Source of the DNA: a virus
Lineage: Duplodnaviria; Heunggongvirae; Uroviricota; Caudoviricetes
Direction: 5' to 3' (one strand)
IMG/VR virus record: IMGVR_UViG_2698536651_000005
Span: 1 to 29,368 of that record
Length of the DNA stretch: 29,368 nt
Shown here: piece by piece, positions 1-29,368 of the stretch
Numbering within the stretch: the stretch's first letter is position 1
Layout of the letters: each line of letters begins with the position of its first letter
Program-made: the position numbers and the translations under genes
The notes under the pieces: generated by a model
What the model saw: only the letters and a program-made list of their open reading frames with translations
The model's database searches: none
Told to the model about the DNA's origin: nothing

Positions 1-402
1 TTAATTTGTATATGTGATTTGATACGTGATTTCCGCCATCGCCCATGTTGCCATATCGTTATCACGCTGATAGTTAAATCCCCGTGGGATCATGGTATCG
101 ATAAGGCCGTAAAGCGCCGGAATATCCTCCAGTGCCGGGTAAATAATGTTGTCCATCCACGTATCCAGATCAGAATCCGGTGCCTGTGCACGGATAAAGA
201 CGGCGACATGCAGAACTGCCAGCCAGTCATCCTCATCCGTCATTTTTCCGGTGTACTGTGCATCACTCAGCCACACCGCCACGGCAGGCAGCTCCTGCGC
301 ATCAATAAAGGCAGGAAGGCCGTCAAACAGGACGGTCTTCTCCTCGCACGTCGTTTTCAGGCGCGACAATACGGCCTGACGAATTTGTGTGTGTCGGTTC
401 AT
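1..402 (-). CDS. tail terminator protein (lambda gpU-like)
   Basis: 133-aa ORF, ATG at 402 overlapping upstream stop (ATGA coupling); sequence closely resembles lambda gpU as recalled (FDG.PA...PAVAV.L...YTG...DS.LD.WM...IYPA..DIPAL...TYQITY); lies after the Z-like gene as in lambda. Confidence 0.75.
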   Translation of the reverse strand: MNRHTQIRQAVLSRLKTTCEEKTVLFDGLPAFIDAQELPAVAVWLSDAQYTGKMTDEDDWLAVLHVAVFIRAQAPDSDLDTWMDNIIYPALEDIPALYGLIDTMIPRGFNYQRDNDMATWAMAEITYQITYTN

Positions 403-977
403 AGGTTCAGATATGACCTCAGTTGTTGTTTCAGGGCATACCCCAGCTGTTTCGGCATCTCGTTATCAATGACGCTTTTACGGGCATCCTCAAATGCCTG
501 TGTCAGCGGACCGGACAGCGGAATTTTCACCACATCAATGGGGTAACGATTTTTGCCGTCAATACGCCGCATCACATGCCAGCGACCGTTCGCCAGTTGC
601 TGAACAAAGGCATTCCGGAAAAGATATTTTCCCACTTTCAGCACACTGCCACGGTAATGTAACCTGCCACCACGCCGGGTCATTCTGACCTGTGCAGCCC
701 CCAGTTTTATGGCGGGCAGGTTGCCGCGATTTACGCGAATACGGGCATACATTTTTCCGTCCGGGCTGGCTTTAAGTACCCTGACACGCTCACGCACCAG
801 TTTCAGGGGGATCCCCTTCACCTGGTTATCACCAGCCACAGTATTCTGCGCGACCTGCCGTGTGGCGACAGAGACAACCTTTGCCGCCACACGGTTCATC
901 GCCCATGCGCTGGCCTGTGGCACCATACGGGTATCAAGGCTGTTCAGATTACGGATGGCATTTTCAAGCCCCTTCAT
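399..977 (-). CDS. tail completion / minor tail protein (lambda gpZ-like position and size, 192 aa)
   Basis: ATG at 977 preceded by AGAGGTG RBS; 192 aa equals lambda Z length; sits between FII-position gene and U-like gene. Confidence 0.6.
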   Translation of the reverse strand: MKGLENAIRNLNSLDTRMVPQASAWAMNRVAAKVVSVATRQVAQNTVAGDNQVKGIPLKLVRERVRVLKASPDGKMYARIRVNRGNLPAIKLGAAQVRMTRRGGRLHYRGSVLKVGKYLFRNAFVQQLANGRWHVMRRIDGKNRYPIDVVKIPLSGPLTQAFEDARKSVIDNEMPKQLGYALKQQLRSYLNL

Positions 978-988
978 CCCACACCTCT

Positions 989-1264
989 TTACTCAATAAA
1001 GATCATTGGCTTACCGTTAAAGCGTTCATGCCGTGTGACCGTCCATTGTTGTCCGTCATAAACAACGCGGTCCCCGCGCCGTGGGCGGTATCCCGGAGAA
1101 AACACCACCAGGGAAAACGCCGGTCCGGAAAGCGCGTTCAGCTCTGCCAGTGTTTCTCCCGGGATCACCGTCATATCGACATCATTAATCGAAGCCATCT
1201 TTCCCATTCTTCTGATCGTGACCGCATCCATACGCGCAGCCAGCCGGGAAAAAGGATCAGACAT
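989..1264 (-). CDS. head-tail connector protein (lambda FII-position; Gifsy-type family)
   Basis: 91-aa ORF, ATG at 1264, 8-nt overlap with upstream gene; assignment by synteny only. Confidence 0.45.
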   Translation of the reverse strand: MSDPFSRLAARMDAVTIRRMGKMASINDVDMTVIPGETLAELNALSGPAFSLVVFSPGYRPRRGDRVVYDGQQWTVTRHERFNGKPMIFIE

Positions 1265-1580
1265 TGAGTTTTACCGGCACGTCTTCTGCGCTGGTTCCGG
1301 CATCCGCCCAGGTAACCCCGACAAGCGGATCGGAACCACTGTTCGTCAGCTGAACTTTTCCGGATTTCAGATAAACCTTCTTACCCGTTTTCATGTCATC
1401 CGTTTTCAGCTTCGGCAACATAAATACACCCTCAGCTATCCCGTCCCCCGTTTCGCCCTTTGCAATATCGGTCAGTGCCACTGCAAAAATATCTCCCACC
1501 TGCACCAGTTCACCACTGCTGATGTCTTTACCAGCAATGATCTCCACCGTTTTTCCTTCTTCCACAAAATTCTTTGCCAT
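1257..1580 (-). CDS. DUF2190-like head decoration/cement-type protein (lambda D position)
   Basis: ATG at 1580 (MAKNF...) with GGAGA RBS; alternative ATG at 1592; small Gly/Val-rich protein directly after capsid gene. Confidence 0.5.
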   Translation of the reverse strand: MAKNFVEEGKTVEIIAGKDISSGELVQVGDIFAVALTDIAKGETGDGIAEGVFMLPKLKTDDMKTGKKVYLKSGKVQLTNSGSDPLVGVTWADAGTSAEDVPVKLNV

Positions 1581-1623
1581 AACTGTCTCCATACAGCCCC
1601 TGCCCGGGGCTGATTTCAGGTAC

Positions 1624-1643
1624 AAAAAAAGCCCTTACGGGCC
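1624..1643 (-). terminator. short GC hairpin (GUAA tetraloop) followed by U7 on reverse strand, just after capsid gene stop
   Basis: reverse-strand RNA GGCCC-GUAA-GGGCU then UUUUUUU; located between capsid stop (1667) and next start (1580); likely partial terminator/attenuator. Confidence 0.35.
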
Positions 1644-1666
1644 ATCAGGGTTGTTGTCTGCGACAT

Positions 1667-3730
1667 TTACGCCGTACATTTCACCAGACCGCGGTGATCA
1701 ACCGGTGCAACGCCGGCGTCAATACGCACTTTCGTGGTCACGCCATCCACACTGAAACCTTCCATCTGATCAATGTATGGCGTATCCACACCGTTGAGAT
1801 AAGCCACTTCAATCGTATCGGAGCCTTTGGATGCAGCCAGATAAAAGGTGGTCTGGCTGCTATCATCCAGACGCGGCTCAGCGATAACGGTCGCAAAATC
1901 TTTCACCGGGTTAATAATACCGGCATTGACGTCTGCGCCTTTCACACTGGCAGAGCGGATCACCTGGTTAGCCACCGATTCCATCGCCGTCGGTACCAGC
2001 ACGAACGCAGGGCGAATATTCAGGTGACGCTCACCTTCTTTCTGAACACGCATCAACTGGCGGGCTTTATCCAGCGATGCCACGTCCATTGCTGCGCTCT
2101 CCAGTACGTTTGCATGTTTCGCTTTATCGAACAGGCTTACATTATCTGTGGAGATTTTCGGGTTAGAGGTCAGAATGGCATAAACCAGATCGGCAATCGT
2201 GGATTTCGCCGCACGGCCCAGCTTCATCGGGACATCGGTCAGCATATTCAGATCATCATTGATAATGGCCTGACGGGTGATACTGAACAGTTCACCATAG
2301 GTCGCCAGTGCAATCGTGGCCTGTTTATCTCCGGTGGTGACGTACTTATATTCAGCCCCTTCACGCACCTTACGCAGAGAACTGAAGCCCCCCATTCCCA
2401 CACGATGAGCAATTTTAAAATCAGACAGCTGACCTTTCCGGGTCCACTGCTCGTAAGTCTCAGGGGCTTCTTCCCAGCCCTGCAGAATGGCTTTGTTCGC
2501 AACATCCAGCAGAATATTACCGAAGTCAGACGAGCTGTGTGTGAATGCCGCACCAACCATCTGCATGGGGTTATAACCGGAAACCCCGATACCCCGTTCA
2601 GTCAGCGACATACGGGCATATTCGCGCAGGGTCATCCCGTTGTAGACGTTATCCTGTTCACGCTCAGCAAATCCGGCACGCGCCATCAGCGCCTGGCGGA
2701 TCCCGTCCCCCACAAAATTACCGTTACCGGCATAAATATGGGCCGGGGTATTTTTATTTGATGGTGAGAATTCCTTACCCATTTCGTTCAGTAACTTCTC
2801 ACGGGCCTGCTCAAGCGAGCACTCCGGATCGGAAAGACAACTGGCCTGCAATGTCTGATAACGCCCACCAAACATACCGAACAGCTCATTAATACCACTC
2901 ACACGTGCTTTTTGCTCTGCCAGTACCTGCGCACGGATACTGCTTTCATCTGCGGAAGGTGCATTTGTGGTAGTCGCGGTTGTGGCAACCGGAGCCGTAG
3001 TAGTCTTATCCTGTGTCTGAGATGCAGTATTTTTGTTTTCAGGTTCACGCGTTGCACTGTTGCGTGGAGGAATAATCATATTTCGAATGGATTCCGGCAT
3101 TTTTTTAAATTCCTCTGTACGTTTTGACTGAATACATGCCATTGCCTTAACTTCTGGTGTCACCTGGTCAGCAAATCCGTGTGCCAGACATTCGGCACCG
3201 GACATCCAGGTTTCATCCGCCAGCATGGCAGCAATTTCATCGGTGGTTTTCCCGGTTTTCTGCGCATAAGCAGGCAACAGGACCGACTCAACTTTATCAA
3301 GCAGGTCGGCATAATCACGCATATCATCCGCATCGCCACCACTCACTCCCCATGGTTTATGGATCATCATGAATGCGTTTTCCGGCATGATGACGGGATC
3401 ACCCACCATTGCAATGACCGATGCCATGGATGCCGCGACACCATCCACATAAACAGTGATGGACGCCCCATGATTTTTCAGCGCATTAAAAATGGCGATG
3501 CCTTCAAAGACATCGCCACCCGGTGAATTGATATGGAGATTAATGTGGGTGATATTACCCAGCGCATTCAGATCGCTGACAAACTGCTTCGCCGTAACTC
3601 CCCAGAAACCAATCTCGTCATAGATATAAATATCTGCGTCACTTTTATGACCCGCCTTCATCCTGAACCAGGAATTATTCTTCAGGCTGGCCTTCAGTTC
3701 GCTGCGGAACCACGCGTTCTGTTTCAGCAT
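1667..3730 (-). CDS. prohead protease (ClpP/S49-like) fused to major capsid protein
   Basis: Long ORF; N-terminal part has ClpP-like serine protease character (YDEIGFWGV...INSPGGDV...MASVIA...MIHKP), C-terminal ~400 aa has the position and size of a major capsid domain after a Thr/Ala-rich linker; track ORF extends to a TTG at 3922 but ATG at 3730 has a perfect AAGGAGGT RBS; 56-nt overlap with portal. Confidence 0.75.
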   Translation of the reverse strand: MLKQNAWFRSELKASLKNNSWFRMKAGHKSDADIYIYDEIGFWGVTAKQFVSDLNALGNITHINLHINSPGGDVFEGIAIFNALKNHGASITVYVDGVAASMASVIAMVGDPVIMPENAFMMIHKPWGVSGGDADDMRDYADLLDKVESVLLPAYAQKTGKTTDEIAAMLADETWMSGAECLAHGFADQVTPEVKAMACIQSKRTEEFKKMPESIRNMIIPPRNSATREPENKNTASQTQDKTTTAPVATTATTTNAPSADESSIRAQVLAEQKARVSGINELFGMFGGRYQTLQASCLSDPECSLEQAREKLLNEMGKEFSPSNKNTPAHIYAGNGNFVGDGIRQALMARAGFAEREQDNVYNGMTLREYARMSLTERGIGVSGYNPMQMVGAAFTHSSSDFGNILLDVANKAILQGWEEAPETYEQWTRKGQLSDFKIAHRVGMGGFSSLRKVREGAEYKYVTTGDKQATIALATYGELFSITRQAIINDDLNMLTDVPMKLGRAAKSTIADLVYAILTSNPKISTDNVSLFDKAKHANVLESAAMDVASLDKARQLMRVQKEGERHLNIRPAFVLVPTAMESVANQVIRSASVKGADVNAGIINPVKDFATVIAEPRLDDSSQTTFYLAASKGSDTIEVAYLNGVDTPYIDQMEGFSVDGVTTKVRIDAGVAPVDHRGLVKCTA

Positions 3731-5180
3731 TACCACCTCCTTTATCGCAGGCAGGATCGGTATCAAACACCAGATCCAGCCTGCGGTTTTCATCAATTTC
3801 GGCCTTGCGCCGACGTTTAACATCATCCGGATTACGACCACTGGCGCGCACCCAGTCTGATTCTGTTGCCGCACCACCACGAATCTGGATTTTCCAGGCT
3901 TCAGCTTCCTTGACAGGATCAATCCACGGCATAACCGGACCAGAATATGTTGCGTTATATAATGTTTTTATATCCACATCCGACGGAATTTTCAGCAGCC
4001 CCGCGGCAACCACCATATTCAGCCATGCCCGGTACACCGGACGGGTTACAGCACCAATAAAACAGTCCTGCAGGATCAGATAGCCATCGGTGGACTCAAC
4101 CAGCTCCTGTCGCTGGGAACTGTAGGTACCGTTATAGTTACGTGCTGCACTGGAAAAACTCAGACGAGTGCCCGCCGCCATGGCCCGCAACTGACCATTA
4201 CGAAAAGTTTCCAGATTAGGGTTAGGCCGATCAGATTTGACCATGCCAATATCTTCCCCCTTACGCAGATCGTCATAAATAATGCCGGGAGTGATATGCA
4301 GTTCCCGATCATTATCTTTATTCGTCACAGGTTCCTCATAATCCTGCCCGTCTCCTTTACGAATATACAGCCCCAGTGCCGCAGCAACGCGCGCCGCTAC
4401 CAGCTCAGCATCTTCATATTCCTTAAGCGCACTGATCCGCATCAGCACACCGGACAACATGGATGTGCCACGCGTCTGATGAAGGCGGCGGGTAAACTTC
4501 AGATGCACCATATTTTCAGCGGCGATCTCTTTGGTTTCACTCTGTCGCCCGGTAACCGGATAATTTTTATAAACCAGGTATTTTTTCGGCCTGCCCCATT
4601 TATCCAGAAAAACCCCCTGATTCATTCCCGCAGACTCATCACTGAGCATGGGCACAAAATCCGGCTCCATTGCCTCGAGCCAGAAAGGCACACCGGCAGT
4701 CCGCGCCAGCCCGGCACCTGCGCCTCTGACCATCTGGGCAAACACTTCTCCATCACGTAACCAGGTACGCAACAGCAGACGTTCGAGCATGGGGCGCGTA
4801 TGCTGCCCGGTCACATCCGGACTGACAGACCATTCCGCCCACAAACGACGGATAATCATTGCCAGCTCTGTAGCCATATCACCATTTTTCAGTAATGGTT
4901 GTGGTTCAACAATGATCCCCTTTGCACCAATCACCCGCTCCTCAAGTTTGTCGAAAACACCGATTACCAGGTCATGATTGATGTCCAAAAAACGGGCCTG
5001 CTCCCGCAGGGAAACCGCCCCGTACTTACTGAGCTGGTCGGCAGAACGGTTTTCCCGTCGGGCTTTGTGTGTGCGTGTGGGTTTCACGGCCTCATAAGCG
5101 CGGATTAACGCTCTTGAGCGCAACCTCGCCGCTTTCCAGCCTGGAGAAAAAACACCAATCACATCATCCAGAATTGCCAT
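3675..5180 (-). CDS. portal protein (lambda gpB-like)
   Basis: 501-aa ORF between W-like gene and protease-capsid gene; ATG at 5180 overlaps upstream stop (ATGA); GGTGAGG RBS. Confidence 0.8.
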   Translation of the reverse strand: MAILDDVIGVFSPGWKAARLRSRALIRAYEAVKPTRTHKARRENRSADQLSKYGAVSLREQARFLDINHDLVIGVFDKLEERVIGAKGIIVEPQPLLKNGDMATELAMIIRRLWAEWSVSPDVTGQHTRPMLERLLLRTWLRDGEVFAQMVRGAGAGLARTAGVPFWLEAMEPDFVPMLSDESAGMNQGVFLDKWGRPKKYLVYKNYPVTGRQSETKEIAAENMVHLKFTRRLHQTRGTSMLSGVLMRISALKEYEDAELVAARVAAALGLYIRKGDGQDYEEPVTNKDNDRELHITPGIIYDDLRKGEDIGMVKSDRPNPNLETFRNGQLRAMAAGTRLSFSSAARNYNGTYSSQRQELVESTDGYLILQDCFIGAVTRPVYRAWLNMVVAAGLLKIPSDVDIKTLYNATYSGPVMPWIDPVKEAEAWKIQIRGGAATESDWVRASGRNPDDVKRRRKAEIDENRRLDLVFDTDPACDKGGGNAETERVVPQRTEGQPEE

Positions 5181-5398
5181 CAGAACCTCACCAGTTTATA
5201 TCCCGGGTTCCCCCGTCGCCGCGCAGTCAGGGCAGCAAGACGCCGCTCCCACTCCTGACGCCCCTGTCGGATCTCGGACAGGTTTTCCATGGTCATCTGC
5301 TGACCATTAAAGGTGACGGATTTTCCATCCAGCACAGACATTTCCGCATCAATATAACGCTGGATCATGGCTTCAATATCATTCTGATTCATAACCAT
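5180..5398 (-). CDS. head-tail joining protein (lambda gpW-like)
   Basis: 72 aa; C-terminus ...RRRGNPGYKLVRF resembles lambda W C-terminus as recalled (...RRRGPAGFYV); lies between terminase large subunit and portal. Confidence 0.65.
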   Translation of the reverse strand: MVMNQNDIEAMIQRYIDAEMSVLDGKSVTFNGQQMTMENLSEIRQGRQEWERRLAALTARRRGNPGYKLVRF

Positions 5399-7488
5399 CC
5401 TCCGGATGTCACCCAGGGGTTATCCTCATCGGGTGCCATTTTTTTTCGTTTCTTTTTTCTGGCCGGGGGACGTTCCGGCTCCGGCAGAACAGGTGGCTCC
5501 GCGTTGTCACTGACACACTCCAGCCAGGTTTCCCGGCACGCCCACTCCGGCGCATCAGGCCACTGAATTTTCTCGTACCCATGCAGAATGACCAGCGCCT
5601 CGGCATACACCATCAGGTCAAAGGCTTCGTTCGCACCGCGCCCCGGCTTACTCCATTTCCCGTCACTGCTCCGCTCTTCATACGTCAGTTCGTCGTAAAA
5701 CCAGCTCCCCAGCCAGTCGGGAAAATGCACATAGCCAGGACCGGGAGAATCACGCCATAACGCGTTATTCACCCGGTCTTTCAGAGCGTCAGTCTGAAGA
5801 AGCCAGAGAGGCACATCACCCGCAGCCTGCGCCCGTCGGCCCGTTCGTCCGGTGTTATCAGGGAATGTACGGGTGATCAGTTTTGCGCGCCGGATGCTGT
5901 CGCCCTTAAACAGGTAAATACGTTTACCAAGGCCATCACGACGGCAACGACGCCAGAATTTATAGGCATTATCAGTGACCCCGTCTTCACCGCCGGAGTC
6001 CACCGCCATTGCCATCAGTCGCATTTGTTGAGAAGGGTCGGAGGCCAGCGGCCAGCTTTTATGAAAAACATCCGTCAGCAGGACATCCCAGTCTTCCGGA
6101 TAGCTGGCCGGATCAATTCGCTGGCTCTCCCCGTCGCTGTCACCGCGCAATGACTGCGTGATGTTGTAACGATCAATAATCCAGCGTTCGCCACGGCTGC
6201 CATAGCCCGTTACCTGAACCACAAAACGGCGATGACGTCCCGCCTGCACATCCACTGTCGCCACAAGGAAATTAACGCCATCCGGCACACTGCGGGAAGG
6301 AACTGGCTCCGCCCGCTGCTCAAGCAGTTCACTTTTTCGTTGCTCCATGCTGGCACGAGGAAGATAAGGCAATCCCCAGTCGGTGTTGATAACCGCCCTG
6401 AGTGTTTCTTCGCTTCCTGTCGCTTCATACTCCTGTTCTGCAGTCAGTAATTTGTAAACCAGTTGCGCCCAGGTCTGATACGCAGCAGCTGGCCCTTCCA
6501 TCCAGAAACTGGCGATACGGGAGCGGCGCGGTTCACCGGAAACGTTGCCGTTACGATCAATGACCTGACCTTCACGCAACCAGACTCCTGCACTATTGAG
6601 CTCACGCTTTTTCTCCGCAGTGATAATGCCGCTGCAGTGCGGGCAAAGTAGATACGCCGCCTCACTGGCTTTAAAGGGATCCGGTTCATTACGGTAGCCG
6701 GTCATGGCATCCATGGCTGGCTGAAAATATTCACCGCAGTGCGGACATGACCAGTACCAGCGGCGGCGGTCACCACGATTGTAAAGGGAAAGAATACCAG
6801 TCGTCGGTGGCGCTTCATGAGGCGACTTACGTCGCCATTTGCTGTCGCAGATGTCACGTCCCGGCGAGCTCTCCACCAGAGTCATCCCGGCGGACATAAA
6901 TGTGGTGGTACGTTTTGAGGCCAGGGAGAAACCATCACCCTCGCTGTCGATATTCTCCGGAAAACGGTCGTAATCGGTTAAGGCGACAAACCGGTAATCC
7001 GACGACGACATAATGTTGACCGAGGGCCAACCAATTTTAAGGAACGAGCCATCCCTGAACGTCTTATCATGGACATTATTGTCGTTACGACGTGGACTCA
7101 TTCTTTTCTTTACCGCCGCACTGCTTCTGAACGTTCTGTCGAGGCGCTTTTTAGAATGCTCGCGGGCCTTATCTTCGGTCATCTGCACAACGAGCATGTC
7201 CGAAGGATCGCAAACGATGGTATAGACAATCCATCCATCGATCAGACCAATGGTCTTCCCTGTTCGCGCAGGACCAACAAAAATCACCGCATCGTATTCA
7301 CGCGATGCCAGGCAGTTCATGGGCTCAATGATATAGGGTGTCAGTTCAGGATCCCATGGCACCGAGTTACCAGCCCCCTTGGGAACACGCATGAATTTTT
7401 TAACAGCCTCCGAAATCGGCATGCGACGTGGTGGGGAAAATCCTGCCGATATGTCCCTTCCCAAATTTCGGGCTGATGAAAAACCCAT
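5389..7488 (-). CDS. terminase large subunit (lambda gpA family)
   Basis: 699 aa; Walker A-like GPARTGKT near N-terminus; AGGAGG RBS 5 nt upstream of ATG 7488; follows small terminase. Confidence 0.85.
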   Translation of the reverse strand: MGFSSARNLGRDISAGFSPPRRMPISEAVKKFMRVPKGAGNSVPWDPELTPYIIEPMNCLASREYDAVIFVGPARTGKTIGLIDGWIVYTIVCDPSDMLVVQMTEDKAREHSKKRLDRTFRSSAAVKKRMSPRRNDNNVHDKTFRDGSFLKIGWPSVNIMSSSDYRFVALTDYDRFPENIDSEGDGFSLASKRTTTFMSAGMTLVESSPGRDICDSKWRRKSPHEAPPTTGILSLYNRGDRRRWYWSCPHCGEYFQPAMDAMTGYRNEPDPFKASEAAYLLCPHCSGIITAEKKRELNSAGVWLREGQVIDRNGNVSGEPRRSRIASFWMEGPAAAYQTWAQLVYKLLTAEQEYEATGSEETLRAVINTDWGLPYLPRASMEQRKSELLEQRAEPVPSRSVPDGVNFLVATVDVQAGRHRRFVVQVTGYGSRGERWIIDRYNITQSLRGDSDGESQRIDPASYPEDWDVLLTDVFHKSWPLASDPSQQMRLMAMAVDSGGEDGVTDNAYKFWRRCRRDGLGKRIYLFKGDSIRRAKLITRTFPDNTGRTGRRAQAAGDVPLWLLQTDALKDRVNNALWRDSPGPGYVHFPDWLGSWFYDELTYEERSSDGKWSKPGRGANEAFDLMVYAEALVILHGYEKIQWPDAPEWACRETWLECVSDNAEPPVLPEPERPPARKKKRKKMAPDEDNPWVTSGGWL

Positions 7489-7496
7489 TATTCCTC

Positions 7497-8024
7497 CTAG
7501 AGACTCTCTCCTTCCTCATCAGGAATTAATTCAGCAGCACAAGCCTCGTAGGATTTTTCCTGAAGAATGTATCGCAGGTCATCAATGGCCTGCTGTACAA
7601 CGCCGACGGCCTGAGGAGTCAGGGCGCAATCGCGTTCAAGAACATCCGGAATTGTCTCCAGAACCTGGACGACAGCCTTTCTCATGGACGAATAGACGAT
7701 GACTACTTCATCAACGGGGATGAGTTTTCGCTGCTCCTTTTCCAGCTTGATCCTTTCATTTTCAGACTGGTACCAGTCCTTTCTCTCTTTCGGCTCCATA
7801 CGGGATGGATCATGAACAGAGTCTGCTGCCTCATGCTTCACACTAAACAGGGCAGGCCCGACATGCTGCAGGGCGTAAACGGGGTTCCCCCTGACAGTCG
7901 CAGCCACAGGAGTGTTGGCCGCGAGGAGCCGTTTTTTTACTGTGTCCCGGTGAAGCCCAAAGGCCTCGGCGATTTTAAAAACACTCCAGTAATAAGCATC
8001 ACCGATCCCGCTCACATTTGACAT
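7497..8024 (-). CDS. terminase small subunit (Nu1-like, N-terminal HTH)
   Basis: ORF immediately upstream of large terminase; N-terminal HTH-like segment (VFKIAEAFGLHRDTVKKRL); ATG at 8024 has a GGAG RBS, alternative ATG at 8036 has none. Confidence 0.65.
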   Translation of the reverse strand: MSNVSGIGDAYYWSVFKIAEAFGLHRDTVKKRLLAANTPVAATVRGNPVYALQHVGPALFSVKHEAADSVHDPSRMEPKERKDWYQSENERIKLEKEQRKLIPVDEVVIVYSSMRKAVVQVLETIPDVLERDCALTPQAVGVVQQAIDDLRYILQEKSYEACAAELIPDEEGESL

Positions 8025-8203
8025 AAGCAACTCCATCTGGCAGGTGAAAATCAGGTTTATTTATATATTTCAATGCATTGCAAACTGGTCTAATGACAGG
8101 GAGAAAAAAATATTGTACAGGTGAAAATGGAAATAGCTTTTAATTATCAATAAATTACCTCACATGCTGCCGCCACCATGAAAATGCAAAAACTAGCCGT
8201 TTT

Positions 8204-8225
8204 CCGCGCCGCTGCCGCCCCGTGG
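8204..8225 (-). other. candidate cos site (cosN-like)
   Basis: reverse-strand sequence CCACG-GGGCGGCAGCGG-CGCGGAAAACGG resembles lambda cosN as recalled (ACG-GGGCGGCGACCT-CGCGGGTTTTCG); about 180-190 nt upstream of small terminase start as in lambda; followed by AT-rich tract. Confidence 0.4.
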
Positions 8226-8619
8226 CAGGCCACCCCACCGGAAGGACCCGCACAAATGAGAGCGTTTATCATTAACATTTACAGATAAAATGACGTACAT
8301 CATTGAAACGCCATTCAGCCATATACCGGCAGCATTCGTAGTTGCACTCCGTAACTCTGCGACTAAGGTTAAAAACATGGCCCTCTTTTGCCACCGGCAA
8401 ATCTTCAATGGATTTCCCCTGCCGGTTTTTTATTTTCGTCGATGCATAACATTGCATTTACATCAATAGCGGCTATTGTCATTAGTATGTTGCATCAATG
8501 CATGGGTGGTATTGGCGGTCTTCGCCAGCCGGTTCTGTGTAGCTGCTCCCTGTGACCGGTTTTTTATTTCTCACATTATCGCAGCCCCTCTGTGTGAAGG
8601 GCTGCTGTAATGCCTGCTG

Positions 8620-8916
8620 TTACTCAGTAACGACCGCGCCTTCCGGTAATTTCATACCGGCAAATACCGGACAGCCAGGATGGCGATCATCTTCTGTTGC
8701 TTCCAGCATTGACTCACCAAACCACTCCGTCGTGGCGCGACCATCAGCAGCTTTGTAGTGGAGTAAGTACTGGTTTTCGCCATCCGCATACTGAGCGCGG
8801 GCTTTAACCTCACCCCATTCATCACTGATGCACATTTCCACCAGTTGTGACAGTTCAAACTTAAACGGAACAGCCACAGCACCAATTACCATTGGTTTGT
8901 CTTCTTTCTTTTCCAT
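8620..8916 (-). CDS. hypothetical protein (acidic, 98 aa)
   Basis: ATG at 8916 (MEKKEDK...) with AGGAGA RBS; track ORF extends further to 8967; no recognised motifs. Confidence 0.4.
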   Translation of the reverse strand: MEKKEDKPMVIGAVAVPFKFELSQLVEMCISDEWGEVKARAQYADGENQYLLHYKAADGRATTEWFGESMLEATEDDRHPGCPVFAGMKLPEGAVVTE

Positions 8917-9090
8917 TATCTTCTCCTGATATCGAAGCCCGTCACCGCCCCGGGCGCTGATCAACATTTGAGTATTCGCGGCGACAGAAAGAATTTATTT
9001 TATTGAGTAGCCACAAACACAGAATTTCATGCTTTCCGGACGCCGGCGCATCCTTCATTTTTCAGCAAAATATTCTGCTCTTACAGGCGA

Positions 9091-9273
9091 TCAGTTCTGC
9101 ATACACTGCCGAACACCGTCGACAATTTCACAGACTTGAGAAGCTGTATCGAAAAGCTGGCGCGCCTTATCCAGGCTGACGCATCCCACCAGGAAAAAAG
9201 GCACCAGTATCGCTACCAGTACCCATTTCGCCGCCGTTCGCGGCATTCTGTGTGTCCAGTGTTTTCGCTTCAT
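9091..9273 (-). CDS. putative small lipoprotein
   Basis: MKRKHW...AAKWVLVAILVPFFLVGC: signal peptide plus lipobox LVGC; 30-aa mature part with 3 Cys; weak RBS. Confidence 0.35.
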   Translation of the reverse strand: MKRKHWTHRMPRTAAKWVLVAILVPFFLVGCVSLDKARQLFDTASQVCEIVDGVRQCMQN

Positions 9274-9277
9274 CTCA

Positions 9278-9412
9278 CTATCCACCAATCAATCCGGATA
9301 AGCTCAATACTCGCCAGGCGGTGGAAATGAAAATGGCAACCAACATTGCTGAAAATGAAAGGCCAACAACCACACAGAGAATTCGCGCCAGTTTTATAAT
9401 GCTATCTGACAT
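9278..9412 (-). CDS. putative small membrane protein (44 aa)
   Basis: internal ATG of a 75-aa track ORF; single hydrophobic segment; overlaps a different-frame ORF, uncertain. Confidence 0.2.
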   Translation of the reverse strand: MSDSIIKLARILCVVVGLSFSAMLVAIFISTAWRVLSLSGLIGG

Positions 9413-9429
9413 ATTTACCCCTGCCCCAC

Positions 9430-9612
9430 TTACGATTTCACAGCAATGATCAATTTTGCCATCCCATACAGCATCGGAGACACAGCGATACCGACCGCCA
9501 CCCACTTAATGGCAAAAGCCACCGCTCTGCTGATGTCATCAGTTACAGGCGCTTTCAATTCAAGGCCGTTTTTCATGGTCAACCTCAACAGAATTAGTTT
9601 ATACTTCCTCAT
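9430..9612 (-). CDS. putative small membrane protein (60 aa)
   Basis: AGGAGA just upstream of ATG 9612; C-terminal hydrophobic segment AFAIKWVAVGIAVSPMLYGMAKLIIAV. Confidence 0.3.
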   Translation of the reverse strand: MRKYKLILLRLTMKNGLELKAPVTDDISRAVAFAIKWVAVGIAVSPMLYGMAKLIIAVKS

Positions 9613-9645
9613 GTTCTCCTTTGCCTTACCCAGGGCCAGAAACAG

Positions 9646-9679
9646 AAAACCCCGGACTGTTACCGCAGCCGGGGTTTTT
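9646..9679. terminator. bidirectional rho-independent terminator
   Basis: AAAACCCCGG-(13 nt loop)-CCGGGGTTTT, with T-run on forward strand and U-run on reverse-strand reading; lies downstream of endolysin stop (9773). Confidence 0.55.
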
Positions 9680-9772
9680 GCTATCTGATGCTATGCCCCT
9701 TACTTTCGCTCATCGTAGCCCCAGAAAAGAGCCTGCATGAGTTGAGGGTGTTCAGCACTTCAGTGTCAGTTT

Positions 9773-10318
9773 TTAAACCACCACGCGCTCTTTCATCCAG
9801 CCATAGACAAACGACTCATTGGCCTCGCGTTTCTCTACCAGCTCCAGATAACGCTCGCCCTGCGTACAGTTCAGGGCTTTCACCAGTACCAGTTCACCAT
9901 CCCTGCTGCGATTTTTCAGATATGCCCGTAATGCATTAAGAGTACGCGGCCCGATGCGTCCATCTGCATCCATATCCGGATAGAGTTTCCCGCGCAGGTT
10001 GAAAACGTTCAGCCAGCGCTGAAGCATTCTGGACGCCACAGTTGGCCCCATGTTCACGCCCGTATCGCACAACTCTGCGGCAATATCAGGAGACAGGTCC
10101 TCAACCTGGTCGAATCGTGGTCCGTACCAGTAGTCCGCCTCGAGTATTTCCAGCGCCTGCCCACGCGTCAGGTCACGCATATCGCCCTGATAACCGTGTG
10201 CACGGGCAACTTTTTCAGTGATGCCCCATTTAGTCGGACCACCTTTATCATCCGGGTGATTGACGTAACCGCCCTCTTTTCCCAGAATTTCGTCAAAAAT
10301 TTCATCTTTCGACTTCAT
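9773..10318 (-). CDS. endolysin, GH108-type N-acetylmuramidase with C-terminal peptidoglycan-binding domain
   Basis: motif EGGYVNHPDDKGGPTKWGIT typical of glycoside hydrolase family 108, C-terminal region like PG_binding_3; ATG at 10318 with GAAGG RBS. Confidence 0.8.
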   Translation of the reverse strand: MKSKDEIFDEILGKEGGYVNHPDDKGGPTKWGITEKVARAHGYQGDMRDLTRGQALEILEADYWYGPRFDQVEDLSPDIAAELCDTGVNMGPTVASRMLQRWLNVFNLRGKLYPDMDADGRIGPRTLNALRAYLKNRSRDGELVLVKALNCTQGERYLELVEKREANESFVYGWMKERVVV

Positions 10319-10319
10319 A

Positions 10320-10598
10320 TCAGCGCCTTCGTAATACAAGGATTTTTGATACGTTCCCGCGTGCTCGTATCACCAGCACGCAGAACACCAGGTTAATCAG
10401 GACGACCAGCCAGTTACCGGGTGGAAAGCGACCACACAGATAACAAAGCGGCGCAAAGGCATAAAGCAGCATCAGCAGCCAGGCCAGCCACGACATCAGC
10501 GGTTTATGTCTCGACTCACCACGACGATAAAAAAAGAGCGTCAGCACGATAACCGTGCTTAACACCACATTCAGTAATCCGGGAAGGTTACTTAACAT
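10320..10598 (-). CDS. membrane protein, 3 predicted TM segments (holin/antiholin-like lysis accessory)
   Basis: ATG at 10598 with GGAGG RBS; three hydrophobic stretches; located between putative holin and endolysin. Confidence 0.5.
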   Translation of the reverse strand: MLSNLPGLLNVVLSTVIVLTLFFYRRGESRHKPLMSWLAWLLMLLYAFAPLCYLCGRFPPGNWLVVLINLVFCVLVIRARGNVSKILVLRRR

Positions 10599-10977
10599 TA
10601 CCGCCTCCACCCCGCAGACGGGAGAACAGCCCGGATACCAGCGATGCGATATCCTGCTGGTGGATGAATGAGAGAATCTTCACCGACACCACCGATACCA
10701 GTACCGCGCAAAGCGCGTCGAGAGATGTGCTGTGGAGATTCAGTTTTTCGACCAGGTAAGACGCCATCACATCCGCCCCCAGTACGCCAACAATGAACGA
10801 CACCAGAAAATGCGCTGCCACACGCCAGACAGAAATCTTCTGTGGTATCGTGGCCACAAACAGCGCCCCTGCGAATGCACCAAACACAATCCCGAAATCC
10901 GTTCCGGTAAACAGCCCGAATACCGTCGCCCCGCCGAGCGCCGCAGCCGTGCCGGAACCGGATAAGGGTTCAGACAT
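10588..10977 (-). CDS. putative holin
   Basis: ATG at 10977 (MSEPLSGSG...) with AGGAGA RBS; Gly-rich hydrophobic segments; first gene of the lysis cassette. Confidence 0.5.
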   Translation of the reverse strand: MSEPLSGSGTAAALGGATVFGLFTGTDFGIVFGAFAGALFVATIPQKISVWRVAAHFLVSFIVGVLGADVMASYLVEKLNLHSTSLDALCAVLVSVVSVKILSFIHQQDIASLVSGLFSRLRGGGGNVK

Positions 10978-11143
10978 ACTTTTTCTCCTGTAAATAAAAA
11001 AAGGCCACTGTCGGCCCGTAAAAAACACCCCGTCAAAGGCACCCGCAGATGCCTTTTGTGTGGTGTTATCTGGTGTTTTCTGATGTGGTGTGTGCAGGAC
11101 ACAGATGTGAAAAAGGTCCGCCGGTACGAACCCTGTGTATGGA

Positions 11144-11170
11144 TAAAAAAATGCCCGTCATGAGACGGGC
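11144..11170 (-). terminator. rho-independent terminator on reverse strand (tR'-like position)
   Basis: GCCCGTC-ATGA-GACGGGC hairpin followed on the reverse strand by U7; about 170 nt upstream of holin start. Confidence 0.45.
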
Positions 11171-11223
11171 TAACGCATTCATCATGCAAGAGTTAAGCAG
11201 GATTACTTGTATCGAATTATCGG

Positions 11224-11301
11224 TATCAGAATGAGTCGTCAACCTGCAACGCAATTCTGACGAATCGTAGACCCCGGTTCAGGCGACGACTCATTCTGAT
11301 A
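11224..11301. repeat. 17-bp perfect inverted repeat separated by a 44-bp spacer
   Basis: TATCAGAATGAGTCGTC (11224-11240) and exact reverse complement GACGACTCATTCTGATA (11285-11301). Confidence 0.6.
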
Positions 11302-11445
11302 ACGCATACCATTAACAATGTAAAAAACACAGCACTGAAACTGTAACCGGCCAGGCATTACAGAATGAAGAAAATAAAGTGTCCGCAACCAGATTCTTCA
11401 CGAAAATTCGTCAGTGCTGATAAAGCTATGACTCATCAGTTTTAC

Positions 11446-11522
11446 TGGAGAGCGGGTGGCGGGAATCGAACCCGCATCATCAGCCTGGAAAGCTGAGGTA
11501 ATAGCCATTATACGATACCCGC
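11446..11522 (-). tRNA. tRNA-Gly (anticodon UCC)-like, atypical 3' end
   Basis: reverse strand reads GCGGGUAUCGUAUAAUGGCUAUUACCUCAGCUUUCCAGGCUGAUGAUGCGGGUUCGAUUCCCGCCACCCGCUCUCCA: near-identical to E. coli glyT as recalled through D and T arms, anticodon loop UU-UCC-AG; acceptor 3' strand differs and there is a 2-nt insertion before CCA. Confidence 0.7.
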
Positions 11523-11740
11523 ATACTGTGCTGGCTTCCGGAATCACACGAATTACCGGGAAAGCCAGCACTGGTCTTTCCGGTGGCAAGCAACACCCCT
11601 GTGAACATAAAGACAACCACCTTCCGGACCAGTCAGAATACTAACGACAGTTTTTCAGACATCAAAAATATATTTGGTGTTCAGTTTTAAATATGTGTAT
11701 ACATCTGTATCAGAAATATACAACTTATATCATCACTGAA

Positions 11741-12787
11741 TTAAAAATCTTTCGTTATTTCTCTGACCGTCTGATTAAAACGTTCCTCTTCCAGTTCCAC
11801 GCCAATCGCCCTGCGTCCCAGCAACAGTGCCGCTTTTATCGTGGAACCTGACCCCATAAAAAAATCTGCGACCAAATCGCCTGGACGGCTGCTGGCAGTA
11901 ATTATCTGACGCAACATATCCGCCGGTTTTTCACAGGGATGTTTGCCCGGATAATACTGCACGGGCTTGTGCGTCCAGACATCCGTATAAGGAACGACAG
12001 CCGATACGGAAAAATAACGCCGCAGTGATTTGTATTCCTCCAGCAGGCTGACATATTGCCGGTTCAGTTCGCTGTATGTGCTGACCAGCTGGTGATGTGG
12101 CTGCTCCAGTTCACCGCGCTGGTGTTTTTCTGCCGCCACACGTGCAAACAGCGCCTGCAGTTTACTGTAATCGGCCTCATTCGGTAACTGCCACTGACTG
12201 GTACCAAACCAGTGCGAAGCCATGTTTTTCTTTCCGGTGGCTTCTGCTATCTGTTTTGACGTTATCCCCAGTGATTCGCGCGCATCACGAAAGTAAGAAA
12301 TCAGCGGGGCCATGACATGCTGCTTAAGCTCGCGCCCCTTTGCTGCATAACCGTCACTTTTGGGCTGGTATGGCCCCTGATAATGTTCGGCAAACAGAAT
12401 GCGCTCTGTTGCCGGGAAATACGCCCGCAGGCTTTCCTTGTTGCACCCATTCCAGCGTCCGGACGGCTTCGCCCAGATAATGTGGTTCAGCACATTAAAA
12501 CGTTCACGCATCATGAGTTCGGTGTCAGATGCCAGGCGATGACCACAGAACAGGTAAAGACTTCCGGCGGGTTTTAATACCCGCCAGAACTGCGCAAGAC
12601 ACTGGTCCAGCCATTGCAGGTAATCAGCGTCGCCCTTCCACTGGTTATCCCAGCCCTCGGGCTTCACTTTAAAGTATGGCGGGTCTGTGACTATCAGATC
12701 GACAGAGTTTTCCGGTAAGGTCCGGATAAATTCCAGGCAATCAGCGTTGATTAACTCACAACTGGATATTTTTACAGTATTAGCCAT
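11741..12787 (-). CDS. DNA N6-adenine (or N4-cytosine) methyltransferase, beta-class, orphan
   Basis: motif IV DLIVTDPPY near N-terminus and SAM-binding motif FFMGSGST near C-terminus (order IV then I); no adjacent restriction endonuclease candidate. Confidence 0.85.
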   Translation of the reverse strand: MANTVKISSCELINADCLEFIRTLPENSVDLIVTDPPYFKVKPEGWDNQWKGDADYLQWLDQCLAQFWRVLKPAGSLYLFCGHRLASDTELMMRERFNVLNHIIWAKPSGRWNGCNKESLRAYFPATERILFAEHYQGPYQPKSDGYAAKGRELKQHVMAPLISYFRDARESLGITSKQIAEATGKKNMASHWFGTSQWQLPNEADYSKLQALFARVAAEKHQRGELEQPHHQLVSTYSELNRQYVSLLEEYKSLRRYFSVSAVVPYTDVWTHKPVQYYPGKHPCEKPADMLRQIITASSRPGDLVADFFMGSGSTIKAALLLGRRAIGVELEEERFNQTVREITKDF

Positions 12788-12937
12788 AGATCAATAAGCT
12801 CTTCTCTGATAGGCTCATACCGCTTTTGCGCAAAGCAGATGGGCCTGAGGTTTGCTTGTGACCCCAACGCATGAGCAGATGGCTGGCAGGTGCCGCTAAC
12901 ACCCACCAGCCGCCCATTACCACAAATTAAAAAGCCT

Positions 12938-13135
12938 TCACTGAGGAAGGCGTCTGTAACAACCGAACTGATAATCTGCCAGACCCGCCATAACAAGCTG
13001 GGTCAGTATTAACTGGCAGCGTTCGCGTGAAAGGTAAGTATTCTGCGCAATTTCCCCGACGGTCGCCGGTTCGGTGACGCTTAATTCATTAAACACCACT
13101 CTGGCGGTTTCGGTCATATCCTGCTGTTTTAGCAT
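12938..13135 (-). CDS. hypothetical small protein, possible winged-helix
   Basis: ATG at 13135 with AAGGGA RBS; track ORF extends to 13228; no recognised motifs. Confidence 0.3.
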   Translation of the reverse strand: MLKQQDMTETARVVFNELSVTEPATVGEIAQNTYLSRERCQLILTQLVMAGLADYQFGCYRRLPQ

Positions 13136-13643
13136 GTCTTTTTCCCTTTTCCGGTTAACGTGACATACCAATAACTCTTGTCGAAAAAGCCAGCAAGCTG
13201 AAAGACCGGTATTCGTAACCACCAGCACGTTTAACGTCCTGTGCCGTTTTTCGGGTACAAAAAACAGCCCGACGGCGGTTTTAAGGAAGGAGTCGAAGCA
13301 ACCACTCTTAACATCATAATTGAATTTTTACGTACGTAAACCACAAATACGCCACTCAAATGTTAATGCTCTATAACAAAACCAAACATGCGAATAACAC
13401 ATATTACACCAAATACATCATTGTTATTTTTCAATGAAAAATGAGTAAATAATGTATTTCATTAATTAAATTCCGCATTACACAAAAATATCGACAAATT
13501 ACACCAACGCGCATAAATGAGATCTTGATCATATTATCAATCACTAAATTAAACTTGCCTCTTGAAATAACCACATTGATTAGATGAATATTTATCGCGC
13601 AGTGACATCATTTTTTAAAAATAGTTCAAAAAAAGGGTTCGTG

Positions 13644-14747
13644 ATGAAAAAATTAACGGTGGCAATTTCTGCTGTGGCTGCATCAGTACTGATGGCGATG
13701 TCTGCTCAGGCAGCAGAGATTTATAATAAAGACAGCAACAAGTTGGATCTGTACGGAAAAGTTAATGCTAAGCACTACTTCTCCTCTAACGATGCAAATG
13801 ATGGCGACACAACTTATGCTCGTCTGGGTTTCAAAGGCGAAACTCAGATCAACGATCAACTGACTGGTTTCGGTCAGTGGGAATATGAATTCAAAGGAAA
13901 CCGTACTGAAGAACAGGGAGCAGCCAAAGATAAAACCCGTCTTGCATTTGCAGGGCTTAAATTCGGTGACTACGGCTCCGTCGATTACGGTCGTAACTAC
14001 GGTGTAGCATACGATATCGGTGCATGGACTGACGTTCTGCCAGAATTCGGTGGAGATACCTGGACCCAAACAGATGTATTCATGACTGGTCGCACCACTG
14101 GTGTTGCAACTTATCGTAACAACGACTTCTTTGGTCTGGTTGATGGTCTGAATTTTGCTGCACAGTACCAGGGTAAGAATAATCATGATCGTAGTAGCTT
14201 AGATAACTACACCAAAGGCAATGGCGATGGTTTTGGTTTCTCTGCGACCTATGAATACGAAGGTTTCGGCATTGGTGCAACGTATGCGAAATCTGATCGT
14301 ACCGACACTCAAGTCAAATTGGGTAAACTTCTCCCAGGAGTATTTGCTTCCGGCGAAAATGCAGAAGTCTGGGCTGCAGGTCTGAAATACGACGCAAACA
14401 ACGTTTATCTGGCAACAACCTATTCAGAAACCCAGAATATGACTAAATTCGCAGATTACTTTGTGGCTAATAAAGCACAAAACTTCGAAGCTGTTGCACA
14501 ATATCAGTTCGATTTCGGTCTGCGTCCGTCTGTTGCTTATCTGCAATCAAAAGGTAAAGATCTTGGCATTTTTGGTGACCAAGATTTAGTCAAATATGTT
14601 GATGTTGGCGCAACTTATTATTTCAACAAAAATATGTCTACATTCGTTGATTACAAAATCAACCTGCTTGACAAAAATGACTTTACTAAAGCTCTTGGTG
14701 TAAACACTGACGATATCGTTGCTGTAGGTATGGTATACCAGTTCTAA
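13644..14747 (+). CDS. outer membrane porin, OmpC/NmpC/phage Lc family (prophage moron)
   Basis: signal peptide [23 protein letters not shown] then [16 protein letters not shown]..., C-terminal ...[11 protein letters not shown]; classic general-porin hallmarks; track ORF begins at 13584 but ATG 13644 gives a canonical signal peptide. Confidence 0.9.
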
Positions 14748-14767
14748 TCTGGTTAATAAAGGATATG

Positions 14768-14826
14768 CTGAGAAGGTTTTATCTTCTCAGCATATAAGTG
14801 GCTCCCTCAAGCCACTTCTTTAAGAA
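14768..14826 (+). terminator. tandem hairpins downstream of porin gene
   Basis: GCTGAGAAG-gttttat-CTTCTCAGC followed by AGTGGCT-ccctcaa-GCCACT then TCTTT. Confidence 0.5.
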
Positions 14827-14927
14827 GCATTAGAGCCCTGCTTCTTACTATCTAAACTTTCTGTTATATATTACCCTTTATCTTGGGGGTGTTTTTACGC
14901 CCCATTTTTTATTAAAAAATAATCGTA

Positions 14928-15311
14928 TTAATTAAGCTTAGTAACATCAATATCCATCTCTAAGCAAATGTCTAATGCCATTAACATACCTTCGATTATT
15001 CCCTCTGCTTTCTGTAACCTTTTCCCGATATACCCATCAGAGCAATTATGCTTCCGCGCCAGCATCATAAACGTCATCCCACCAACATAATAATCCACCA
15101 GCAAATCATGTAAGCCATTGTTGCTCTTTTTCAGACAGGCCATACATCCACAAATGATCATCGCGTCATCGTCACAGCATTGCGGACGAGATCTTACTTT
15201 TGAAGGAATTAATCCCTTAAAACCGGCGGCAACGGACGACCAGGTCACATCTTCATGATTATTAGCCGCCCACGCTCCCCAACGCTCAAGAACCATCTGA
15301 ATATCACGCAT
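14928..15311 (-). CDS. late-gene antitermination protein Q (phage 82 / DLP12 QuuD-like)
   Basis: 127 aa beginning [24 protein letters not shown], Cys-rich centre ([15 protein letters not shown]); recalled as the 82-type Q family; directly after replication genes. Confidence 0.7.
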
Positions 15312-15553
15312 CAGCGCAGTACCTCCTGCACCAGTTTTTCAAACTTTCCAACTTTGGTTTCCAGCTCTGCCACACAATCCACCAGCTCATCCACTGCTTT
15401 TTGTGCGCGGTGTTTCGCCTGCATCAGTTCCCTGAGCGCTGGCACCATATCCTTACGAATGGCATCTTTTGTTACGCCTGTCTTTTCCAGTTGTTCCGCC
15501 TGTCGTAACATTTCCTGTGCCTGTTTACGTAATTGTTCAGGCGTAAAAGTCAT
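15311..15553 (-). CDS. hypothetical coiled-coil protein
   Basis: ATG at 15553 ([24 protein letters not shown]...); stop overlaps Q start; charged helical composition. Confidence 0.45.
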
Positions 15554-15564
15554 GGTCTGGTTGT

Positions 15565-16965
15565 TCAAAAGAAACGCTCCATCTTACTGCTGTCGGTTCG
15601 CTTATTGCTGTATCTGCGCGGCTGGGGCTGCTGCATTGGGGTGGAAAGAATCTGTGCGCTTTCCTGGTCTACGGGCAGAAAATGTCCGTTATAAAAACGC
15701 CGGTAAATCGTCCCCAGAGAACCGTTACGTTGTTTCGTGATATTGATTTCTGCAATGCCTCTGGCCTGCGTATCCGGGTTGTACACTTCATCCCTGTAAA
15801 GCATCAGAATGATGTCTGCATCCGCCTCTATTTCTCCGGAATTTTTCAGGTCTGAGTTCATAGGGCGTTTATTGGGCCTGGACTCCACACCACGGGAAAG
15901 CTGGCTCAGCGCAATCAACGGAAAACCACCGGATTTTGCCAGGCCTTTAAGCCCCTTTGAGATTTCACCCACGGCAAGGTCATGACGCCCCGTGGTTCGG
16001 GTTTTTATCAGCCCGAGATAATCAACCACCACCAGTGCCGTTTCCGGATGTTTAATCAAATGGTGTTTCGTTGTTACGCATATCTCGTCAATGGTCAGGT
16101 TCGCCTGGTCCACCATCCAGATATTGCGTCCGGTCATCAGCTCCACACCCTTAATGAAACGCGCCCAGTCTTCGTCACCAAAGTTAGAGACAGATTTCAG
16201 GCGCGATACAGGCATTCCTCCGGCAGCAGACACCATGCGTTCACCGATCTGAATGTTCGCCATTTCCATTGTGAACAGAAGAACACCGCGCCCCTGTTCA
16301 GTCACTTTGTCGATGATATCCAGCGCCAGTTCTGTTTTCCCCATCGAAGGGCGCGCCGCGATGAATATCAGGTCGCCGGGCTCCATGCCTCCTGTTTTTG
16401 CGTCCAGCTCATCAATACCGGTCATCAACGTCCTGGATTTCTCCAGCCCCTGATTCCGGCATTCAACACGGTCAACCACCTCCGGAAGTACATCATCAAT
16501 GTGTACAGGCTGAATAATGCCCTTTTCGGTCGACAATGAGACCATCATGTTTTGAGCATCCTTCAGGGCATCTTCAGCTGCTTCACAGGTATGCGCATCA
16601 CGTAATTTCTGCAATGCTTCGGCCAGTGTTTTTTCTGCATCACGCAGTGCGGCATTGCGTCGCAGTGCTGCAACATAGTGTTCCAGAGATGACTTCACCC
16701 AGGTTTTACGCCCGGTATCAGTAATCACCGGGGCAAGTTCCGGCATCTCATTGCACAACAGCACAGGATCAATCACGCCGGACACACGGGCCTGTCTGCA
16801 GATGCCTGTGTAGATATCCCGGTACGGTCGTACAGAAAAAACGTCCGCCGGTAGTGTGGCCAGAATATCCATCACTTCCGGATCTGCCCCACGCAAAAAG
16901 AATGCGCCAATAACAGCACCTTCCAGATCATCGTTACGCCAGACCGGACTGTTCTGGCTGATCAT
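15565..16965 (-). CDS. replicative DNA helicase (DnaB family)
   Basis: 466 aa; Walker A ARPSMGKTELALD and C-terminal RecA-like region characteristic of DnaB-type helicases; ATG overlaps upstream stop (ATGA). Confidence 0.9.
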   Translation of the reverse strand: MISQNSPVWRNDDLEGAVIGAFFLRGADPEVMDILATLPADVFSVRPYRDIYTGICRQARVSGVIDPVLLCNEMPELAPVITDTGRKTWVKSSLEHYVAALRRNAALRDAEKTLAEALQKLRDAHTCEAAEDALKDAQNMMVSLSTEKGIIQPVHIDDVLPEVVDRVECRNQGLEKSRTLMTGIDELDAKTGGMEPGDLIFIAARPSMGKTELALDIIDKVTEQGRGVLLFTMEMANIQIGERMVSAAGGMPVSRLKSVSNFGDEDWARFIKGVELMTGRNIWMVDQANLTIDEICVTTKHHLIKHPETALVVVDYLGLIKTRTTGRHDLAVGEISKGLKGLAKSGGFPLIALSQLSRGVESRPNKRPMNSDLKNSGEIEADADIILMLYRDEVYNPDTQARGIAEINITKQRNGSLGTIYRRFYNGHFLPVDQESAQILSTPMQQPQPRRYSNKRTDSSKMERFF

Positions 16966-17840
16966 GCTGCCACACCTCCGGTATGTGCCCGGTAGCTGGG
17001 CCAGTTGAAGGACAACAGGTTACGGCCACCATCCGTAACCCTGTCAGCAATACGTGGACTGATGTATGCCCACAACGCCTTCGGTGAAAGATTGCTGATC
17101 AGGATGGTTGGCAGAATACTTTCGTACCGGGCATTGATAATTTCCTGAAGAATGGCCATTTCCGCCGCGCTACCAAACTGGACACCCACTTCGTCGATAA
17201 TCAGCAGATCCAGTGATGCATAATGCTCAATCACCTCATCCGCAGTTTTTTCGCTGTCATTCCGCCAGCAGTTTTTCACAGCCCGGGTCAGGCGCATCAC
17301 GTCGGTGATCTCAACACTGGCGAGATAGTTGCGGATGACATATTTTGCCATCGCAACCGCCAGGTGATTTTTCCCGGTGCCACAACTGCCAGTCAGCACG
17401 AGATTTGTGCCGTTCTCCAGAACATCCGCCCAGTTTTCGGCATAGCGACGACAGGCAGCAAGATTTCTGGCTGCGTCAGGATTAATCTCCTGATAGTTTT
17501 CAAACTCACAGTCACGAAAACGCAGTGCAATTCCGGCGTTATCAGTCAGTTCTTCCGCCTTCAAGGACGACAACTCCATAATCACATCGTTGATTTCAGC
17601 ACTCAGGCAGTGAGGGCAGTGTGAAATTTTCTCTCTGTCCTCGCCATTACGATCCCCCCACACCAGAATATGCGTGTGATATTCGCCATGTTTTTCGCAA
17701 TATCCGCGACCTTCACGCATCCGGCAGGAACGATAAGGCCACGGTTTTTCCCCAGTCTCCGCAAACGCCATCTCAGACCGTAACTCATCCATCCGCGCCT
17801 GTAGTCTTGTTTGTTGTTCACGCAGGTTAAACGTCATCAT
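16962..17840 (-). CDS. DnaC/IstB-like AAA+ helicase loader with N-terminal Cys/His cluster
   Basis: Walker A TGSCGTGKNHLAVA, Walker B LLIIDEVG; N-terminal CEKHGEYHTH...HCPHC; ATG 17840 with GAGGTGA RBS (track start is a GTG at 17849). Confidence 0.8.
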   Translation of the reverse strand: MMTFNLREQQTRLQARMDELRSEMAFAETGEKPWPYRSCRMREGRGYCEKHGEYHTHILVWGDRNGEDREKISHCPHCLSAEINDVIMELSSLKAEELTDNAGIALRFRDCEFENYQEINPDAARNLAACRRYAENWADVLENGTNLVLTGSCGTGKNHLAVAMAKYVIRNYLASVEITDVMRLTRAVKNCWRNDSEKTADEVIEHYASLDLLIIDEVGVQFGSAAEMAILQEIINARYESILPTILISNLSPKALWAYISPRIADRVTDGGRNLLSFNWPSYRAHTGGVAA

Positions 17841-17850
17841 CGCTGTCACC

Positions 17851-18843
17851 TCAGAATGTTAAGTTGTCACTGGATTTACCGAATTCGTCAGACATGGCAC
17901 CAAGACCAGACAGGATATCTATCTGTCGCTGTCGCCCACCTCCGGGAGCGGCTGGCTGTTGCCAGAAATCTTCGAAGTGACGATCGGGTCCAAAAAACGT
18001 CGCGGTCTGCTTCACGAATTGTGTGCCGGTATTTCCTGTGGCACGTACCCAGGCGGCATAACGCCTCACGCCATCAAGCATGGTTTCGGGTGTCACACCT
18101 TCCCTGATTCGGGCTTTCCAGGCTTTGAAGGCTGCCGACTTGGAATTACCACCAGCACGTTTGGGGTATTCCTGCCAGGCCTGTTCAAATTCCGGTGAAT
18201 ATTCCTGTCGGGCAGAACGCGCTGGTGCAGACGCGTCAGCGGATGCGCCAATAGTGTTTTTAGTCTCCGTTGTAATCTCTGTAGTAATCTCTGTATTTGT
18301 ATCAACATTCGGCGTATCCCCTGTTCCGTTATGACGTTGGGGGGTGTTCCGTTTTAACGTAATAGCTGTGTCGCTGACTGTGTTATTGCTGTTGCTTTCT
18401 GACGAAACAGAAGAAGGTGTGGTGATGGCAGCAATTGCCTGTGGGTTGATCCCGACAAACAAAATATTGCTGCATTTCACCCCGTCTAGCATTTCCACCG
18501 TGCGTAAATCCAGAGTAATAAACCCGGCATCGCGAAGACGCTTCAGCGCATCTGCGGTTTCCCTTTTCCCAAAACCAAACTGCTCAGCAAACGCCTGATA
18601 GCTTCTTTGCAGCTTGTCACCCTGAAAACGCTTGCGATATCCCAGTAAAGCCCCGGTATGCTCATCCCGGACTTCTGTCGGGCGGTACCAATAAACGATC
18701 TCTGAGAGCAGGGCGATAGCGGTCGCATCCGGACGACCACTGGGTAGCCGAATATGTTTCCACCAGTTCGCTGGTGTGACATTGCCGGAAATATTAATTT
18801 GACCAATAGCTATAACTTCCGGTGTGGGGGCGTAACGACTCAT
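17851..18843 (-). CDS. replication initiation protein (lambda O-like / replisome organiser)
   Basis: 330 aa, AAGGAGG RBS; first gene of the helicase-loader/helicase operon; central Thr/Ser-rich linker with TEITTEITTE repeats. Confidence 0.6.
   Translation of the reverse strand: MSRYAPTPEVIAIGQINISGNVTPANWWKHIRLPSGRPDATAIALLSEIVYWYRPTEVRDEHTGALLGYRKRFQGDKLQRSYQAFAEQFGFGKRETADALKRLRDAGFITLDLRTVEMLDGVKCSNILFVGINPQAIAAITTPSSVSSESNSNNTVSDTAITLKRNTPQRHNGTGDTPNVDTNTEITTEITTETKNTIGASADASAPARSARQEYSPEFEQAWQEYPKRAGGNSKSAAFKAWKARIREGVTPETMLDGVRRYAAWVRATGNTGTQFVKQTATFFGPDRHFEDFWQQPAAPGGGRQRQIDILSGLGAMSDEFGKSSDNLTF
18272..18295. repeat. exact tandem 12-bp repeat (GTAATCTCTGTA x2) inside the O-like gene
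   Basis: read directly from sequence; encodes TEITTEIT on the reverse strand; candidate origin iterons. Confidence 0.5.
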
Positions 18844-19139
18844 ACAGCCTCCTTACGCGGCATAACAATGGTGTAACCCCGGGCAGGCTGGAACCGGGCT
18901 TTTGCATCAATAGTGAGCGTTGCAATTTTTCGGATACGCAGATACCCCGCCCTTTCCAGGGCCAGGGTTTCTCTGAACATTGCCTGTTTTGAACAGCAAC
19001 AAAAATCGGCAAGGACCTGGTGATCAATAACCCTCTCACCTTCACCGTCTGAAGAACCCGACATCAAAACACGCAACATAATCAGGCGCTGAATCGGATT
19101 ATCGAAAACACTTCCGCATACAAACTGAAAACAGTTCAC
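18840..19139 (-). CDS. hypothetical protein (99 aa, possible HTH)
   Basis: GTG start at 19139 with GGGAGGTG RBS, overlapping upstream stop; translationally coupled to O-like gene (ATGA). Confidence 0.4.
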   Translation of the reverse strand: MNCFQFVCGSVFDNPIQRLIMLRVLMSGSSDGEGERVIDHQVLADFCCCSKQAMFRETLALERAGYLRIRKIATLTIDAKARFQPARGYTIVMPRKEAV

Positions 19140-19360
19140 ACGGCACCTCCCAGGCGTTTAAACATTTTTCCGGACTGAAACACCGCCAGTGGGTAGCTAA
19201 TGGTGTAGTTACGCCCCAGTAATTCACACACAACTTTCTGGTTTTCGGTGCTGACCAGACAAACCCGCAGAACGTGACCGTTGCTGGTGGCGAACCACTG
19301 CCCCACACGGGGGCAACGGTTGTATCGGTGATACAGGGAATTAACGACGCGGCGAATCAT
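19136..19360 (-). CDS. hypothetical protein (74 aa)
   Basis: ATG at 19360 with GGGAGGTG RBS; ATGA overlap with upstream gene. Confidence 0.4.
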   Translation of the reverse strand: MIRRVVNSLYHRYNRCPRVGQWFATSNGHVLRVCLVSTENQKVVCELLGRNYTISYPLAVFQSGKMFKRLGGAV

Positions 19361-20022
19361 GGGCGCACCTCCCATTGATTACGACGGAAAGCGGTGTGAC
19401 TGAGACTGGTTTCAGTTTCATGGAATGCTTCAATGCAGCTCTCGTAGTACCGCATTGTGCGCAGACTTAACCCAAGCTGAAGCATCATCAGGCCATCAAG
19501 GGTGATGTAATAACCACGCAGGGAGTCACCATAGATGTGATAAGTACCCGGTATGAAATTGCGGGTAAAAAACTCGCGTGAGCAGTTCAGATACTCGATT
19601 TTGTCGACGATGTTCTGGTGCATGCGCTTGAAATGGCAGGCTACATGCAAAGAGAAAATAACGGTCTTACCGTTAATAATCTCAATTTTGAGGAATGGGT
19701 GGGTAGTGGTGGTAGTCATGGTGACAGCCCCTATGTTGAATTCAAAGAACTCACCACCAAGGCTTTCCACGACCATATAGGTGGTGAGACGTACAGGGGT
19801 GGAAATACCGGTCAACATAGAACCCGGCCCAACCGAAGTTGGCCCTGCACGCCCCACCATAATTTGGGCGTAGCAATGCTCATGACACGAAAAAACCGCA
19901 TGAGCGCGGTTGTGCTCTATATTGAATTTCGGGTTTCCACGCCCGACACCCGCTTTATAAGGTGCTGGAACAGTGTAACGTCCCGAAATTGCAGAATCAA
20001 TATATTGTGCAAACATAACCAT
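19357..20022 (-). CDS. hypothetical protein (221 aa)
   Basis: 3' portion of a 509-aa reverse-strand ORF; ATG at 20022 chosen so it does not overlap the forward-strand TA genes; no SD, start uncertain; no recognised motifs. Confidence 0.35.
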   Translation of the reverse strand: MVMFAQYIDSAISGRYTVPAPYKAGVGRGNPKFNIEHNRAHAVFSCHEHCYAQIMVGRAGPTSVGPGSMLTGISTPVRLTTYMVVESLGGEFFEFNIGAVTMTTTTTHPFLKIEIINGKTVIFSLHVACHFKRMHQNIVDKIEYLNCSREFFTRNFIPGTYHIYGDSLRGYYITLDGLMMLQLGLSLRTMRYYESCIEAFHETETSLSHTAFRRNQWEVRP

Positions 20023-20040
20023 TTTGTTATGTTTTAACTC

Positions 20041-20370
20041 ATGAACTACACTATCGAATACTACAGTGAAGAGGTCAGGCTGGAGGTCGACCAGCTTCCA
20101 TTGAGTATGCGTGCCCGATACCAGCATCTTGTTGAACGCATGAAGGTATACGGCAGCAATCTCGGAGAACCTCATACCAGTGCTTTCGGTAACGGGCTTT
20201 TCGAGCTTCGGATTAAAGGTAGTGATGGCATCGCACGCATCTTTTACTGCACCCTGGCAGGAAAACGCATCATCATGCTGCATAGTTTCATCAAGAAGAC
20301 CCAGAAAACCCCACCAGCCGAACGCCAAAAAGCTGAAACCAGAATGAAGGAGGTAAAGCATGACTGGTAA
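20041..20370 (+). CDS. type II toxin, RelE/ParE superfamily (HigB-like, phage Gp49-like)
   Basis: 109 aa, ...GIARIFYCTLAGKRIIMLHSFIKKTQKTP... typical of Gp49/HigB-type toxins; 11-nt overlap with downstream HTH antitoxin gene. Confidence 0.7.
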   Translation: MNYTIEYYSEEVRLEVDQLPLSMRARYQHLVERMKVYGSNLGEPHTSAFGNGLFELRIKGSDGIARIFYCTLAGKRIIMLHSFIKKTQKTPPAERQKAETRMKEVKHDW

Positions 20371-20668
20371 ACGTAATCCGCCAACCATTACACATGATGA
20401 AATGGCTGATAAATGGATGAAGGATCCAGCTTTTAAAGCAGAATACGACGCCATCGCCGACGAATTTGCGCTGCTTGATGAAATGCTGGCAGCACGTAAA
20501 GAGGCTGGTTTAACCCAGGCTGACGTCGCTGAACGCATGGGAACCAAAGCTACTGTCATCAGCAGAATGGAAAGTAATCTGGCGTCAGGTGTCAGTGGAC
20601 CATCATTTTCCACACTGAAAAAATTTGCCCGCGCAACAGGAAAAAAACTCCAGATCCGCTTCGTGTAA
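20360..20668 (+). CDS. HTH (XRE-type) antitoxin, HigA-like
   Basis: AAGGAGGT RBS; HTH LTQADVAERMGTKATVISRMES; toxin-first gene order as in HigBA. Confidence 0.75.
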   Translation: MTGKRNPPTITHDEMADKWMKDPAFKAEYDAIADEFALLDEMLAARKEAGLTQADVAERMGTKATVISRMESNLASGVSGPSFSTLKKFARATGKKLQIRFV

Positions 20669-20689
20669 GTTTCCACCATTGCACCGTCA

Positions 20690-20863
20690 TTCTGGCGGTG
20701 CTTCGCACTCAACAAAATCACGACGAAATAACCACAACGGACTGAAACATTCATGCGGATAACCATCACGCAGGTAAATGACCCGCTGTGTTTCAGACTC
20801 CCAGCGTATAACGTGGACGCGACGCCCTCTGCCATCGCGGAACCAGCGATTGAGTACTTGCAT
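20690..20863 (-). CDS. possible small protein (57 aa)
   Basis: ORF below the track size cut-off, directly downstream of Rha gene; AGGT-type weak RBS. Confidence 0.2.
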
Positions 20864-20882
20864 GTGTTACCTGTGAGCATAA

Positions 20883-21593
20883 TCACACCTGCCAGCCCAG
20901 CGCCTGAAACAGGCCCATTTTCGGGTGATACCAGCGAGTACCTCGTGGTTCTGCTTCACTCATCATGCGATAAAAAGCAAACATGAAGGGTTCTACTGCA
21001 ACAATCGCGCGACGAGACAATAATCCGTCCGGCGTCATAAATTCATGGGTGTCGGTAGGGATCTGATATGCGTTCACCAGATTGCGGCATTTCGCATCTG
21101 ACATACCTGTTTTCGCCACCAGCTGACGGTATCCTGCATAACCATCGCGTATGGTGCCTCTTTTGATTTGTTCGACAGTTTCGGCAACGTGGCTAACTTT
21201 TTCTTCCATCTTGTCGAGGCGTTTTTGCTGACGAACTGCTTCAAGAGCCATCGCGGCAACCATTTCGATTTCGCTCATTGGCTTACGGATCTGTTCTTCC
21301 AGTTCACGCCAACGATCTACCAGGCGGGCAGTGAATTCCGGGCAAAGTTGTGCGACGACAATGATGCTGTCGCGTTTGCCTTGTTCGCCTTCGAAAATAT
21401 ATGCGTTTGTGAATTTGTTTTGGCTAAATGATTGTTCGTTCTCAACTTTTTGCATTGCAGGAAGTTGAATCACCCCGCGTTTTGCCAGACGCTCTATTGA
21501 TATTCTGACATTGCCGTGTTGACTTCCAACCAGCTCTGCGATTTCAACGCTGGTCATGGATACTTTGTCGTTAAAAATTGCGGTGTTCATCAT
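20883..21593 (-). CDS. phage regulatory protein, Rha family
   Basis: N-terminal region (SMTSVEIAELVGSQHGNVRISIERL) matches the Rha-type domain as recalled; GAGGAG RBS; ATGA coupling with upstream gene. Confidence 0.7.
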   Translation of the reverse strand: MMNTAIFNDKVSMTSVEIAELVGSQHGNVRISIERLAKRGVIQLPAMQKVENEQSFSQNKFTNAYIFEGEQGKRDSIIVVAQLCPEFTARLVDRWRELEEQIRKPMSEIEMVAAMALEAVRQQKRLDKMEEKVSHVAETVEQIKRGTIRDGYAGYRQLVAKTGMSDAKCRNLVNAYQIPTDTHEFMTPDGLLSRRAIVAVEPFMFAFYRMMSEAEPRGTRWYHPKMGLFQALGWQV

Positions 21594-21901
21594 TCAATCT
21601 CCTCAGGATGTTTCTCAAACCAGGCGTCAAGGGCGCGCTCGCTGGCCTCTCCTTCTTCAGGAGAAAGCTGCTCAATACTTATAAAACGGATGGATAAAAC
21701 CGAAGGATTGGCGTTACGTATTGCCATCGCACCATTCACAGCTGCGGAACAGGGGCATTTGGCCTTTCCGATAATTGTCTCGGTATAAGTGCGGGCGTAC
21801 TCTGAAACCACGTACGTTCTTCTGTACCACTGTTCGACCGGAATTTGTCCAACAGGATCTGAAGGGTTGACTAATTTTTGAGTGCTGCTAATGTTAAGCA
21901 T
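21590..21901 (-). CDS. hypothetical protein (103 aa)
   Basis: ATG at 21901 with AAAGGA RBS; coupled to Rha gene. Confidence 0.45.
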   Translation of the reverse strand: MLNISSTQKLVNPSDPVGQIPVEQWYRRTYVVSEYARTYTETIIGKAKCPCSAAVNGAMAIRNANPSVLSIRFISIEQLSPEEGEASERALDAWFEKHPEEIE

Positions 21902-21976
21902 GATCAATGTCCTTTAGTCAGATGATTGAGGCCTTTTCCAGTCTGGTGATTAATGCCCTCCGGTTGGCGGTCAGGA

Positions 21977-22297
21977 TCAGTGATTAATCGGGCGTTTATC
22001 ATGGAACAGCTCCTTGAAGGTTGATTCCAAAGGTAAGTCAGGACAGGCCGGGCTGGCCCACCTTAATCCGGCCCGGCTTTTTCTTTTCCTTTCGCTCAGT
22101 AATATTTGTCTGACCAAGTGCCCATTGCCGCGCACGAAACAAGCAATCATTAAACATCGCTCCTTTGCGGCTGGCCTGCGAGCTACGGCGGTAGTAATCC
22201 AGTCCCCGGCATGCCCCCCCCTGGCAACAATTTCAGGGAAGCCCTCCGCCACCAGCTTTTCCGTTATGTGTTTGCAGATAAATTCTTCTGGAGTCAT
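21977..22297 (-). CDS. hypothetical protein (106 aa)
   Basis: ATG at 22297 (MTPEEFICKHITEKLVAEGFPEIVA...) with AAGAGG RBS; contains a C7 homopolymer tract at about 22215-22221. Confidence 0.4.
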   Translation of the reverse strand: MTPEEFICKHITEKLVAEGFPEIVARGGHAGDWITTAVARRPAAKERCLMIACFVRGNGHLVRQILLSERKRKSRAGLRWASPACPDLPLESTFKELFHDKRPINH

Positions 22298-22323
22298 GGT
22301 TAGCCTCTTCAATTTGCCTGTCT

Positions 22324-22352
22324 TTTAACCACTTCAGGCTCGGTGGTATACT
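22324..22352 (+). promoter_or_regulatory. candidate sigma70 promoter with extended -10 (TGgTATACT)
   Basis: -35-like TTTAAC/TTAACC, 17-bp spacer, TGGTATACT at 22344-22352; 34 nt upstream of ATG 22386. Confidence 0.35.
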
Positions 22353-22385
22353 GGAGTTCTCACACAACCAGTAAGGAAATTACCT

Positions 22386-22613
22386 ATGACTGATACAACT
22401 AAATTCAGCGTTGAAACCAAGCTAGACGGCCTTGAGGCATTACTTGGTTTATTGCTGTCGTCCCTTCCCATCCAAGAGCGAATAAAGCTCGCAGCATCCG
22501 GAATGGAGTTAATTAAAAACCTGAAAAGTCAGCCGCAACAGCAGAGGGAGCGAGGACAGGATATGTGTGAATACATCGCTGCCGTTCTGGATAACTCCAT
22601 CAACCAGGATTAA
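22386..22613 (+). CDS. hypothetical protein (75 aa), opposite orientation to early operon
   Basis: own promoter-like element, AAGGA RBS; no recognised motifs. Confidence 0.4.
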   Translation: MTDTTKFSVETKLDGLEALLGLLLSSLPIQERIKLAASGMELIKNLKSQPQQQRERGQDMCEYIAAVLDNSINQD

Positions 22614-22728
22614 CCGAAAAACCCAAAGCTAAGGCTGTTTTTTCAGCAACAGTCCTTGCCTCCTGAATCTCTTCGTCGGTAAGGGCTGATATGGCCTCAA
22701 GAATGCATTCGATTCGTTCTTCGTTCAT
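22600..22728 (-). CDS. possible small protein (42 aa) downstream of cro-like gene
   Basis: GGAGGTAAGGAAGT immediately upstream of ATG 22728; below track size cut-off; converges on and overlaps the 75-aa forward gene by 14 nt. Confidence 0.3.
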   Translation of the reverse strand: MNEERIECILEAISALTDEEIQEARTVAEKTALALGFSVNPG

Positions 22729-22734
22729 ACTTCC

Positions 22735-23007
22735 TTACCTCCCCTCCCCCGTGTGCGCTAAGCTTGGATTTGATGTTTTGCGTAACGAATCAGGAATTCC
22801 ATCTTCAGGGTGAGGGTAAAGATCTGGCCTTAAGCCATGAGGCGTAACCTTCCATGCAACCACCTCACATACCCGTAAAACGAAACGAGCAGGAATTGTG
22901 CTTTTTGAAAACCACTGATTCACCGCTTGCGGTGTCACACCAAGATTTCGCGCTATGGCATTTTGCGCAATTAATGCACGAAGTTCGTCGTAATCATTTC
23001 CTTTCAT
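22735..23007 (-). CDS. Cro-like HTH regulator (YdaS-like)
   Basis: HTH NLGVTPQAVNQWF; divergent from CI repressor gene across a 133-bp intergenic region; GGTGA RBS. Confidence 0.65.
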   Translation of the reverse strand: MKGNDYDELRALIAQNAIARNLGVTPQAVNQWFSKSTIPARFVLRVCEVVAWKVTPHGLRPDLYPHPEDGIPDSLRKTSNPSLAHTGEGR

Positions 23008-23061
23008 AACAAATCACCAAGATAAACTTAATGAATCAAGAATACATCAATTTTAAATTAA

Positions 23062-23096
23062 CATGCAAGTTGCAAAAGGATCGAATACACTAAAAT
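23062..23096 (+). promoter_or_regulatory. candidate cI promoter (TTGCAA-17-TAAAAT) overlapping palindrome TGCAAgTTGCA
   Basis: hexamers at 23068-23073 and 23091-23096; perfect 5+1+5 palindrome at 23062-23072 overlaps the -35; within cro/cI divergent intergenic region. Confidence 0.4.
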
Positions 23097-23140
23097 CAAG
23101 TAAAGATTTATCCTTGTAAAGAAACCCACAGGACCTGGTC

Positions 23141-23830
23141 ATGAAGAACGTCAAAAACACGGAAAATCGTATAGCCGCGATGCTGAAAGCAAAAGGATGG
23201 ACTCAAGCTCAACTGGCCCGTAAGTTAGGTGTGAGTGCGCAATCAGTGCAGTACTGGACAACAGGAAAGACATTTCCACGGAGTGATAAGCTTGCGCAGT
23301 TATCAGAGATTAGCGGTTATCCACAATCCTGGTTCTTAGGTGAAGACCCCTCACCGACCTTCTCCTCGCCAGAGAAACACCAGACAAGAACAGATAGCGT
23401 CGTGTTTAATGTCCTTGATGTTGAGTTCAGTTGCGGTGATGGAACTCATGTCCGTGGTGACTTGATAGATGTAGTGCGCTCAATAGAACTTGATCCTGAA
23501 TATGCCCGACGTCTTGTTGGAAATCGGGCATTCAAAAATATAGAAATAGGTAACGCCAGAGGAGACAGTATGGCTCCCACAATCTCACCTGGCGACCTTC
23601 TTTTTCTCGATAAGACAGTAACTTATTTTGATGGAGATGGCATTTATGCATTTTGTTTTGATGGAGAATGCTACGTGAAAAGACTTCAAAAAATTGGAAG
23701 CAAAATCATGGTGTTATCTGATAACCCCAATTATCAACCATGGAGCATCGAAAAAGAGGGTTTAGCTCTGCTTTATATCCAGTCTAAAGTGATCTCATCT
23801 GTACCATTCAATATAAACAGATTTGGTTAG
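23141..23830 (+). CDS. cI: CI-type prophage repressor (N-terminal HTH, C-terminal S24 LexA-like peptidase)
   Basis: HTH WTQAQLARKLGVSAQSVQYW; S24 motifs GDSM (Ser nucleophile) and YVKRL (Lys). Confidence 0.9.
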   Translation: MKNVKNTENRIAAMLKAKGWTQAQLARKLGVSAQSVQYWTTGKTFPRSDKLAQLSEISGYPQSWFLGEDPSPTFSSPEKHQTRTDSVVFNVLDVEFSCGDGTHVRGDLIDVVRSIELDPEYARRLVGNRAFKNIEIGNARGDSMAPTISPGDLLFLDKTVTYFDGDGIYAFCFDGECYVKRLQKIGSKIMVLSDNPNYQPWSIEKEGLALLYIQSKVISSVPFNINRFG

Positions 23831-23841
23831 TCTTTGATTTT

Positions 23842-23864
23842 AACGGGCTTTGCCCGTTTTTTCT
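23842..23864 (+). terminator. rho-independent terminator after cI
   Basis: AACGGGC-ttt-GCCCGTT followed by TTTTCT, 12 nt after cI stop. Confidence 0.6.
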
Positions 23865-23892
23865 GCCTAAAATACACGATATCAATTTTTTC

Positions 23893-23921
23893 TTGACAGC
23901 CTATTTCTCAAAGCATAATAT
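23893..23921 (+). promoter_or_regulatory. near-consensus sigma70 promoter (TTGACA-17-TAATAT), pL-like position
   Basis: hexamers at 23893-23898 and 23916-23921; flanked by ATCAAT motifs also present in the cro/cI intergenic region. Confidence 0.5.
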
Positions 23922-23950
23922 CGCACCATCAATTATAACTTGATTAAGTT

Positions 23951-23963
23951 CAATTTAAAATTG
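23951..23963. promoter_or_regulatory. perfect 13-bp palindrome CAATTTaAAATTG (candidate operator)
   Basis: near-identical CAATTTtAAATTa at 23047-23059 in the cro/cI intergenic region. Confidence 0.35.
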
Positions 23964-23974
23964 TTGGCGGATAT

Positions 23975-24436
23975 ATGAAGACACTAAACGCAACTCCAGA
24001 AACAACCAATTTTAGCAACTGCGACTGTGTTACGCTTAAGAGCTTAGAATTTGATTCCTTTGCATTAAATATTGCGAATTTGCTAAGTGCTGTACGCACA
24101 TTCCATCTTCTGGATTGTGCTCGCTCAAAGGAACTGGGCATTGAGGTAATGGAATTTATCCATGAATATGCCCTATCTGCGGCTTCTCCTGCACAACAAA
24201 AACAATCCTTCCCCAAAAGCTGGCTGGTTAACCTTCGCACCCAACGCGAAGCCTGCGGCTTAACAACAGCCGAACTCGCCAGGCTGCTCGATCTCGATGA
24301 AGACATCATAATCCAGTGGGAGAGCGGAGAGTATGAACCAACTATCAGTATGCTTATCCCGCTGGCAAATGTTCTTGGTTGCGACCCGATGTGGCTGTTA
24401 ACCGGTAAACCAACAGCGGGAGATACTTGCGCATGA
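23975..24436 (+). CDS. hypothetical protein with C-terminal XRE-type HTH (153 aa)
   Basis: C-terminal HTH LTTAELARLLDLDEDIIIQWESGEYEPTISMLIPLANVLG; N-terminal ~70-aa domain paralogous to C-terminus of the next gene. Confidence 0.6.
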   Translation: MKTLNATPETTNFSNCDCVTLKSLEFDSFALNIANLLSAVRTFHLLDCARSKELGIEVMEFIHEYALSAASPAQQKQSFPKSWLVNLRTQREACGLTTAELARLLDLDEDIIIQWESGEYEPTISMLIPLANVLGCDPMWLLTGKPTAGDTCA

Positions 24437-24798
24437 AAAAGTTCGAAAACATAACTGTTCTCCATGTTGATAACTTTGATTATACAAACCAGGAACTTCT
24501 CCCGGAGGTTGTAAAGGCAATAGATGTAGCCGATATAGTGATTAGAGGAAAGAGAATTGTCAAAAACAGGCTCGCATGCACTTCAGGAGCAATGACAGAA
24601 ACAACCTCACAACAAGATGATTATGAAGGCATTTGTCTGGAGCCTGATTCATTTGCGGTAAATGTTTATCATTTATTGCATGCAACACAGGTATTACATA
24701 TGTCCAGTAATCACGAAACAAAAGTACTTGGCAGCGAAATTCTGAATTTTGCATGTGAATATGCAAAAGCTGCTGCCGAAAAAGAATTAGCGCAATAA
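24433..24798 (+). CDS. hypothetical protein (121 aa) sharing a domain with the upstream HTH protein
   Basis: ATGA overlap with upstream gene; residues ~70-115 (LEPDSFAVNVYHLL...LGSEILNFACEYAKAAAE) about 45-50% identical to upstream protein residues ~24-70. Confidence 0.55.
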   Translation: MKKFENITVLHVDNFDYTNQELLPEVVKAIDVADIVIRGKRIVKNRLACTSGAMTETTSQQDDYEGICLEPDSFAVNVYHLLHATQVLHMSSNHETKVLGSEILNFACEYAKAAAEKELAQ

Positions 24799-24994
24799 CA
24801 ATAAATATTCCCTGAATGTTTATTACGGTTTTATCGCCGGGGATTGTTGCAACATTTATTCGCAGGAGATTATGTTATGACCTTCCTGAAACATAAGGCA
24901 TCGTATAAAACTGCCTGCCTCATTGCACAACATGGAGATTCTTATCTTCATATAGCCAACCTGTATTTGCGCAAAGCATATGGGAGATAAATAA

Positions 24995-25183
24995 ATGAAA
25001 GAAAAACAACAGAACATAACACATAAAAAAGTAAGAGTGTTGCTAACTATTGAAAATGGTGAAGTAATTTACTCAAAACATCTGTTGGATAATGAATTCG
25101 TTGGTTGCATGGATACATTTCTGTGGATGGCAAAAAGAGCTGGCTACACGATTATTCCACCAGCAAAGGAGCAAACATTATGA
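24995..25183 (+). CDS. hypothetical protein (62 aa)
   Basis: GGGAGA RBS; ATGA coupling to downstream 193-aa gene. Confidence 0.45.
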   Translation: MKEKQQNITHKKVRVLLTIENGEVIYSKHLLDNEFVGCMDTFLWMAKRAGYTIIPPAKEQTL

Positions 25184-25761
25184 ATCATTCAGAGTTCCGA
25201 TCAGAAGTAACGCCACATGGCATAAAAATTGGTAATAAAACCATTGATTATATTGAGGCCGTACAGCGGCTTAATGATGGCGAATTCGATAATCCATACT
25301 GGCACGGTTTAAGAATCATGCAATGTCTTGCCGAAGCTGATGATGCCGGATTGCTGGGAAGATTTTCAGTCGATCTGAAGGTTGCTCAGTGGCGCTGGCT
25401 GTATGTGATGAAGTTTATCAGTGAAGAGGAAAACAAGAACGGCACCATTGATATCCCTAACGATAACGGAACCACAGATCACGCAGTTATTTATAAGGGA
25501 AAGCATGGTTGTATAAGTATATACCCGGGGCCACTTCGCATTGCCCTGCAAAACCATGTTGAATGGGGATTTATTGAAAAATATGGCGAAGCTGAAGGCA
25601 TGGGGAGAGTTCTGTTTCTCTATCAAAAAATGCTCATCGCAGATCCTGATAATGGTTTCATTCTCTCTGCTATGGGGCGCGAAGGGCTTGAACTCCTTCT
25701 GGATGAAATGATTAACGACCTGAATACTCATGGTATGCCAGAAGCGCCAGTGACACATTAA
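25180..25761 (+). CDS. hypothetical protein (193 aa)
   Basis: AAGGAG RBS 8 nt upstream of ATG 25180 (track ORF extends upstream to 25105); no recognised motifs. Confidence 0.55.
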   Translation: MNHSEFRSEVTPHGIKIGNKTIDYIEAVQRLNDGEFDNPYWHGLRIMQCLAEADDAGLLGRFSVDLKVAQWRWLYVMKFISEEENKNGTIDIPNDNGTTDHAVIYKGKHGCISIYPGPLRIALQNHVEWGFIEKYGEAEGMGRVLFLYQKMLIADPDNGFILSAMGREGLELLLDEMINDLNTHGMPEAPVTH

Positions 25762-25780
25762 ATATTAAGAAGACTATAAT
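25750..25780 (+). promoter_or_regulatory. candidate sigma70 promoter (gTGACAc-18-TATAAT)
   Basis: perfect -10 TATAAT at 25775-25780; upstream of small membrane ORFs and SPFH gene. Confidence 0.4.
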
Positions 25781-25937
25781 TCTTCCATTTTTTACTAACC
25801 GTTTATATGAAAAGCAACCGTGAATTAAACAGAGTAAAACTGATTTTAATCCTTGCCACAGTGCTTACACTAACAGAAATCATTATTCTCTTTATTGCGC
25901 TGTCAGTCGGTTAAAAATATCGGGATACCACAGACCA

Positions 25938-26126
25938 ATGAGACTGTATTTCACAATAGTAATTTTACTGGCAATTATCGCATGCATTTACGGATTACTT
26001 GTTCCGTTCCTTATATCCATGAAGGATACGATAGCAGTTATTTCTGGCTTTGCACTGGCGTTTCTGACCCCGCCCTGCATTTATGCCATTTACAAGGGGC
26101 TTTCTTTCACTAAGGATAAAAGATGA
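25938..26126 (+). CDS. small membrane protein (62 aa, 2 TM), partner of SPFH gene
   Basis: two hydrophobic segments; stop overlaps SPFH start (ATGA); no clear SD. Confidence 0.4.
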   Translation: MRLYFTIVILLAIIACIYGLLVPFLISMKDTIAVISGFALAFLTPPCIYAIYKGLSFTKDKR

Positions 26127-26950
26127 AAAAAATTATTTTTGCTTTAGCCATTGTTCTGCCGACAATTGGCCTTGTCGGTTGCGATCGCGTTGAACCAGGT
26201 AATGTTGGCATCAAGGTAAATAAACTGGGCGACGACAAAGGCGTCGGTGAGGTGGTCGGTGTTGGTCGCTACTGGACTGGCTGGAATACTGAAGTTTATA
26301 TCTTCCCCACCTTCAAACAAATGAAGACCTACGATGAACCGTTCAGTTTCCAGATGAGTGACGGTACAACCATCGGCTATCACATCGGTGTGGCCTACAA
26401 AGTTGATCCATCCAAAGTTACCACGGTGTTTCAGACCTACCGCAAAGGCGTGGATGACATTACCGACACTGACCTGCGCCAGAAAATTGCCGACGCACTC
26501 AATCGGCTGGCCAGCAAAATGACCACTGACAAATTTATCGACGGCGGCAAGTCTGAACTACTGGATGCCGCACTTAAAGACATTCAGGAAGAGATGACAC
26601 CCATCGGCATTCAGGTAATGAGCCTCTCTTATGTAGGTAAACCGGAATACCCTCCAACCGTTATCGACAGCATTAACGCCAAAGTCACGGCAAACCAGAA
26701 AACCCTGCAGCGCGAACAGGAAGTCAAGCAACGTGAAGCGGAGGCCAACATGCTACGTGCGGAAGCTGCCGGACAGGCTGATGCCATTCGAACAAAAGCC
26801 CAGGCAGAAGCCGATGCTATTCGTTTACGCGGTGAAGCTCTGCGCCAGAACCCAGGCGTCATGGAGCTGGAAGCCATCAACAAGTGGAACGGTACACTGC
26901 CGCAATACATGACCAGTGGTGCCAATACACCATTTATCCAGATTAAATAA
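26123..26950 (+). CDS. SPFH/band-7 (prohibitin/HflC-like) domain lipoprotein
   Basis: lipoprotein signal MKKIIFALAIVLPTIGLVGC; SPFH-like core (VEPGNVGIKVN...); Ala/Gln/Glu-rich coiled-coil C-terminal region; AAGGA RBS. Confidence 0.75.
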   Translation: MKKIIFALAIVLPTIGLVGCDRVEPGNVGIKVNKLGDDKGVGEVVGVGRYWTGWNTEVYIFPTFKQMKTYDEPFSFQMSDGTTIGYHIGVAYKVDPSKVTTVFQTYRKGVDDITDTDLRQKIADALNRLASKMTTDKFIDGGKSELLDAALKDIQEEMTPIGIQVMSLSYVGKPEYPPTVIDSINAKVTANQKTLQREQEVKQREAEANMLRAEAAGQADAIRTKAQAEADAIRLRGEALRQNPGVMELEAINKWNGTLPQYMTSGANTPFIQIK

Positions 26951-26990
26951 CTTATATGCCCGGCAGGCCGCCGGGCTAAGGGAAATGAAG

Positions 26991-27362
26991 ATGAACACCC
27001 AGAATACTCAACCGCAAATAATGAACTATGACCCGAATCTGACGTCATGCGGACGCATGGCAAAACAAACCGTTCGATTAACTTTCGGACTATGGGAATA
27101 CCGCGAAACATTCGAAGTTACTGTCGGCGGCAATCTGACCGGACTGGATGTTATCAGTTGCGCTATTGAAAGCCTGTACGCAACGCTGCCTTATGAAGAA
27201 GTCGAGGATGAGCGCACAGGGGGAACAGATATCATGGCCACCATTAATATTGGCGAACTGATATGTCAGGATGAAGACCTGTCCGGAGAACTCTGGCTTG
27301 CCGGGATGCTTATCTCAGCAGAAATTATCAGTATTGAACCCGCTACAAACATACGGCTCTGA
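26991..27362 (+). CDS. hypothetical protein (123 aa)
   Basis: ATG 26991 with AAGGGA RBS (track ORF starts at 26916 inside SPFH gene); no recognised motifs. Confidence 0.45.
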   Translation: MNTQNTQPQIMNYDPNLTSCGRMAKQTVRLTFGLWEYRETFEVTVGGNLTGLDVISCAIESLYATLPYEEVEDERTGGTDIMATINIGELICQDEDLSGELWLAGMLISAEIISIEPATNIRL

Positions 27363-27393
27363 AGTTCTCACTATTCAGAGAGCAGGAGAAAAA

Positions 27394-27636
27394 ATGTTTG
27401 CTTTGATTAATCAGGGACAACTGTATACCGACAGTGCCGGTTACCCGGTAAAAATTATTCGCTGCATAAATAACACCGTGTTGTACAGAAGAATGGATGG
27501 GCGAACACAATCGGTAAAAATGAACGATTTTAATGAATCGTTTGAACGGATCGATCACCAGGAATACCGACAAATTCTGGCAGAAACAGAGCAGGAAGCT
27601 CATCTGAAAAAATTACGAGCCATGAAAAGGAAGTAG
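27394..27636 (+). CDS. hypothetical protein (80 aa)
   Basis: AGGAGA RBS 6 nt before ATG 27394. Confidence 0.45.
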   Translation: MFALINQGQLYTDSAGYPVKIIRCINNTVLYRRMDGRTQSVKMNDFNESFERIDHQEYRQILAETEQEAHLKKLRAMKRK

Positions 27637-27639
27637 CGA

Positions 27640-27786
27640 ATGAATAAAGCGTTTGAGCTATGGGTACGCCAGCGTTACGGCAATCGTTATGACCTGACGC
27701 GAGATGTTGACGGTTTCTACTGCCGTGAAGTTGTGAAACGAATGTTTGAGGTGTGGTGCCACTGCCGTGGGCTGAAAGTTTTATGA
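27640..27786 (+). CDS. possible small protein (48 aa)
   Basis: AAGGAAG RBS, starts 4 nt after upstream stop; below track size cut-off. Confidence 0.3.
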   Translation: MNKAFELWVRQRYGNRYDLTRDVDGFYCREVVKRMFEVWCHCRGLKVL

Positions 27787-27793
27787 GGTTGAC

Positions 27794-28048
27794 ATGCAGA
27801 CAATCATCTATCAAATAACACCAAGTAAATGGTGTACAGAAAGCACCCTCATTGCTTCGACAGGGCTAAAACCAGGCACCATTGAGCGAGCCAGGAAAAA
27901 ATCATGGCTACAGGGGAAAGAATATCGACATTACGCTGTCGATGGAATTCCGAAGAGCAACAGTGAATGCGTATACAACATAGAGGAAATTATGCGCTGG
28001 ATCGAAAATCAGAAACAACCAGGTGTTAAAAATGCAAGTTCCGGTTAA
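27794..28048 (+). CDS. excisionase-like DNA-binding protein
   Basis: 84 aa immediately upstream of integrase; GAGG RBS; assignment mainly by position and size. Confidence 0.45.
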   Translation: MQTIIYQITPSKWCTESTLIASTGLKPGTIERARKKSWLQGKEYRHYAVDGIPKSNSECVYNIEEIMRWIENQKQPGVKNASSG

Positions 28049-28081
28049 CCTGTTAATGCTCCTGGACGTCTGGGAGGTTTA

Positions 28082-29368
28082 ATGAGTAATACATCATACC
28101 CAACAGGCGTTGAAAATCATGGCGGATCACTCCGCATATGGTTTTACTATAACGGCAAACGTGTCAGAGAAAACCTCGGTGTTCCTGACACCGCCAAAAA
28201 CCGGAAAATCGCAGGTGACCTCCGCACTTCCGTTTGTTTTGCAATCAGAATGGGGAGTTTCGACTATGCAGCACAGTTCCCTGAGTCCCCTAACCTGAAA
28301 CACTTTGGTCTGGGGAAAAGAGAGATAACCATTAAAGCACTTTCGGAAAGATGGCTTGAACTGAAGAAAATAGAGATTTGTGCAAATGCACTTAACCGTT
28401 ACCAGTCAGTAATTAAAAACATGTTGCCAATGTTAGGTGAAAAAAGACTGGTTTCATCTGTAACAAAAGAGGATTTGCTTTTCGTAAGGCGAGATCTGTT
28501 GACCGGTTATCAAAAGCTTTCTAACGGAAAAATTTCTTCCATAAAAGGACGCTCAGTGGTCACAGTAAACTACTATATGACAACCATAGCTGGAATGTTT
28601 CAATTTGCAACAGATAATGGTTATACATCAGGAAATCCATTTAACGGTCTGACACCATTAAAAAAGTCCAAGATAGAACCAGATCCCCTCACCCGTGACG
28701 AATTTATTCGTTTTATTGAGGCTTGCCGTCATCAACAAACAAAAAACCTGTGGATTATCGCTGTATACACGGGTATTCGTCACGGGGAGCTGGTATCACT
28801 GGCCTGGGAAGATATAGACCTTAAAGCGAGGACTATAACCATCCGCCGGAATTATACAAAACTAGGCGAATTCACTCCACCAAAAACTGATGCTGGTACC
28901 GGAAGAACGATTCATCTGGTTCAACCAGCTATTGATGCTCTTAAAAGCCAAGCGGAAATGACCATGCTTGGAAAACAGCATTCTGTAGAGGTAAAGCAGA
29001 GGGAATATGGGAGAAGTACTGTGCATAAATGCACTTTTGTTTTTAGTCCTCAGGTAATAAAACAGCGGCAGTTTTCCGGACCGCACTATAAGGTTGACTC
29101 CATCAGGGAGTCATGGACAAGTATCTTAAAACGCGCAGGTCTGAGACACAGAAAATCGTATCAATCCAGGCATACCTATGCATGCTGGTCACTTGCCGCA
29201 GGAGCTAATCCTAGTTTTATCGCAAGCCAGATGGGCCACACAAACGCACAAATGGTATTCAATGTTTACGGAGCATGGATGAAAGACAACAATCACGAAC
29301 AGATAGAACTTCTTAACAGAAGACTATCTGAAAGTGTCCCATGCATGCCCCATAAGAAAGCGGGGTAA
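28082..29368 (+). CDS. int: tyrosine-type site-specific integrase
   Basis: 428 aa; catalytic region with TGIRHGEL (Arg), SRHTYACW (His-x-x-Arg) and VYGAW (Tyr)-like segments; GGGAGG RBS; stop coincides with window end. Confidence 0.9.
   Translation: MSNTSYPTGVENHGGSLRIWFYYNGKRVRENLGVPDTAKNRKIAGDLRTSVCFAIRMGSFDYAAQFPESPNLKHFGLGKREITIKALSERWLELKKIEICANALNRYQSVIKNMLPMLGEKRLVSSVTKEDLLFVRRDLLTGYQKLSNGKISSIKGRSVVTVNYYMTTIAGMFQFATDNGYTSGNPFNGLTPLKKSKIEPDPLTRDEFIRFIEACRHQQTKNLWIIAVYTGIRHGELVSLAWEDIDLKARTITIRRNYTKLGEFTPPKTDAGTGRTIHLVQPAIDALKSQAEMTMLGKQHSVEVKQREYGRSTVHKCTFVFSPQVIKQRQFSGPHYKVDSIRESWTSILKRAGLRHRKSYQSRHTYACWSLAAGANPSFIASQMGHTNAQMVFNVYGAWMKDNNHEQIELLNRRLSESVPCMPHKKAG

Follow-up and report, generated by a model that had tools for sequence, protein, structure and literature searches.

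A complete Lc/NmpC-type phage porin with an IpeX-like 3' UTR between the antiterminator gene Q and a predicted late promoter

The porin gene and its surroundings

The sequence analysed here (hereinafter the window; 29,368 nt, virus record IMGVR_UViG_2698536651_000005, class Caudoviricetes) carries a porin gene on the plus strand, opposite to all the neighbours listed below, from Q through the GH108 lysin. The Q and porin genes are convergent, and the porin gene lies upstream of the late genes. The following features are recognized in this region.

9773-10339, minus strand: GH108 lysin
10320-10610 and 10588-11028, minus strand: holins
11450-11522, minus strand: tRNA-Gly
11741-12787, minus strand: DNA methylase
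12938-13135, minus strand: 65-aa ORF
13259-13318, minus strand: predicted initial transcribed region of pR' and first terminator-like element, with the -10 hexamer TATGAT (13318-13313), the leader GTTAAGAGTGGTT..., a weak hairpin and a U6 run (13264-13259)
13327-13340, minus strand: 14-bp dyad TTTACGTACGTAAA, overlapping the late-promoter -35 hexamer TTTACG (13340-13335) and reaching into the adjoining promoter spacer; candidate Q-binding element
13341-13517, no strand assigned: AT-rich spacer of low conservation that separates the divergent late and porin promoters, about 27% GC, with three ATTACAC(C/A)AA repeats
13518-13533, plus strand: CRP-like box TGAGATCTTGATCATA, a candidate site for activation of the porin promoter
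13551-13643, plus strand: conserved region comprising the proximal promoter and 5' UTR of the porin gene, delineated by sequence comparison, with TTGAAA at 13562-13567 and the Shine-Dalgarno sequence AAGGG
13644-14747, plus strand: Lc/NmpC/OmpD-type porin gene, 367 aa, stop codon included; signal peptide at 13644-13712
14748-14910, plus strand: structured 3' UTR of the porin gene, IpeX homologue, 168 nt to the U6 tail
14763-14795, plus strand: hairpin H1
14796-14817, plus strand: hairpin H2
14821-14847, plus strand: hairpin H3
14848-14885, plus strand: conserved unpaired segment, 38 nt
14855-14869, plus strand: AACTTTCTGTTATAT, 15 nt complementary to positions -21 to -7 of the K-12 ompC mRNA, Shine-Dalgarno sequence included, with two G-U pairs
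14886-14910, plus strand: intrinsic terminator, consisting of hairpin H4 (14886-14903) and U6 (14905-14910)
14928-15311, minus strand: antiterminator Q, Q21/Q933W family, QuuD-type allele (Pfam PF06530, E=5.5e-52)

The longest ORF at the porin locus spans 13584-14747 on the plus strand; the actual start is the ATG at 13644, with AAGGG just 5' of it. A Pfam search identifies the Porin_1 domain (PF00267) from end to end (1-337 of 337 positions, E=8e-152), and the protein scores 529.9 bits against the NCBIfam OmpC subfamily model NF007841 (cutoff 484). Residues 24-367 align with the entire solved chains of Omp36, OmpK36, OmpC, PhoE and OmpF in the PDB, and this full-length alignment reveals neither frameshift nor truncation, in agreement with the sequence-only reading, which had described a complete porin of the OmpC/NmpC/Lc family. 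The signal peptide, also called canonical there, comprises 23 aa, exactly as long as the one annotated for Lc, with cleavage predicted before AEIYNK; besides this Sec signal peptide, the protein contains the constriction-loop motif PEFGG and the C-terminal aromatic sequence YQF (ending GMVYQF). The amino acid identity is 93.2% with Lc of phage PA-2, 86-94% with 21 other phage alleles and 61% with OmpC of E. coli K-12. Judging from these alignments, the protein is a complete general bacterial porin of the Lc/NmpC type, with a predicted role as a trimeric channel. The novelty of the porin itself is small: the EC11 gene is identical, so that the exact protein is already present in RefSeq, under the PGAP name 'porin OmpC'. 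Knowledge of phage porins of the Lc/NmpC type, of their location beside Q and of how they affect OmpC dates back to the 1980s.

The same layout of Q and porin is found in the DLP12 prophage of E. coli K-12, PA-2, phage 434 and many other phages, and in all 81 of the loci with a QuuD-type Q the interval from Q to the late-promoter block is occupied by a porin gene. The resemblance to DLP12 nmpC and PA-2 lc pointed out from the sequence alone is borne out by this synteny and by the identity to Lc. By sequence and position, the gene is an intact Lc/NmpC-family moron adjoining Q, as in DLP12 and PA-2.

The region upstream of the porin gene (13229-13643, 415 bp) is indeed AT-rich, as had been noted, with 32.5% GC compared to 48% in the window, and only 28% in 13345-13643. 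Two parts of it differ in conservation: the spacer 13341-13517 is indel-rich and cannot be aligned among relatives, whereas 13551-13643 is nearly identical to the regions preceding nmpC of DLP12 and lc of PA-2, with a megablast match to both phages from 13551 onward. The CRP-like box precedes the porin ATG by about 110-125 bp and has a match quality of 4/5 + 4/5; it aligns with a 'cAMP receptor protein' site annotated upstream of lc (J02580) and is kept in four divergent upstream regions. The pattern itself has four matches in the window against 1.08 expected. On this comparative evidence, the CRP-like box is a better candidate for a site of porin regulation than the palindrome discussed below. 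When OmpR and H-NS sites were considered, the upstream region showed only an ACA pattern with a period of 9 nt and ATTACACCAA repeats. An upstream region of the micF/ompC type is absent from the porin gene, and an Rfam search of the porin upstream region and 3' UTR at both thresholds yields a chance match to GcvB (E=0.26) alone.

The 3' UTR of the porin gene is an IpeX homologue

Tandem terminator hairpins had been proposed to follow the porin gene. Both hairpins (H1 and H2) are real, but each of them lacks a U-run after it on the plus strand; they are parts of a structured IpeX-like 3' UTR, and the terminator is H4 with U6 (14886-14910), beyond the interval described in that proposal. The minimum free energy of the 3' UTR fold is -60.1 kcal/mol (z=-8.1). 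In the alignment of this region, 98.1% of the cells are paired, compared to 36-60% in slid controls; compensatory double changes are observed in 9 pairs (0 of 500 shuffles), and 17 G-U cells against a single A-C cell favour the porin-sense strand. The mean column identity to the corresponding regions of PA-2 and of DLP12, where the stretch is located between nmpC and quuD, is 81%, and the unpaired segment is kept across three divergent sequence classes. There is no Rfam model for IpeX. The published IpeX is an RNA of 167 nt located right after the stop codon of the phage porin (PMC12197685), and the region of DLP12 and PA-2 homologous to the 3' UTR is this very RNA (PMC12197685, PMC5069750). 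Homology and structure together show that the 3' UTR is an IpeX homologue.

The pairing test with ompC was confined to the unpaired segment 14848-14885. The predicted duplex of this segment with the ompC initiation region has an energy of -22.0 kcal/mol, which is matched by 2 of 1000 shuffles; the initiation region of the phage porin itself is not a significant target of the segment (p=0.28), and the complementarity of the 3' UTR of this allele to ompF is not significant either (p=0.08). The length of the complementary run, with G-U pairs allowed, is weakly above that in shuffles, and duplex prediction with the whole length of IpeX against ompC is uninformative. The 3' UTR is thus a small-RNA-like tail that would probably silence OmpC of the host.

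It appears unlikely that the hairpins following the porin gene are terminators alone, which would keep the converging transcripts of the porin gene and Q apart and lack any trans-acting RNA function. A site between convergent genes suits a bidirectional terminator, and H4 has U6 on the plus strand and H1 a partial U-run on the minus strand; however, four hairpins and a conserved unpaired segment of 38 nt exceed the needs of termination, the 17 to 1 ratio of G-U to A-C cells points to selection on the porin-sense RNA, the segment that is conserved in three classes is complementary to the ompC ribosome-binding site, and the homologous region of DLP12 and PA-2 is a published RNA.

The porin gene has a predicted rightward transcription unit of its own, made up of the proximal promoter region, the CRP-like box, the coding sequence, the 3' UTR and the intrinsic terminator. 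A lysogen transcribing the phage porin would co-produce the IpeX-like tail, and the unpaired segment of this tail could base-pair with the ribosome-binding site of ompC; OmpC would give way to the phage porin in the outer membrane, and this replacement would exclude phages that adsorb to OmpC. IpeX of DLP12 and PA-2, which derives from the porin transcript, is reported to lower both OmpC and OmpF, and the superinfection exclusion by the phage porin suggested by the sequence-only reading agrees with the published work on PA-2 and ipeX. The pairing of the 3' UTR with ompC, if true, offers a simple mechanism for the loss of OmpC in lysogens, and down-regulation of OmpC bears both on the exclusion of phages through their receptor and on porin-dependent uptake of antibiotics.

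The late promoter and the 14-bp palindrome

A promoter scan detects TTTACG-16-TATGAT on the minus strand at 13340-13313, beyond the 5' end of the porin gene. The block that includes this site, with its leader and -10 hexamer aligned across eight phages, is conserved in PA-2, in DLP12, where it precedes essD by about 190 bp, and in three phages without a porin (PhiR40_1, phiP27 and Stx2a_1447), and the TAnnnT signature of the -10 hexamer is retained in all variants of the block. In the 933W record, the homologous stretch, located directly after Q, is annotated as pR', qut and terminator. The segment 13340-13259 is thus shown by homology to correspond to the leftward late promoter pR', predicted to be of the sigma-70 type and to direct transcription of the late genes downstream of Q.

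Since pR' lies beyond the 5' end of the porin gene and fires away from it, the porin would be outside the late transcript. The porin had been described as oriented against late transcription; its strand is indeed opposite to that of its neighbours, but the late promoter points away from it. The porin gene would converge with the early transcript encoding Q rather than lie antisense within the late transcript. A late promoter directly downstream of Q (14748-14927, minus strand), with the late RNA running antisense through the porin gene, would match lambda and 933W, in both of which pR' immediately follows Q, and this interval holds a highly conserved minus-strand segment, AAGGGTAATATATAACAGAA. 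This arrangement is nevertheless extremely unlikely: the scan of the minus strand detects no promoter-like site in the interval from Q to the porin gene, and a late promoter between Q and the 3' end of the porin gene was rejected on these grounds; the AAGGGTAATATATAACAGAA segment corresponds to the seed region left unpaired in the porin-sense RNA, the homologue of the 933W pR'/qut/terminator stretch is at 13259-13340 instead, and the leader core occurs only once in the window.

The invariant leader sequence GTTAAGAGTGG resembles AACGATGGG of lambda pR', and no -10-like pause element in the leader can be placed with confidence. In phage 82, pR' contains an extended -10-like element at +6 to +14, GCC at +15-17, an AT-rich stretch and a pause at +25 (PMC5001585). 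The block was compared with this layout in several registers; GCC and U25 can be accommodated, whereas a place for the -10-like element or the AT-rich stretch is lacking, and this model was abandoned. The first hairpin followed by U6 has a stem of 3 bp in the window and of 8-9 bp in locus L011, DLP12 and phiP27, and a stronger terminator-like site follows the 65-aa ORF (12951-12934). The idea that this prophage has a defective tR' was dropped: the hairpin is also weak in PA-2 and other relatives, and the mapped tR' of Stx phages is further downstream, 258 nt from pR' (PMC7547250).

A perfect 14-bp palindrome had been noted at 13327-13340 and is found exactly there. The window contains three perfect palindromes of at least 14 bp compared to 1.9 expected, and 7% of simulated AT-rich regions of 415 bp hold one, so that the palindrome is not beyond chance on its own and its weight rests on conservation. 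The dyad is invariant in 81 of 81 loci with a QuuD-type Q, its flanks being variable; the gap between the dyad and the -10 hexamer is constant (8 nt), whereas the distance to the porin ATG ranges from 245 to 370 nt among relatives. Across about 300 loci, the variants of the helix-turn-helix of Q form at least seven classes, each paired one-to-one with a dyad of its own at a fixed spacing; all class-specific dyads are centred 15 nt upstream of the -10 hexamer, and the differences among them are limited to the positions that change with the recognition helices of Q. Within a single Q class, both the flanks and the distance from Q to the block (67 to 3750 nt) vary.

The protein encoded by Q in the window consists of 127 aa with a compact helix-turn-helix and shows 87% identity to QuuD of K-12 and 75% to Q of 933W; its match in the PDB is Q21 (E=6.7e-8). 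Assignment to the Q82 family, with binding as a dimer (drawn from PMC4914094 and 10.1101/651190), was overturned by this PDB match and the identity to 933W Q; the preprint 10.1101/651190 assigns PF06530 to two families. A Q-binding element has been described between the -35 and -10 hexamers (PMC6606751), but in Q21, the one relative with structural data, the bound sites are direct repeats at about -24 to -11 (PMC6606751), not an inverted repeat on the -35 hexamer. Because the block is homologous to pR' of 933W and the dyads pair with the Q variants, the palindrome is most likely the Q-binding element of the late promoter rather than a porin operator, with Q of the window as its presumed reader. 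Q would bind the dyad and then modify RNA polymerase to pass terminators into the 65-aa ORF, the methylase, the tRNA and the lysis genes.

Two other interpretations of the palindrome have to be considered. The sequence-only reading took it for a candidate regulator site of the porin, which would make it an operator for a host factor or a phage repressor, with the AT-rich region as a long control region of the porin. The palindrome precedes the porin ATG by 303 nt, within AT-rich intergenic DNA, and dyad, Q and porin are found together in every QuuD-type locus examined, so that co-occurrence alone cannot tell whether Q or the porin is the partner of the dyad. Against this interpretation, the palindrome belongs to the minus-strand pR'-like block, with a fixed distance to the -10 hexamer on that strand and a distance to the porin start that varies across unalignable DNA; moreover, equivalent dyads occupy the same position in phages without a porin, and the homologous DNA of 933W is annotated as pR'. 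An operator role is therefore very improbable. An origin by chance in AT-rich DNA, or a plain -35 region with no separate protein-binding role, agrees with the counts and simulations above and with the fact that a part of the palindrome doubles as the -35 hexamer, but sits poorly with a dyad that is invariant in 81 loci despite varying flanks and with six further Q classes, each of which has a different dyad at an identical spacing, the changes tracking the recognition helices; we consider it improbable. As for the preferred assignment to Q, the Q-dyad correlation could partly stem from co-inheritance of adjoining DNA.

The Q gene, the porin cargo and the late promoter would constitute a three-part module present in many E. 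coli lambdoid prophages, with the porin in a cargo slot between Q and pR' that late transcription would not cross. We regard the reading as a whole, that is, an intact porin with an IpeX-like 3' UTR, the dyad within pR' and the porin as cargo between Q and pR', as quite probable. The corrected map gives the position of the late promoter in this prophage family and puts the porin, along with other cargo, between Q and this promoter.

A broader proposal, to which we give about an even chance, holds that Q proteins of the Q21/Q933W family in E. coli use an allele-specific inverted-repeat element overlapping the -35 hexamer of pR'. Under the recognition code that is part of this proposal, the residues at the helix start (SDGY, SDTC, SDCW and others) would match the dyad centres (GTAC, GATC, AATC and others, respectively). 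The slot between Q and pR', 0 to 3.7 kb in length and insulated from late transcription, would gather exclusion and defence genes, the examples being the porin with its anti-ompC 3' UTR in the window and PD-Lambda-1 in phiP27. The same joint proposal includes direct pairing of IpeX-type 3' UTRs with the ompC and ompF ribosome-binding sites, contrary to the original IpeX paper, which reportedly found no obvious complementarity to ompC. The pairing of Q variants with promoter dyads is testable, and the same family controls the expression of Shiga toxin.

Comparison with known systems

Among the known porins, Lc of PA-2 (J02580) is close to the window porin in sequence (93% identity), in the 23-aa signal peptide and in position and orientation beside Q; the proximal promoter and 5' UTR are the same, and the CRP site and the 3' UTR are homologous. 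The substitutions that distinguish the window porin from Lc cluster at residues 48-59, 86-95, 180-192, 221-237 and 268-274; the coincidence of the clusters with indels in the alignment with Omp36 around 180-190 and 224-232 suggests that they map to surface loops. In the window, the distal upstream region 13341-13517 is unrelated to that of PA-2, hairpin H1 and the loop of H3 in the 3' UTR have been rewritten with compensatory changes, and the late operon opens with the 65-aa ORF, the methylase and the tRNA, whereas that of PA-2 opens with lysis genes. The chromosomal porins OmpC of E. coli and OmpD of Salmonella are general-diffusion porins of the same Pfam family, and OmpD and NmpC are treated as counterparts (PMC3333887); compared with OmpC of K-12, the window porin is only 61% identical, is prophage-borne and lacks the micF/ompC-type upstream region.

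The DLP12 locus (nmpC, IpeX, quuD) shares the Q-porin-pR' module with the window, including an identical 14-bp dyad (positions 4696-4709 of locus L003), a Q protein with 87% identity and a 3' UTR homologous over about 165 nt, which fits the published length of IpeX. It differs in that nmpC of K-12 is interrupted by IS5, whereas the gene in the window is intact, and in that the first hairpin with its U-run has a strong 8-bp stem, as opposed to 3 bp in the window.

The pR'/qut/tR' region of the Stx2 phage 933W, the source of the StxS sRNA, resembles the window block in its perfect 14-bp dyad, A-tract, TAnnnT -10 hexamer, conserved leader and hairpin followed by a U-run, and its Q protein is 75% identical to that of the window. 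This pR' is reported to be constitutive and to yield a short RNA in lysogens that binds Hfq (PMC7547250). Unlike the arrangement in the window, the 933W block overlaps the end of Q and leaves no cargo between them; its dyad centre is GATC with the Q helix SDTC, as opposed to GTAC with SDGY, and the tR' mapped in Stx phages contrasts with the terminator-like site of the window at 12951-12934, after the 65-aa ORF.

The resemblance does not extend to phage 82: the window Q matches Q21 and Q933W instead of Q82, and the leader lacks a good -10-like hexamer in the expected position and an AT-rich stretch. Q21 (PDB 6P18, 6JNX) belongs to the same family, PF06530, and its element, bound by two Q21 protomers, is situated within the late promoter, between the -35 and -10 hexamers (PMC6606751). 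However, Q21 has 162 aa, with a long loop inside the helix-turn-helix, and recognizes direct repeats (TGAGCA x2), whereas the shorter Q of the window, in which the helix-turn-helix is compact, has as its candidate site an inverted repeat overlapping the -35 hexamer.

Porin gene and neighbors

The locus was taken in the sequence-only reading to be a complete Lc/NmpC-type porin moron (Lc is the porin of phage PA-2, and nmpC the porin gene of DLP12). This identification is correct, and the porin locus as such is ordinary. All neighbors of the porin are on the minus strand:

Features around the porin
9773-11028, minus: two holins and GH108 endolysin
11450-11522, minus: tRNA-Gly
11741-12787, minus: N6/N4 DNA methylase
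12938-13135, minus: 65-aa ORF
13340-13313, minus: promoter-like pair TTTACG-16 nt-TATGAT (promoter scan)
13518-13533, plus: CRP-like box TGAGATCTTGATCATA, aligned with the annotated cAMP-receptor-protein site upstream of lc
13584-14747, plus: longest porin ORF
14928-15311, minus: Q antiterminator

Within the longest ORF, translation most sensibly begins at the ATG at 13644, with AAGGG just 5'. The 367-aa product matches the whole Pfam Porin_1 profile (E=8e-152), passes the NCBIfam OmpC-subfamily cutoff and starts with a typical signal peptide of 23 residues (ending AQA/AE), the length annotated for Lc. Its residues 24-367 align with complete solved chains of OmpC, OmpK36, PhoE and OmpF, and no frameshift or truncation is detectable in this full-length alignment, so that the gene is intact as read initially. 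The amino acid identity is 93% to Lc, 86-94% to 21 other phage alleles collected and 61% to K-12 OmpC; the E. coli EC11 product annotated 'porin OmpC' is identical. In DNA searches, thousands of E. coli genomes and 58 phage records contain the porin gene as well as its junction with Q. The latter, at ~82-87% nucleotide identity, include PA-2 (lc), phage 434 and numerous recently isolated lambdoid phages. Morons of this kind have long been known; the window porin adds a new allele. Differences from the phage relatives concentrate at residues 48-59, 86-95, 180-192, 221-237 and 268-274; insertions and deletions in the solved Omp36 chain relative to the window porin (~180-190 and 224-232) coincide with the clusters there, which suggests that these are external loops.

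Late promoter and the Q-associated dyad

The palindrome TTTACGTACGTAAA maps exactly to 13327-13340, as reported. Statistically, it is unremarkable, as chance alone would give about 2 perfect 14-bp palindromes in the window, which has 3. Perfect 14-bp palindromes also occur within the porin signal-peptide coding region (CATCAGTACTGATG, 13681-13694) and in the terminase region (GACTGGTACCAGTC, 7765-7778), both probably by chance.

Three E. coli prophages share the porin upstream region at ~84% identity. In the alignment with them, a sharply conserved block stops exactly at the palindrome and gives way to unalignable AT-rich DNA. The block reads leftward: on the minus strand, it has the promoter-like pair, then, 3' of the -10, the leader GTTAAGAGTGGTT..., followed by a hairpin and a U-run. 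The window has a single copy of the leader core. The initial transcribed sequence resembles that of lambda pR' (AAGAGTGGTTACTTCGC in the window vs AACGATGGGTTAATTCGC in lambda). In DLP12, the homologous block precedes essD by ~190 bp, and in PA-2, it precedes the lysis genes. In the deposited 933W record, the homologous sequence abuts Q directly and is annotated 'pR' putative late promoter', 'qut' and 'possible rho-independent terminator'. A promoter scan of the minus strand from Q to the porin 3' end detects no promoter-like site. We conclude from these comparisons that the predicted late promoter is 13313-13340 on the minus strand, with the porin between it and the Q gene, so that late transcription would not cross the porin; the proposal that the porin lies within and against the late transcript is not borne out. 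By the same alignments, the palindrome, previously regarded as a candidate regulator site, is part of this opposite-strand promoter. The block is also present in porin-less phages.

In those phages, the block follows other cargo behind Q, and the cargo differs from phage to phage. The interval holds a 447-nt uncharacterized opposite-strand ORF in PhiR40_1 (L007, 1990-2436), two such ORFs in Stx2a_1447 (L009, 884-2447), and in phiP27 (L008, 1250-2479) a PD-Lambda-1-like protein with a T5orf172/MUG113 domain (PD-Lambda-1 defense model, E=2e-89); in some contigs, it is only 67-79 nt.

The first hairpin with a U-run after pR' (13259-13280, minus) is reduced to a 3-bp stem in the window and EC11, and is also weak in PA-2, ETEC1749, MB06231 and PhiR40_1; two IMG/VR contigs with Q and porin identical to those of the window have a 9-bp stem there (AAACCCGCCGTTTGGCGGGTTTTTT, ~8030-8055 of L011, one related sequence). 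The first gene after pR' is the 65-aa ORF, which has no match in Pfam or NCBIfam; its phiP27 homolog carries the annotation of a TrmB-family regulator. Directly 3' of this ORF, ahead of the methylase, lies a strong terminator-like hairpin with a T-run (12951-12934, minus). The 65-aa protein could be produced in the lysogen if pR' is constitutive, as it is in Stx phages.

By sequence, the window Q belongs to the Q21/Q933W family because it is a member of PF06530, is 75% identical to 933W Q and matches the solved Q21 in PDB (E=6.7e-8). The main text of a preprint (10.1101/651190) lists PF06530 for both the Q21/Q933W and Q82 families; the PDB match indicates that it covers the former. A Q82-family identity is rejected in view of the 933W identity and the Q21 match. 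Across ~300 loci gathered in two independent ways, by Q similarity and by leader core, each Q helix-turn-helix variant is accompanied by one dyad:

Q variants and their dyads
QuuD-type (window): TTTACGTACGTAAA; 81 loci, porin in all
..CSDTCIGKRL (933W): TTTACGATCGTAAA
..RSDCWVGRLL: TTTACAATCGTAAA
..CSDGTIRKEL: GCGTACGC
..ISHTQILKRL: GGAATTCC
..KDEKLIRIEI: GCGGTCCGC
..ISLNQVVIRL: TGTTATAACA

In all Q classes, the dyad center precedes the -10 by 15 nt, and the -10 retains TAnnnT. The dyad is constant within a class, where the flanks differ and the distance from Q to the promoter ranges from 67 to 3750 nt. Given this spacing, the pairing with Q classes and the published position of the Q-binding element between -35 and -10, where it carries two Q21 protomers (PMC6606751), the dyad is the best candidate for this element, and probably serves as such. 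Part of the Q-dyad correlation could come from linkage, Q21 uses direct repeats as opposed to a dyad, and a pause-inducing -10-like element was sought in the leader but none was placed with confidence; hence we infer, rather than assert, that the dyad is the Q-binding element.

Porin mRNA ends

The hairpins 3' of the porin, initially described as tandem terminators, are by sequence and fold an IpeX-like tail of the porin mRNA (IpeX is the RNA derived from the porin transcript of DLP12/PA-2). From the stop codon to 14912, the RNA (168 nt) folds into four hairpins (-60.1 kcal/mol, z=-8.1), with a U6 tail on the last one only (14886-14903). This 3' UTR aligns with the DLP12 nmpC-quuD intergenic region and the PA-2 sequence after lc, and fits IpeX in position, length and sequence; Rfam has no model for it. 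In a comparison of 21 distinct sequences from three divergent classes, paired cells make up 98% (36-60% in slid controls), nine pairs are changed on both sides (vs 0/500 shuffles), and the third hairpin is rewritten between classes (GAAGCA/TGCTTC vs AAAGAC/GTCTTT). There are 17 G-U cells against one A-C cell, which favors porin-sense RNA as the strand carrying the structure.

The 38-nt conserved unpaired stretch between hairpins 3 and 4 (14848-14885, plus) includes 15 nt complementary to K-12 ompC mRNA from -21 to -7 (pairing with ATATAACAGAGGGTT). The predicted duplex with the ompC initiation region has -22.0 kcal/mol (2/1000 shuffles as good), that with K-12 ompF -16.9 kcal/mol (p=0.08), and that with the phage porin's own initiation region -12.6 kcal/mol (p=0.28, not above chance). 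For the ETEC1749 and MB06231 alleles, there is also a 16-nt pairing of the unpaired part with the ompF stretch AGGGTAATAAATAATG. In sequence, the unpaired part resembles the reverse complement of ribosome-binding regions of porin mRNAs (the K-12 ompC and ompF leaders, L254 and L256), and the tail may have arisen from an inverted porin leader. This complementarity to the ompC ribosome-binding site, the Q-dyad pairing and the cargo slot between Q and pR' are of modest interest and directly testable.

The 415 bp upstream of the porin are indeed AT-rich (32.5% GC vs 48% in the window). The segment from 13551 to the porin ATG is nearly identical in DLP12 and PA-2, and the CRP-like box is kept in four otherwise divergent upstream regions. 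Porin transcription would start near 13575 with a leader of the length of Salmonella ompD (69 nt, PMC3333887), or near 13598 from the TTGAAA/GAATAT pair. The AT-rich stretch between the divergent promoters is variable, with short repeats. In the spacer upstream of the CRP-like box (13399-13508), ATTACAC(C/A)AA occurs three times (13403, 13477 and 13498, plus) along with the 14-nt repeat ACAnATTACACCAA, and these repeats are partly conserved in ETEC1749. In E. coli MB06231 (L006, 4290-4400), the equivalent spacer is expanded by tandem ~17-nt units (ATTTCATGTATTTTAGA-like), so it is free to vary in length.

Comparison with known prophages

Rfam identifies C4 antisense RNA (82.4 bits) beside isrK Hfq-binding RNA (59.3 bits) at 19777-19965 (minus). 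The adjoining ORF (19357-20886) has Ash and Rha domains, and the region resembles an antirepressor control region of the P1/P7 type within this lambdoid prophage. EC11, which at 99.8% over the porin region is the closest genome, carries additional hypothetical, TerB and DUF3927 genes between the tRNA and the holins. These are missing from the window (9700-11500), which is therefore a different prophage; the EC11 capsid, portal and terminase genes are frameshifted. The arrangement in the window equals that of K-12 DLP12, where quuD is followed by nmpC on the other strand, interrupted by IS5, and then by the lysis genes.

Follow-up and report, generated by a model that had tools for sequence, protein, structure and literature searches.

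A HigBA-type toxin-antitoxin cassette with a putatively leaderless toxin cistron in the early operon of a Stx-phage-like lambdoid prophage

Why should two genes read forwards within a phage operon whose other genes are read in reverse, and how could such a pair favour its antitoxin if the toxin is encoded first? These questions are raised by a locus in the IMG/VR virus record IMGVR_UViG_2698536651_000005 (Caudoviricetes), positions 1 to 29,368 of which were analysed here and are referred to as the window. The original prediction was of a HigB/HigA-like toxin-antitoxin (TA) pair, inserted antisense in the early replication operon and expressed from a leaderless toxin transcript. The pair consists of the following genes:

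20041-20370, forward strand: toxin gene (GP49-domain HigB/Tad type, 109 aa), with a PF05973 match and 6AF3_A as best PDB match
20360-20668, forward strand: antitoxin gene (Xre-type HTH, HigA/Ata type, 102 aa), with an HTH_3 match and 6AF3_B as best PDB match

As predicted, these open reading frames (ORFs) lie on the same strand with the toxin gene first (reverse order) and share 11 nt; in most of 72 homologous loci the two ORFs likewise overlap, by 1-38 nt. In profile searches the toxin matched Pfam PF05973 (Gp49/DUF891; E=1.1e-25, 89.9 bits against a cut-off of 23.9) over residues 15-103, covering profile positions 2-90 of 90 and thus the full-length domain, with an additional weak match to TIGR02683 (RelE/ParE), while the antitoxin matched PF01381 (HTH_3; E=2.1e-11, 44.1 bits against a cut-off of 23). 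The top PDB matches were S. pneumoniae HigB for the toxin (6AF3_A, E=9.9e-6) and S. pneumoniae HigA for the antitoxin (6AF3_B, E=2.1e-4), so that both partners find their best match in a single solved HigBA structure (6AF3), each to a different chain. The original prediction had looked to Pfam-type searches to place the pair in the RelE/ParE and HigA families; the profile and structure-database searches do place the toxin with GP49/HigB proteins of the RelE superfamily and the antitoxin with Xre-HTH HigA proteins, and this part of the prediction therefore stands. These matches support the assignment of the pair to the GP49-domain HigB/Xre-HTH HigA (Tad-Ata) type II TA systems of the RelE superfamily, and homology to 6AF3 together with Pfam membership implies a RelE-like fold for the toxin. 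RefSeq already labels the pair as a RelE/ParE toxin and an HTH protein.

Toxin residues E55, R57, R66, F83 and K85, which are equivalent to E66, R68, R73, F90 and K92 of S. pneumoniae HigB (SpHigB), are invariant in 70 homologues. In SpHigB, mutagenesis has shown that R68, R73, F90 and K92 contribute to RNase activity, and E66 is a putative active-site residue (PMC7984235). At the position equivalent to SpHigB D61, the window's toxin has N51 where the commonest residue is D (30% of the 70 homologues), which we count against the explanation developed below. As judged by dN/dS values of ~0.06-0.12, both the toxin and the antitoxin genes are under purifying selection, and the pair is an ordinary member of a known family, apart from the predicted start of the toxin message at the start codon.

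The surroundings of the pair are made up of the following features:

14928-15311, reverse strand: Q gene
15565-16965, reverse strand: DnaB gene
16962-17849, reverse strand: DnaC-like gene
19357-19719, reverse strand: AnrP-like Rha-domain ORF, 120 aa (Pfam Phage_pRha, 29.1 bits, just under the cut-off of 29.9)
19777-19864, reverse strand: C4-type antisense RNA (Rfam RF01695, 82.4 bits against a gathering score of 45)
19889-19965, reverse strand: isrK-like sRNA (Rfam RF01394, 59.3 bits against a gathering score of 50)
19911-19894, reverse strand: terminator hairpin of the isrK-like sRNA (terminator scan)
19972-20000, reverse strand: putative isrK promoter, TTGATT (20000-19995), 17 nt and TACACT (19977-19972), read from the sequence; left border of the slot
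20687-20863, reverse strand: DUF4222 gene (PF13973, E=1.5e-15; annotated in the comparison loci L001, L002 and L003); right border of the slot
20883-21593, reverse strand: Rha gene
22735-23007, reverse strand: Cro/YdaS-like gene

The host element is a Stx-phage-like lambdoid prophage of E. coli, in which the cassette occupies a slot of the early-right operon, and all real neighbouring genes lie on the reverse strand, in keeping with the predicted forward-strand pair inside a reverse-strand operon. Its proposed position between the Rha gene and the replication genes needs to be refined, as the DUF4222 gene intervenes before Rha, and on the other side the pair adjoins the isrK-like sRNA, the C4-like RNA and the AnrP-like ORF. 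The left neighbour is thus an sRNA-controlled antirepressor module, not the replication genes. For the AnrP-like ORF, an orf45-like start near 19859, in the same frame, is also possible. The putative isrK promoter is conserved in six loci, and the homology between loci starts 3 nt upstream of its -35.

The reverse strand also carries, antisense to the pair, an ORF of 509 aa (19357-20886), the presence of which was confirmed. Were this frame, or the 'ash family protein' annotated from it, a real gene, the toxin would be shorter than given here or a decayed remnant. Such a reading could draw on PGAP, whose annotation of strain EC11 (NZ_CP027255) includes an ash protein of 272 aa that overlaps the toxin and a toxin start at M23, on the absence of a stop from the antisense frame across the cassette, and on one PHROG that matches the antisense extension. 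However, the Pfam toxin domain begins at residue 15, and the ratios of synonymous to nonsynonymous changes are 3:0, 3:0, 8:2, 7:2 and 7:3 for toxin codons 1-22 but 2:9, 1:6, 2:20 and 2:27 for the antisense extension, which in addition contains a stop in L005. Moreover, the frame without stops is the toxin's reverse-codon frame and gains 1-3 stops in diverged cassettes, and the 'Ash' Pfam match overlies the Rfam isrK and C4 RNAs. We regard a genuine gene here as extremely improbable and, on the substitution patterns, the decay of the frame and the RNA genes beneath the 'Ash' match, reject both the 509-aa ORF and the PGAP-extended 'ash' as genes over the cassette. The original dismissal of the ORF as spurious is correct over 20023-20886 only, since its downstream part covers the isrK-like and C4-like RNA genes and the AnrP-like ORF, the last of which is the domain-supported coding part of both the 'ash family protein' and the 509-aa ORF. 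Selection of the open antisense frame as a means of holding ribosomes on the early transcript (anti-polarity) was likewise unsupported, cassettes in the second context described below also having 0-1 stops and the diverged one in L005 having 3, and the GTG at 20886 that overlaps the Rha stop codon (GTGA) was treated as chance for the same reasons as the antisense ORF. Gene callers systematically mis-start the toxin at 87 or 76 aa, and produce an 'ash family protein' that extends across two RNA genes and the toxin 5' end.

The borders of the insert can be set by comparison with a prophage (L003) in which the site is empty:

approximately 20004-20686, forward strand: whole cassette, ~685 bp (BLAST against the empty-site prophage L003 and reading of the junctions)

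Positions 19144-20003 and 20689-21590 of the window are contiguous in L003 (BLAST) and the junctions are exact, which bears out the proposal that the pair was inserted antisense. The cassette contains a candidate promoter, a putative palindromic operator, the two genes and a 3' hairpin. In other prophages, L002 among them, an unrelated TumE-type pair uses identical junctions, and ProQ/FinO occupies the slot in L169. Furthermore, the same cassette occurs in a second context, the nin region of Stx-type phages, and is carried by the isolated phages POCJ13, 75/02 Stx and PhiR5_2, in every case antisense to the early operon; in hotspots it is co-located with other TA-like and defence-like genes. 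On the comparative evidence of the empty site, the TumE pair at the same junctions and the second context in the nin region, the cassette is a moron in a cargo hotspot. No target-site duplications or terminal repeats were found at the cassette ends, and no integrase or transposase adjoins the cassette in the L001, L002 and L003 annotations; we infer that it moves by recombination in the conserved flanks.

How such a cassette might be expressed is suggested by the signals around the two start codons:

20005-20010, forward strand: -35-like hexamer TTGTGC (read from the sequence; TTG at the same position in homologous cassettes)
20011-20034, no strand assigned: putative HigA operator, a perfect 9-bp inverted repeat AAACATAAC-N6-GTTATGTTT that overlaps the -10 (read from the sequence)
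20025-20033, forward strand: extended -10, TGt + TATGTT (hexamer 20028-20033; read from the sequence)
20347-20354, forward strand: strong antitoxin Shine-Dalgarno (SD) sequence AAGGAGGT, 6 nt before the ATG at 20360 (read from the sequence)
20681-20701, forward strand: GC-rich 3' hairpin GCACCGUCAUUCUGGCGGUGC without a U-tract (fold -15 kcal/mol, z=-2.9)

A reading of the sequence confirmed that a purine-rich SD is absent before the toxin ATG at 20041. The hexamers TTGTGC and TATGTT of the predicted promoter are present with their 17-nt spacer, 7 nt separating TATGTT from the ATG, but a consensus scan did not score them as a promoter, only 7/12 consensus positions being matched, and the case for the promoter therefore rests on comparative conservation and not on a consensus score. 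At the toxin starts of 76 species loci, an SD was found in four (5%), whereas TAnnnT lies 4-9 nt upstream in 60 (79%; mode 6 nt), with TG at -15/-14 in 42 of these 60 loci and a TTG -35 at 16-18 nt spacing in 43. At the antitoxin starts, 65 of 72 homologues (90%) have an SD and one of 72 has TAnnnT; the corresponding values for control ORFs are 28% and 10%. This conservation of the promoter and no-SD architecture across 76 species gives strong comparative support to the leaderless toxin cistron originally proposed, the transcript of which probably starts at A20041. The design seems to be common to relatives in many bacterial phyla, and in the literature searched we found no report of a leaderless toxin combined with an SD-led antitoxin in HigBA operons.

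A palindrome is present at the operator position in most homologues and falls into three half-site classes (TAAC, TATC and TAGC), which track the recognition-helix residues, a co-variation that is confounded by phylogeny. This arrangement bears on the alternative that the toxin mRNA is leadered, starting further upstream with an SD-less leader (for example A/U-rich and dependent on S1 for initiation), in which case TAnnnT would merely be part of the operator. A half-site GTTAT does automatically produce TAnnnT-like strings, and the toxin promoter is weak by consensus; nevertheless, in all three half-site classes TG-n-TAnnnT stays at a constant distance of 5-7 nt from the ATG, and the TTG noted above recurs at its 16-18 nt distance. 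In addition, cassettes from different contexts become homologous at the -35, so that they share no promoter further upstream, and distant Firmicutes-like relatives that do have an SD carry promoter-like TATAAT/TATACT strings further upstream. We thus consider a leadered toxin message quite improbable and retain the leaderless one. At the other end, nearly all of 59 cassettes have a hairpin after the antitoxin stop, the stems being of two unrelated sequences; the window's copy has a compensatory A-U pair, and its loop holds the stop codon of the DUF4222 gene. As the hairpin lacks a U-tract, its role in termination is doubtful.

Building on what was observed (the family assignment, the retention of the key residues, purifying selection, the borders of the cassette and the conserved geometry of promoter, operator and SD-less start), we propose that the locus is an autonomous, autorepressed HigBA moron with a leaderless toxin cistron and an RNase toxin, the most likely pay-off of which would be abortive infection or exclusion, an explanation that we consider likely as a whole. 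The transcript start, the repression, the RNase activity, the trigger and the biological role are its predicted elements. With the phage's early promoter (the counterpart of lambda PR) repressed in the lysogen, transcription of the cassette would rely on its own weak promoter, made up of the -35 and the extended -10. The transcript would begin at the A of the toxin ATG, leaving the toxin cistron leaderless, and the antitoxin cistron would be translated from the strong SD within the toxin 3' end; with this combination the antitoxin would outnumber the toxin despite the toxin-first order. An antitoxin dimer, alone or with the toxin, would bind the 9+9-bp palindrome over the -10 and repress the operon. 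The toxin, predicted to be a ribosome-dependent mRNA endonuclease of RelE fold, would be freed once the supply of antitoxin stops.

The roles suggested at the outset, namely prophage stabilisation, abortive infection and interference with early gene expression by convergent transcription, are predictions, and may be approached through known relatives. Tad-Ata of the Paracoccus plasmid pAMI2, with its homologues N15 gp49 and SXT, has the same PF05973 toxin, Xre-HTH antitoxin and toxin-first order as the window's pair; these systems belong to a plasmid, a plasmid prophage and an ICE and are described as stabilisers, whereas the pair studied here is a cassette in an integrated lambdoid prophage. 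The S. pneumoniae HigBA (6AF3/6AF4), although the best solved-structure match for both proteins, with equivalents of R68, R73, F90 and K92, is of low similarity (E=1e-5 and 2e-4), is not phage-borne and has four promoter palindromes where one is seen in the cassette; its HigA and HigBA bind these palindromes (PMC7984235). GP49-domain toxins in reverse-order operons are also found in A. baumannii HigBA2 (pAB120) and M. tuberculosis HigBA2/3, and the former is an RNase system autorepressed by antitoxin and complex, with no separate antitoxin promoter (PMC5906591). More generally, HigBA systems of the GP49 type from other sources have RNase activity, repress their own expression and stabilise plasmids (PMC5906591, PMC2701414). 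Among the few leaderless genes of E. coli are lambda cI and the first gene of paaR2-paaA2-parE2, a TA operon embedded in the cryptic lambdoid prophage CP-933P (PMC8630535). In that operon the leaderless gene encodes a CI-like regulator, belongs to the immunity region and is accompanied by a ParE toxin, whereas in the window it is the toxin that is predicted to be leaderless, and the cassette is located outside the immunity region.

Several of these systems suggest that the pair might mainly be an addiction module, retaining the prophage or its region by post-segregational killing with no part in phage defence. The founding GP49 systems of pAMI2, N15 and SXT are described as stabilisers in PMC2701414 (citing Dziewit 2007), an unstable plasmid is stably kept when it carries A. 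baumannii HigBA2 (PMC5906591), and paaA2-parE2 of the cryptic prophage CP-933P shows addiction and has been proposed to restrict rearrangements (PMC8630535). Integrated prophages, however, are seldom lost by segregation; the cassette is often exchanged at its slot for other cargo or for nothing, unlike what strong local addiction would predict; and its co-location with TA-like and defence-like genes in hotspots also speaks against this role. Addiction as the main function is therefore possible but doubtful, and would more probably be a by-product of abortive infection or exclusion of superinfecting phages. HigB-like toxins are present in proven anti-phage systems (PMC9519451), among them PD-lambda-2, which differs from the window's pair in having three components, including a peptidase fusion. 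Like the slot in the window, the anti-phage hotspots of P2/P4 hold variable cargo between conserved phage genes, TA-like systems included (PMC9122126), although for both these hotspots and PD-lambda-2 the phage family and the slot are different. In PADLOC, no defence-system model matched the pair, the toxin matching only a partial NsnC and the antitoxin only generic HTH-containing models (HTH_VI, capH and RmrA).

The toxin promoter stands back to back with the putative isrK promoter, with 4 bp between the two -35 hexamers, which suggests that the pair could instead be the phage's own regulator. The antitoxin, bound 46-69 bp upstream of the isrK start, would then modulate isrK/C4/AnrP, or early-operon transcription passing antisense through the cassette during induction would lower antitoxin synthesis and the toxin would aid host shut-off. 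In line with this, the cassette also adjoins an sRNA-led antirepressor gene in other contexts (sRNA-Xcc1 + ORF6N), and early-operon transcription has to cross the cassette before it arrives at the replication genes. Yet the slot also functions without an insert, and with unrelated cargo of either orientation; in L004 and L007 the cassette and the sRNA module are ~2 kb apart, with other genes in between; and the isrK core promoter contains no operator-like palindrome. We judge a regulatory function of this kind to be improbable.

Translation of leaderless mRNAs begins by another route than that of SD-led mRNAs. Beyond holding toxin synthesis down, the conserved leaderless toxin cistron may thus itself be the trigger, in that conditions which cripple SD-initiation while sparing leaderless initiation would invert the toxin:antitoxin ratio and fire the toxin. 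Though we think this unlikely, if it were true, phage shut-off, anti-SD damage or stress would fire the toxin without proteolysis of the antitoxin. Secondary to this reading, the back-to-back position with the isrK promoter may couple the TA state to antirepressor control.

For Stx-type prophages, the slots bounded by the DUF4222 gene and the isrK promoter, and upstream of the ORF6N antirepressor, are places where TA pairs turn over, and where further defence genes should be looked for. For the HigBA family, the way in which reverse-order systems set their toxin:antitoxin ratio was stated to be unknown in the work on A. baumannii HigBA2 (PMC5906591), and the geometry seen in the window may offer an answer: the comparative data suggest that reverse-order HigBA operons may favour the antitoxin by combining a leaderless first cistron, for the toxin, with an SD-led second one, for the antitoxin.

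The window carries two plus-strand ORFs, sharing an 11-nt overlap, amid genes that are all minus-strand and together make up the early-right operon of a lambdoid prophage, with a CI-like repressor gene diverging from it:

14928-15311, minus strand, antiterminator Q
15565-16965, minus strand, DnaB-like helicase
16962-17849, minus strand, DnaC-like loader
20041-20370, plus strand, toxin ORF, 109 aa
20360-20668, plus strand, antitoxin ORF, 102 aa
20687-20863, minus strand, DUF4222 gene
20883-21593, minus strand, Rha gene
22735-23007, minus strand, Cro/YdaS-like gene
23141-23830, plus strand, divergent CI-like repressor with HTH and S24 peptidase

The region shows 98.8% identity to an E. coli EC11 prophage and is akin to Stx-converting and phiP27-like phages. 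A tRNA gene (11451-11522, minus strand; Rfam RF00005, 54.3 bits) also lies within the prophage window.

The toxin matches Pfam Gp49 (PF05973, E=1.1e-25) over the entire profile and the antitoxin matches HTH_3 (Pfam, E=2e-11); in a search of all PDB sequences, their best matches were chains A and B, respectively, of one entry, the S. pneumoniae HigBA structure 6AF3. Toxin residues R57, R66, F83 and K85 align with R68, R73, F90 and K92 of SpHigB, whose role in RNase activity is backed by mutagenesis, and E55 aligns with the putative site residue E66 (PMC7984235); all five are invariant among 70 homologues from different species. Furthermore, comparison with diverged copies of the cassette gives a dN/dS of 0.06-0.12 for both genes. 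The original prediction had called this a HigB/HigA-like pair, to be abandoned should profile searches fail to place it there; the profiles and the 6AF3 A/B matches therefore uphold that assignment. Toxins with a GP49 domain form a recognised HigB/Tad branch within the RelE superfamily, with an Xre-HTH antitoxin gene always downstream (PMC2701414; PMC5906591). The pair adds a new, uncharacterised member to a known family, and its setting is likewise of a kind already described. Toxin position 51 (window 20191-20193), which corresponds to the putative site residue D61 of SpHigB, is N in the window and EC11; the position varies across the family, D being commonest (30% of the 70 homologues).

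Upstream of the toxin gene we could read the putative promoter that had been predicted a few nucleotides before an ATG lacking a Shine-Dalgarno sequence (SD), TTGTGC-17-TATGTT:

20005-20010, plus strand, -35-like TTGTGC, then a 17-nt spacer
20028-20033, plus strand, hexamer TATGTT of an extended -10 (TGt)

The 7 nt between the -10 and the ATG at 20041 are non-conserved and SD-free. A perfect inverted repeat, AAACATAAC-N6-GTTATGTTT (20011-20034), a putative operator, occupies the spacer and covers the -10, and AAGGAGGT stands at optimal spacing before the antitoxin ATG. Toxin homologues of 38-88% identity, taken from one genome per species, gave 76 non-redundant loci from Gamma-, Beta- and Alphaproteobacteria, Chlorobi, Campylobacterota, Acidobacteria and others. 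An SD is present at 4/76 toxin starts, 65/72 antitoxin starts and 28% of control ORFs, and TAnnnT lies 4-9 nt upstream of 60/76 toxin starts (mode 6 nt), 1/72 antitoxin starts and 10% of control ORFs; TG at -15/-14 accompanies TAnnnT at 42 of those 60 toxin starts, and TTG 16-18 nt upstream at 43. This comparison strongly supports a predicted transcript beginning at the toxin AUG, that is, a leaderless toxin cistron. In E. coli few genes are leaderless, the known prophage examples being lambda cI and paaR2 (PMC8630535). More distant Firmicutes-like relatives on viral contigs have an SD, and TATAAT or TATACT promoter-like strings farther upstream. In most loci the right arm of the palindrome is the -10, with three half-site classes (TAAC, TATC and TAGC) that track antitoxin recognition-helix residues 64 and 66; being confounded by phylogeny, this co-variation is suggestive only.

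Annotators, including PGAP, place the toxin start at an internal Met, so that the product has 87 or 76 aa (differing starts in public annotations of comparison loci L001 6808-7071, L006 3637-3867, L007 4093-4356 and L008 4126-4356), the likely reason being that no SD precedes the true start. In EC11, PGAP also stretches an opposite-strand 'ash family protein' across the toxin 5' end. The evidence speaks against both calls: the Pfam domain already begins at toxin residue 15, and ATG 20041 is closely preceded by an in-frame stop (TAA 20035-20037). Substitution counts likewise speak against the extension as a gene, with synonymous:nonsynonymous changes of 3:0, 3:0, 8:2, 7:2 and 7:3 in toxin codons 1-22 of five diverged copies and of 2:9, 1:6, 2:20 and 2:27, plus a stop, in the extension. 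The antisense frame that lacks stops coincides exactly with the toxin's reverse-codon frame; it has no stop in L001, L006 or the window, one in L004 and L007 and three in L005, a diverged cassette; the remaining antisense frames have 7-13. Over 20023-20886 the antisense ORF is therefore a by-product, as predicted; its dismissal as spurious does not extend to the downstream part, which contains isrK, C4 and a Rha-domain ORF. The 509-aa antisense ORF opens with a GTG (20884-20886) overlapping the Rha stop (GTGA), resembling a translational-coupling signal; we regard this overlap as coincidental, since the frame that follows shows no conservation as coding sequence.

On the left border, the features are as follows:

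19978-19926, minus strand, c4-a1b1, weak sub-threshold Rfam match
19965-19889, minus strand, isrK sRNA, Rfam, 59.3 bits (gathering score 50)
19864-19777, minus strand, C4 antisense RNA, Rfam, 82.4 bits (gathering score 45)
19719-19357, minus strand, Rha-domain protein ORF

A predicted terminator (19911-19894) fits that of isrK, and isrK, terminator, C4 and Rha-domain ORF match the Gifsy-1 PisrK-isrK-orf45-anrP locus (PMC4825925), so that the region looks like an isrK-orf45-anrP or P1 immI-type antirepressor module. A Pfam 'Phage_ASH' match (19977-19710) overlies the RNA genes, and the 'ash family protein' is therefore probably an annotation artefact. On the minus strand, promoter-like TTGATT-17-TACACT stops 7 nt short of where the isrK match begins and is kept in six loci, whose homology starts 3 nt upstream of its -35; the cassette therefore occupies the gap left between the DUF4222 end and the point where an independent transcription unit begins. 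The pair does sit in the early operon, as proposed, and its immediate left neighbour is this module rather than the replication genes. The toxin and putative isrK promoters stand back to back (19972-20010), their -35 hexamers 4 bp apart on opposite strands, and the antitoxin palindrome falls roughly 46 to 69 bp upstream of the isrK start; cross-regulation is possible. Elsewhere, sRNA-Xcc1 (RF02221) matches occur on the minus strand in L004 (1490-1573) and L007 (1989-2072), directly upstream of an ORF6N/Ant antirepressor gene, and in L009 (Edwardsiella; 2586-2671), 330 nt left of the cassette; these would represent another type of sRNA-led antirepressor module adjoining it.

The predicted antisense insertion can be read at its junctions. 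In an empty-site prophage (L003, NZ_CP074991), window 19144-20003 and 20689-21590 are contiguous, which places the insert at about 20004-20686. On its left side the junction reads ...GAATCAATAT, and the right one falls within the final DUF4222 codons, the DUF4222 stop codon coming from the cassette. Identical junctions in L002 (NZ_CP011416) hold an unrelated, likewise antisense pair of TumE-family toxin and HTH protein (HVO_A0114-type; 3797-4536) with a similar terminal hairpin, and L169 (2219-2611) has a ProQ/FinO gene in the slot in sense orientation. The isrK and C4 pair was found by Rfam in every locus having this slot; L002 and L170 each carry two tandem copies. Slot flanks are present in 833/5426 complete E. 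coli genomes, 31 of which have the cassette at at least 80% coverage. The cassette has a second location too: in other prophages, and in the isolated phages POCJ13, 75/02 Stx and PhiR5_2, a copy with 76-86% DNA identity separates the replication genes from the nin region, once more running antisense to the operon. Homology across both contexts spans the -35 to the 3' hairpin. We found no repeats, integrase or transposase at the cassette ends or among neighbouring genes, and infer that it is swapped by recombination in conserved flanks. In addition, O157:H7 Stx2a phages retain an unannotated 69-bp fossil of the antitoxin 3' end (85-87% identity; L171 1801-1869 and ~40 further records), in L171 flanked by a hypothetical gene and a 'HigA family antitoxin' gene, with a ParD-like gene near and the whole set upstream of an ORF6N antirepressor. 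A fossil beside other TA-like genes indicates that TA cassettes may turn over there.

At its 3' end the cassette has a GC-rich hairpin (20681-20701; -15 kcal/mol, z=-2.9), in which, compared with other copies, one pair is a compensatory A-U. Two unrelated stem sequences occur among the hairpins that nearly all of 59 cassettes carry 10-17 nt past the stop. Lacking a U-tract, the window's hairpin may stabilise the transcript end rather than terminate. Terminator-like hairpins number 8 in window 19300-21700 (2.4 +/- 1.7 expected), of which 6 are on the minus strand, one being the isrK terminator and three lying antisense within the antitoxin gene (20459, 20565, 20640).

From knowledge of the family, a lysogen would make a bicistronic mRNA from the cassette's own promoter, with weak translation of the leaderless toxin cistron, efficient translation of the SD-led antitoxin cistron, and the palindrome as the site of repression by antitoxin or toxin-antitoxin complex; loss of antitoxin supply would free a ribosome-dependent mRNase. 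At induction, the early operon would have to read antisense through the cassette to get to the replication genes, and collision or antisense pairing is possible. We favour a role in defence or exclusion, because the cassette is hotspot cargo beside other TA-like genes, its proposed expression is independent of the repressed operon and HigB-like toxins function in proven defence systems (PMC9519451); PADLOC returned no system model matching the pair. Addiction, for which earlier work provides the grounds (PMC2701414; PMC5906591; PMC8630535), is a real alternative. In the limited literature searched, which is not proof of novelty, we found no earlier statement of the proposed leaderless-toxin, SD-antitoxin design; its family-wide occurrence speaks to a question left open in PMC5906591.

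Follow-up and report, generated by a model that had tools for sequence, protein, structure and literature searches.

Two genes sharing a predicted two-helix hairpin at the head of a probable early-left operon in N-less lambdoid prophages

The SinR/SinI pair of Bacillus subtilis, to which SlrR/SlrA is paralogous, consists of an XRE-type HTH regulator with a two-helix domain for oligomerisation and an adjacent small paralogue without the DNA-binding part. The surface of the SinR/SinI heterodimer is made of the residues conserved between both proteins, and the heterodimer abolishes DNA binding (PMC3163267). In the AimC/AimX module of arbitrium Bacillus phages, a small helical protein prevents the repressor from oligomerising by binding to it, an arrangement its authors likened to SinI/SinR, with SinI mimicking the oligomerisation domain of SinR (bioRxiv 10.1101/2025.11.23.689978). 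In the CI-Mor systems of phages TP901-1 and phi13, the first gene of the CI-repressed lytic promoter encodes a small HTH-fold protein that binds the N-terminal domain of the repressor (PMC7250872, PMC11149083).

The locus described here lies in a 29,368-nucleotide stretch of caudovirus DNA (IMG/VR record IMGVR_UViG_2698536651_000005), the whole of which is referred to below as the window. A cro-like gene for a YdaS/P22_Cro-type HTH protein (22735-23007, minus strand; Pfam YdaS_toxin, 1.2e-12, and P22_Cro, 1e-4) is divergent from the cI repressor gene (23141-23830, plus strand), whose product joins an HTH (HTH_3, 5e-9) to an S24 self-cleaving domain (Peptidase_S24, 4e-17). An intrinsic terminator follows cI on the plus strand at 23842-23865, with a 7-bp stem of five GC pairs (23842-23858) and then a T-run. 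Beyond it, also on the plus strand, are ORF1 (23975-24436, 153 aa; phrog_4836) and ORF2 (24433-24798, 121 aa; phrog_5451), the ATG of ORF2 at 24433 overlapping the ORF1 TGA (24434-24436) as ATGA. The terminator, promoter hexamers, reading frames and ATGA overlap reported in an earlier note on this DNA were all found in place. ORF1 and ORF2 are real and uncharacterised genes; dN/dS is below 1 for the pair. In the near-identical genome EC11 the NCBI pipeline annotates only a 68-aa product, from an internal ATG at 24592, but the full 121-aa frame of ORF2 is kept at the protein level, with dN/dS of about 0.5 in its N-half. Rfam found no RNA family over 23800-25100.

Direct sequence homologues of ORF1 and ORF2 are L10 and L08 of phage phiP27 (NC_003356; PHROGs 4836, 5451 and 4587). 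L08 is 97% identical to ORF2, and the HTH half of L10 has about 93% DNA identity to that of ORF1; phiP27 differs, however, in the non-homologous N-domain of L10 and in an unannotated 80-aa ORF and a reverse-strand gene, L09, that lie between L10 and L08. Members of the L10 and L08 families are all annotated 'unknown', and our literature search found no work on the ORF1/ORF2 proteins or their phiP27 homologues.

As in SinR/SinI, an XRE/Cro-C1-type HTH protein is here adjacent to a domain homologue without a DNA-binding domain. The differences are that the hairpin is N-terminal in ORF1 and C-terminal in SinR, that the ORF1 HTH is acidic, that the partner, ORF2, is fused to an extra module, that the genes are co-transcribed in a predicted phage pL operon, and that the interaction of ORF1 with ORF2 is a proposal. 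We found no membership of the SinI/SinR-multimerisation family (Pfam, E<=1; domain profile against PDB, E<=10). AimC/AimX is a phage lysis-lysogeny module, as the pair may be, but has Gram-positive hosts, peptide signalling and no sequence relation to ORF1 or ORF2, and the main repressor of the window phage is a separate S24-type cI. ORF1 resembles Mor as an HTH-fold product of the first gene after an apparently CI-repressed promoter, a comparison that extends to the XRE fold only; Mor stands in the cro position and has neither a hairpin domain nor a paralogous partner.

The pair occupies the position of lambda N, first after pL/oL, but N is arginine-rich whereas ORF1 and ORF2 are acidic. Pfam searches with both proteins found no N, CII or CIII family, ORF1 has no homology to lambda CII at E<=1 despite the PHROG label of its family, 'CII-like regulator', a putative annotation, and none of N, cII and cIII could be recognised in the phage. 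No match of either protein to an N/Nun factor or characterised regulator was found across Pfam, PHROG, PADLOC, NCBIfam and PDB. We consider it extremely unlikely that the genes encode an N/Nun-like antitermination factor, for which gene position argues, or a type II toxin-antitoxin pair of XRE antitoxin and small toxin. The former is opposed by the acidity of both proteins, the lack of an arginine-rich motif or Pfam N match, and the prediction of no terminators in the operon that would need antitermination. As to the latter, XRE HTH proteins are common antitoxins, and NCBIfam gave weak, HTH-only matches of HipB and MqsA type; however, no toxin family was matched, ORF1 and ORF2 share a domain, and cI control is unlike that of an autoregulated toxin-antitoxin operon.

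The earlier note gave the two genes a promoter of their own. The sequence in question, TTGACA-17-TAATAT on the plus strand at 23893-23921 (-35 hexamer at 23893-23898, -10 hexamer at 23916-23921; 10/12 match), appears instead to be pL. Promoter-like matches (4 found, 6.3 expected) are not above chance alone, and we take this one as real because its hexamers are conserved in diverged relatives, not because of its match score; in Stx2_EH2201, for instance, the hexamers are kept and the spacer has diverged. A motif scan of the oR region (23016-23111) located ATCAA-N7-TTGAT-like sites at 23016-23032, 23035-23051, 23046-23062 and 23095-23111, and the oR sites are conserved in PhiR49_2, Stx2_EH2201 and comparison locus L075. 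Similar sites surround the promoter. Site 1 of oL, ATCAATTTTTTCTTGAC (23881-23897), overlaps the -35 hexamer, and site 2, a perfect ATCAATTATAACTTGAT (23928-23944), stands just 3' of the -10 hexamer. Motif comparison adds a weaker third oL-like site (23949-23965) with the palindrome CAATTTAAAATTG, the reverse complement of which equals the oR sequence at 23048 in 13/14 positions. Across four diverged phages with the window's cI family, the ATCAA-N7-TTGAC over the -35 hexamer and the perfect ATCAA-N7-TTGAT are invariant and always 47 bp apart, while the promoter spacer drifts.

Six immunity types have a motif common to the cro-cI region and the post-cI region. The match is 14/14 in L006 and L008, a value reached by 0/200 shuffles, and 13/14 in both phiP27 (1/200 shuffles) and the window (2/200 shuffles); L077 and L080 each have their own motif in both regions. 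The conserved oR-class operators at the promoter, together with the same pattern in other immunity types, argue for pL/oL. The promoter is 3' of cI on the same strand, is overlapped by these operators, and heads a long co-directional operon towards xis/int, the genes from 23975 to about 28100 all being on the plus strand and int lying at 28082-29368. A simple scan of 24700-28120 found no plus-strand terminator and no better plus-strand promoter, which argues that it heads the whole early-left operon and not a two-gene cassette. On this evidence ORF1 and ORF2 are the predicted first genes of a repressor-controlled early-left operon, at the lambda N position, and cI should repress them in the lysogen. 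It is very probable that the promoter is pL with cI operators and that its genes are silent in a lysogen and are expressed among the first upon infection or induction.

These results bear on the role first suggested for the pair, that of a self-contained cassette at an immunity-region hotspot, expressed in the lysogen and serving superinfection exclusion or anti-phage defence, a role we regard as very unlikely. In lambda, rexAB shares the cI transcript and lies before the terminator. The lambda N/rexAB neighbourhood named in the earlier note is correct as to the N position, 3' of pL, and incorrect as to that of rexAB, the genes lying past the cI terminator. A location next to cI is generally rich in defence genes, both proteins are uncharacterised, and the promoter is near-consensus; that promoter, however, bears operators of cI type, and the 4-kb early-left operon has no other good one. 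Superinfection exclusion and defence need expression in the lysogen, of which cI repression would leave little. PADLOC gave no defence match, with nothing for ORF2 and generic HTH matches only for ORF1, and across Enterobacteriaceae prophages the module keeps one position, the head of pL, in contrast to the patchy distribution of morons. The idea of an undescribed immunity-region system therefore stands as far as an undescribed, apparently regulatory module lying partly inside the immunity region is concerned, but not as a defence cassette.

The claim that the two proteins share a duplicated domain is borne out. By BLASTP, residues 24-65 of ORF1 and 69-110 of ORF2 are 43% identical (E 1e-8). 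PHROG models cross-match in both directions (ORF2 model to ORF1, 8e-7; stand-alone-domain model to ORF1, 3e-7; ORF1 model to ORF2, 6e-4), and AF2 predicts a two-helix hairpin in each protein, in models that are only moderate (pLDDT 62 and 68). When 14 sequences from the two families are aligned, the domain shows invariant N, G, F and Y residues. The hairpins of ORF1 and ORF2 are paralogues, and the duplication is real. In ORF1 the domain covers residues 23-72 (24041-24190), with AF2 helices at 26-45 and 49-69 (pLDDT about 70) and a hairpin HMM match at E 3.5e-20; in ORF2 it covers residues 64-121 (24622-24795). The family amounts to 39 clusters among 1.84 billion proteins, in Enterobacteriaceae prophages only, and its commonest form is a stand-alone gene of 60-80 aa without an effector domain. 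Free and HTH-attached copies form separate clades in a tree, which indicates an old duplication with both copies retained. Neither the domain profile nor ORF2 found a PDB sequence at E<=10, and the hairpin domain, as judged from sequence, belongs to no known family.

ORF2 fuses two genes that occur separately elsewhere, its halves being separate overlapping genes in L075. The N-terminal half is a small beta/alpha module (residues 1-51, 24433-24585; AF2 strands and helix at residues 9-45) that is 35% identical by BLASTP to the separate 69-aa L075 gene product (E 2e-9), and its motif is also embedded in a 3xHTH family member. The C-terminal hairpin occurs as a stand-alone gene of 63-80 aa in many loci. 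ORF2 matches no Pfam family at E<=1, no HTH was found in it, and its only NCBIfam match is sub-threshold (E 0.01; 15 bits against a cut-off of 336).

The XRE/P22-C2-like HTH domain of ORF1 (residues 87-141, 24233-24397; Pfam HTH_3, E 3.4e-11) aligns to the N-terminal domains of P22 C2 (in the PDB) and the 434 repressor; at E<=1, the Pfam matches of ORF1 are all to HTH families, apart from a marginal one to Vps53_N. The domain is acidic, with a net charge of -6 and a pI of 4.1, against a charge of +7 for cI, and the whole proteins have pI values of 4.6 (ORF1) and 5.1 (ORF2). Its recognition helix starts D-E-D-I, where that of P22 C2 starts S-N-V-A. The acidic HTH and this helix start make canonical DNA binding by ORF1 doubtful. 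A search for a conserved DNA target of the HTH found none. An AT-rich palindrome directly after ORF2 (24801-24825) was rejected as a target for lack of conservation, and a conserved 31-nt element (24823-24853) because the genes it moves with are those downstream and the HTH is independent of it.

The N-domain of ORF1 lies inside the immunity module and corresponds 1:1 to cI type, while the HTH half is conserved across immunity types. Homology to seven heteroimmune loci begins at 24225-24236, the junction of the two domains and the start of the Pfam HTH match, which marks the right-hand edge of the immunity-specific mosaic segment; matches of E. coli genomes to the cassette start at query position 368, fitting this boundary. 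ORF1 is thus a single gene across the immunity-module boundary, its hypervariable half joined to a conserved half in a way that suits domain swaps.

Of 5,426 complete E. coli genomes, 325 (about 6%) match the cassette, which is also present in phiP27 and about 20 Stx1a-, Stx2a- and Stx2d-converting phages. Relatives occur in Salmonella, Klebsiella, Enterobacter and Yokenella, and Yokenella, Salmonella and E. coli Stx phages also have the pair itself. Among about 70 loci, nearly all have a hairpin-HTH gene and then a second hairpin gene, often overlapping or no more than 6 nt apart. The ORF1-ORF2 arrangement is variable: in relatives the genes may be 129 nt apart or separated by a 576-nt insertion, or the partner gene may be shorter; close coupling of an ORF1-type gene to some hairpin gene is common among them. 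In most of the immunity types examined, the first gene after pL is a hairpin gene, which may or may not also encode an HTH. Loci of phiP27 type depart from this, no hairpin being detectable in their first pL gene: phiP27 and 186 complete E. coli genomes have an HTH protein with a different N-domain (type B), yet they retain L08 or a free hairpin. Type B has no similarity to the hairpin family by BLASTP or hhalign (probability 1.4%), and we rejected it as a hidden hairpin member or a paralogue of the following ORF after the same methods returned nothing (probability <=2%), the hhalign negative being limited by the shallowness of the type B family, which allows no strong profile. In Klebsiella, loci L079 and L080 place a free hairpin first after pL and have no HTH protein; L007 and L073 have a hairpin-HTH protein and no free hairpin. 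N-domain types of ORF1 and partner types combine freely. A reverse-strand BRCT-like gene in L077 is a true insert at the post-cI spot and looks unlike the module.

We propose, tentatively and with somewhat less than even confidence, that ORF1 and ORF2 are an immediate-early regulatory pair acting through their paralogous hairpins; the binding of hairpin to hairpin and the regulatory role are what we infer. ORF1 would be an immunity-specific hairpin joined to a conserved XRE-fold domain, and ORF2 a beta/alpha module joined to a hairpin of the same family without a DNA-binding domain. A lone helical hairpin must pair to bury its core, and for this reason the coupled partner is proposed to bundle with ORF1. 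The two hairpins would form mixed four-helix bundles that set both the oligomeric state and the activity of ORF1, much as SinI acts on SinR. The partner might either antagonise or complete ORF1, whose target could be DNA or a protein such as cI. Paralogy, the hairpin fold, recurrent adjacency, the fusion events and dN/dS below 1 speak for pairing. Against it are the persistence of a free hairpin where the HTH protein has an unrelated N-domain, the loci that lack one gene or the other, the acidic HTH with no conserved DNA target found, and the consideration that a regulator and antagonist co-transcribed at a fixed ratio are not an obvious switch. The shuffling of partner types among ORF1 N-domains leaves no co-variation to hint at a specific interface. 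For the whole two-layer explanation, of pL genes that form a hairpin regulatory pair, we judge the chances evenly balanced.

The same loci can be read differently, with the hairpin as an autonomous protein-binding module acting on a third protein (the cognate cI or Cro, RNA polymerase, a protease or a host factor). The ORF1 N-domain and the free copy would engage the same target, like a CIII-like decoy or a Mor-like antirepressor, and the acidic XRE fold would bind protein, not DNA. This reading, which we think rather doubtful, accords with free hairpins in phiP27-type loci and in L079/L080, where no HTH protein bears a hairpin, with the hairpin gene that comes first after pL in most immunity types other than phiP27-type, with the 1:1 correspondence of the N-domain to cI type, with the acidity of both proteins and of the recognition helix, and with the precedent of the HTH-fold antirepressor Mor (PMC11149083, PMC7250872). 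However, linkage alone explains the co-variation of N-domain and cI, because the immunity region offers no homology on which to recombine; the free copy does not follow cI type and therefore cannot be cI-specific; the window phage already encodes Cro; and no candidate target was found. Alternatively, the hairpin could be a generic homodimerisation module reused by two unrelated, independent proteins, the paralogy then being uninformative on interaction. ORF2 has an N-terminal module of its own, partners are shuffled among ORF1 types, and each gene stands alone in some loci, as such a module would allow. We nevertheless find this quite improbable: stand-alone hairpins are the commonest form, yet a bare dimerisation module would have no activity of its own, and adjacency or overlap is kept in distant lineages, with fusion events besides.

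Our preferred reading remains the regulatory pair. A bolder reading, which we consider unlikely, is that the hairpin is a new, Enterobacteriaceae-specific switch component replacing N, cII and cIII in N-less lambdoid phages, Stx phages included. The immunity-specific ORF1 copy would dock on the cognate cI or Cro or on their operator complexes, with the acidic XRE fold as a protein-binding or DNA-mimicking surface; the conserved free copy, joined to a small beta module in this phage, would buffer the ORF1 copy; and together they would make a hitherto unrecognised circuit for immediate-early commitment, with its specificity set from within the immunity region. In a widespread group of lambdoid prophages without N, the early-left operon appears to start with this module. 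No N, cII or cIII is recognisable in these phages, and the first pL proteins are obvious candidates for setting the early timing and lysis-lysogeny choice of these prophages. In Stx phages, any shift in lytic commitment would shift toxin output.

The window carries the regulatory region and left arm of a lambdoid prophage, with genes for a Q antiterminator, DnaB-, DnaC- and O-like replication proteins, and Rha/Ant-like regulators. The cro gene (22735-23007, -) is followed by cI (23141-23830, +), an intrinsic terminator graded good (23842-23858 plus a T-run), a promoter of the form TTGACA-17-TAATAT (23893-23921), and ORF1 (23975-24436, +), whose 153-aa product matches Pfam HTH_3 at residues 87-141. 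ORF2 (+) starts at an ATG at 24433, overlapping the ORF1 TGA, and ends at 24798; an integrase gene (28082-29368) closes the run of + strand genes downstream of cI. The terminator, promoter, ORF1 helix-turn-helix (HTH), and ATGA overlap listed in an earlier note on this DNA are all present.

Judged by sequence, ORF1 and ORF2 belong to the uncharacterised phiP27 L10 and L08 families; two 'hypothetical' genes of phage PhiR49_2 are also homologous. The corresponding PHROG families are phrog_4836, phrog_5451, and phrog_4587, the first labelled 'CII-like regulator' without evidence behind the label. Pfam, PADLOC, and PDB gave no match for ORF2 or its hairpin, a small two-helix domain described below; NCBIfam gave a sole match to ORF2, far under threshold, fold searches returned generic hairpins only, and a literature search found no paper mentioning either protein. 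Among 5,426 complete E. coli genomes, 325 match the cassette DNA. A tblastn search of 50,697 phage records detected ORF2 or its hairpin in just 24, among them phiP27, ASU11, PhiR49_2, and 20 Stx1a-, Stx2a- or Stx2d-converting phages, and the hairpin profile, run exhaustively against 1.84 billion representatives, recovered only 39 clusters. Three forms make up the family: stand-alone proteins 60-80 aa long, proteins with the hairpin N-terminal to one, two or three XRE HTHs, and L08-type proteins. Those with names come from Escherichia, Shigella, Salmonella, Klebsiella, Enterobacter, and Yokenella, every one labelled 'hypothetical' or 'HTH domain-containing'.

The suggestion that the two proteins contain a duplicated domain proved sound. 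BLASTP aligns the two copies at 43% identity over 42 aa (E 1e-8), PHROG models built independently of this question match across both proteins, N, G, F, and Y residues are invariant in a joint alignment of the two families, and AF2 models place a hairpin in each (H26-45/H49-69 in ORF1, H74-89/H94-120 in ORF2). In the ORF2 model, residues 9-45 form an additional small beta/alpha module, and there is a disordered linker. Free hairpins, the stand-alone copies without an HTH, from E. coli, Yokenella, and related locus L075 group separately from their HTH-attached neighbours, to which they are 23-42% identical within one locus; the duplication is therefore old, with both copies retained. For each of ORF2's two halves, dN/dS is below 1.

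The cassette had been credited with a private promoter in a rexAB neighbourhood, but comparison of immunity regions points to pL. In all immunity types examined, the stretch from cI to the hairpin gene has a repeated motif in common with the cro-cI (oR) region. Exact 14-mers are common to both regions in L006 and L008 (reached by 0/200 shuffles), as are 13 of 14 positions in phiP27 (1/200) and in the window (2/200), while AAAGTTGTT in L077 and AATTACTTT in L080 are each present in both. Within the window's own cI family, compared over four diverged phages (the window, PhiR49_2, Stx2_EH2201 with 78% DNA identity, and L075), ATCAA-N7-TTGAC (23881-23897) overlaps the -35 hexamer, and exactly 47 bp downstream comes a perfect ATCAA-N7-TTGAT (23928-23944). 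Neither site varies among the four phages, while the promoter spacer diverges; motifs of the ATCAA-N7-TTGAT type occur three to four times in oR. These are not ORF1's own sites, because heteroimmune phages with different sites have an almost identical ORF1 HTH. In a simple scan downstream of ORF2, neither a + strand terminator (up to 28122) nor a better + strand promoter turned up. On the simplest reading, 23893-23921 would be pL with a putative oL, ORF1 and ORF2 would open an early-left operon of roughly 4 kb, and the pair would replace lambda N by position rather than occupy that of rexAB, which is transcribed together with cI. That the two genes form an immediate-early module under cI control is reasonably secure, and they would be repressed in the lysogen. 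This expected repression, together with a PADLOC search for defence families that gave nothing for ORF2 and only generic HTH matches for ORF1, undercuts a role in defence or superinfection exclusion; the stand-alone defence system first proposed gives way to an early module.

The synteny extends far past E. coli: cro (-), cI-S24 (+), a hairpin gene and, overlapping the hairpin gene or only a few bases beyond it, a small gene. A second hairpin gene lies 3' of nearly every hairpin-HTH gene (about 70 loci), with the window's ATGA overlap, a 129-nt gap, a 576-nt insertion, or as a stand-alone hairpin of 63-80 aa whose start overlaps the upstream stop or lies at most 6 nt from it. The phiP27 insertion comprises reverse-strand gene L09 and an unannotated 80-aa ORF (MKNCDAYHICL…, phrog_23054; 5200-5442 of phiP27 locus L002), which lies between L10 and L08 and is ATGA-coupled to L10; several IMG/VR loci carry the same insert. 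The window junction (…GCGCATGAAAAAGTTCG) differs from phiP27 by the sequence between two ATGAAAAA repeats, which suggests a deletion or insertion at this microhomology.

From its sequence, ORF2 is a fusion of two modules. L075 encodes the N-module of ORF2 as a gene of its own, 69 aa long (35% identity, E 2e-9), which overlaps a free hairpin of 67 aa (45% identity, E 1e-13), and the N-module motif (DVVIVDGKVVKNR) also lies between HTH1 and HTH2 of a Salmonella member with three HTHs. In seven heteroimmune comparisons the immunity-specific mosaic segment ends at 24225-24236, the N-domain/HTH junction of ORF1. Across six types, N-domain type corresponds 1:1 to cI type, and partner type is shuffled relative to them. 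Counts in complete E. coli genomes are 74 for the window-type N-domain, 186 for the phiP27 'type B', and 25 for a third type. ORF2 may yield a free hairpin as well as the full-length protein, since an internal in-frame ATG (24592, M54) has AGGAG upstream at a short 2-nt spacing and NCBI's pipeline annotates only the 68-aa product from this ATG in near-identical genome EC11. In three IMG/VR prophages (L036, L040, and L042, ~4150-5500), an insertion resembling a mobile element truncates or deletes L08 and leaves ORF1 intact.

Other features accompany these genes. A 31-nt non-coding element, TTACGGTTTTATCGCCGGGGATTGTTGCAAC (24823-24853), recurs ~25 nt 3' of the second hairpin gene in >55 loci, Stx phages included, and precedes a 38-aa ORF (24877-24990) conserved at the protein level. 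A small helical family, MKTP[IL]xxLxE…CLIRSxxKT…, follows the hairpin-HTH gene or free hairpin in several lineages (L007/L073/L080/L059/L068), with a conserved ~118-aa gene (RRRxxVxAKL…RRTGG) next; neither is present in the window. Just past cro, a 75-aa ORF (22386-22613, +) with a good Shine-Dalgarno sequence and promoter-like TGGTATACT (22344-22352) opposes the pR operon and points to cI; it had no family match, is 90% conserved in heteroimmune phage L003, and might be either a moron or a transcription unit of the pRE type. Two Rfam matches, a C4 antisense RNA (82 bits) and isrK (59 bits), adjoin each other at 19777-19965 (-), within the N-terminal part of a long ORF (19357-20886, -) whose C-terminal half, Ash plus Rha, resembles a regulator or antirepressor. 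The arrangement has the look of a P1/P7-type antisense-controlled antirepressor module in a cI-S24 lambdoid prophage. A full-length porin gene of the Gram-negative type (Porin_1, E 1e-151) forms a moron between Q and a DNA methylase, with a tRNA gene close by; this group of features covers 13584-14747 (+), 11451-11522 (-), and 11741-12787 (-). A membrane ORF of 62 aa and a Band_7/SPFH lipoprotein (25938-26950, +), which with the ORF1 HTH are the only segments common to the window and the otherwise different L064 and L068, may be a lysogenic-conversion or exclusion candidate. In a Salmonella relative (L077/L078, 1962-2843, -), a gene on the reverse strand, coding for 293 aa and weakly matching BRCT, is inserted between cI and pL; this one truly is a 'rex-position' moron and, for defence, a better candidate than the hairpin genes.

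A lone two-helix hairpin would have to pair with another to bury its core, and ORF1 and its partner would form mixed four-helix bundles through their paralogous hairpins. We propose such bundles because the paralogous hairpin is on a neighbouring, often translationally coupled gene, both copies are kept long-term, bare hairpin proteins exist without another domain, and fusion events are seen. In SinR/SinI, residues conserved between both proteins make up the heterodimer surface, and heterodimer formation abolishes SinR DNA binding (PMC3163267); AimC/AimX of arbitrium phages have a similar working logic (bioRxiv 10.1101/2025.11.23.689978). ORF1 and ORF2 resemble SinR/SinI in logic, but they fail sequence membership, domain order is reversed in ORF1, and the context differs.

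We hold a SinR/SinI-like pairing to be possible, at somewhat less than an even chance, because several observations count against it. In type B HTH proteins, which make up most of those in E. coli, no homology to the hairpin was detectable, and L08 is nevertheless kept; Klebsiella loci have a free hairpin as first pL gene and lack the HTH protein; in some loci an unrelated helical 'MKTP…' protein, not a hairpin, lies 3' of the hairpin-HTH gene. The ORF1 HTH is strikingly acidic (net -6, pI 4.1, versus +7 for cI's HTH and about +5 for P22 C2), and a search for a conserved DNA target of ORF1 found none. Its recognition helix, aligned to C2, starts D-E-D-I versus S-N-V-A. Acidity, helix start, and lack of a conserved target together raise the possibility that ORF1 does not regulate by conventional DNA binding. 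In the main rival reading, the hairpin, perhaps with the acidic XRE fold, would bind a third protein, in the manner of Mor of TP901-1 and phi13, an HTH-fold antirepressor that binds the CI N-terminal domain (PMC11149083, PMC7250872). The place of the ORF1 N-domain inside the immunity module agrees with this reading, but linkage alone can account for it too, and we consider the reading rather unlikely. The function of ORF1 and ORF2 we infer; the genes themselves are real, conserved, and unstudied, an early module carried by N-less lambdoid and Stx phages, for which the hypothesis is testable.

What the first reader, a model, noticed from the sequence alone, without database searches (positions are those of the whole stretch)
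23975..27790. About 3.8 kb between cI and xis/int lacks recognisable N, recombination or kil genes
In lambda-like phages this operon carries N, cIII, kil, gam/bet/exo and similar. Here all eleven or so ORFs are unknown or unusual (HTH-domain pair, coupled pair, SPFH operon, three small genes). That makes the whole segment an accessory island and raises the question of how early antitermination and recombination are provided.
Basis: inference. Interest (0 to 1): 0.5.

Follow-up and report, generated by a model that had tools for sequence, protein, structure and literature searches.

The report
Ordinary N-less, Rec-less phage early-left operon
The segment is the normal early-left operon of a phiP27-type E. 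coli prophage. It does lack lambda's N, recombination and kil genes, but such phages are already described: they need no N here and carry many Chi sites that should let them use the host's RecBCD for recombination.

Summary
Between cI (23141-23830) and xis/int (27794-29368) lie 11 ORFs plus two small conserved ones, all on the + strand. None matches N, cIII, Kil, Gam, Bet/Exo, Erf, RecT or Sak in Pfam, PHROGs, NCBIfam or PADLOC. AlphaFold models of the two largest unknowns find no structural relative.

The segment is about 96% identical to the L03-L10 region of phage phiP27, and its architecture recurs in Stx1/Stx2 phages. Parts of it match DNA in 1046 of 5426 complete E. coli genomes. Most of it is a conserved backbone. 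Only the SPFH cassette, and to a lesser degree DUF5406, behaves as a swappable accessory.

It reads as one operon. A promoter lies just after the cI terminator, overlapped by three conserved operators. I found no intrinsic terminator, no nut site and no arginine-rich protein downstream, so N is not needed on this side. Q is present for late genes.

On recombination, the window has 11 Chi sites against 0.8 expected. Nine are in the active orientation and ten lie between cro and the lysis genes. This is the published "no Rec module, high Chi" class of lambdoid phages, which is thought to rely on host RecBCD.

Verdict: already known and ordinary. The individual gene functions remain unknown.

The parts
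23141..23830 (+). cI-type repressor (HTH plus an S24 self-cleaving domain), the upstream neighbour of the operon
   Evidence: 229-aa ORF. Annotated as an XRE-family regulator or phage repressor CI in relatives. 94-99% identical in seven relatives. The GDSM and VKRL motifs of the Ser-Lys dyad are visible in the sequence.
23842..23866 (+). Intrinsic terminator of the cI transcript
   Evidence: 7-bp G+C-rich stem followed by a T run. Free energy -10.8 kcal/mol, z -3.3.
23881..23965 (+). pL-like promoter (TTGACA-17-TAATAT, 23893-23921) with three operator-like 17-mers of the form ATCAA-N7-TTGAT, at 23881-23897, 23928-23944 and 23949-23965
   Evidence: It ties for the best score (10 of 12) among promoter-like sites in 22600-29368. 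The 17-mers cluster here and in the cI/cro intergenic region at 23016-23111. The hexamers and operator half-sites are invariant in eight same-immunity relatives, although the flanks and operator centres diverge.
23975..24436 (+). g1: XRE-type HTH regulator with a roughly 60-aa N-terminal 'X' domain; first gene of the operon (phiP27 L10 family)
   Evidence: HTH_3 E 3e-11 at aa 87-141. phrog_4836 E 6e-76. Relatives carry the X domain plus two HTH domains. dN/dS about 0.2.
24433..24798 (+). g2: 121-aa partner (phiP27 L08). It has no HTH; its C-terminal region matches the X domain of g1. Its start overlaps the g1 stop as ATGA.
   Evidence: phrog_5451 E 2.5e-82. BLASTP against g1 gives E 1e-8.
24877..24990 (+). 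s37: conserved 37-aa ORF with an AGGAGA Shine-Dalgarno sequence
   Evidence: Sequence. 70-100% aa identity in all nine lambdoid relatives. dN/dS 0.05-0.11 in diverged pairs. Annotated in PhiR49_2 and in the Stx1a phage.
24995..25183 (+). g3: 62-aa protein (phiP27 L07), translationally coupled to g4. It contains one Chi site on the - strand (25157-25164).
   Evidence: phrog_340 E 3e-24. ATGA overlap with g4. Chi site.
25180..25761 (+). g4: 193-aa protein (phiP27 L06) with an orphan fold
25807..25914 (+). s35: unannotated 35-aa ORF for a hydrophobic peptide, ahead of the SPFH cassette
   Evidence: Sequence. Intact and 86-100% identical in six relatives. Too few substitutions to settle whether it is under selection.
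25938..26126 (+). g5: 62-aa membrane protein with two predicted transmembrane helices, the partner of the SPFH protein
   Evidence: phrog_1130 E 2.5e-23. GRAVY +1.25. A homologous small gene overlaps the SPFH gene start in phage P88, in phage-plasmid-like contigs and in Klebsiella prophages.
26123..26950 (+). g6: SPFH/Band 7 lipoprotein. The lipobox is LVGC with Asp at +2, which predicts inner-membrane retention and a periplasmic orientation.
   Evidence: Band_7 E 6e-31. phrog_200 E 1e-114. The nearest solved structure and NCBIfam models are HflK and HflC, far below their cut-offs. G+C is about 0.49 against 0.39-0.42 further upstream in the operon. 93% aa identity to P88 gp12.
26958..26976 (+). 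G+C-rich hairpin after the SPFH gene, with no U tract
   Evidence: Free energy -17.1 kcal/mol, z -2.1. Not a canonical intrinsic terminator.
26991..27362 (+). g7: DUF5406 protein, acidic (pI 4.1)
27394..27636 (+). g8: DUF4222 protein, the domain family of the prophage regulator RgdR
   Evidence: PF13973 E 8e-17. RgdR is described as containing DUF4222 (PMC10877973). The pairwise match to RgdR is only remote (E 0.11).
27640..27786 (+). g9: conserved 48-aa basic protein
   Evidence: phrog_3871 E 2e-35. Present in all nine lambdoid relatives. dN/dS 0.07-0.34.
27794..28048 (+). Excisionase (DUF1233 type)
   Evidence: PF06806 E 7e-31. phrog_539.
28082..29368 (+). Tyrosine integrase. In the closest relative the prophage lies next to mlrA (yehV).
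   Evidence: 428-aa ORF. 100% aa identity to the integrase next to mlrA in E. coli UTAK-5.
14928..15311 (-). Q-type late antiterminator (outside the finding; relevant to the antitermination question)
   Evidence: phrog_79 E 6e-49. PGAP calls the homologue in a relative an 'antiterminator Q family protein'.
10656..25164 (.). Span holding 11 Chi octamers (GCTGGTGG). Nine are on the - strand, which is the active orientation on the lambda map. Ten lie between cro and the lysis genes.
   Evidence: 11 found against 0.82 expected; no shuffle of 100 reached 11. Distribution by segment.

Best explanation
The segment is the complete, intact early-left (pL) operon of a phiP27-type lambdoid prophage of E. 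coli. It is not an island that displaced lambda's genes.

Transcription (inferred from sequence and conservation). Transcription starts at a sigma-70 promoter, TTGACA-17-TAATAT at 23893-23921, which lies just after the cI terminator. Three 17-bp ATCAA-N7-TTGAT operators overlap the promoter, and the same motif recurs between cI and cro. The promoter is therefore probably repressed by cI in the lysogen and fires on induction or infection.

Read-through (shown by sequence). From there, 13 closely spaced same-strand ORFs run into xis and int. Three junctions are 4-bp start/stop overlaps. There is no intrinsic terminator, no boxA/boxB nut site and no arginine-rich N-like protein. This side of the phage therefore needs no N-type antitermination. 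Late genes have a Q-type antiterminator at 14928-15311.

Recombination. The phage carries no Rec module. [quoted passage not shown] Host RecBCD and RecA are then proposed to make the concatemers needed for packaging. The Chi excess, orientation and position are shown here; the dependence on RecBCD is inferred from the literature.

Gene content.
- A conserved backbone: the XRE regulator g1 and its paralogous partner g2 (possibly a regulator and its modulator), s37, the coupled L07/L06 pair, DUF4222 (the RgdR-type small regulator family) and a 48-aa protein next to xis.
- Exchangeable cassettes: above all a two-gene unit that moves between phages, made of a 62-aa membrane protein and an inner-membrane SPFH lipoprotein facing the periplasm. 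By analogy with HflK/C it probably builds a membrane scaffold early in lytic growth.
For: - Identity with phiP27 and shared gene order in Stx1, Stx2a, Stx2d and non-Stx relatives.
- Matches in 1046 of 5426 complete E. coli genomes.
- Promoter, terminator and operators, with phylogenetic footprinting.
- No terminator on the + strand from 23900 to 28100, by the consensus scan and by my own RNAfold scan.
- No boxA and no arginine-rich motif.
- No Rfam family in the segment apart from one chance-level snoRNA hit.
- No hit to N, Rec, Kil, cIII or defence families.
- g4 and g7 have orphan folds.
- Purifying selection on all ORFs.
- Q is present.
- 11 Chi sites against 0.82 expected; 9 in the active orientation; 10 between cro and the lysis genes; none in the head genes. 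The first 20 kb of phiP27 hold 8 active and 4 inactive sites.
- Literature: 68 of 314 lambdoid phages have no Rec module, and 62 of those have 8 or more Chi sites in the active orientation, often clustered at the right end. The type phage LLS also lacks N (PMC12315714). Bobay et al. 2013 reached the same conclusion (PMC3784561). Eru1 Stx phages lack N, cII and cIII (PMC8044961).
- Two relatives with the same operon architecture produce phage: ASU11 was obtained by mitomycin C induction (record metadata), and phiP27 is described as an inducible Stx2e-converting phage (my own knowledge).
Against: - Every function below operon level is inferred. Eleven products have no assigned biochemical role, so an unrecognised recombination, anti-RecBCD or antitermination protein among g3, g4, g7, g9 and s37 cannot be formally excluded.
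- Rho-dependent terminators cannot be predicted with these tools.
- The promoter and operators are computational only. The operator pattern is not enriched over the whole window (28 matches against 20 expected); only its clustering and conservation support it.
- The early-right operon does contain terminator-like hairpins around the C4/isrK RNA elements. How transcription reaches Q was not resolved.
- The window covers only part of the prophage; the tail region was not seen.
Confidence: 0.8

Rival explanations
1. One reading: the whole 3.8 kb is an accessory (moron) island that replaced the standard early-left genes. On this view the phage depends on something unexplained for antitermination and recombination.
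For: - The SPFH cassette has a different G+C content.
- It is missing from ASU11, PhiR49_2 and the Stx1a phage.
- It occurs in unrelated phage types.
- The middle of the operon varies between relatives: MarR, ParE-like, Ea22 or an IS110 element.
Against: - g1, the X-domain protein, s37, L07, DUF4222 and the 48-aa gene are present in all nine lambdoid relatives, across three cI types and three integrase types. L06 is missing from only one.
- These genes are under purifying selection.
- The dependence is explained by the absence of terminators and by the Chi excess.
Confidence: 0.2
2. One or more orphan proteins are unrecognised analogues of lambda functions. Examples would be the acidic DUF5406 protein acting as a DNA-mimic RecBCD inhibitor, g4 as an annealing protein, or a small protein acting like Kil or cIII.
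For: - g4 and g7 give confident models with no known structural relative.
- g7 has pI 4.1.
- DUF5406 keeps its position next to xis/int in Pseudomonas prophages.
- Zheng et al. state that hidden recombination proteins cannot be strictly excluded in this class.
Against: - A high density of Chi sites in the active orientation argues against a RecBCD inhibitor. In the published surveys, phages with anti-RecBCD genes mostly lack Chi.
- DUF5406 is absent from two relatives that keep the rest of the operon.
- No fold resembles Red-beta/Erf/Rad52, RecT, Sak4 or Gam.
Confidence: 0.1
3. The prophage is a decayed remnant that lost N, red/gam and kil by deletion.
For: Many E. coli prophages are defective. 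The window alone does not show the whole prophage.
Against: - All ORFs are intact and the start/stop overlaps are preserved.
- dN/dS is well below 1.
- The same gene order occurs in ASU11, recovered by mitomycin C induction, and in phiP27.
- The rest of the window carries intact replication, Q, lysis, terminase and portal genes.
Confidence: 0.04
4. The segment is an anti-phage defence or superinfection-exclusion island expressed from the prophage.
For: - Early-left and int-proximal regions of prophages often carry defence genes (general knowledge).
- The SPFH cassette encodes membrane proteins.
- A near-consensus promoter, GTGACA-19-TATAAT, lies at 25750-25780 ahead of the cassette (read by eye).
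Against: - No PADLOC model matches any product, apart from generic HTH hits.
- In P88 the cassette sits inside the early lytic operon with no gap before it.
- The operon promoter carries operator-like sites, which implies repression in the lysogen.
Confidence: 0.06

Closest known systems
Early-left region L03-L10 of Stx2e phage phiP27 (NC_003356 / AJ298298)
   Same: About 96% nucleotide identity over 90% of the segment. Same genes in the same order: L10 (HTH), L08, L07, L06, the L05 SPFH lipoprotein, L04 (DUF5406) and L03 (DUF4222).
   Different: phiP27 has a different cI, a partly different g1 (78% identity over 57% of its length), and a different xis and int (53% and 72% aa identity). The annotation of the reference record misses the small membrane gene, s35 and s37.
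[quoted passage not shown] 2025; also Bobay et al. 2013)
   Same: A lambdoid gene layout with no recombination or anti-RecBCD genes in the early-left operon, many Chi sites in the active orientation concentrated toward the right end, and no N in the prototype.
   Different: The early-left genes of LLS resemble those of ST64B, not phiP27. I could not confirm whether phiP27-type phages were in their panel, because the supplements are not held. Dependence of growth on RecBCD is untested for this phage.
Phage lambda pL operon (N, cIII, kil, gam, bet, exo, xis, int)
   Same: Same position and direction: downstream of cI, on the same strand, ending in xis and int. A repressor-controlled promoter with three operators.
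   Different: No shared gene apart from the xis and int roles. No N or nut, no internal terminators, no Rec module, and many Chi sites where lambda has none (PMC12315714).
Eru-type Stx phages that lack N, cII and cIII (Llarena et al. 2021; Fagerlund et al. 2022)
   Same: E. coli temperate phages with a cI/cro switch and Q but no lambda-type N, cII or cIII. Some types carry Rha-type genes next to cI.
   Different: Those papers classify the replication side of cI, not the early-left operon. This window carries no stx genes, and its Eru type was not determined.
HflK/HflC, the SPFH modulators of the FtsH protease in E. coli
   Same: The SPFH domain followed by an Ala/Glu-rich helical region. The bulk of the protein is predicted to face the periplasm from the inner membrane. 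HflK and HflC are the nearest solved-structure and NCBIfam matches.
   Different: Scores lie far below the family cut-offs (23-25 bits against 134-159). The protein is anchored by a lipid, not a transmembrane helix. Its partner is a 62-aa two-helix protein, not a second SPFH protein or an NfeD. No link to FtsH has been shown.
RgdR (ECs_1581), the DUF4222 prophage regulator of type III secretion in E. coli O157:H7
   Same: g8 matches the DUF4222 model above its threshold. RgdR is reported to contain this domain (PMC10877973).
   Different: The pairwise similarity of g8 to RgdR is marginal (E 0.11). g8 has no RGD tripeptide. The window's other DUF4222 gene (20687-20863) is closer to RgdR (E 5e-11).

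Membership tests
Lambda-type N/nut early antitermination | A small N-like protein with an arginine-rich motif, encoded first after pL | tested here: not met
   No PHROG or Pfam N family hit. The first gene is an acidic HTH protein (pI 4.6). No plausible ORF in the operon has more than four Arg in any 15-aa stretch near its N-terminus; the one exception, with five, is a 40-aa out-of-frame ORF inside g7.
Lambda-type N/nut early antitermination | A nut site (boxA CGCTCTTA plus a boxB hairpin) downstream of the early promoter | tested here: not met
   No boxA-like match with one mismatch or fewer in 23830-24300 on the + strand. One match on the pR side (22480) is at the chance level of 20 per window.
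Lambda-type N/nut early antitermination | Intrinsic terminators inside the operon that must be read through | tested here: not met
   The consensus scan and my own hairpin-plus-T-tract scan find none on the + strand between 23900 and 28100. Rho-dependent sites cannot be tested.
HK022-type put RNA antitermination | A structured two-stem RNA of about 70 nt just downstream of the early promoter | tested here: inconclusive
   Nothing above noise from Rfam in the segment, though I do not know whether Rfam holds a put model. The predicted leader is only about 47 nt and A+T-rich, which makes a put element unlikely.
Phage Rec module (Red Exo/Bet, RecET, Erf, Sak/Sak4, SSB; Gam or Abc2) | At least one protein matching these families by sequence profile | tested here: not met
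   No such family hit for any ORF of the left operon or of the early-right operon. PGAP names in relatives agree.
Phage Rec module (Red Exo/Bet, RecET, Erf, Sak/Sak4, SSB; Gam or Abc2) | A fold resembling these proteins in the unassigned products | tested here: not met
[quoted passage not shown] 2025) | No recognisable Rec module | tested here: met
[quoted passage not shown] 2025) | Eight or more Chi sites in the active (top-strand) orientation and few in the other | tested here: met
   Nine on the strand that reads cro to Q to terminase, and two on the other, in the 29-kb window alone. Expected total 0.82.
[quoted passage not shown] 2025) | [quoted passage not shown] | tested here: met
   10 of 11 lie in 8101-23007 (lysis genes to cro). 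None lies in the 8.1 kb of head and terminase genes.
[quoted passage not shown] 2025) | Growth enhanced by host RecBCD | not testable with these tools
   Needs plating on recB and recC hosts.
phiP27-type early-left operon | Nucleotide identity and conserved gene order with phiP27 L03-L10 | tested here: met
   96.2% identity over 90% of 23831-27793. Protein matrix.
SPFH / Band 7 superfamily | A match to PF01145 above the gathering score | tested here: met
   108.3 bits against a cut-off of 23.6.
HflK / HflC (FtsH modulators) | A score above the NCBIfam equivalog cut-offs | tested here: not met
   25.5 bits against 134.4 for HflC, and 23.4 against 159.4 for HflK. Best PDB match is HflK at E 2e-4 over 127 residues.
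SPFH-NfeD operon | A partner gene encoding an NfeD-domain protein | tested here: not met
   The partner g5 is 62 aa with no Pfam hit. It is homologous only to other 64-67-aa phage partners.
Bacterial lipoprotein | A signal peptide ending in a lipobox [LVI][ASTVI][GAS]C | tested here: met
   MKKIIFALAIVLPTIGLVGC, then DR. The lipobox LVGC has its Cys at residue 20, with Asp at +2 (sequence). Inner-membrane retention is inferred from the +2 rule.
DUF4222 / RgdR-like prophage regulators | A match to PF13973 above the gathering score | tested here: met
   61.1 bits against a cut-off of 27. A regulatory function is not shown for g8.
Known anti-phage defence systems (PADLOC) | Any component model matched by a product of the segment | tested here: not met
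   Only generic HTH hits for g1 and cI. Nothing for the other eight products.

The most novel reading that the evidence does not exclude
The two-gene unit that moves between phages (a 62-aa membrane protein plus an SPFH lipoprotein facing the periplasm from the inner membrane) might be a phage-made counterpart of the HflK/C cage. It would act early in infection to alter FtsH-dependent proteolysis or inner-membrane organisation. In this N-, cII- and cIII-less phage lineage it would then take over part of the lysis-lysogeny tuning that cIII performs in lambda.

A related possibility is that the always-present block g1-g2-s37-L07-L06 is a new early regulatory or host-takeover module built around orphan folds.
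Probability: 0.08. Interest if true: 0.6.

Novelty: already known. Interest (0 to 1): 0.2.

Why it matters
The finding itself changes little. The sequence was published with phage phiP27, and the absence of N and of a Rec module is a documented feature of a large class of lambdoid phages. The window is a clean additional example of the link between a missing Rec module and an excess of Chi sites.

What remains open is the function of about a dozen conserved early genes that parts of over a thousand complete E. coli genomes carry, including many Shiga-toxin phages. These include two orphan-fold proteins and a widespread phage SPFH cassette. They are expressed when Stx prophages are induced, so their roles could bear on toxin-phage biology. 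Nothing here shows that they do.

Tried and rejected
- Profile searches of all ORFs against Pfam, PHROGs, NCBIfam and PADLOC gave no standard early-left or defence function.
- Sequence search of g4, g7, g8 and the SPFH protein against PDB chains returned only weak HflK matches for the SPFH protein.
- A profile search of the g4 family against 1.84 billion representatives found a small family of 129 clusters. Pfam on its longer members showed no informative fusion; the single 1347-aa hit looks like a low-complexity artefact.
- Rfam found nothing real inside the segment.
- Searches for boxA and for an arginine-rich motif were negative.
- The operator pattern is not enriched across the whole window. 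I kept it only because of its clustering and its conservation.
- The phiP27 genome paper (PMC127862) is not held, so what its authors said about L03-L10 could not be checked.
- No paper mentions DUF5406. Nothing links SPFH proteins to superinfection exclusion.
- I considered and rejected a decayed prophage, a defence island and a hidden RecBCD inhibitor. The last is hard to reconcile with the Chi excess.

Full report
**What is there.** The window is part of a lambdoid prophage of E. coli.

- The closest relative of the right-hand 6.4 kb (23000-29368) is a prophage next to mlrA (yehV) in strain UTAK-5, at 97% identity.
- Parts of that stretch match DNA in 1046 of 5426 complete E. coli genomes. 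In 55 genomes one match covers at least 80% of it.
- On the - strand the window carries head, portal, terminase, lysis, Q, DnaB, a DnaC-like loader, an O-like initiator, Rha/Ant and cro genes.
- On the + strand it carries cI (23141-23830) and then the segment in question, which ends in xis (27794-28048) and int (28082-29368).

Profile searches give these results:

| Gene | Result |
|---|---|
| g1 | XRE-type HTH (HTH_3, E 3e-11) |
| g6 | SPFH/Band 7 protein (E 6e-31) |
| g7 | DUF5406 |
| g8 | DUF4222 |
| xis | DUF1233 excisionase |
| g2, g3, g4, g5, g9 | match only PHROG families with no assigned role, or a generic 'membrane protein' label |

- No product matches N, cIII, Kil, Gam, Bet, Exo, Erf, RecT, Sak or SSB families. 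NCBIfam and PADLOC add nothing.
- One correction is needed. Only g1 of the 'HTH pair' has an HTH. g2 shares with g1 a helical domain of about 45-60 aa (E 1e-8). Relatives of g1 carry this domain followed by two HTH domains.

**It is a known module and mostly a conserved backbone.** The segment is 96.2% identical over 90% of its length to the L03-L10 region of Stx2e phage phiP27.

The same gene order occurs in:
- Stx2a and Stx2d phages
- an Stx1a phage
- ASU11, recovered by mitomycin C induction
- PhiR49_2
- other E. coli prophages at mlrA and at another attachment site

That order is cI, HTH regulator, X-domain protein, s37, L07, L06, a variable middle, DUF5406, DUF4222, a protein of about 45 aa, xis, int.

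A presence/absence matrix shows the following:
- g1, an X-domain protein, s37, L07, DUF4222 and the 48-aa gene are present in all nine lambdoid relatives. This holds across three cI types and three integrase types.
- L06 is missing from only one relative.
- All are under purifying selection, with dN/dS 0.05-0.35 in well-diverged pairs.
- The part that comes and goes is the SPFH cassette, and to a lesser extent DUF5406.

The SPFH cassette behaves as a unit that moves between phages:
- Its G+C content is higher than that of the genes upstream in the operon.
- The small membrane gene and the SPFH gene occur as an overlapping pair in the early operon of the P2-like phage P88 (93% aa identity), in contigs of about 110 kb that look like phage-plasmids, and in Klebsiella lambdoid prophages.

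'Accessory island' therefore fits this cassette but not the whole segment.

**How the operon is read.**
- A clean intrinsic terminator follows cI (23842-23866; -10.8 kcal/mol).
- Next comes one of the two best-scoring sigma-70-like promoters of the scanned region, TTGACA-17-TAATAT at 23893-23921.
- Three 17-mers of the form ATCAA-N7-TTGAT overlap its -35 hexamer and its start region. Four more lie between cI and cro.
- In eight relatives with the same repressor, the two hexamers and the operator half-sites are invariant, while the operator centres and the surrounding DNA have diverged. This is the pattern expected of real operators. I infer a cI-repressed pL.
- Downstream, the gaps between genes are 3-78 bp and three junctions are 4-bp start/stop overlaps.
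- The consensus scan and my own hairpin-plus-T-tract scan find no intrinsic terminator on the + strand before int. The strong hairpin after the SPFH gene has no U tract.
- There is no boxA-like sequence after the promoter and no arginine-rich ORF. Rfam finds nothing real in the segment.
- The plain reading is that this operon needs no N. A Q-type antiterminator is present for late genes.
- N-less relatives are documented. Eru1 Stx phages lack N, cII and cIII (PMC8044961), and so does the lambdoid phage LLS (PMC12315714).
- Caveats: Rho-dependent termination cannot be assessed. The early-right operon does contain terminator-like hairpins near the C4/isrK RNA elements, which I did not resolve.

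**How recombination is provided.**
- The window has 11 Chi octamers (GCTGGTGG) against 0.82 expected. No shuffle of 100 reached 11.
- Nine lie on the - strand. This strand reads cro to Q to terminase, so it is the 'top' strand of the standard lambda map and the active orientation.
- Ten lie between cro and the lysis genes, which is the right end of the virion map. None lies in the 8.1 kb of head and terminase genes.
- The first 20 kb of phiP27 show the same bias, with 8 active and 4 inactive sites.
- This is the signature reported by Bobay et al. 2013 (PMC3784561) and by Zheng et al. 2025 (PMC12315714). In the latter, 68 of 314 enterobacterial lambdoid phages have no Rec module. Of these, 62 carry eight or more Chi sites in the active orientation, often clustered at the right end. 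The type phage LLS grows better with RecBCD.
- The window meets every sequence-level criterion of that class. The dependence on RecBCD is inferred, not shown.
- The Chi excess also argues against a hidden RecBCD inhibitor, since phages with such inhibitors mostly lack Chi.

**What the genes may do (inference).**
- *g1 and g2.* g1 is the first gene after pL and is probably a DNA-binding regulator. g2 shares its non-HTH domain and is translationally coupled to it, so it could modulate g1 by pairing through that domain.
- *L07 and L06.* They form a coupled pair. L06 has an orphan fold and belongs to a small family of 129 clusters among 1.84 billion representatives, with no informative fusions.
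- *The SPFH protein.* It has a lipobox (LVGC) with Asp at +2, which predicts an inner-membrane lipoprotein facing the periplasm. Its nearest characterised relatives are HflK and HflC, but far below the family cut-offs. Its partner is not an NfeD protein. It most likely forms a membrane scaffold with the 62-aa protein early in lytic growth. A link to FtsH is only a speculation.
- *g8.* DUF4222 is the domain of RgdR, a prophage regulator of type III secretion (PMC10877973). g8 is only a remote relative of RgdR.
- *DUF5406.* The protein is acidic. It keeps its place next to xis/int even in Pseudomonas prophages. No paper mentions the family.

**Verdict.** The segment is a published, widespread early-left operon of a lambdoid class already known to lack N and a Rec module, and the two questions raised have ordinary answers. 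It is not novel as a feature. What is left is a set of conserved early genes of unknown function.

Noticed in passing
window 10656-25164: Eleven Chi sites (GCTGGTGG) against 0.82 expected. Nine are on the - strand and ten lie between cro and the lysis genes. I found them while asking how recombination is supplied, and they became part of the explanation.
   Followed up: yes
window 19777-19978 (- strand): Strong Rfam matches to C4 antisense RNA (82 bits) and isrK (59 bits), plus a weak a1/b1 target match. This is an RNA switch of the P1 immI / Gifsy IsrK type inside the early-right operon. Terminator-like hairpins lie at 19911-19894 and 19675-19659. It may control read-through toward the replication genes and Q.
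   Followed up: no
window 20041-20668 (+ strand): A RelE/ParE-type toxin gene and an HTH antitoxin gene, overlapping each other. They are inserted against the direction of the early-right operon.
   Followed up: no
window 25807-25914 (+ strand): An unannotated 35-aa ORF for a hydrophobic peptide (MKSNRELNRVKLILILATVLTLTEIIILFIALSVG) just ahead of the SPFH cassette. It is intact in six relatives. It could be a small membrane protein or toxin-like peptide, but there are too few substitutions to judge selection.
   Followed up: partly
window 24877-24990 (+ strand): A conserved 37-aa ORF with a good Shine-Dalgarno sequence. It is present in all nine lambdoid relatives and under strong purifying selection, yet it is missing from most annotations, including RefSeq phiP27.
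   Followed up: partly
window 25750-25780 (+ strand): A near-consensus promoter, GTGACA-19 nt-TATAAT, overlapping the end of g4. It could drive the SPFH cassette independently of pL. The spacer is one base longer than the scan allows, so it was seen by eye only.
   Followed up: no
window 13584-14747 (+ strand): A low-G+C gene for an OmpC-like porin, on the strand opposite to its neighbours, between Q and the DNA methyltransferase gene. It looks like a lysogenic-conversion gene.
   Followed up: no
window 20687-20863 (- strand): A second DUF4222 gene. Its core is 47% identical to the T3SS regulator RgdR of O157:H7 (E 5e-11), much closer than the DUF4222 gene in the left operon.
   Followed up: partly
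L015 3797-4831; L017 4810-5828; L011 3884-4914: The small membrane gene and the SPFH lipoprotein gene travel together. They occur in contigs of about 110 kb that look like phage-plasmids (next to gp32-like, 5'-3' exonuclease and RecA-like genes), in Klebsiella lambdoid prophages, and in the P2-like phage P88. This is a widespread phage cassette with no known function.
   Followed up: partly
L008 6001-7702 (Pseudomonas putida prophage): DUF5406 lies directly upstream of a DUF4224 gene and an integrase gene. This mirrors its place next to xis/int in E. coli and hints at a role tied to that end of the operon.
   Followed up: no

Follow-up and report, generated by a model that had tools for sequence, protein, structure and literature searches.

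The window, by which we mean the whole stretch of 29,368 nucleotides analysed here, is a phiP27-like prophage with yecE as its integration site, and its cI-like repressor, xis, and int genes all lie on the same strand (the gene context was read partly from the annotation of a near-identical prophage). On the plus strand it carries a pair of adjoining genes, one for a 62-aa two-helix membrane protein (hereafter the partner) and one for a 275-aa SPFH/Band-7 lipoprotein. The features of the locus are as follows:

23141-23830: cI-like repressor gene, followed by the terminator at 23842-23858
23842-23858, plus strand: intrinsic terminator 3' of the repressor gene (a 7-bp stem with 5 G-C pairs and a T-run, from the terminator scan)
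23881-23944, plus strand: likely early-left (pL-like) promoter of the operon containing the two genes (promoter scan, repeat listing, sequence)
25750-25780, plus strand: doubtful promoter-like element, GTGACA-19 nt-TATAAT (sequence)
25807-25914, plus strand: 35-aa hydrophobic ORF, probably not a gene (no Shine-Dalgarno, no family)
25933-26963, plus strand: unit exchanged between prophages, consisting of the two genes only (megablast)
25938-26126, plus strand: gene for the 62-aa two-helix membrane protein (ORF list, phrog_1130, AF2, alignment)
26123-26126, plus strand: ATGA overlap of the partner stop codon and the SPFH start codon (sequence; translational coupling)
26123-26950, plus strand: gene for the 275-aa SPFH/Band-7 lipoprotein (Pfam PF01145, phrog_200, AF2, Foldseek)
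26958-26976, plus strand: G+C-rich stem-loop GCCCGGC-AGGCC-GCCGGGC (RNA fold dG -17.1 kcal/mol, z -2.1)

The initial annotation had placed these genes in the early-left operon of the prophage, which agrees with an operon running from the pL-like promoter beside the repressor gene to xis and int. This promoter was reported by the sigma-70 scan as TTGACA-17-TAATAT at 23893-23921 (10/12 matches) and has operator-like palindromes of the form ATCAA-N7-TTGA(T/C) on both sides (23881-23897 and 23928-23944), and the terminator scan found no terminator-like site on the plus strand from there to position 28122. The terminator at 23842-23858 keeps transcription of the repressor gene apart from the downstream operon.

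In the window, the pair is preceded by an AT-rich spacer of 176 nt with a promoter-like element. The letters that had been taken as a promoter (TGACAC at 25751-25756, an 18-nt spacer, and TATAAT at 25775-25780) are present in the sequence; however, when aligned to TTGACA the -35 hexamer is properly GTGACA (25750-25755) with a spacer of 19 nt. The element overlaps the stop codon of the upstream gene, its -10 hexamer varies among relatives (TATAAT or AATAAT), and promoter-like sites are fewer in the region than in shuffles of it (9 versus 15.0 +/- 3.7). Considering that the sigma-70 scan did not report the element and that it lies outside the exchanged unit, we rejected it as the cassette's own conserved promoter; both spacer and element are missing from other prophages that have the pair. 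The element could nevertheless give some expression in the lysogen, which would speak against the pair being made mainly on induction or infection.

The 35-aa hydrophobic peptide proposed upstream of the pair does exist as an ORF, but it has no Shine-Dalgarno sequence, matches no Pfam or PHROG family, and lies outside the cassette. It was found in 52 phiP27-like loci and in the window's copy and nowhere else among 232 loci, and its segregating sites (6 synonymous to 15 non-synonymous) indicate near-neutral evolution. A role as a third subunit was rejected because of the near-neutral evolution and the restriction to phiP27-like loci. At the other end of the pair, the stem-loop at 26958-26976 lies directly 3' of the SPFH stop codon and is followed by the ribosome-binding site of the next gene; having no U-tract and being absent from the terminator-scan list, it was not accepted as a canonical terminator.

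Families and predicted structures of the two proteins

The 275-aa protein had been described as an SPFH-domain protein with a lipobox and a coiled-coil C-terminus; the SPFH domain, the lipobox, and a long helix in the C-terminal part were borne out. Pfam PF01145 (Band_7/SPFH) matches residues 22-208 with 108.3 bits against a cut-off of 23.6 bits (E 6.1e-31), and phrog_200 matches with E 1e-114. The protein consists of a signal peptide, an SPFH domain (approximately residues 22-175), a helix spanning residues 178-242, and a conserved C-terminal tail with the pattern W255-x-G257-x-x-P260. In the AF2 model (mean pLDDT 89.7) the helix over 178-242 is single and continuous with about 65 residues. 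The best Foldseek matches are HflK/C, prohibitin, erlin, and stomatin (E 3e-14 to 1e-11), and the first three of these, which form cages, are the closest solved folds (E 3e-14 to 1e-12); the Foldseek probability is 1.00 for all four and for flotillin. Among 46 sequences sharing 34-62% identity, G48, G162, Q192, W255, and G257 are invariant, C20 and P260 are near-invariant, and Cys20 is kept in at least 90% of these diverged members. The gene is under strong purifying selection, with 139 synonymous to 14 non-synonymous segregating sites in near-identical loci of the first viral-contig scan. Because the locus search with the narrow alignment yielded only 19 genomic loci, two additional viral-contig scans with distant representatives were used to supply diversity.

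The N-terminus, MKK-IIFALAIVLPTIG-LVGC, has a positive n-region and a hydrophobic h-region and carries the lipobox pattern [LVI][ASTVI][GAS]C, so that the signal peptide ends in LVGC with Cys20, which is followed by Asp at position +2. In 95 of the 99 recognised close homologues the Cys is likewise followed by this Asp, as part of the sequence C-D-R, and the +2 residue across the wider family is mostly Thr or Ser. Under the "+2 rule", Asp at this position means retention of lipoproteins in the inner membrane of E. coli. Thr or Ser would be expected to direct the lipoprotein to the outer membrane in this species, which counts against an inner-membrane model.

A reading of the protein as an orthologue of HflK or HflC could not be upheld, as all scores are far below the respective model cut-offs (23.4 bits versus 159 for TIGR01933, 25.5 versus 134 for TIGR01932, 20.1 versus 660 for NF008181, and 18.6 versus 427 for NF008259). 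The two systems are alike in several respects: in both, the SPFH domain leads into a long helix and a cap segment at the C-terminus, HflK/HflC are the best matches in sequence and fold, and the SPFH domain of the phage protein is also predicted to be periplasmic, at the inner membrane. However, the identity is only about 17-18%, the phage has one SPFH gene where HflK/HflC form a hetero-pair encoded in tandem, and an N-terminal transmembrane helix in the latter contrasts with a predicted lipid anchor at the lipobox in the former. The phage protein is also phage-borne and has a dedicated two-helix partner, and, of the two, it is HflK/C that are known to bind FtsH.

For the 62-aa protein, the two transmembrane segments noted previously are consistent with the ORF at 25938-26126, the Kyte-Doolittle profile, which gives two hydrophobic helices, and an AF2 model built on the close-homologue alignment, in which helices span residues 2-26 and 31-61 at a modest pLDDT of 68. 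Pro23, Ser27, and Gly37 are near-invariant in the alignment, around the short loop LISMKDT, and the gene has 13 synonymous and 8 non-synonymous segregating sites. The protein matches phrog_1130 (E 2.5e-23), which takes in 17 of 22 diverged partner members and thus represents an independent grouping of the partner; its PHROGs category is "moron, auxiliary metabolic gene and host takeover". The suggestion that the partner is NfeD-like did not survive the Pfam search: neither the 62-aa protein nor any of 21 diverged relatives matched NfeD at E <= 1, and the 62-aa protein, which has two helices only and no soluble domain, matched no Pfam family at this threshold. The partner belongs to a family of its own (phrog_1130) and is not NfeD. 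SPFH-NfeD operons (QmcA-YbbJ of E. coli, stomatin PH1511-PH1510, and FloA-NfeD) likewise combine an SPFH gene with a gene for a small membrane protein and show occasional fusions; however, their partners contain an NfeD/OB-fold domain, whereas the phage partner has no such domain and its gene lies upstream of the SPFH gene. QmcA matches the phage SPFH protein in structure with E 4e-8 but faces the cytoplasm, unlike the predicted periplasmic SPFH domain of the phage protein.

Other identities were considered for the small protein and the pair. Its size and charged C-terminus would fit a holin, but only 2 of the 22 partner members matched one holin family, weakly (E 0.038), and lysis genes are not nearby in the window or in phages N4 and P88. 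A spanin-like pair was rejected since a periplasmic domain is lacking in the small protein and neither gene lies in the lysis cassette. Imm-type families gave no meaningful match for the 22 partner members, and neither of the two cassette proteins, nor the 35-aa ORF or three neighbours, matched PADLOC-DB v2 at E <= 0.1.

Linkage, exchange, and distribution of the gene pair

Translational coupling of the two genes, as initially proposed, is supported by the TGA/ATG overlap of their stop and start codons as ATGA, and an AAGGA motif lies 7-11 nt 5' of the SPFH ATG. Similarly tight junctions occur in N4 (8-nt overlap), P88 (4-nt overlap), and many IMG/VR loci. Across diverged members, the same-strand ORF immediately 5' of the SPFH gene matches the partner profile in 21 of 28 clusters, and a small two-helix ORF was recognised by eye 0-61 nt upstream in six of the seven remaining ones, giving 27 of 28 in total. 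When 29,428 six-frame segments were searched with this profile, 199 matches were adjacent to an SPFH gene and only two were not, both of them loci in which the pair is split by IS1. Moreover, clustering at 50% identity gave 150 distant representatives, and in 20 of these the partner and the SPFH protein are joined in one reading frame (19 N-terminal fusions and one C-terminal). Several of the fusions still contain a recognisable lipoprotein start of the normal kind, so that read-through or gene calling may account for them; being joined to a transmembrane hairpin would tie at least the fused members to the inner membrane.

The extent of the mobile unit was delimited by three megablast matches (H147-H149), which begin at query position 829/834 and end at 1857/1859, corresponding to 25933-26963 of the window, with flanks that otherwise differ. 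This shows that the cassette moves between unrelated phages as one unit. The two genes, linked across very diverged phages, make up a self-contained phage cassette.

The pair was detected in at least 385 of 50,697 phage records, which include temperate and virulent phages, and in 389 of 5,426 complete E. coli genomes (about 7%). Its virulent carriers comprise N4 and rV5-like, LUZ24/PaP3-like, phiCbK-like, and crAss-like phages, and it is also present in Stx-converting phages, in jumbo and large phages, and in therapeutic-type phages of Klebsiella, Pseudomonas, and Erwinia. In the P2-like phage P88 the pair lies between cox and a replication gene, and in N4 it adjoins the RNAPII genes; the cassette is among the early genes in all three contexts examined (the window, P88, and N4).

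The membrane protein gp19 and the lipoprotein gp20 of N4 are true orthologues of the prophage pair: gp20 is 62% identical over its full length to the phiP27-like SPFH lipoprotein, and gp19 has the P-x-x-x-S...G motif, matches the partner profile (E 1e-7), and has a reading frame overlapping that of gp20. N4 differs from the prophage in being virulent and in having Tyr-Asp instead of Asp-Arg after the lipobox. The neighbouring gp18 is labelled "superinfection exclusion" in RefSeq and is similar to P22 gp17. In the literature searched, we found no functional study of any family member, N4 gp19-gp20 included, only mentions at the level of annotation; the CRISPRi-ART paper has nothing on the cassette genes, and gp19/gp20 are absent from the text of the N4 lysis preprint.

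One further protein may be compared with the family, by description only. PM0222 (OAZ06802.1) of Pasteurella multocida C48-1 is a 25-35 kDa "HflK/C-like" SPFH protein encoded by a lambda-like prophage; it is released in outer-membrane vesicles and stimulates TLR1/2, and its deletion attenuates virulence (PMC9872710). It matches the phage family in size and prophage origin; however, it was reported in outer-membrane vesicles and has been studied only as an immune stimulant.

Possible functions of the cassette

Our best explanation as a whole, to which we give slightly less than an even chance, is that the pair forms an SPFH cage with a transmembrane subunit, made early and located on the periplasmic face of the host inner membrane. 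Judging from the fold shared with HflK/C, prohibitin, erlin, and stomatin, the long helices and C-terminal tails might hold the lipoprotein together as a ring or cage, which the same fold would place at the inner membrane, on its periplasmic side. The two-helix protein could be a transmembrane subunit present at about 1:1, standing in for the N-terminal transmembrane helix of HflK/C that is missing from the lipid-anchored protein. Such a cage would enclose a patch of inner membrane and any host protein caught there. The pL-like operon, under control of the repressor, would express the pair upon infection or induction and not mainly in the quiescent lysogen, and the purpose may be a general one, served early in infection at the inner membrane of the host. 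The first candidate for this purpose is that an FtsH-type quality-control protease, or some other conserved machine of the inner membrane, is captured or shielded; the second is blocking of DNA entry by superinfecting phages, and the third is mechanical stabilisation of the membrane. Oligomerisation, lipidation, and localisation are inferred, and the structures modelled are monomers. By analogy, the vesicle finding for PM0222 would count against an inner-membrane cage.

Superinfection exclusion as such, in which an early envelope complex would stop the DNA of a later phage from crossing the inner membrane in the manner of T4 Imm and Sp, P22 SieA, and Ltp, is an unlikely alternative, already offered by the initial annotation, with several points on its side. 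The classical exclusion proteins are small inner-membrane proteins or lipoproteins made early or by prophages (PMC10883804, PMC3952083), and the exclusion system of N4, whose pair adjoins gp18, has been described as still unidentified (PMC12642591). The likeness to T4 Imm and Sp, P22 SieA, TP-J34 Ltp, and T5 Llp further extends to being non-essential and to a position near immunity or integration genes in temperate phages, and the presence of the pair in virulent and temperate phages alike would also fit. However, exclusion proteins are usually small, fast-evolving, and lineage-specific, whereas the phage SPFH family is far more conserved and widespread, as seen in the identity between N4 and phiP27-like members, the excess of synonymous sites, and the very broad host range. 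None of the five proteins has an SPFH domain or sequence or family similarity to the pair, in keeping with the lack of PADLOC and Imm-type matches. A weak additional argument comes from more than 60 spontaneous rapid-lysis mutants of N4, in which the pinholin, endolysin, vRNAP, and terminal repeats are affected and gp19/gp20 are not, though superinfection is thought to drive lysis inhibition in this phage.

The same mutants bear on the idea that the scaffold is a membrane stabiliser or lysis-timing factor, which would keep the inner membrane energised, delay holin triggering, and lengthen the productive period. This idea would be consistent with the long lysis delay and very large burst of N4 (PMC12642591), with the presence of the pair in jumbo and large phages, and with the cooperation of other bacterial SPFH proteins with the phage shock protein and similar membrane-stress systems (PMC8581546). 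We consider it rather improbable, because N4 rapid-lysis mutations fall in lysis-related and other loci and not in gp19/gp20, the pair lies apart from lysis genes in the window, N4, and P88, and phages whose lysis timing is ordinary have it too.

The main idea of the initial annotation was that an HflK/C mimic tunes FtsH, and thereby CII/CIII-type regulators, so as to bias the choice between lysis and lysogeny. HflK/C, prohibitin, and QmcA all associate with FtsH-type proteases (PMC2636767), which together with the sequence and fold matches to HflK/HflC and the location in the early-left operon of a temperate phage would favour this idea. However, the same gene pair is present in strictly virulent phages that have no lysogeny decision (N4 and rV5-like, LUZ24-like, phiCbK-like, and crAss-like phages), and a lysis-lysogeny role is therefore unlikely as the main function. 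The low scores against the HflK/HflC models, the single SPFH gene, the lipid anchor in place of a transmembrane helix, and a partner other than NfeD likewise speak against such a mimic, which we hold to be quite improbable; a dedicated lysis-lysogeny switch is unlikely. Action on FtsH for a purpose other than lysogeny is kept as a candidate within the best explanation.

Finally, a lysogenic-conversion (moron) lipoprotein that benefits the bacterium, for example as a TLR2-recognised envelope or virulence factor, would agree with the PM0222 findings, the AT-rich spacer and promoter-like element upstream of the pair, the PHROGs category of the partner, and the carriage of the pair by Stx-converting phages, but is very improbable given that spacer and element lie outside the exchanged cassette and are missing from other prophages with the pair, that the pair is followed by a hairpin without a U-tract and by no terminator, that it is common in virulent phages, and that stimulation of TLR2 is a generic property of bacterial lipoproteins.

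Returning to the periplasmic cage, a bolder version can be put forward, which we regard as doubtful: a widespread phage-made nanocompartment, consisting of a periplasmic SPFH cage with a hitherto undescribed two-helix protein (phrog_1130) as its transmembrane subunit, might serve very different phages early in infection by capturing a conserved inner-membrane machine (an FtsH-type protease or the DNA-entry route) and might possibly be the missing exclusion or membrane-control system of N4, with fused precursors being cut by signal peptidase II. SPFH scaffolds such as HflK/C, prohibitins, stomatins, and flotillins are being studied structurally at present, and their role is set by the partners and clients that they have. 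The viral branch would be set apart by its lipid anchor, its predicted periplasmic orientation, and its own two-helix partner in place of NfeD; it is also common and includes the model phage N4 as well as Stx-converting phages. Considering that N4 and E. coli are tractable, both the question of what the virus may cage in the host membrane and that of the N4 exclusion system are directly testable.

The pair has already been annotated in phages. Two of the labels used in phage records, "serine protease" and "HflK/HflC", are either wrong or too specific. We also observed that the small partner gene has been left out of some records, such as that of phiP27.

Gene order and the SPFH lipoprotein

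The window is a phiP27-like E. coli prophage. In the 1.3 kb around the pair formed by a 62-aa ORF and a 275-aa ORF, identity is 95-96% with phage phiP27 and with a group of Stx2-converting phages, and reaches 99.2% with an E. coli chromosomal prophage inserted beside yecE (DUF72). The relevant features are as follows.

23141-23830, + strand: cI-like repressor gene, first in the gene order
23842-23858: strong terminator, 3' of the repressor gene
23893-23921: near-consensus promoter TTGACA-17-TAATAT, after the repressor's terminator
+ strand, downstream of the repressor gene: HTH protein gene, then three small or unknown ORFs
+ strand, directly upstream of the 62-aa ORF: AT-rich spacer of 176 nt
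25938-26126, + strand: 62-aa ORF, the small partner gene
26123-26950, + strand: 275-aa ORF, the SPFH gene
+ strand, downstream of the 275-aa ORF: DUF5406, DUF4222, a 48-aa ORF, then xis and int

The 275-aa protein matches the Pfam Band_7/SPFH profile (E 6.1e-31, 108 bits versus a cut-off of 23.6) and PHROG family 200 ("lipoprotein", E 1e-114), and its N-terminus is a lipoprotein signal peptide with the lipobox LVGC (MKKIIFALAIVLPTIGLVGC-DR), which bears out the SPFH domain and lipobox proposed in the initial annotation. In the AlphaFold2 model (mean pLDDT 89.7, alignment of 46 sequences), the SPFH domain is rich in beta structure, residues 178-242 form a single unbroken helix, and a short helix and a tail of lower order complete the chain. 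The best Foldseek matches in the PDB were HflK, HflC, prohibitin 1/2, and erlin 1/2 (E 3e-14 to 1e-12), with stomatin, flotillin, QmcA, and major vault protein next. However, sequence kinship to HflK is only distant (PDB E 2e-4), and the HflK/HflC equivalog models give 23-26 bits versus cut-offs of 134-660 bits. Considering that the superfamily matches are strong and the HflK/HflC scores lie far under cut-off, these profiles place the protein within the SPFH superfamily and show that it is no HflK/HflC orthologue.

An exhaustive search over representatives clustered at 50% identity gave 227 homologue clusters at E <= 1e-30 and 972 at E <= 1e-10; among the best 150 listed representatives, most are ~280 aa long and aligned over nearly their full length. 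G48, G162, Q192, W255, and G257 are invariant in 46 sequences (34-62% identity), while at least 90% of them keep P260 and the lipobox cysteine C20. Segregating sites in the SPFH gene (139 synonymous versus 14 non-synonymous) indicate strong purifying selection.

The TGA stop of the 62-aa ORF overlaps the ATG of the 275-aa ORF (ATGA) and AAGGA precedes that ATG, in agreement with the translational coupling suggested initially. Two ATCAA-N7-TTGA(T/C) palindromes, candidate operators of the prophage repressor (pL/OL equivalent), bracket the promoter at 23893-23921 (23881-23944), and a related half-site is present in the cI/cro intergenic region (23094-23111). No + strand terminator-like site was reported by the terminator scan between this promoter and 28122; the stem-loop 3' of the SPFH gene (dG -17 kcal/mol) is devoid of a U-tract. 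We infer that the pair belongs to a repressor-controlled "early-left" operon, the placement made in the initial annotation, and it may be expressed from the lysogen. Near the promoter, two long ORFs on opposite strands overlap almost wholly (23950-24465, - strand, 171 aa; 23975-24436, + strand, 153 aa). The latter is an HTH protein in RefSeq, and DicA/RmrA-type HTH models match its C-terminal 60 residues only. The start of the DUF5406 gene (26916-27362) is ambiguous: GTG at 26916 would give a 35-nt overlap with the SPFH gene end, and the alternative, ATG at 26991, comes with a good ribosome-binding site and is RefSeq's choice in the near-identical prophage.

Two further elements of the initial annotation found no support. 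The 35-aa ORF (25807-25914), read there as a hydrophobic peptide, has neither a Shine-Dalgarno sequence nor a Pfam or PHROG match, is confined to phiP27-like loci among the loci compared, and shows segregating sites at about neutral expectation (6 synonymous versus 15 non-synonymous); it is open in all variants but one (ATG lost), the sequences being too close for this to be informative. The supposed TGACAC-18-TATAAT promoter, when aligned to the consensus, is GTGACA with a 19-nt spacer, was not reported by the promoter scan, and lies in a region with fewer promoter-like sites than shuffled sequence. Both elements are outside the exchanged cassette described below, and another yecE prophage bearing the pair lacks them.

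The two-helix partner

The 62-aa protein contains two hydrophobic segments with "SMKD" between them, modelled by AlphaFold2 as helices 2-26 and 31-61 (pLDDT 68). The Pfam search, NfeD included, gave no match for it, so it is not NfeD; it belongs instead with phrog_1130 ("membrane protein", E 2.5e-23). Its close relatives in a word-indexed search form only 35 clusters, all enterobacterial. Segregating sites in its gene are 13 synonymous versus 8 non-synonymous.

In many SPFH representatives a normal lipobox is preceded by an N-terminal extension of 60-100 residues that shows the partner's pattern: two hydrophobic helices and P-x-L-[IV]-S-x-x-[DS]-[TS]...G. The 62-aa family profile directly matches 13 of 150 representatives, and 20 of 150 after three rounds of iteration (19 N-terminal, one C-terminal in the representative P0168). 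Grouping 232 loci with an SPFH homologue at about 80% identity gave 28 clusters, and in 21 of these the profile matches the directly upstream same-strand ORF. In 6 of the 7 profile-negative clusters, inspection by eye also showed a small ORF with two helices that stops 0-61 nt upstream; only three Cytophagales MAG loci lack one. Over 29,428 six-frame segments, 199 matches are adjacent to an SPFH gene and only two are not, both at loci where IS1 is inserted exactly at the gene junction. The iteration rounds were restricted to ORFs adjoining an SPFH gene, which could inflate linkage; the near absence of off-target matches and the independent PHROG grouping (17 of 22 diverged partners in phrog_1130 and three in phrog_11742) argue against this. 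Pro23, Ser27, and Gly37 are kept in the alignment of these 22 partners, none of which matches NfeD or any other Pfam family.

Since adjacency, in-frame fusions, and the partner family reach far beyond the enterobacterial clade, the SPFH and two-helix genes are, as judged from sequence comparison, a conserved and specific pair. In-frame fusions are a classical sign of physical or functional partnership and suggest the same here. Both products may still be made separately in fused members, because several fusions contain a recognisable normal lipoprotein start.

Several loci depart from the usual arrangement. At the two IS1-bearing loci, L083 (about 2215-2990) and L084 (Shigella flexneri CP182556, E. 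coli CP178302), the insertion, with a terminal repeat beginning GGTAATGACTCCAACTTATTGATAGTG, splits the pair by about 790 nt. The order is reversed in a few lineages, as at L138, where the two-helix gene lies 68 nt downstream of the SPFH gene, and in the C-terminal fusion of P0168. The gap is about 180-500 nt, without overlap, in large virulent phages (rV5-like L153-L159, for example 4MG, PVP-SE1, Ro1, and GAP31, and also L143-L147), which carry a RefSeq "transcriptional regulator" at or beside the partner gene.

Distribution and exchange of the pair

The SPFH protein was detected by tblastn in 385 of 50,697 phage records. Temperate carriers include phiP27 and Stx phages, P2-like P88, a P1 variant, and Klebsiella and Burkholderia prophages; virulent carriers include N4, N4-like phages of Klebsiella and Erwinia, and rV5-like, LUZ24/PaP3-like, phiCbK-like, and Ea21-4-like phages, as well as Mx1, jumbo phages, crAss-like phages, and Lak megaphages. 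In the three contexts examined for this, namely the present prophage, N4, and P88, the pair stands among early genes. The N4 pair consists of the 68-aa gp19 ("membrane protein") and of gp20 ("lipoprotein"), which shares 62% identity with the window's protein; the two genes have an 8-nt overlap and are placed between the RNAPII and replication genes, beside gp18. In P88 the pair is in an operon between cox and a replication gene. The copy in the P1 variant is between dmt and a DnaB-like helicase.

Among complete E. coli genomes, 389 of 5,426 contain the region. Several prophages match the window in megablast only over 25933-26963 (from 5 nt before the small ORF through the hairpin after the SPFH stop codon) and have different flanking genes, and these break-points indicate that this segment is the unit exchanged between prophages. 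In P2-like copies the DNA-level match is confined to the mature SPFH part (26171-26917). Two E. coli prophage copies (NZ_CM128601.1 and NZ_CM143725.1) are damaged: in one, a deletion of about 500 nt removes the SPFH annotation, and in the other, an IS3-family transposase cuts the gene in two. Plasmid-borne copies account for 27 of 445 E. coli matches, and a 76-80% identical copy is found on ~105-111 kb replicons of E. coli, Klebsiella, Yersinia pestis, Kluyvera, and Lelliottia, whose size (~108-111 kb) suggests SSU5/pHCM2/pMT1-type phage-plasmids as a candidate type.

Possible mechanism and function

All solved SPFH proteins of such architecture among the Foldseek PDB entries form a ring or cage via long helices and C-terminal segments, and the phage protein most likely does so as well. 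With its signal peptide and lipobox, it would have its SPFH domain on the outer side of the cytoplasmic membrane. In E. coli, Asp at +2 retains lipoproteins in the inner membrane; 95 of 99 recognised close homologues have it, and inner-membrane retention is predicted for them, whereas in the wider family this residue is mostly Thr or Ser. Fused members, at least, would be held at the inner membrane by the transmembrane hairpin. The hairpin, whose periplasmic turn carries conserved residues, would supply a transmembrane "fence"; HflK/C build theirs from their own N-terminal helices, whereas a separate two-helix protein is proposed to provide it in the phage system. An outer-membrane location is possible in some hosts, because the prophage "HflK/C-like" protein PM0222 of Pasteurella was found in outer-membrane vesicles (PMC9872710).

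The best-ranked function is that the cage would enclose a conserved inner-membrane machine such as FtsH: the breadth and conservation of the family point to a conserved target, and association with FtsH-type proteases is known for three SPFH families (PMC2636767). A role confined to the lysis-lysogeny decision, one of the two points of action initially put forward, is unlikely, since virulent phages such as N4 carry the pair. Exclusion of superinfecting DNA, classically the work of early envelope proteins, ranks second; N4's own exclusion system is still unidentified (PMC12642591). Membrane stabilisation or control of lysis timing comes third and is weakened by the mapping of over 60 N4 rapid-lysis mutants to sites other than the pair. 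The last candidate, a lysogenic-conversion or virulence factor as reported for PM0222 (PMC9872710), is weakened by the carriage of the pair in virulent phages. In its arrangement the pair is an SPFH-plus-partner operon, a kind already known.

In the literature searched, the phage SPFH gene receives passing mentions only, and no description of the two-helix partner, the fusions, or any function was found. The partner gene is unannotated in the phiP27 records (NC_003356.1/AJ298298.1, 3307-3492). The SPFH gene is already annotated as "SPFH domain-containing protein" or "lipoprotein", or wrongly as "HflK/C" or "serine protease"; the last label, in phiP27 (GenBank), Stx2 phage records (LC5678xx), and several others, looks like a propagated old mis-annotation.
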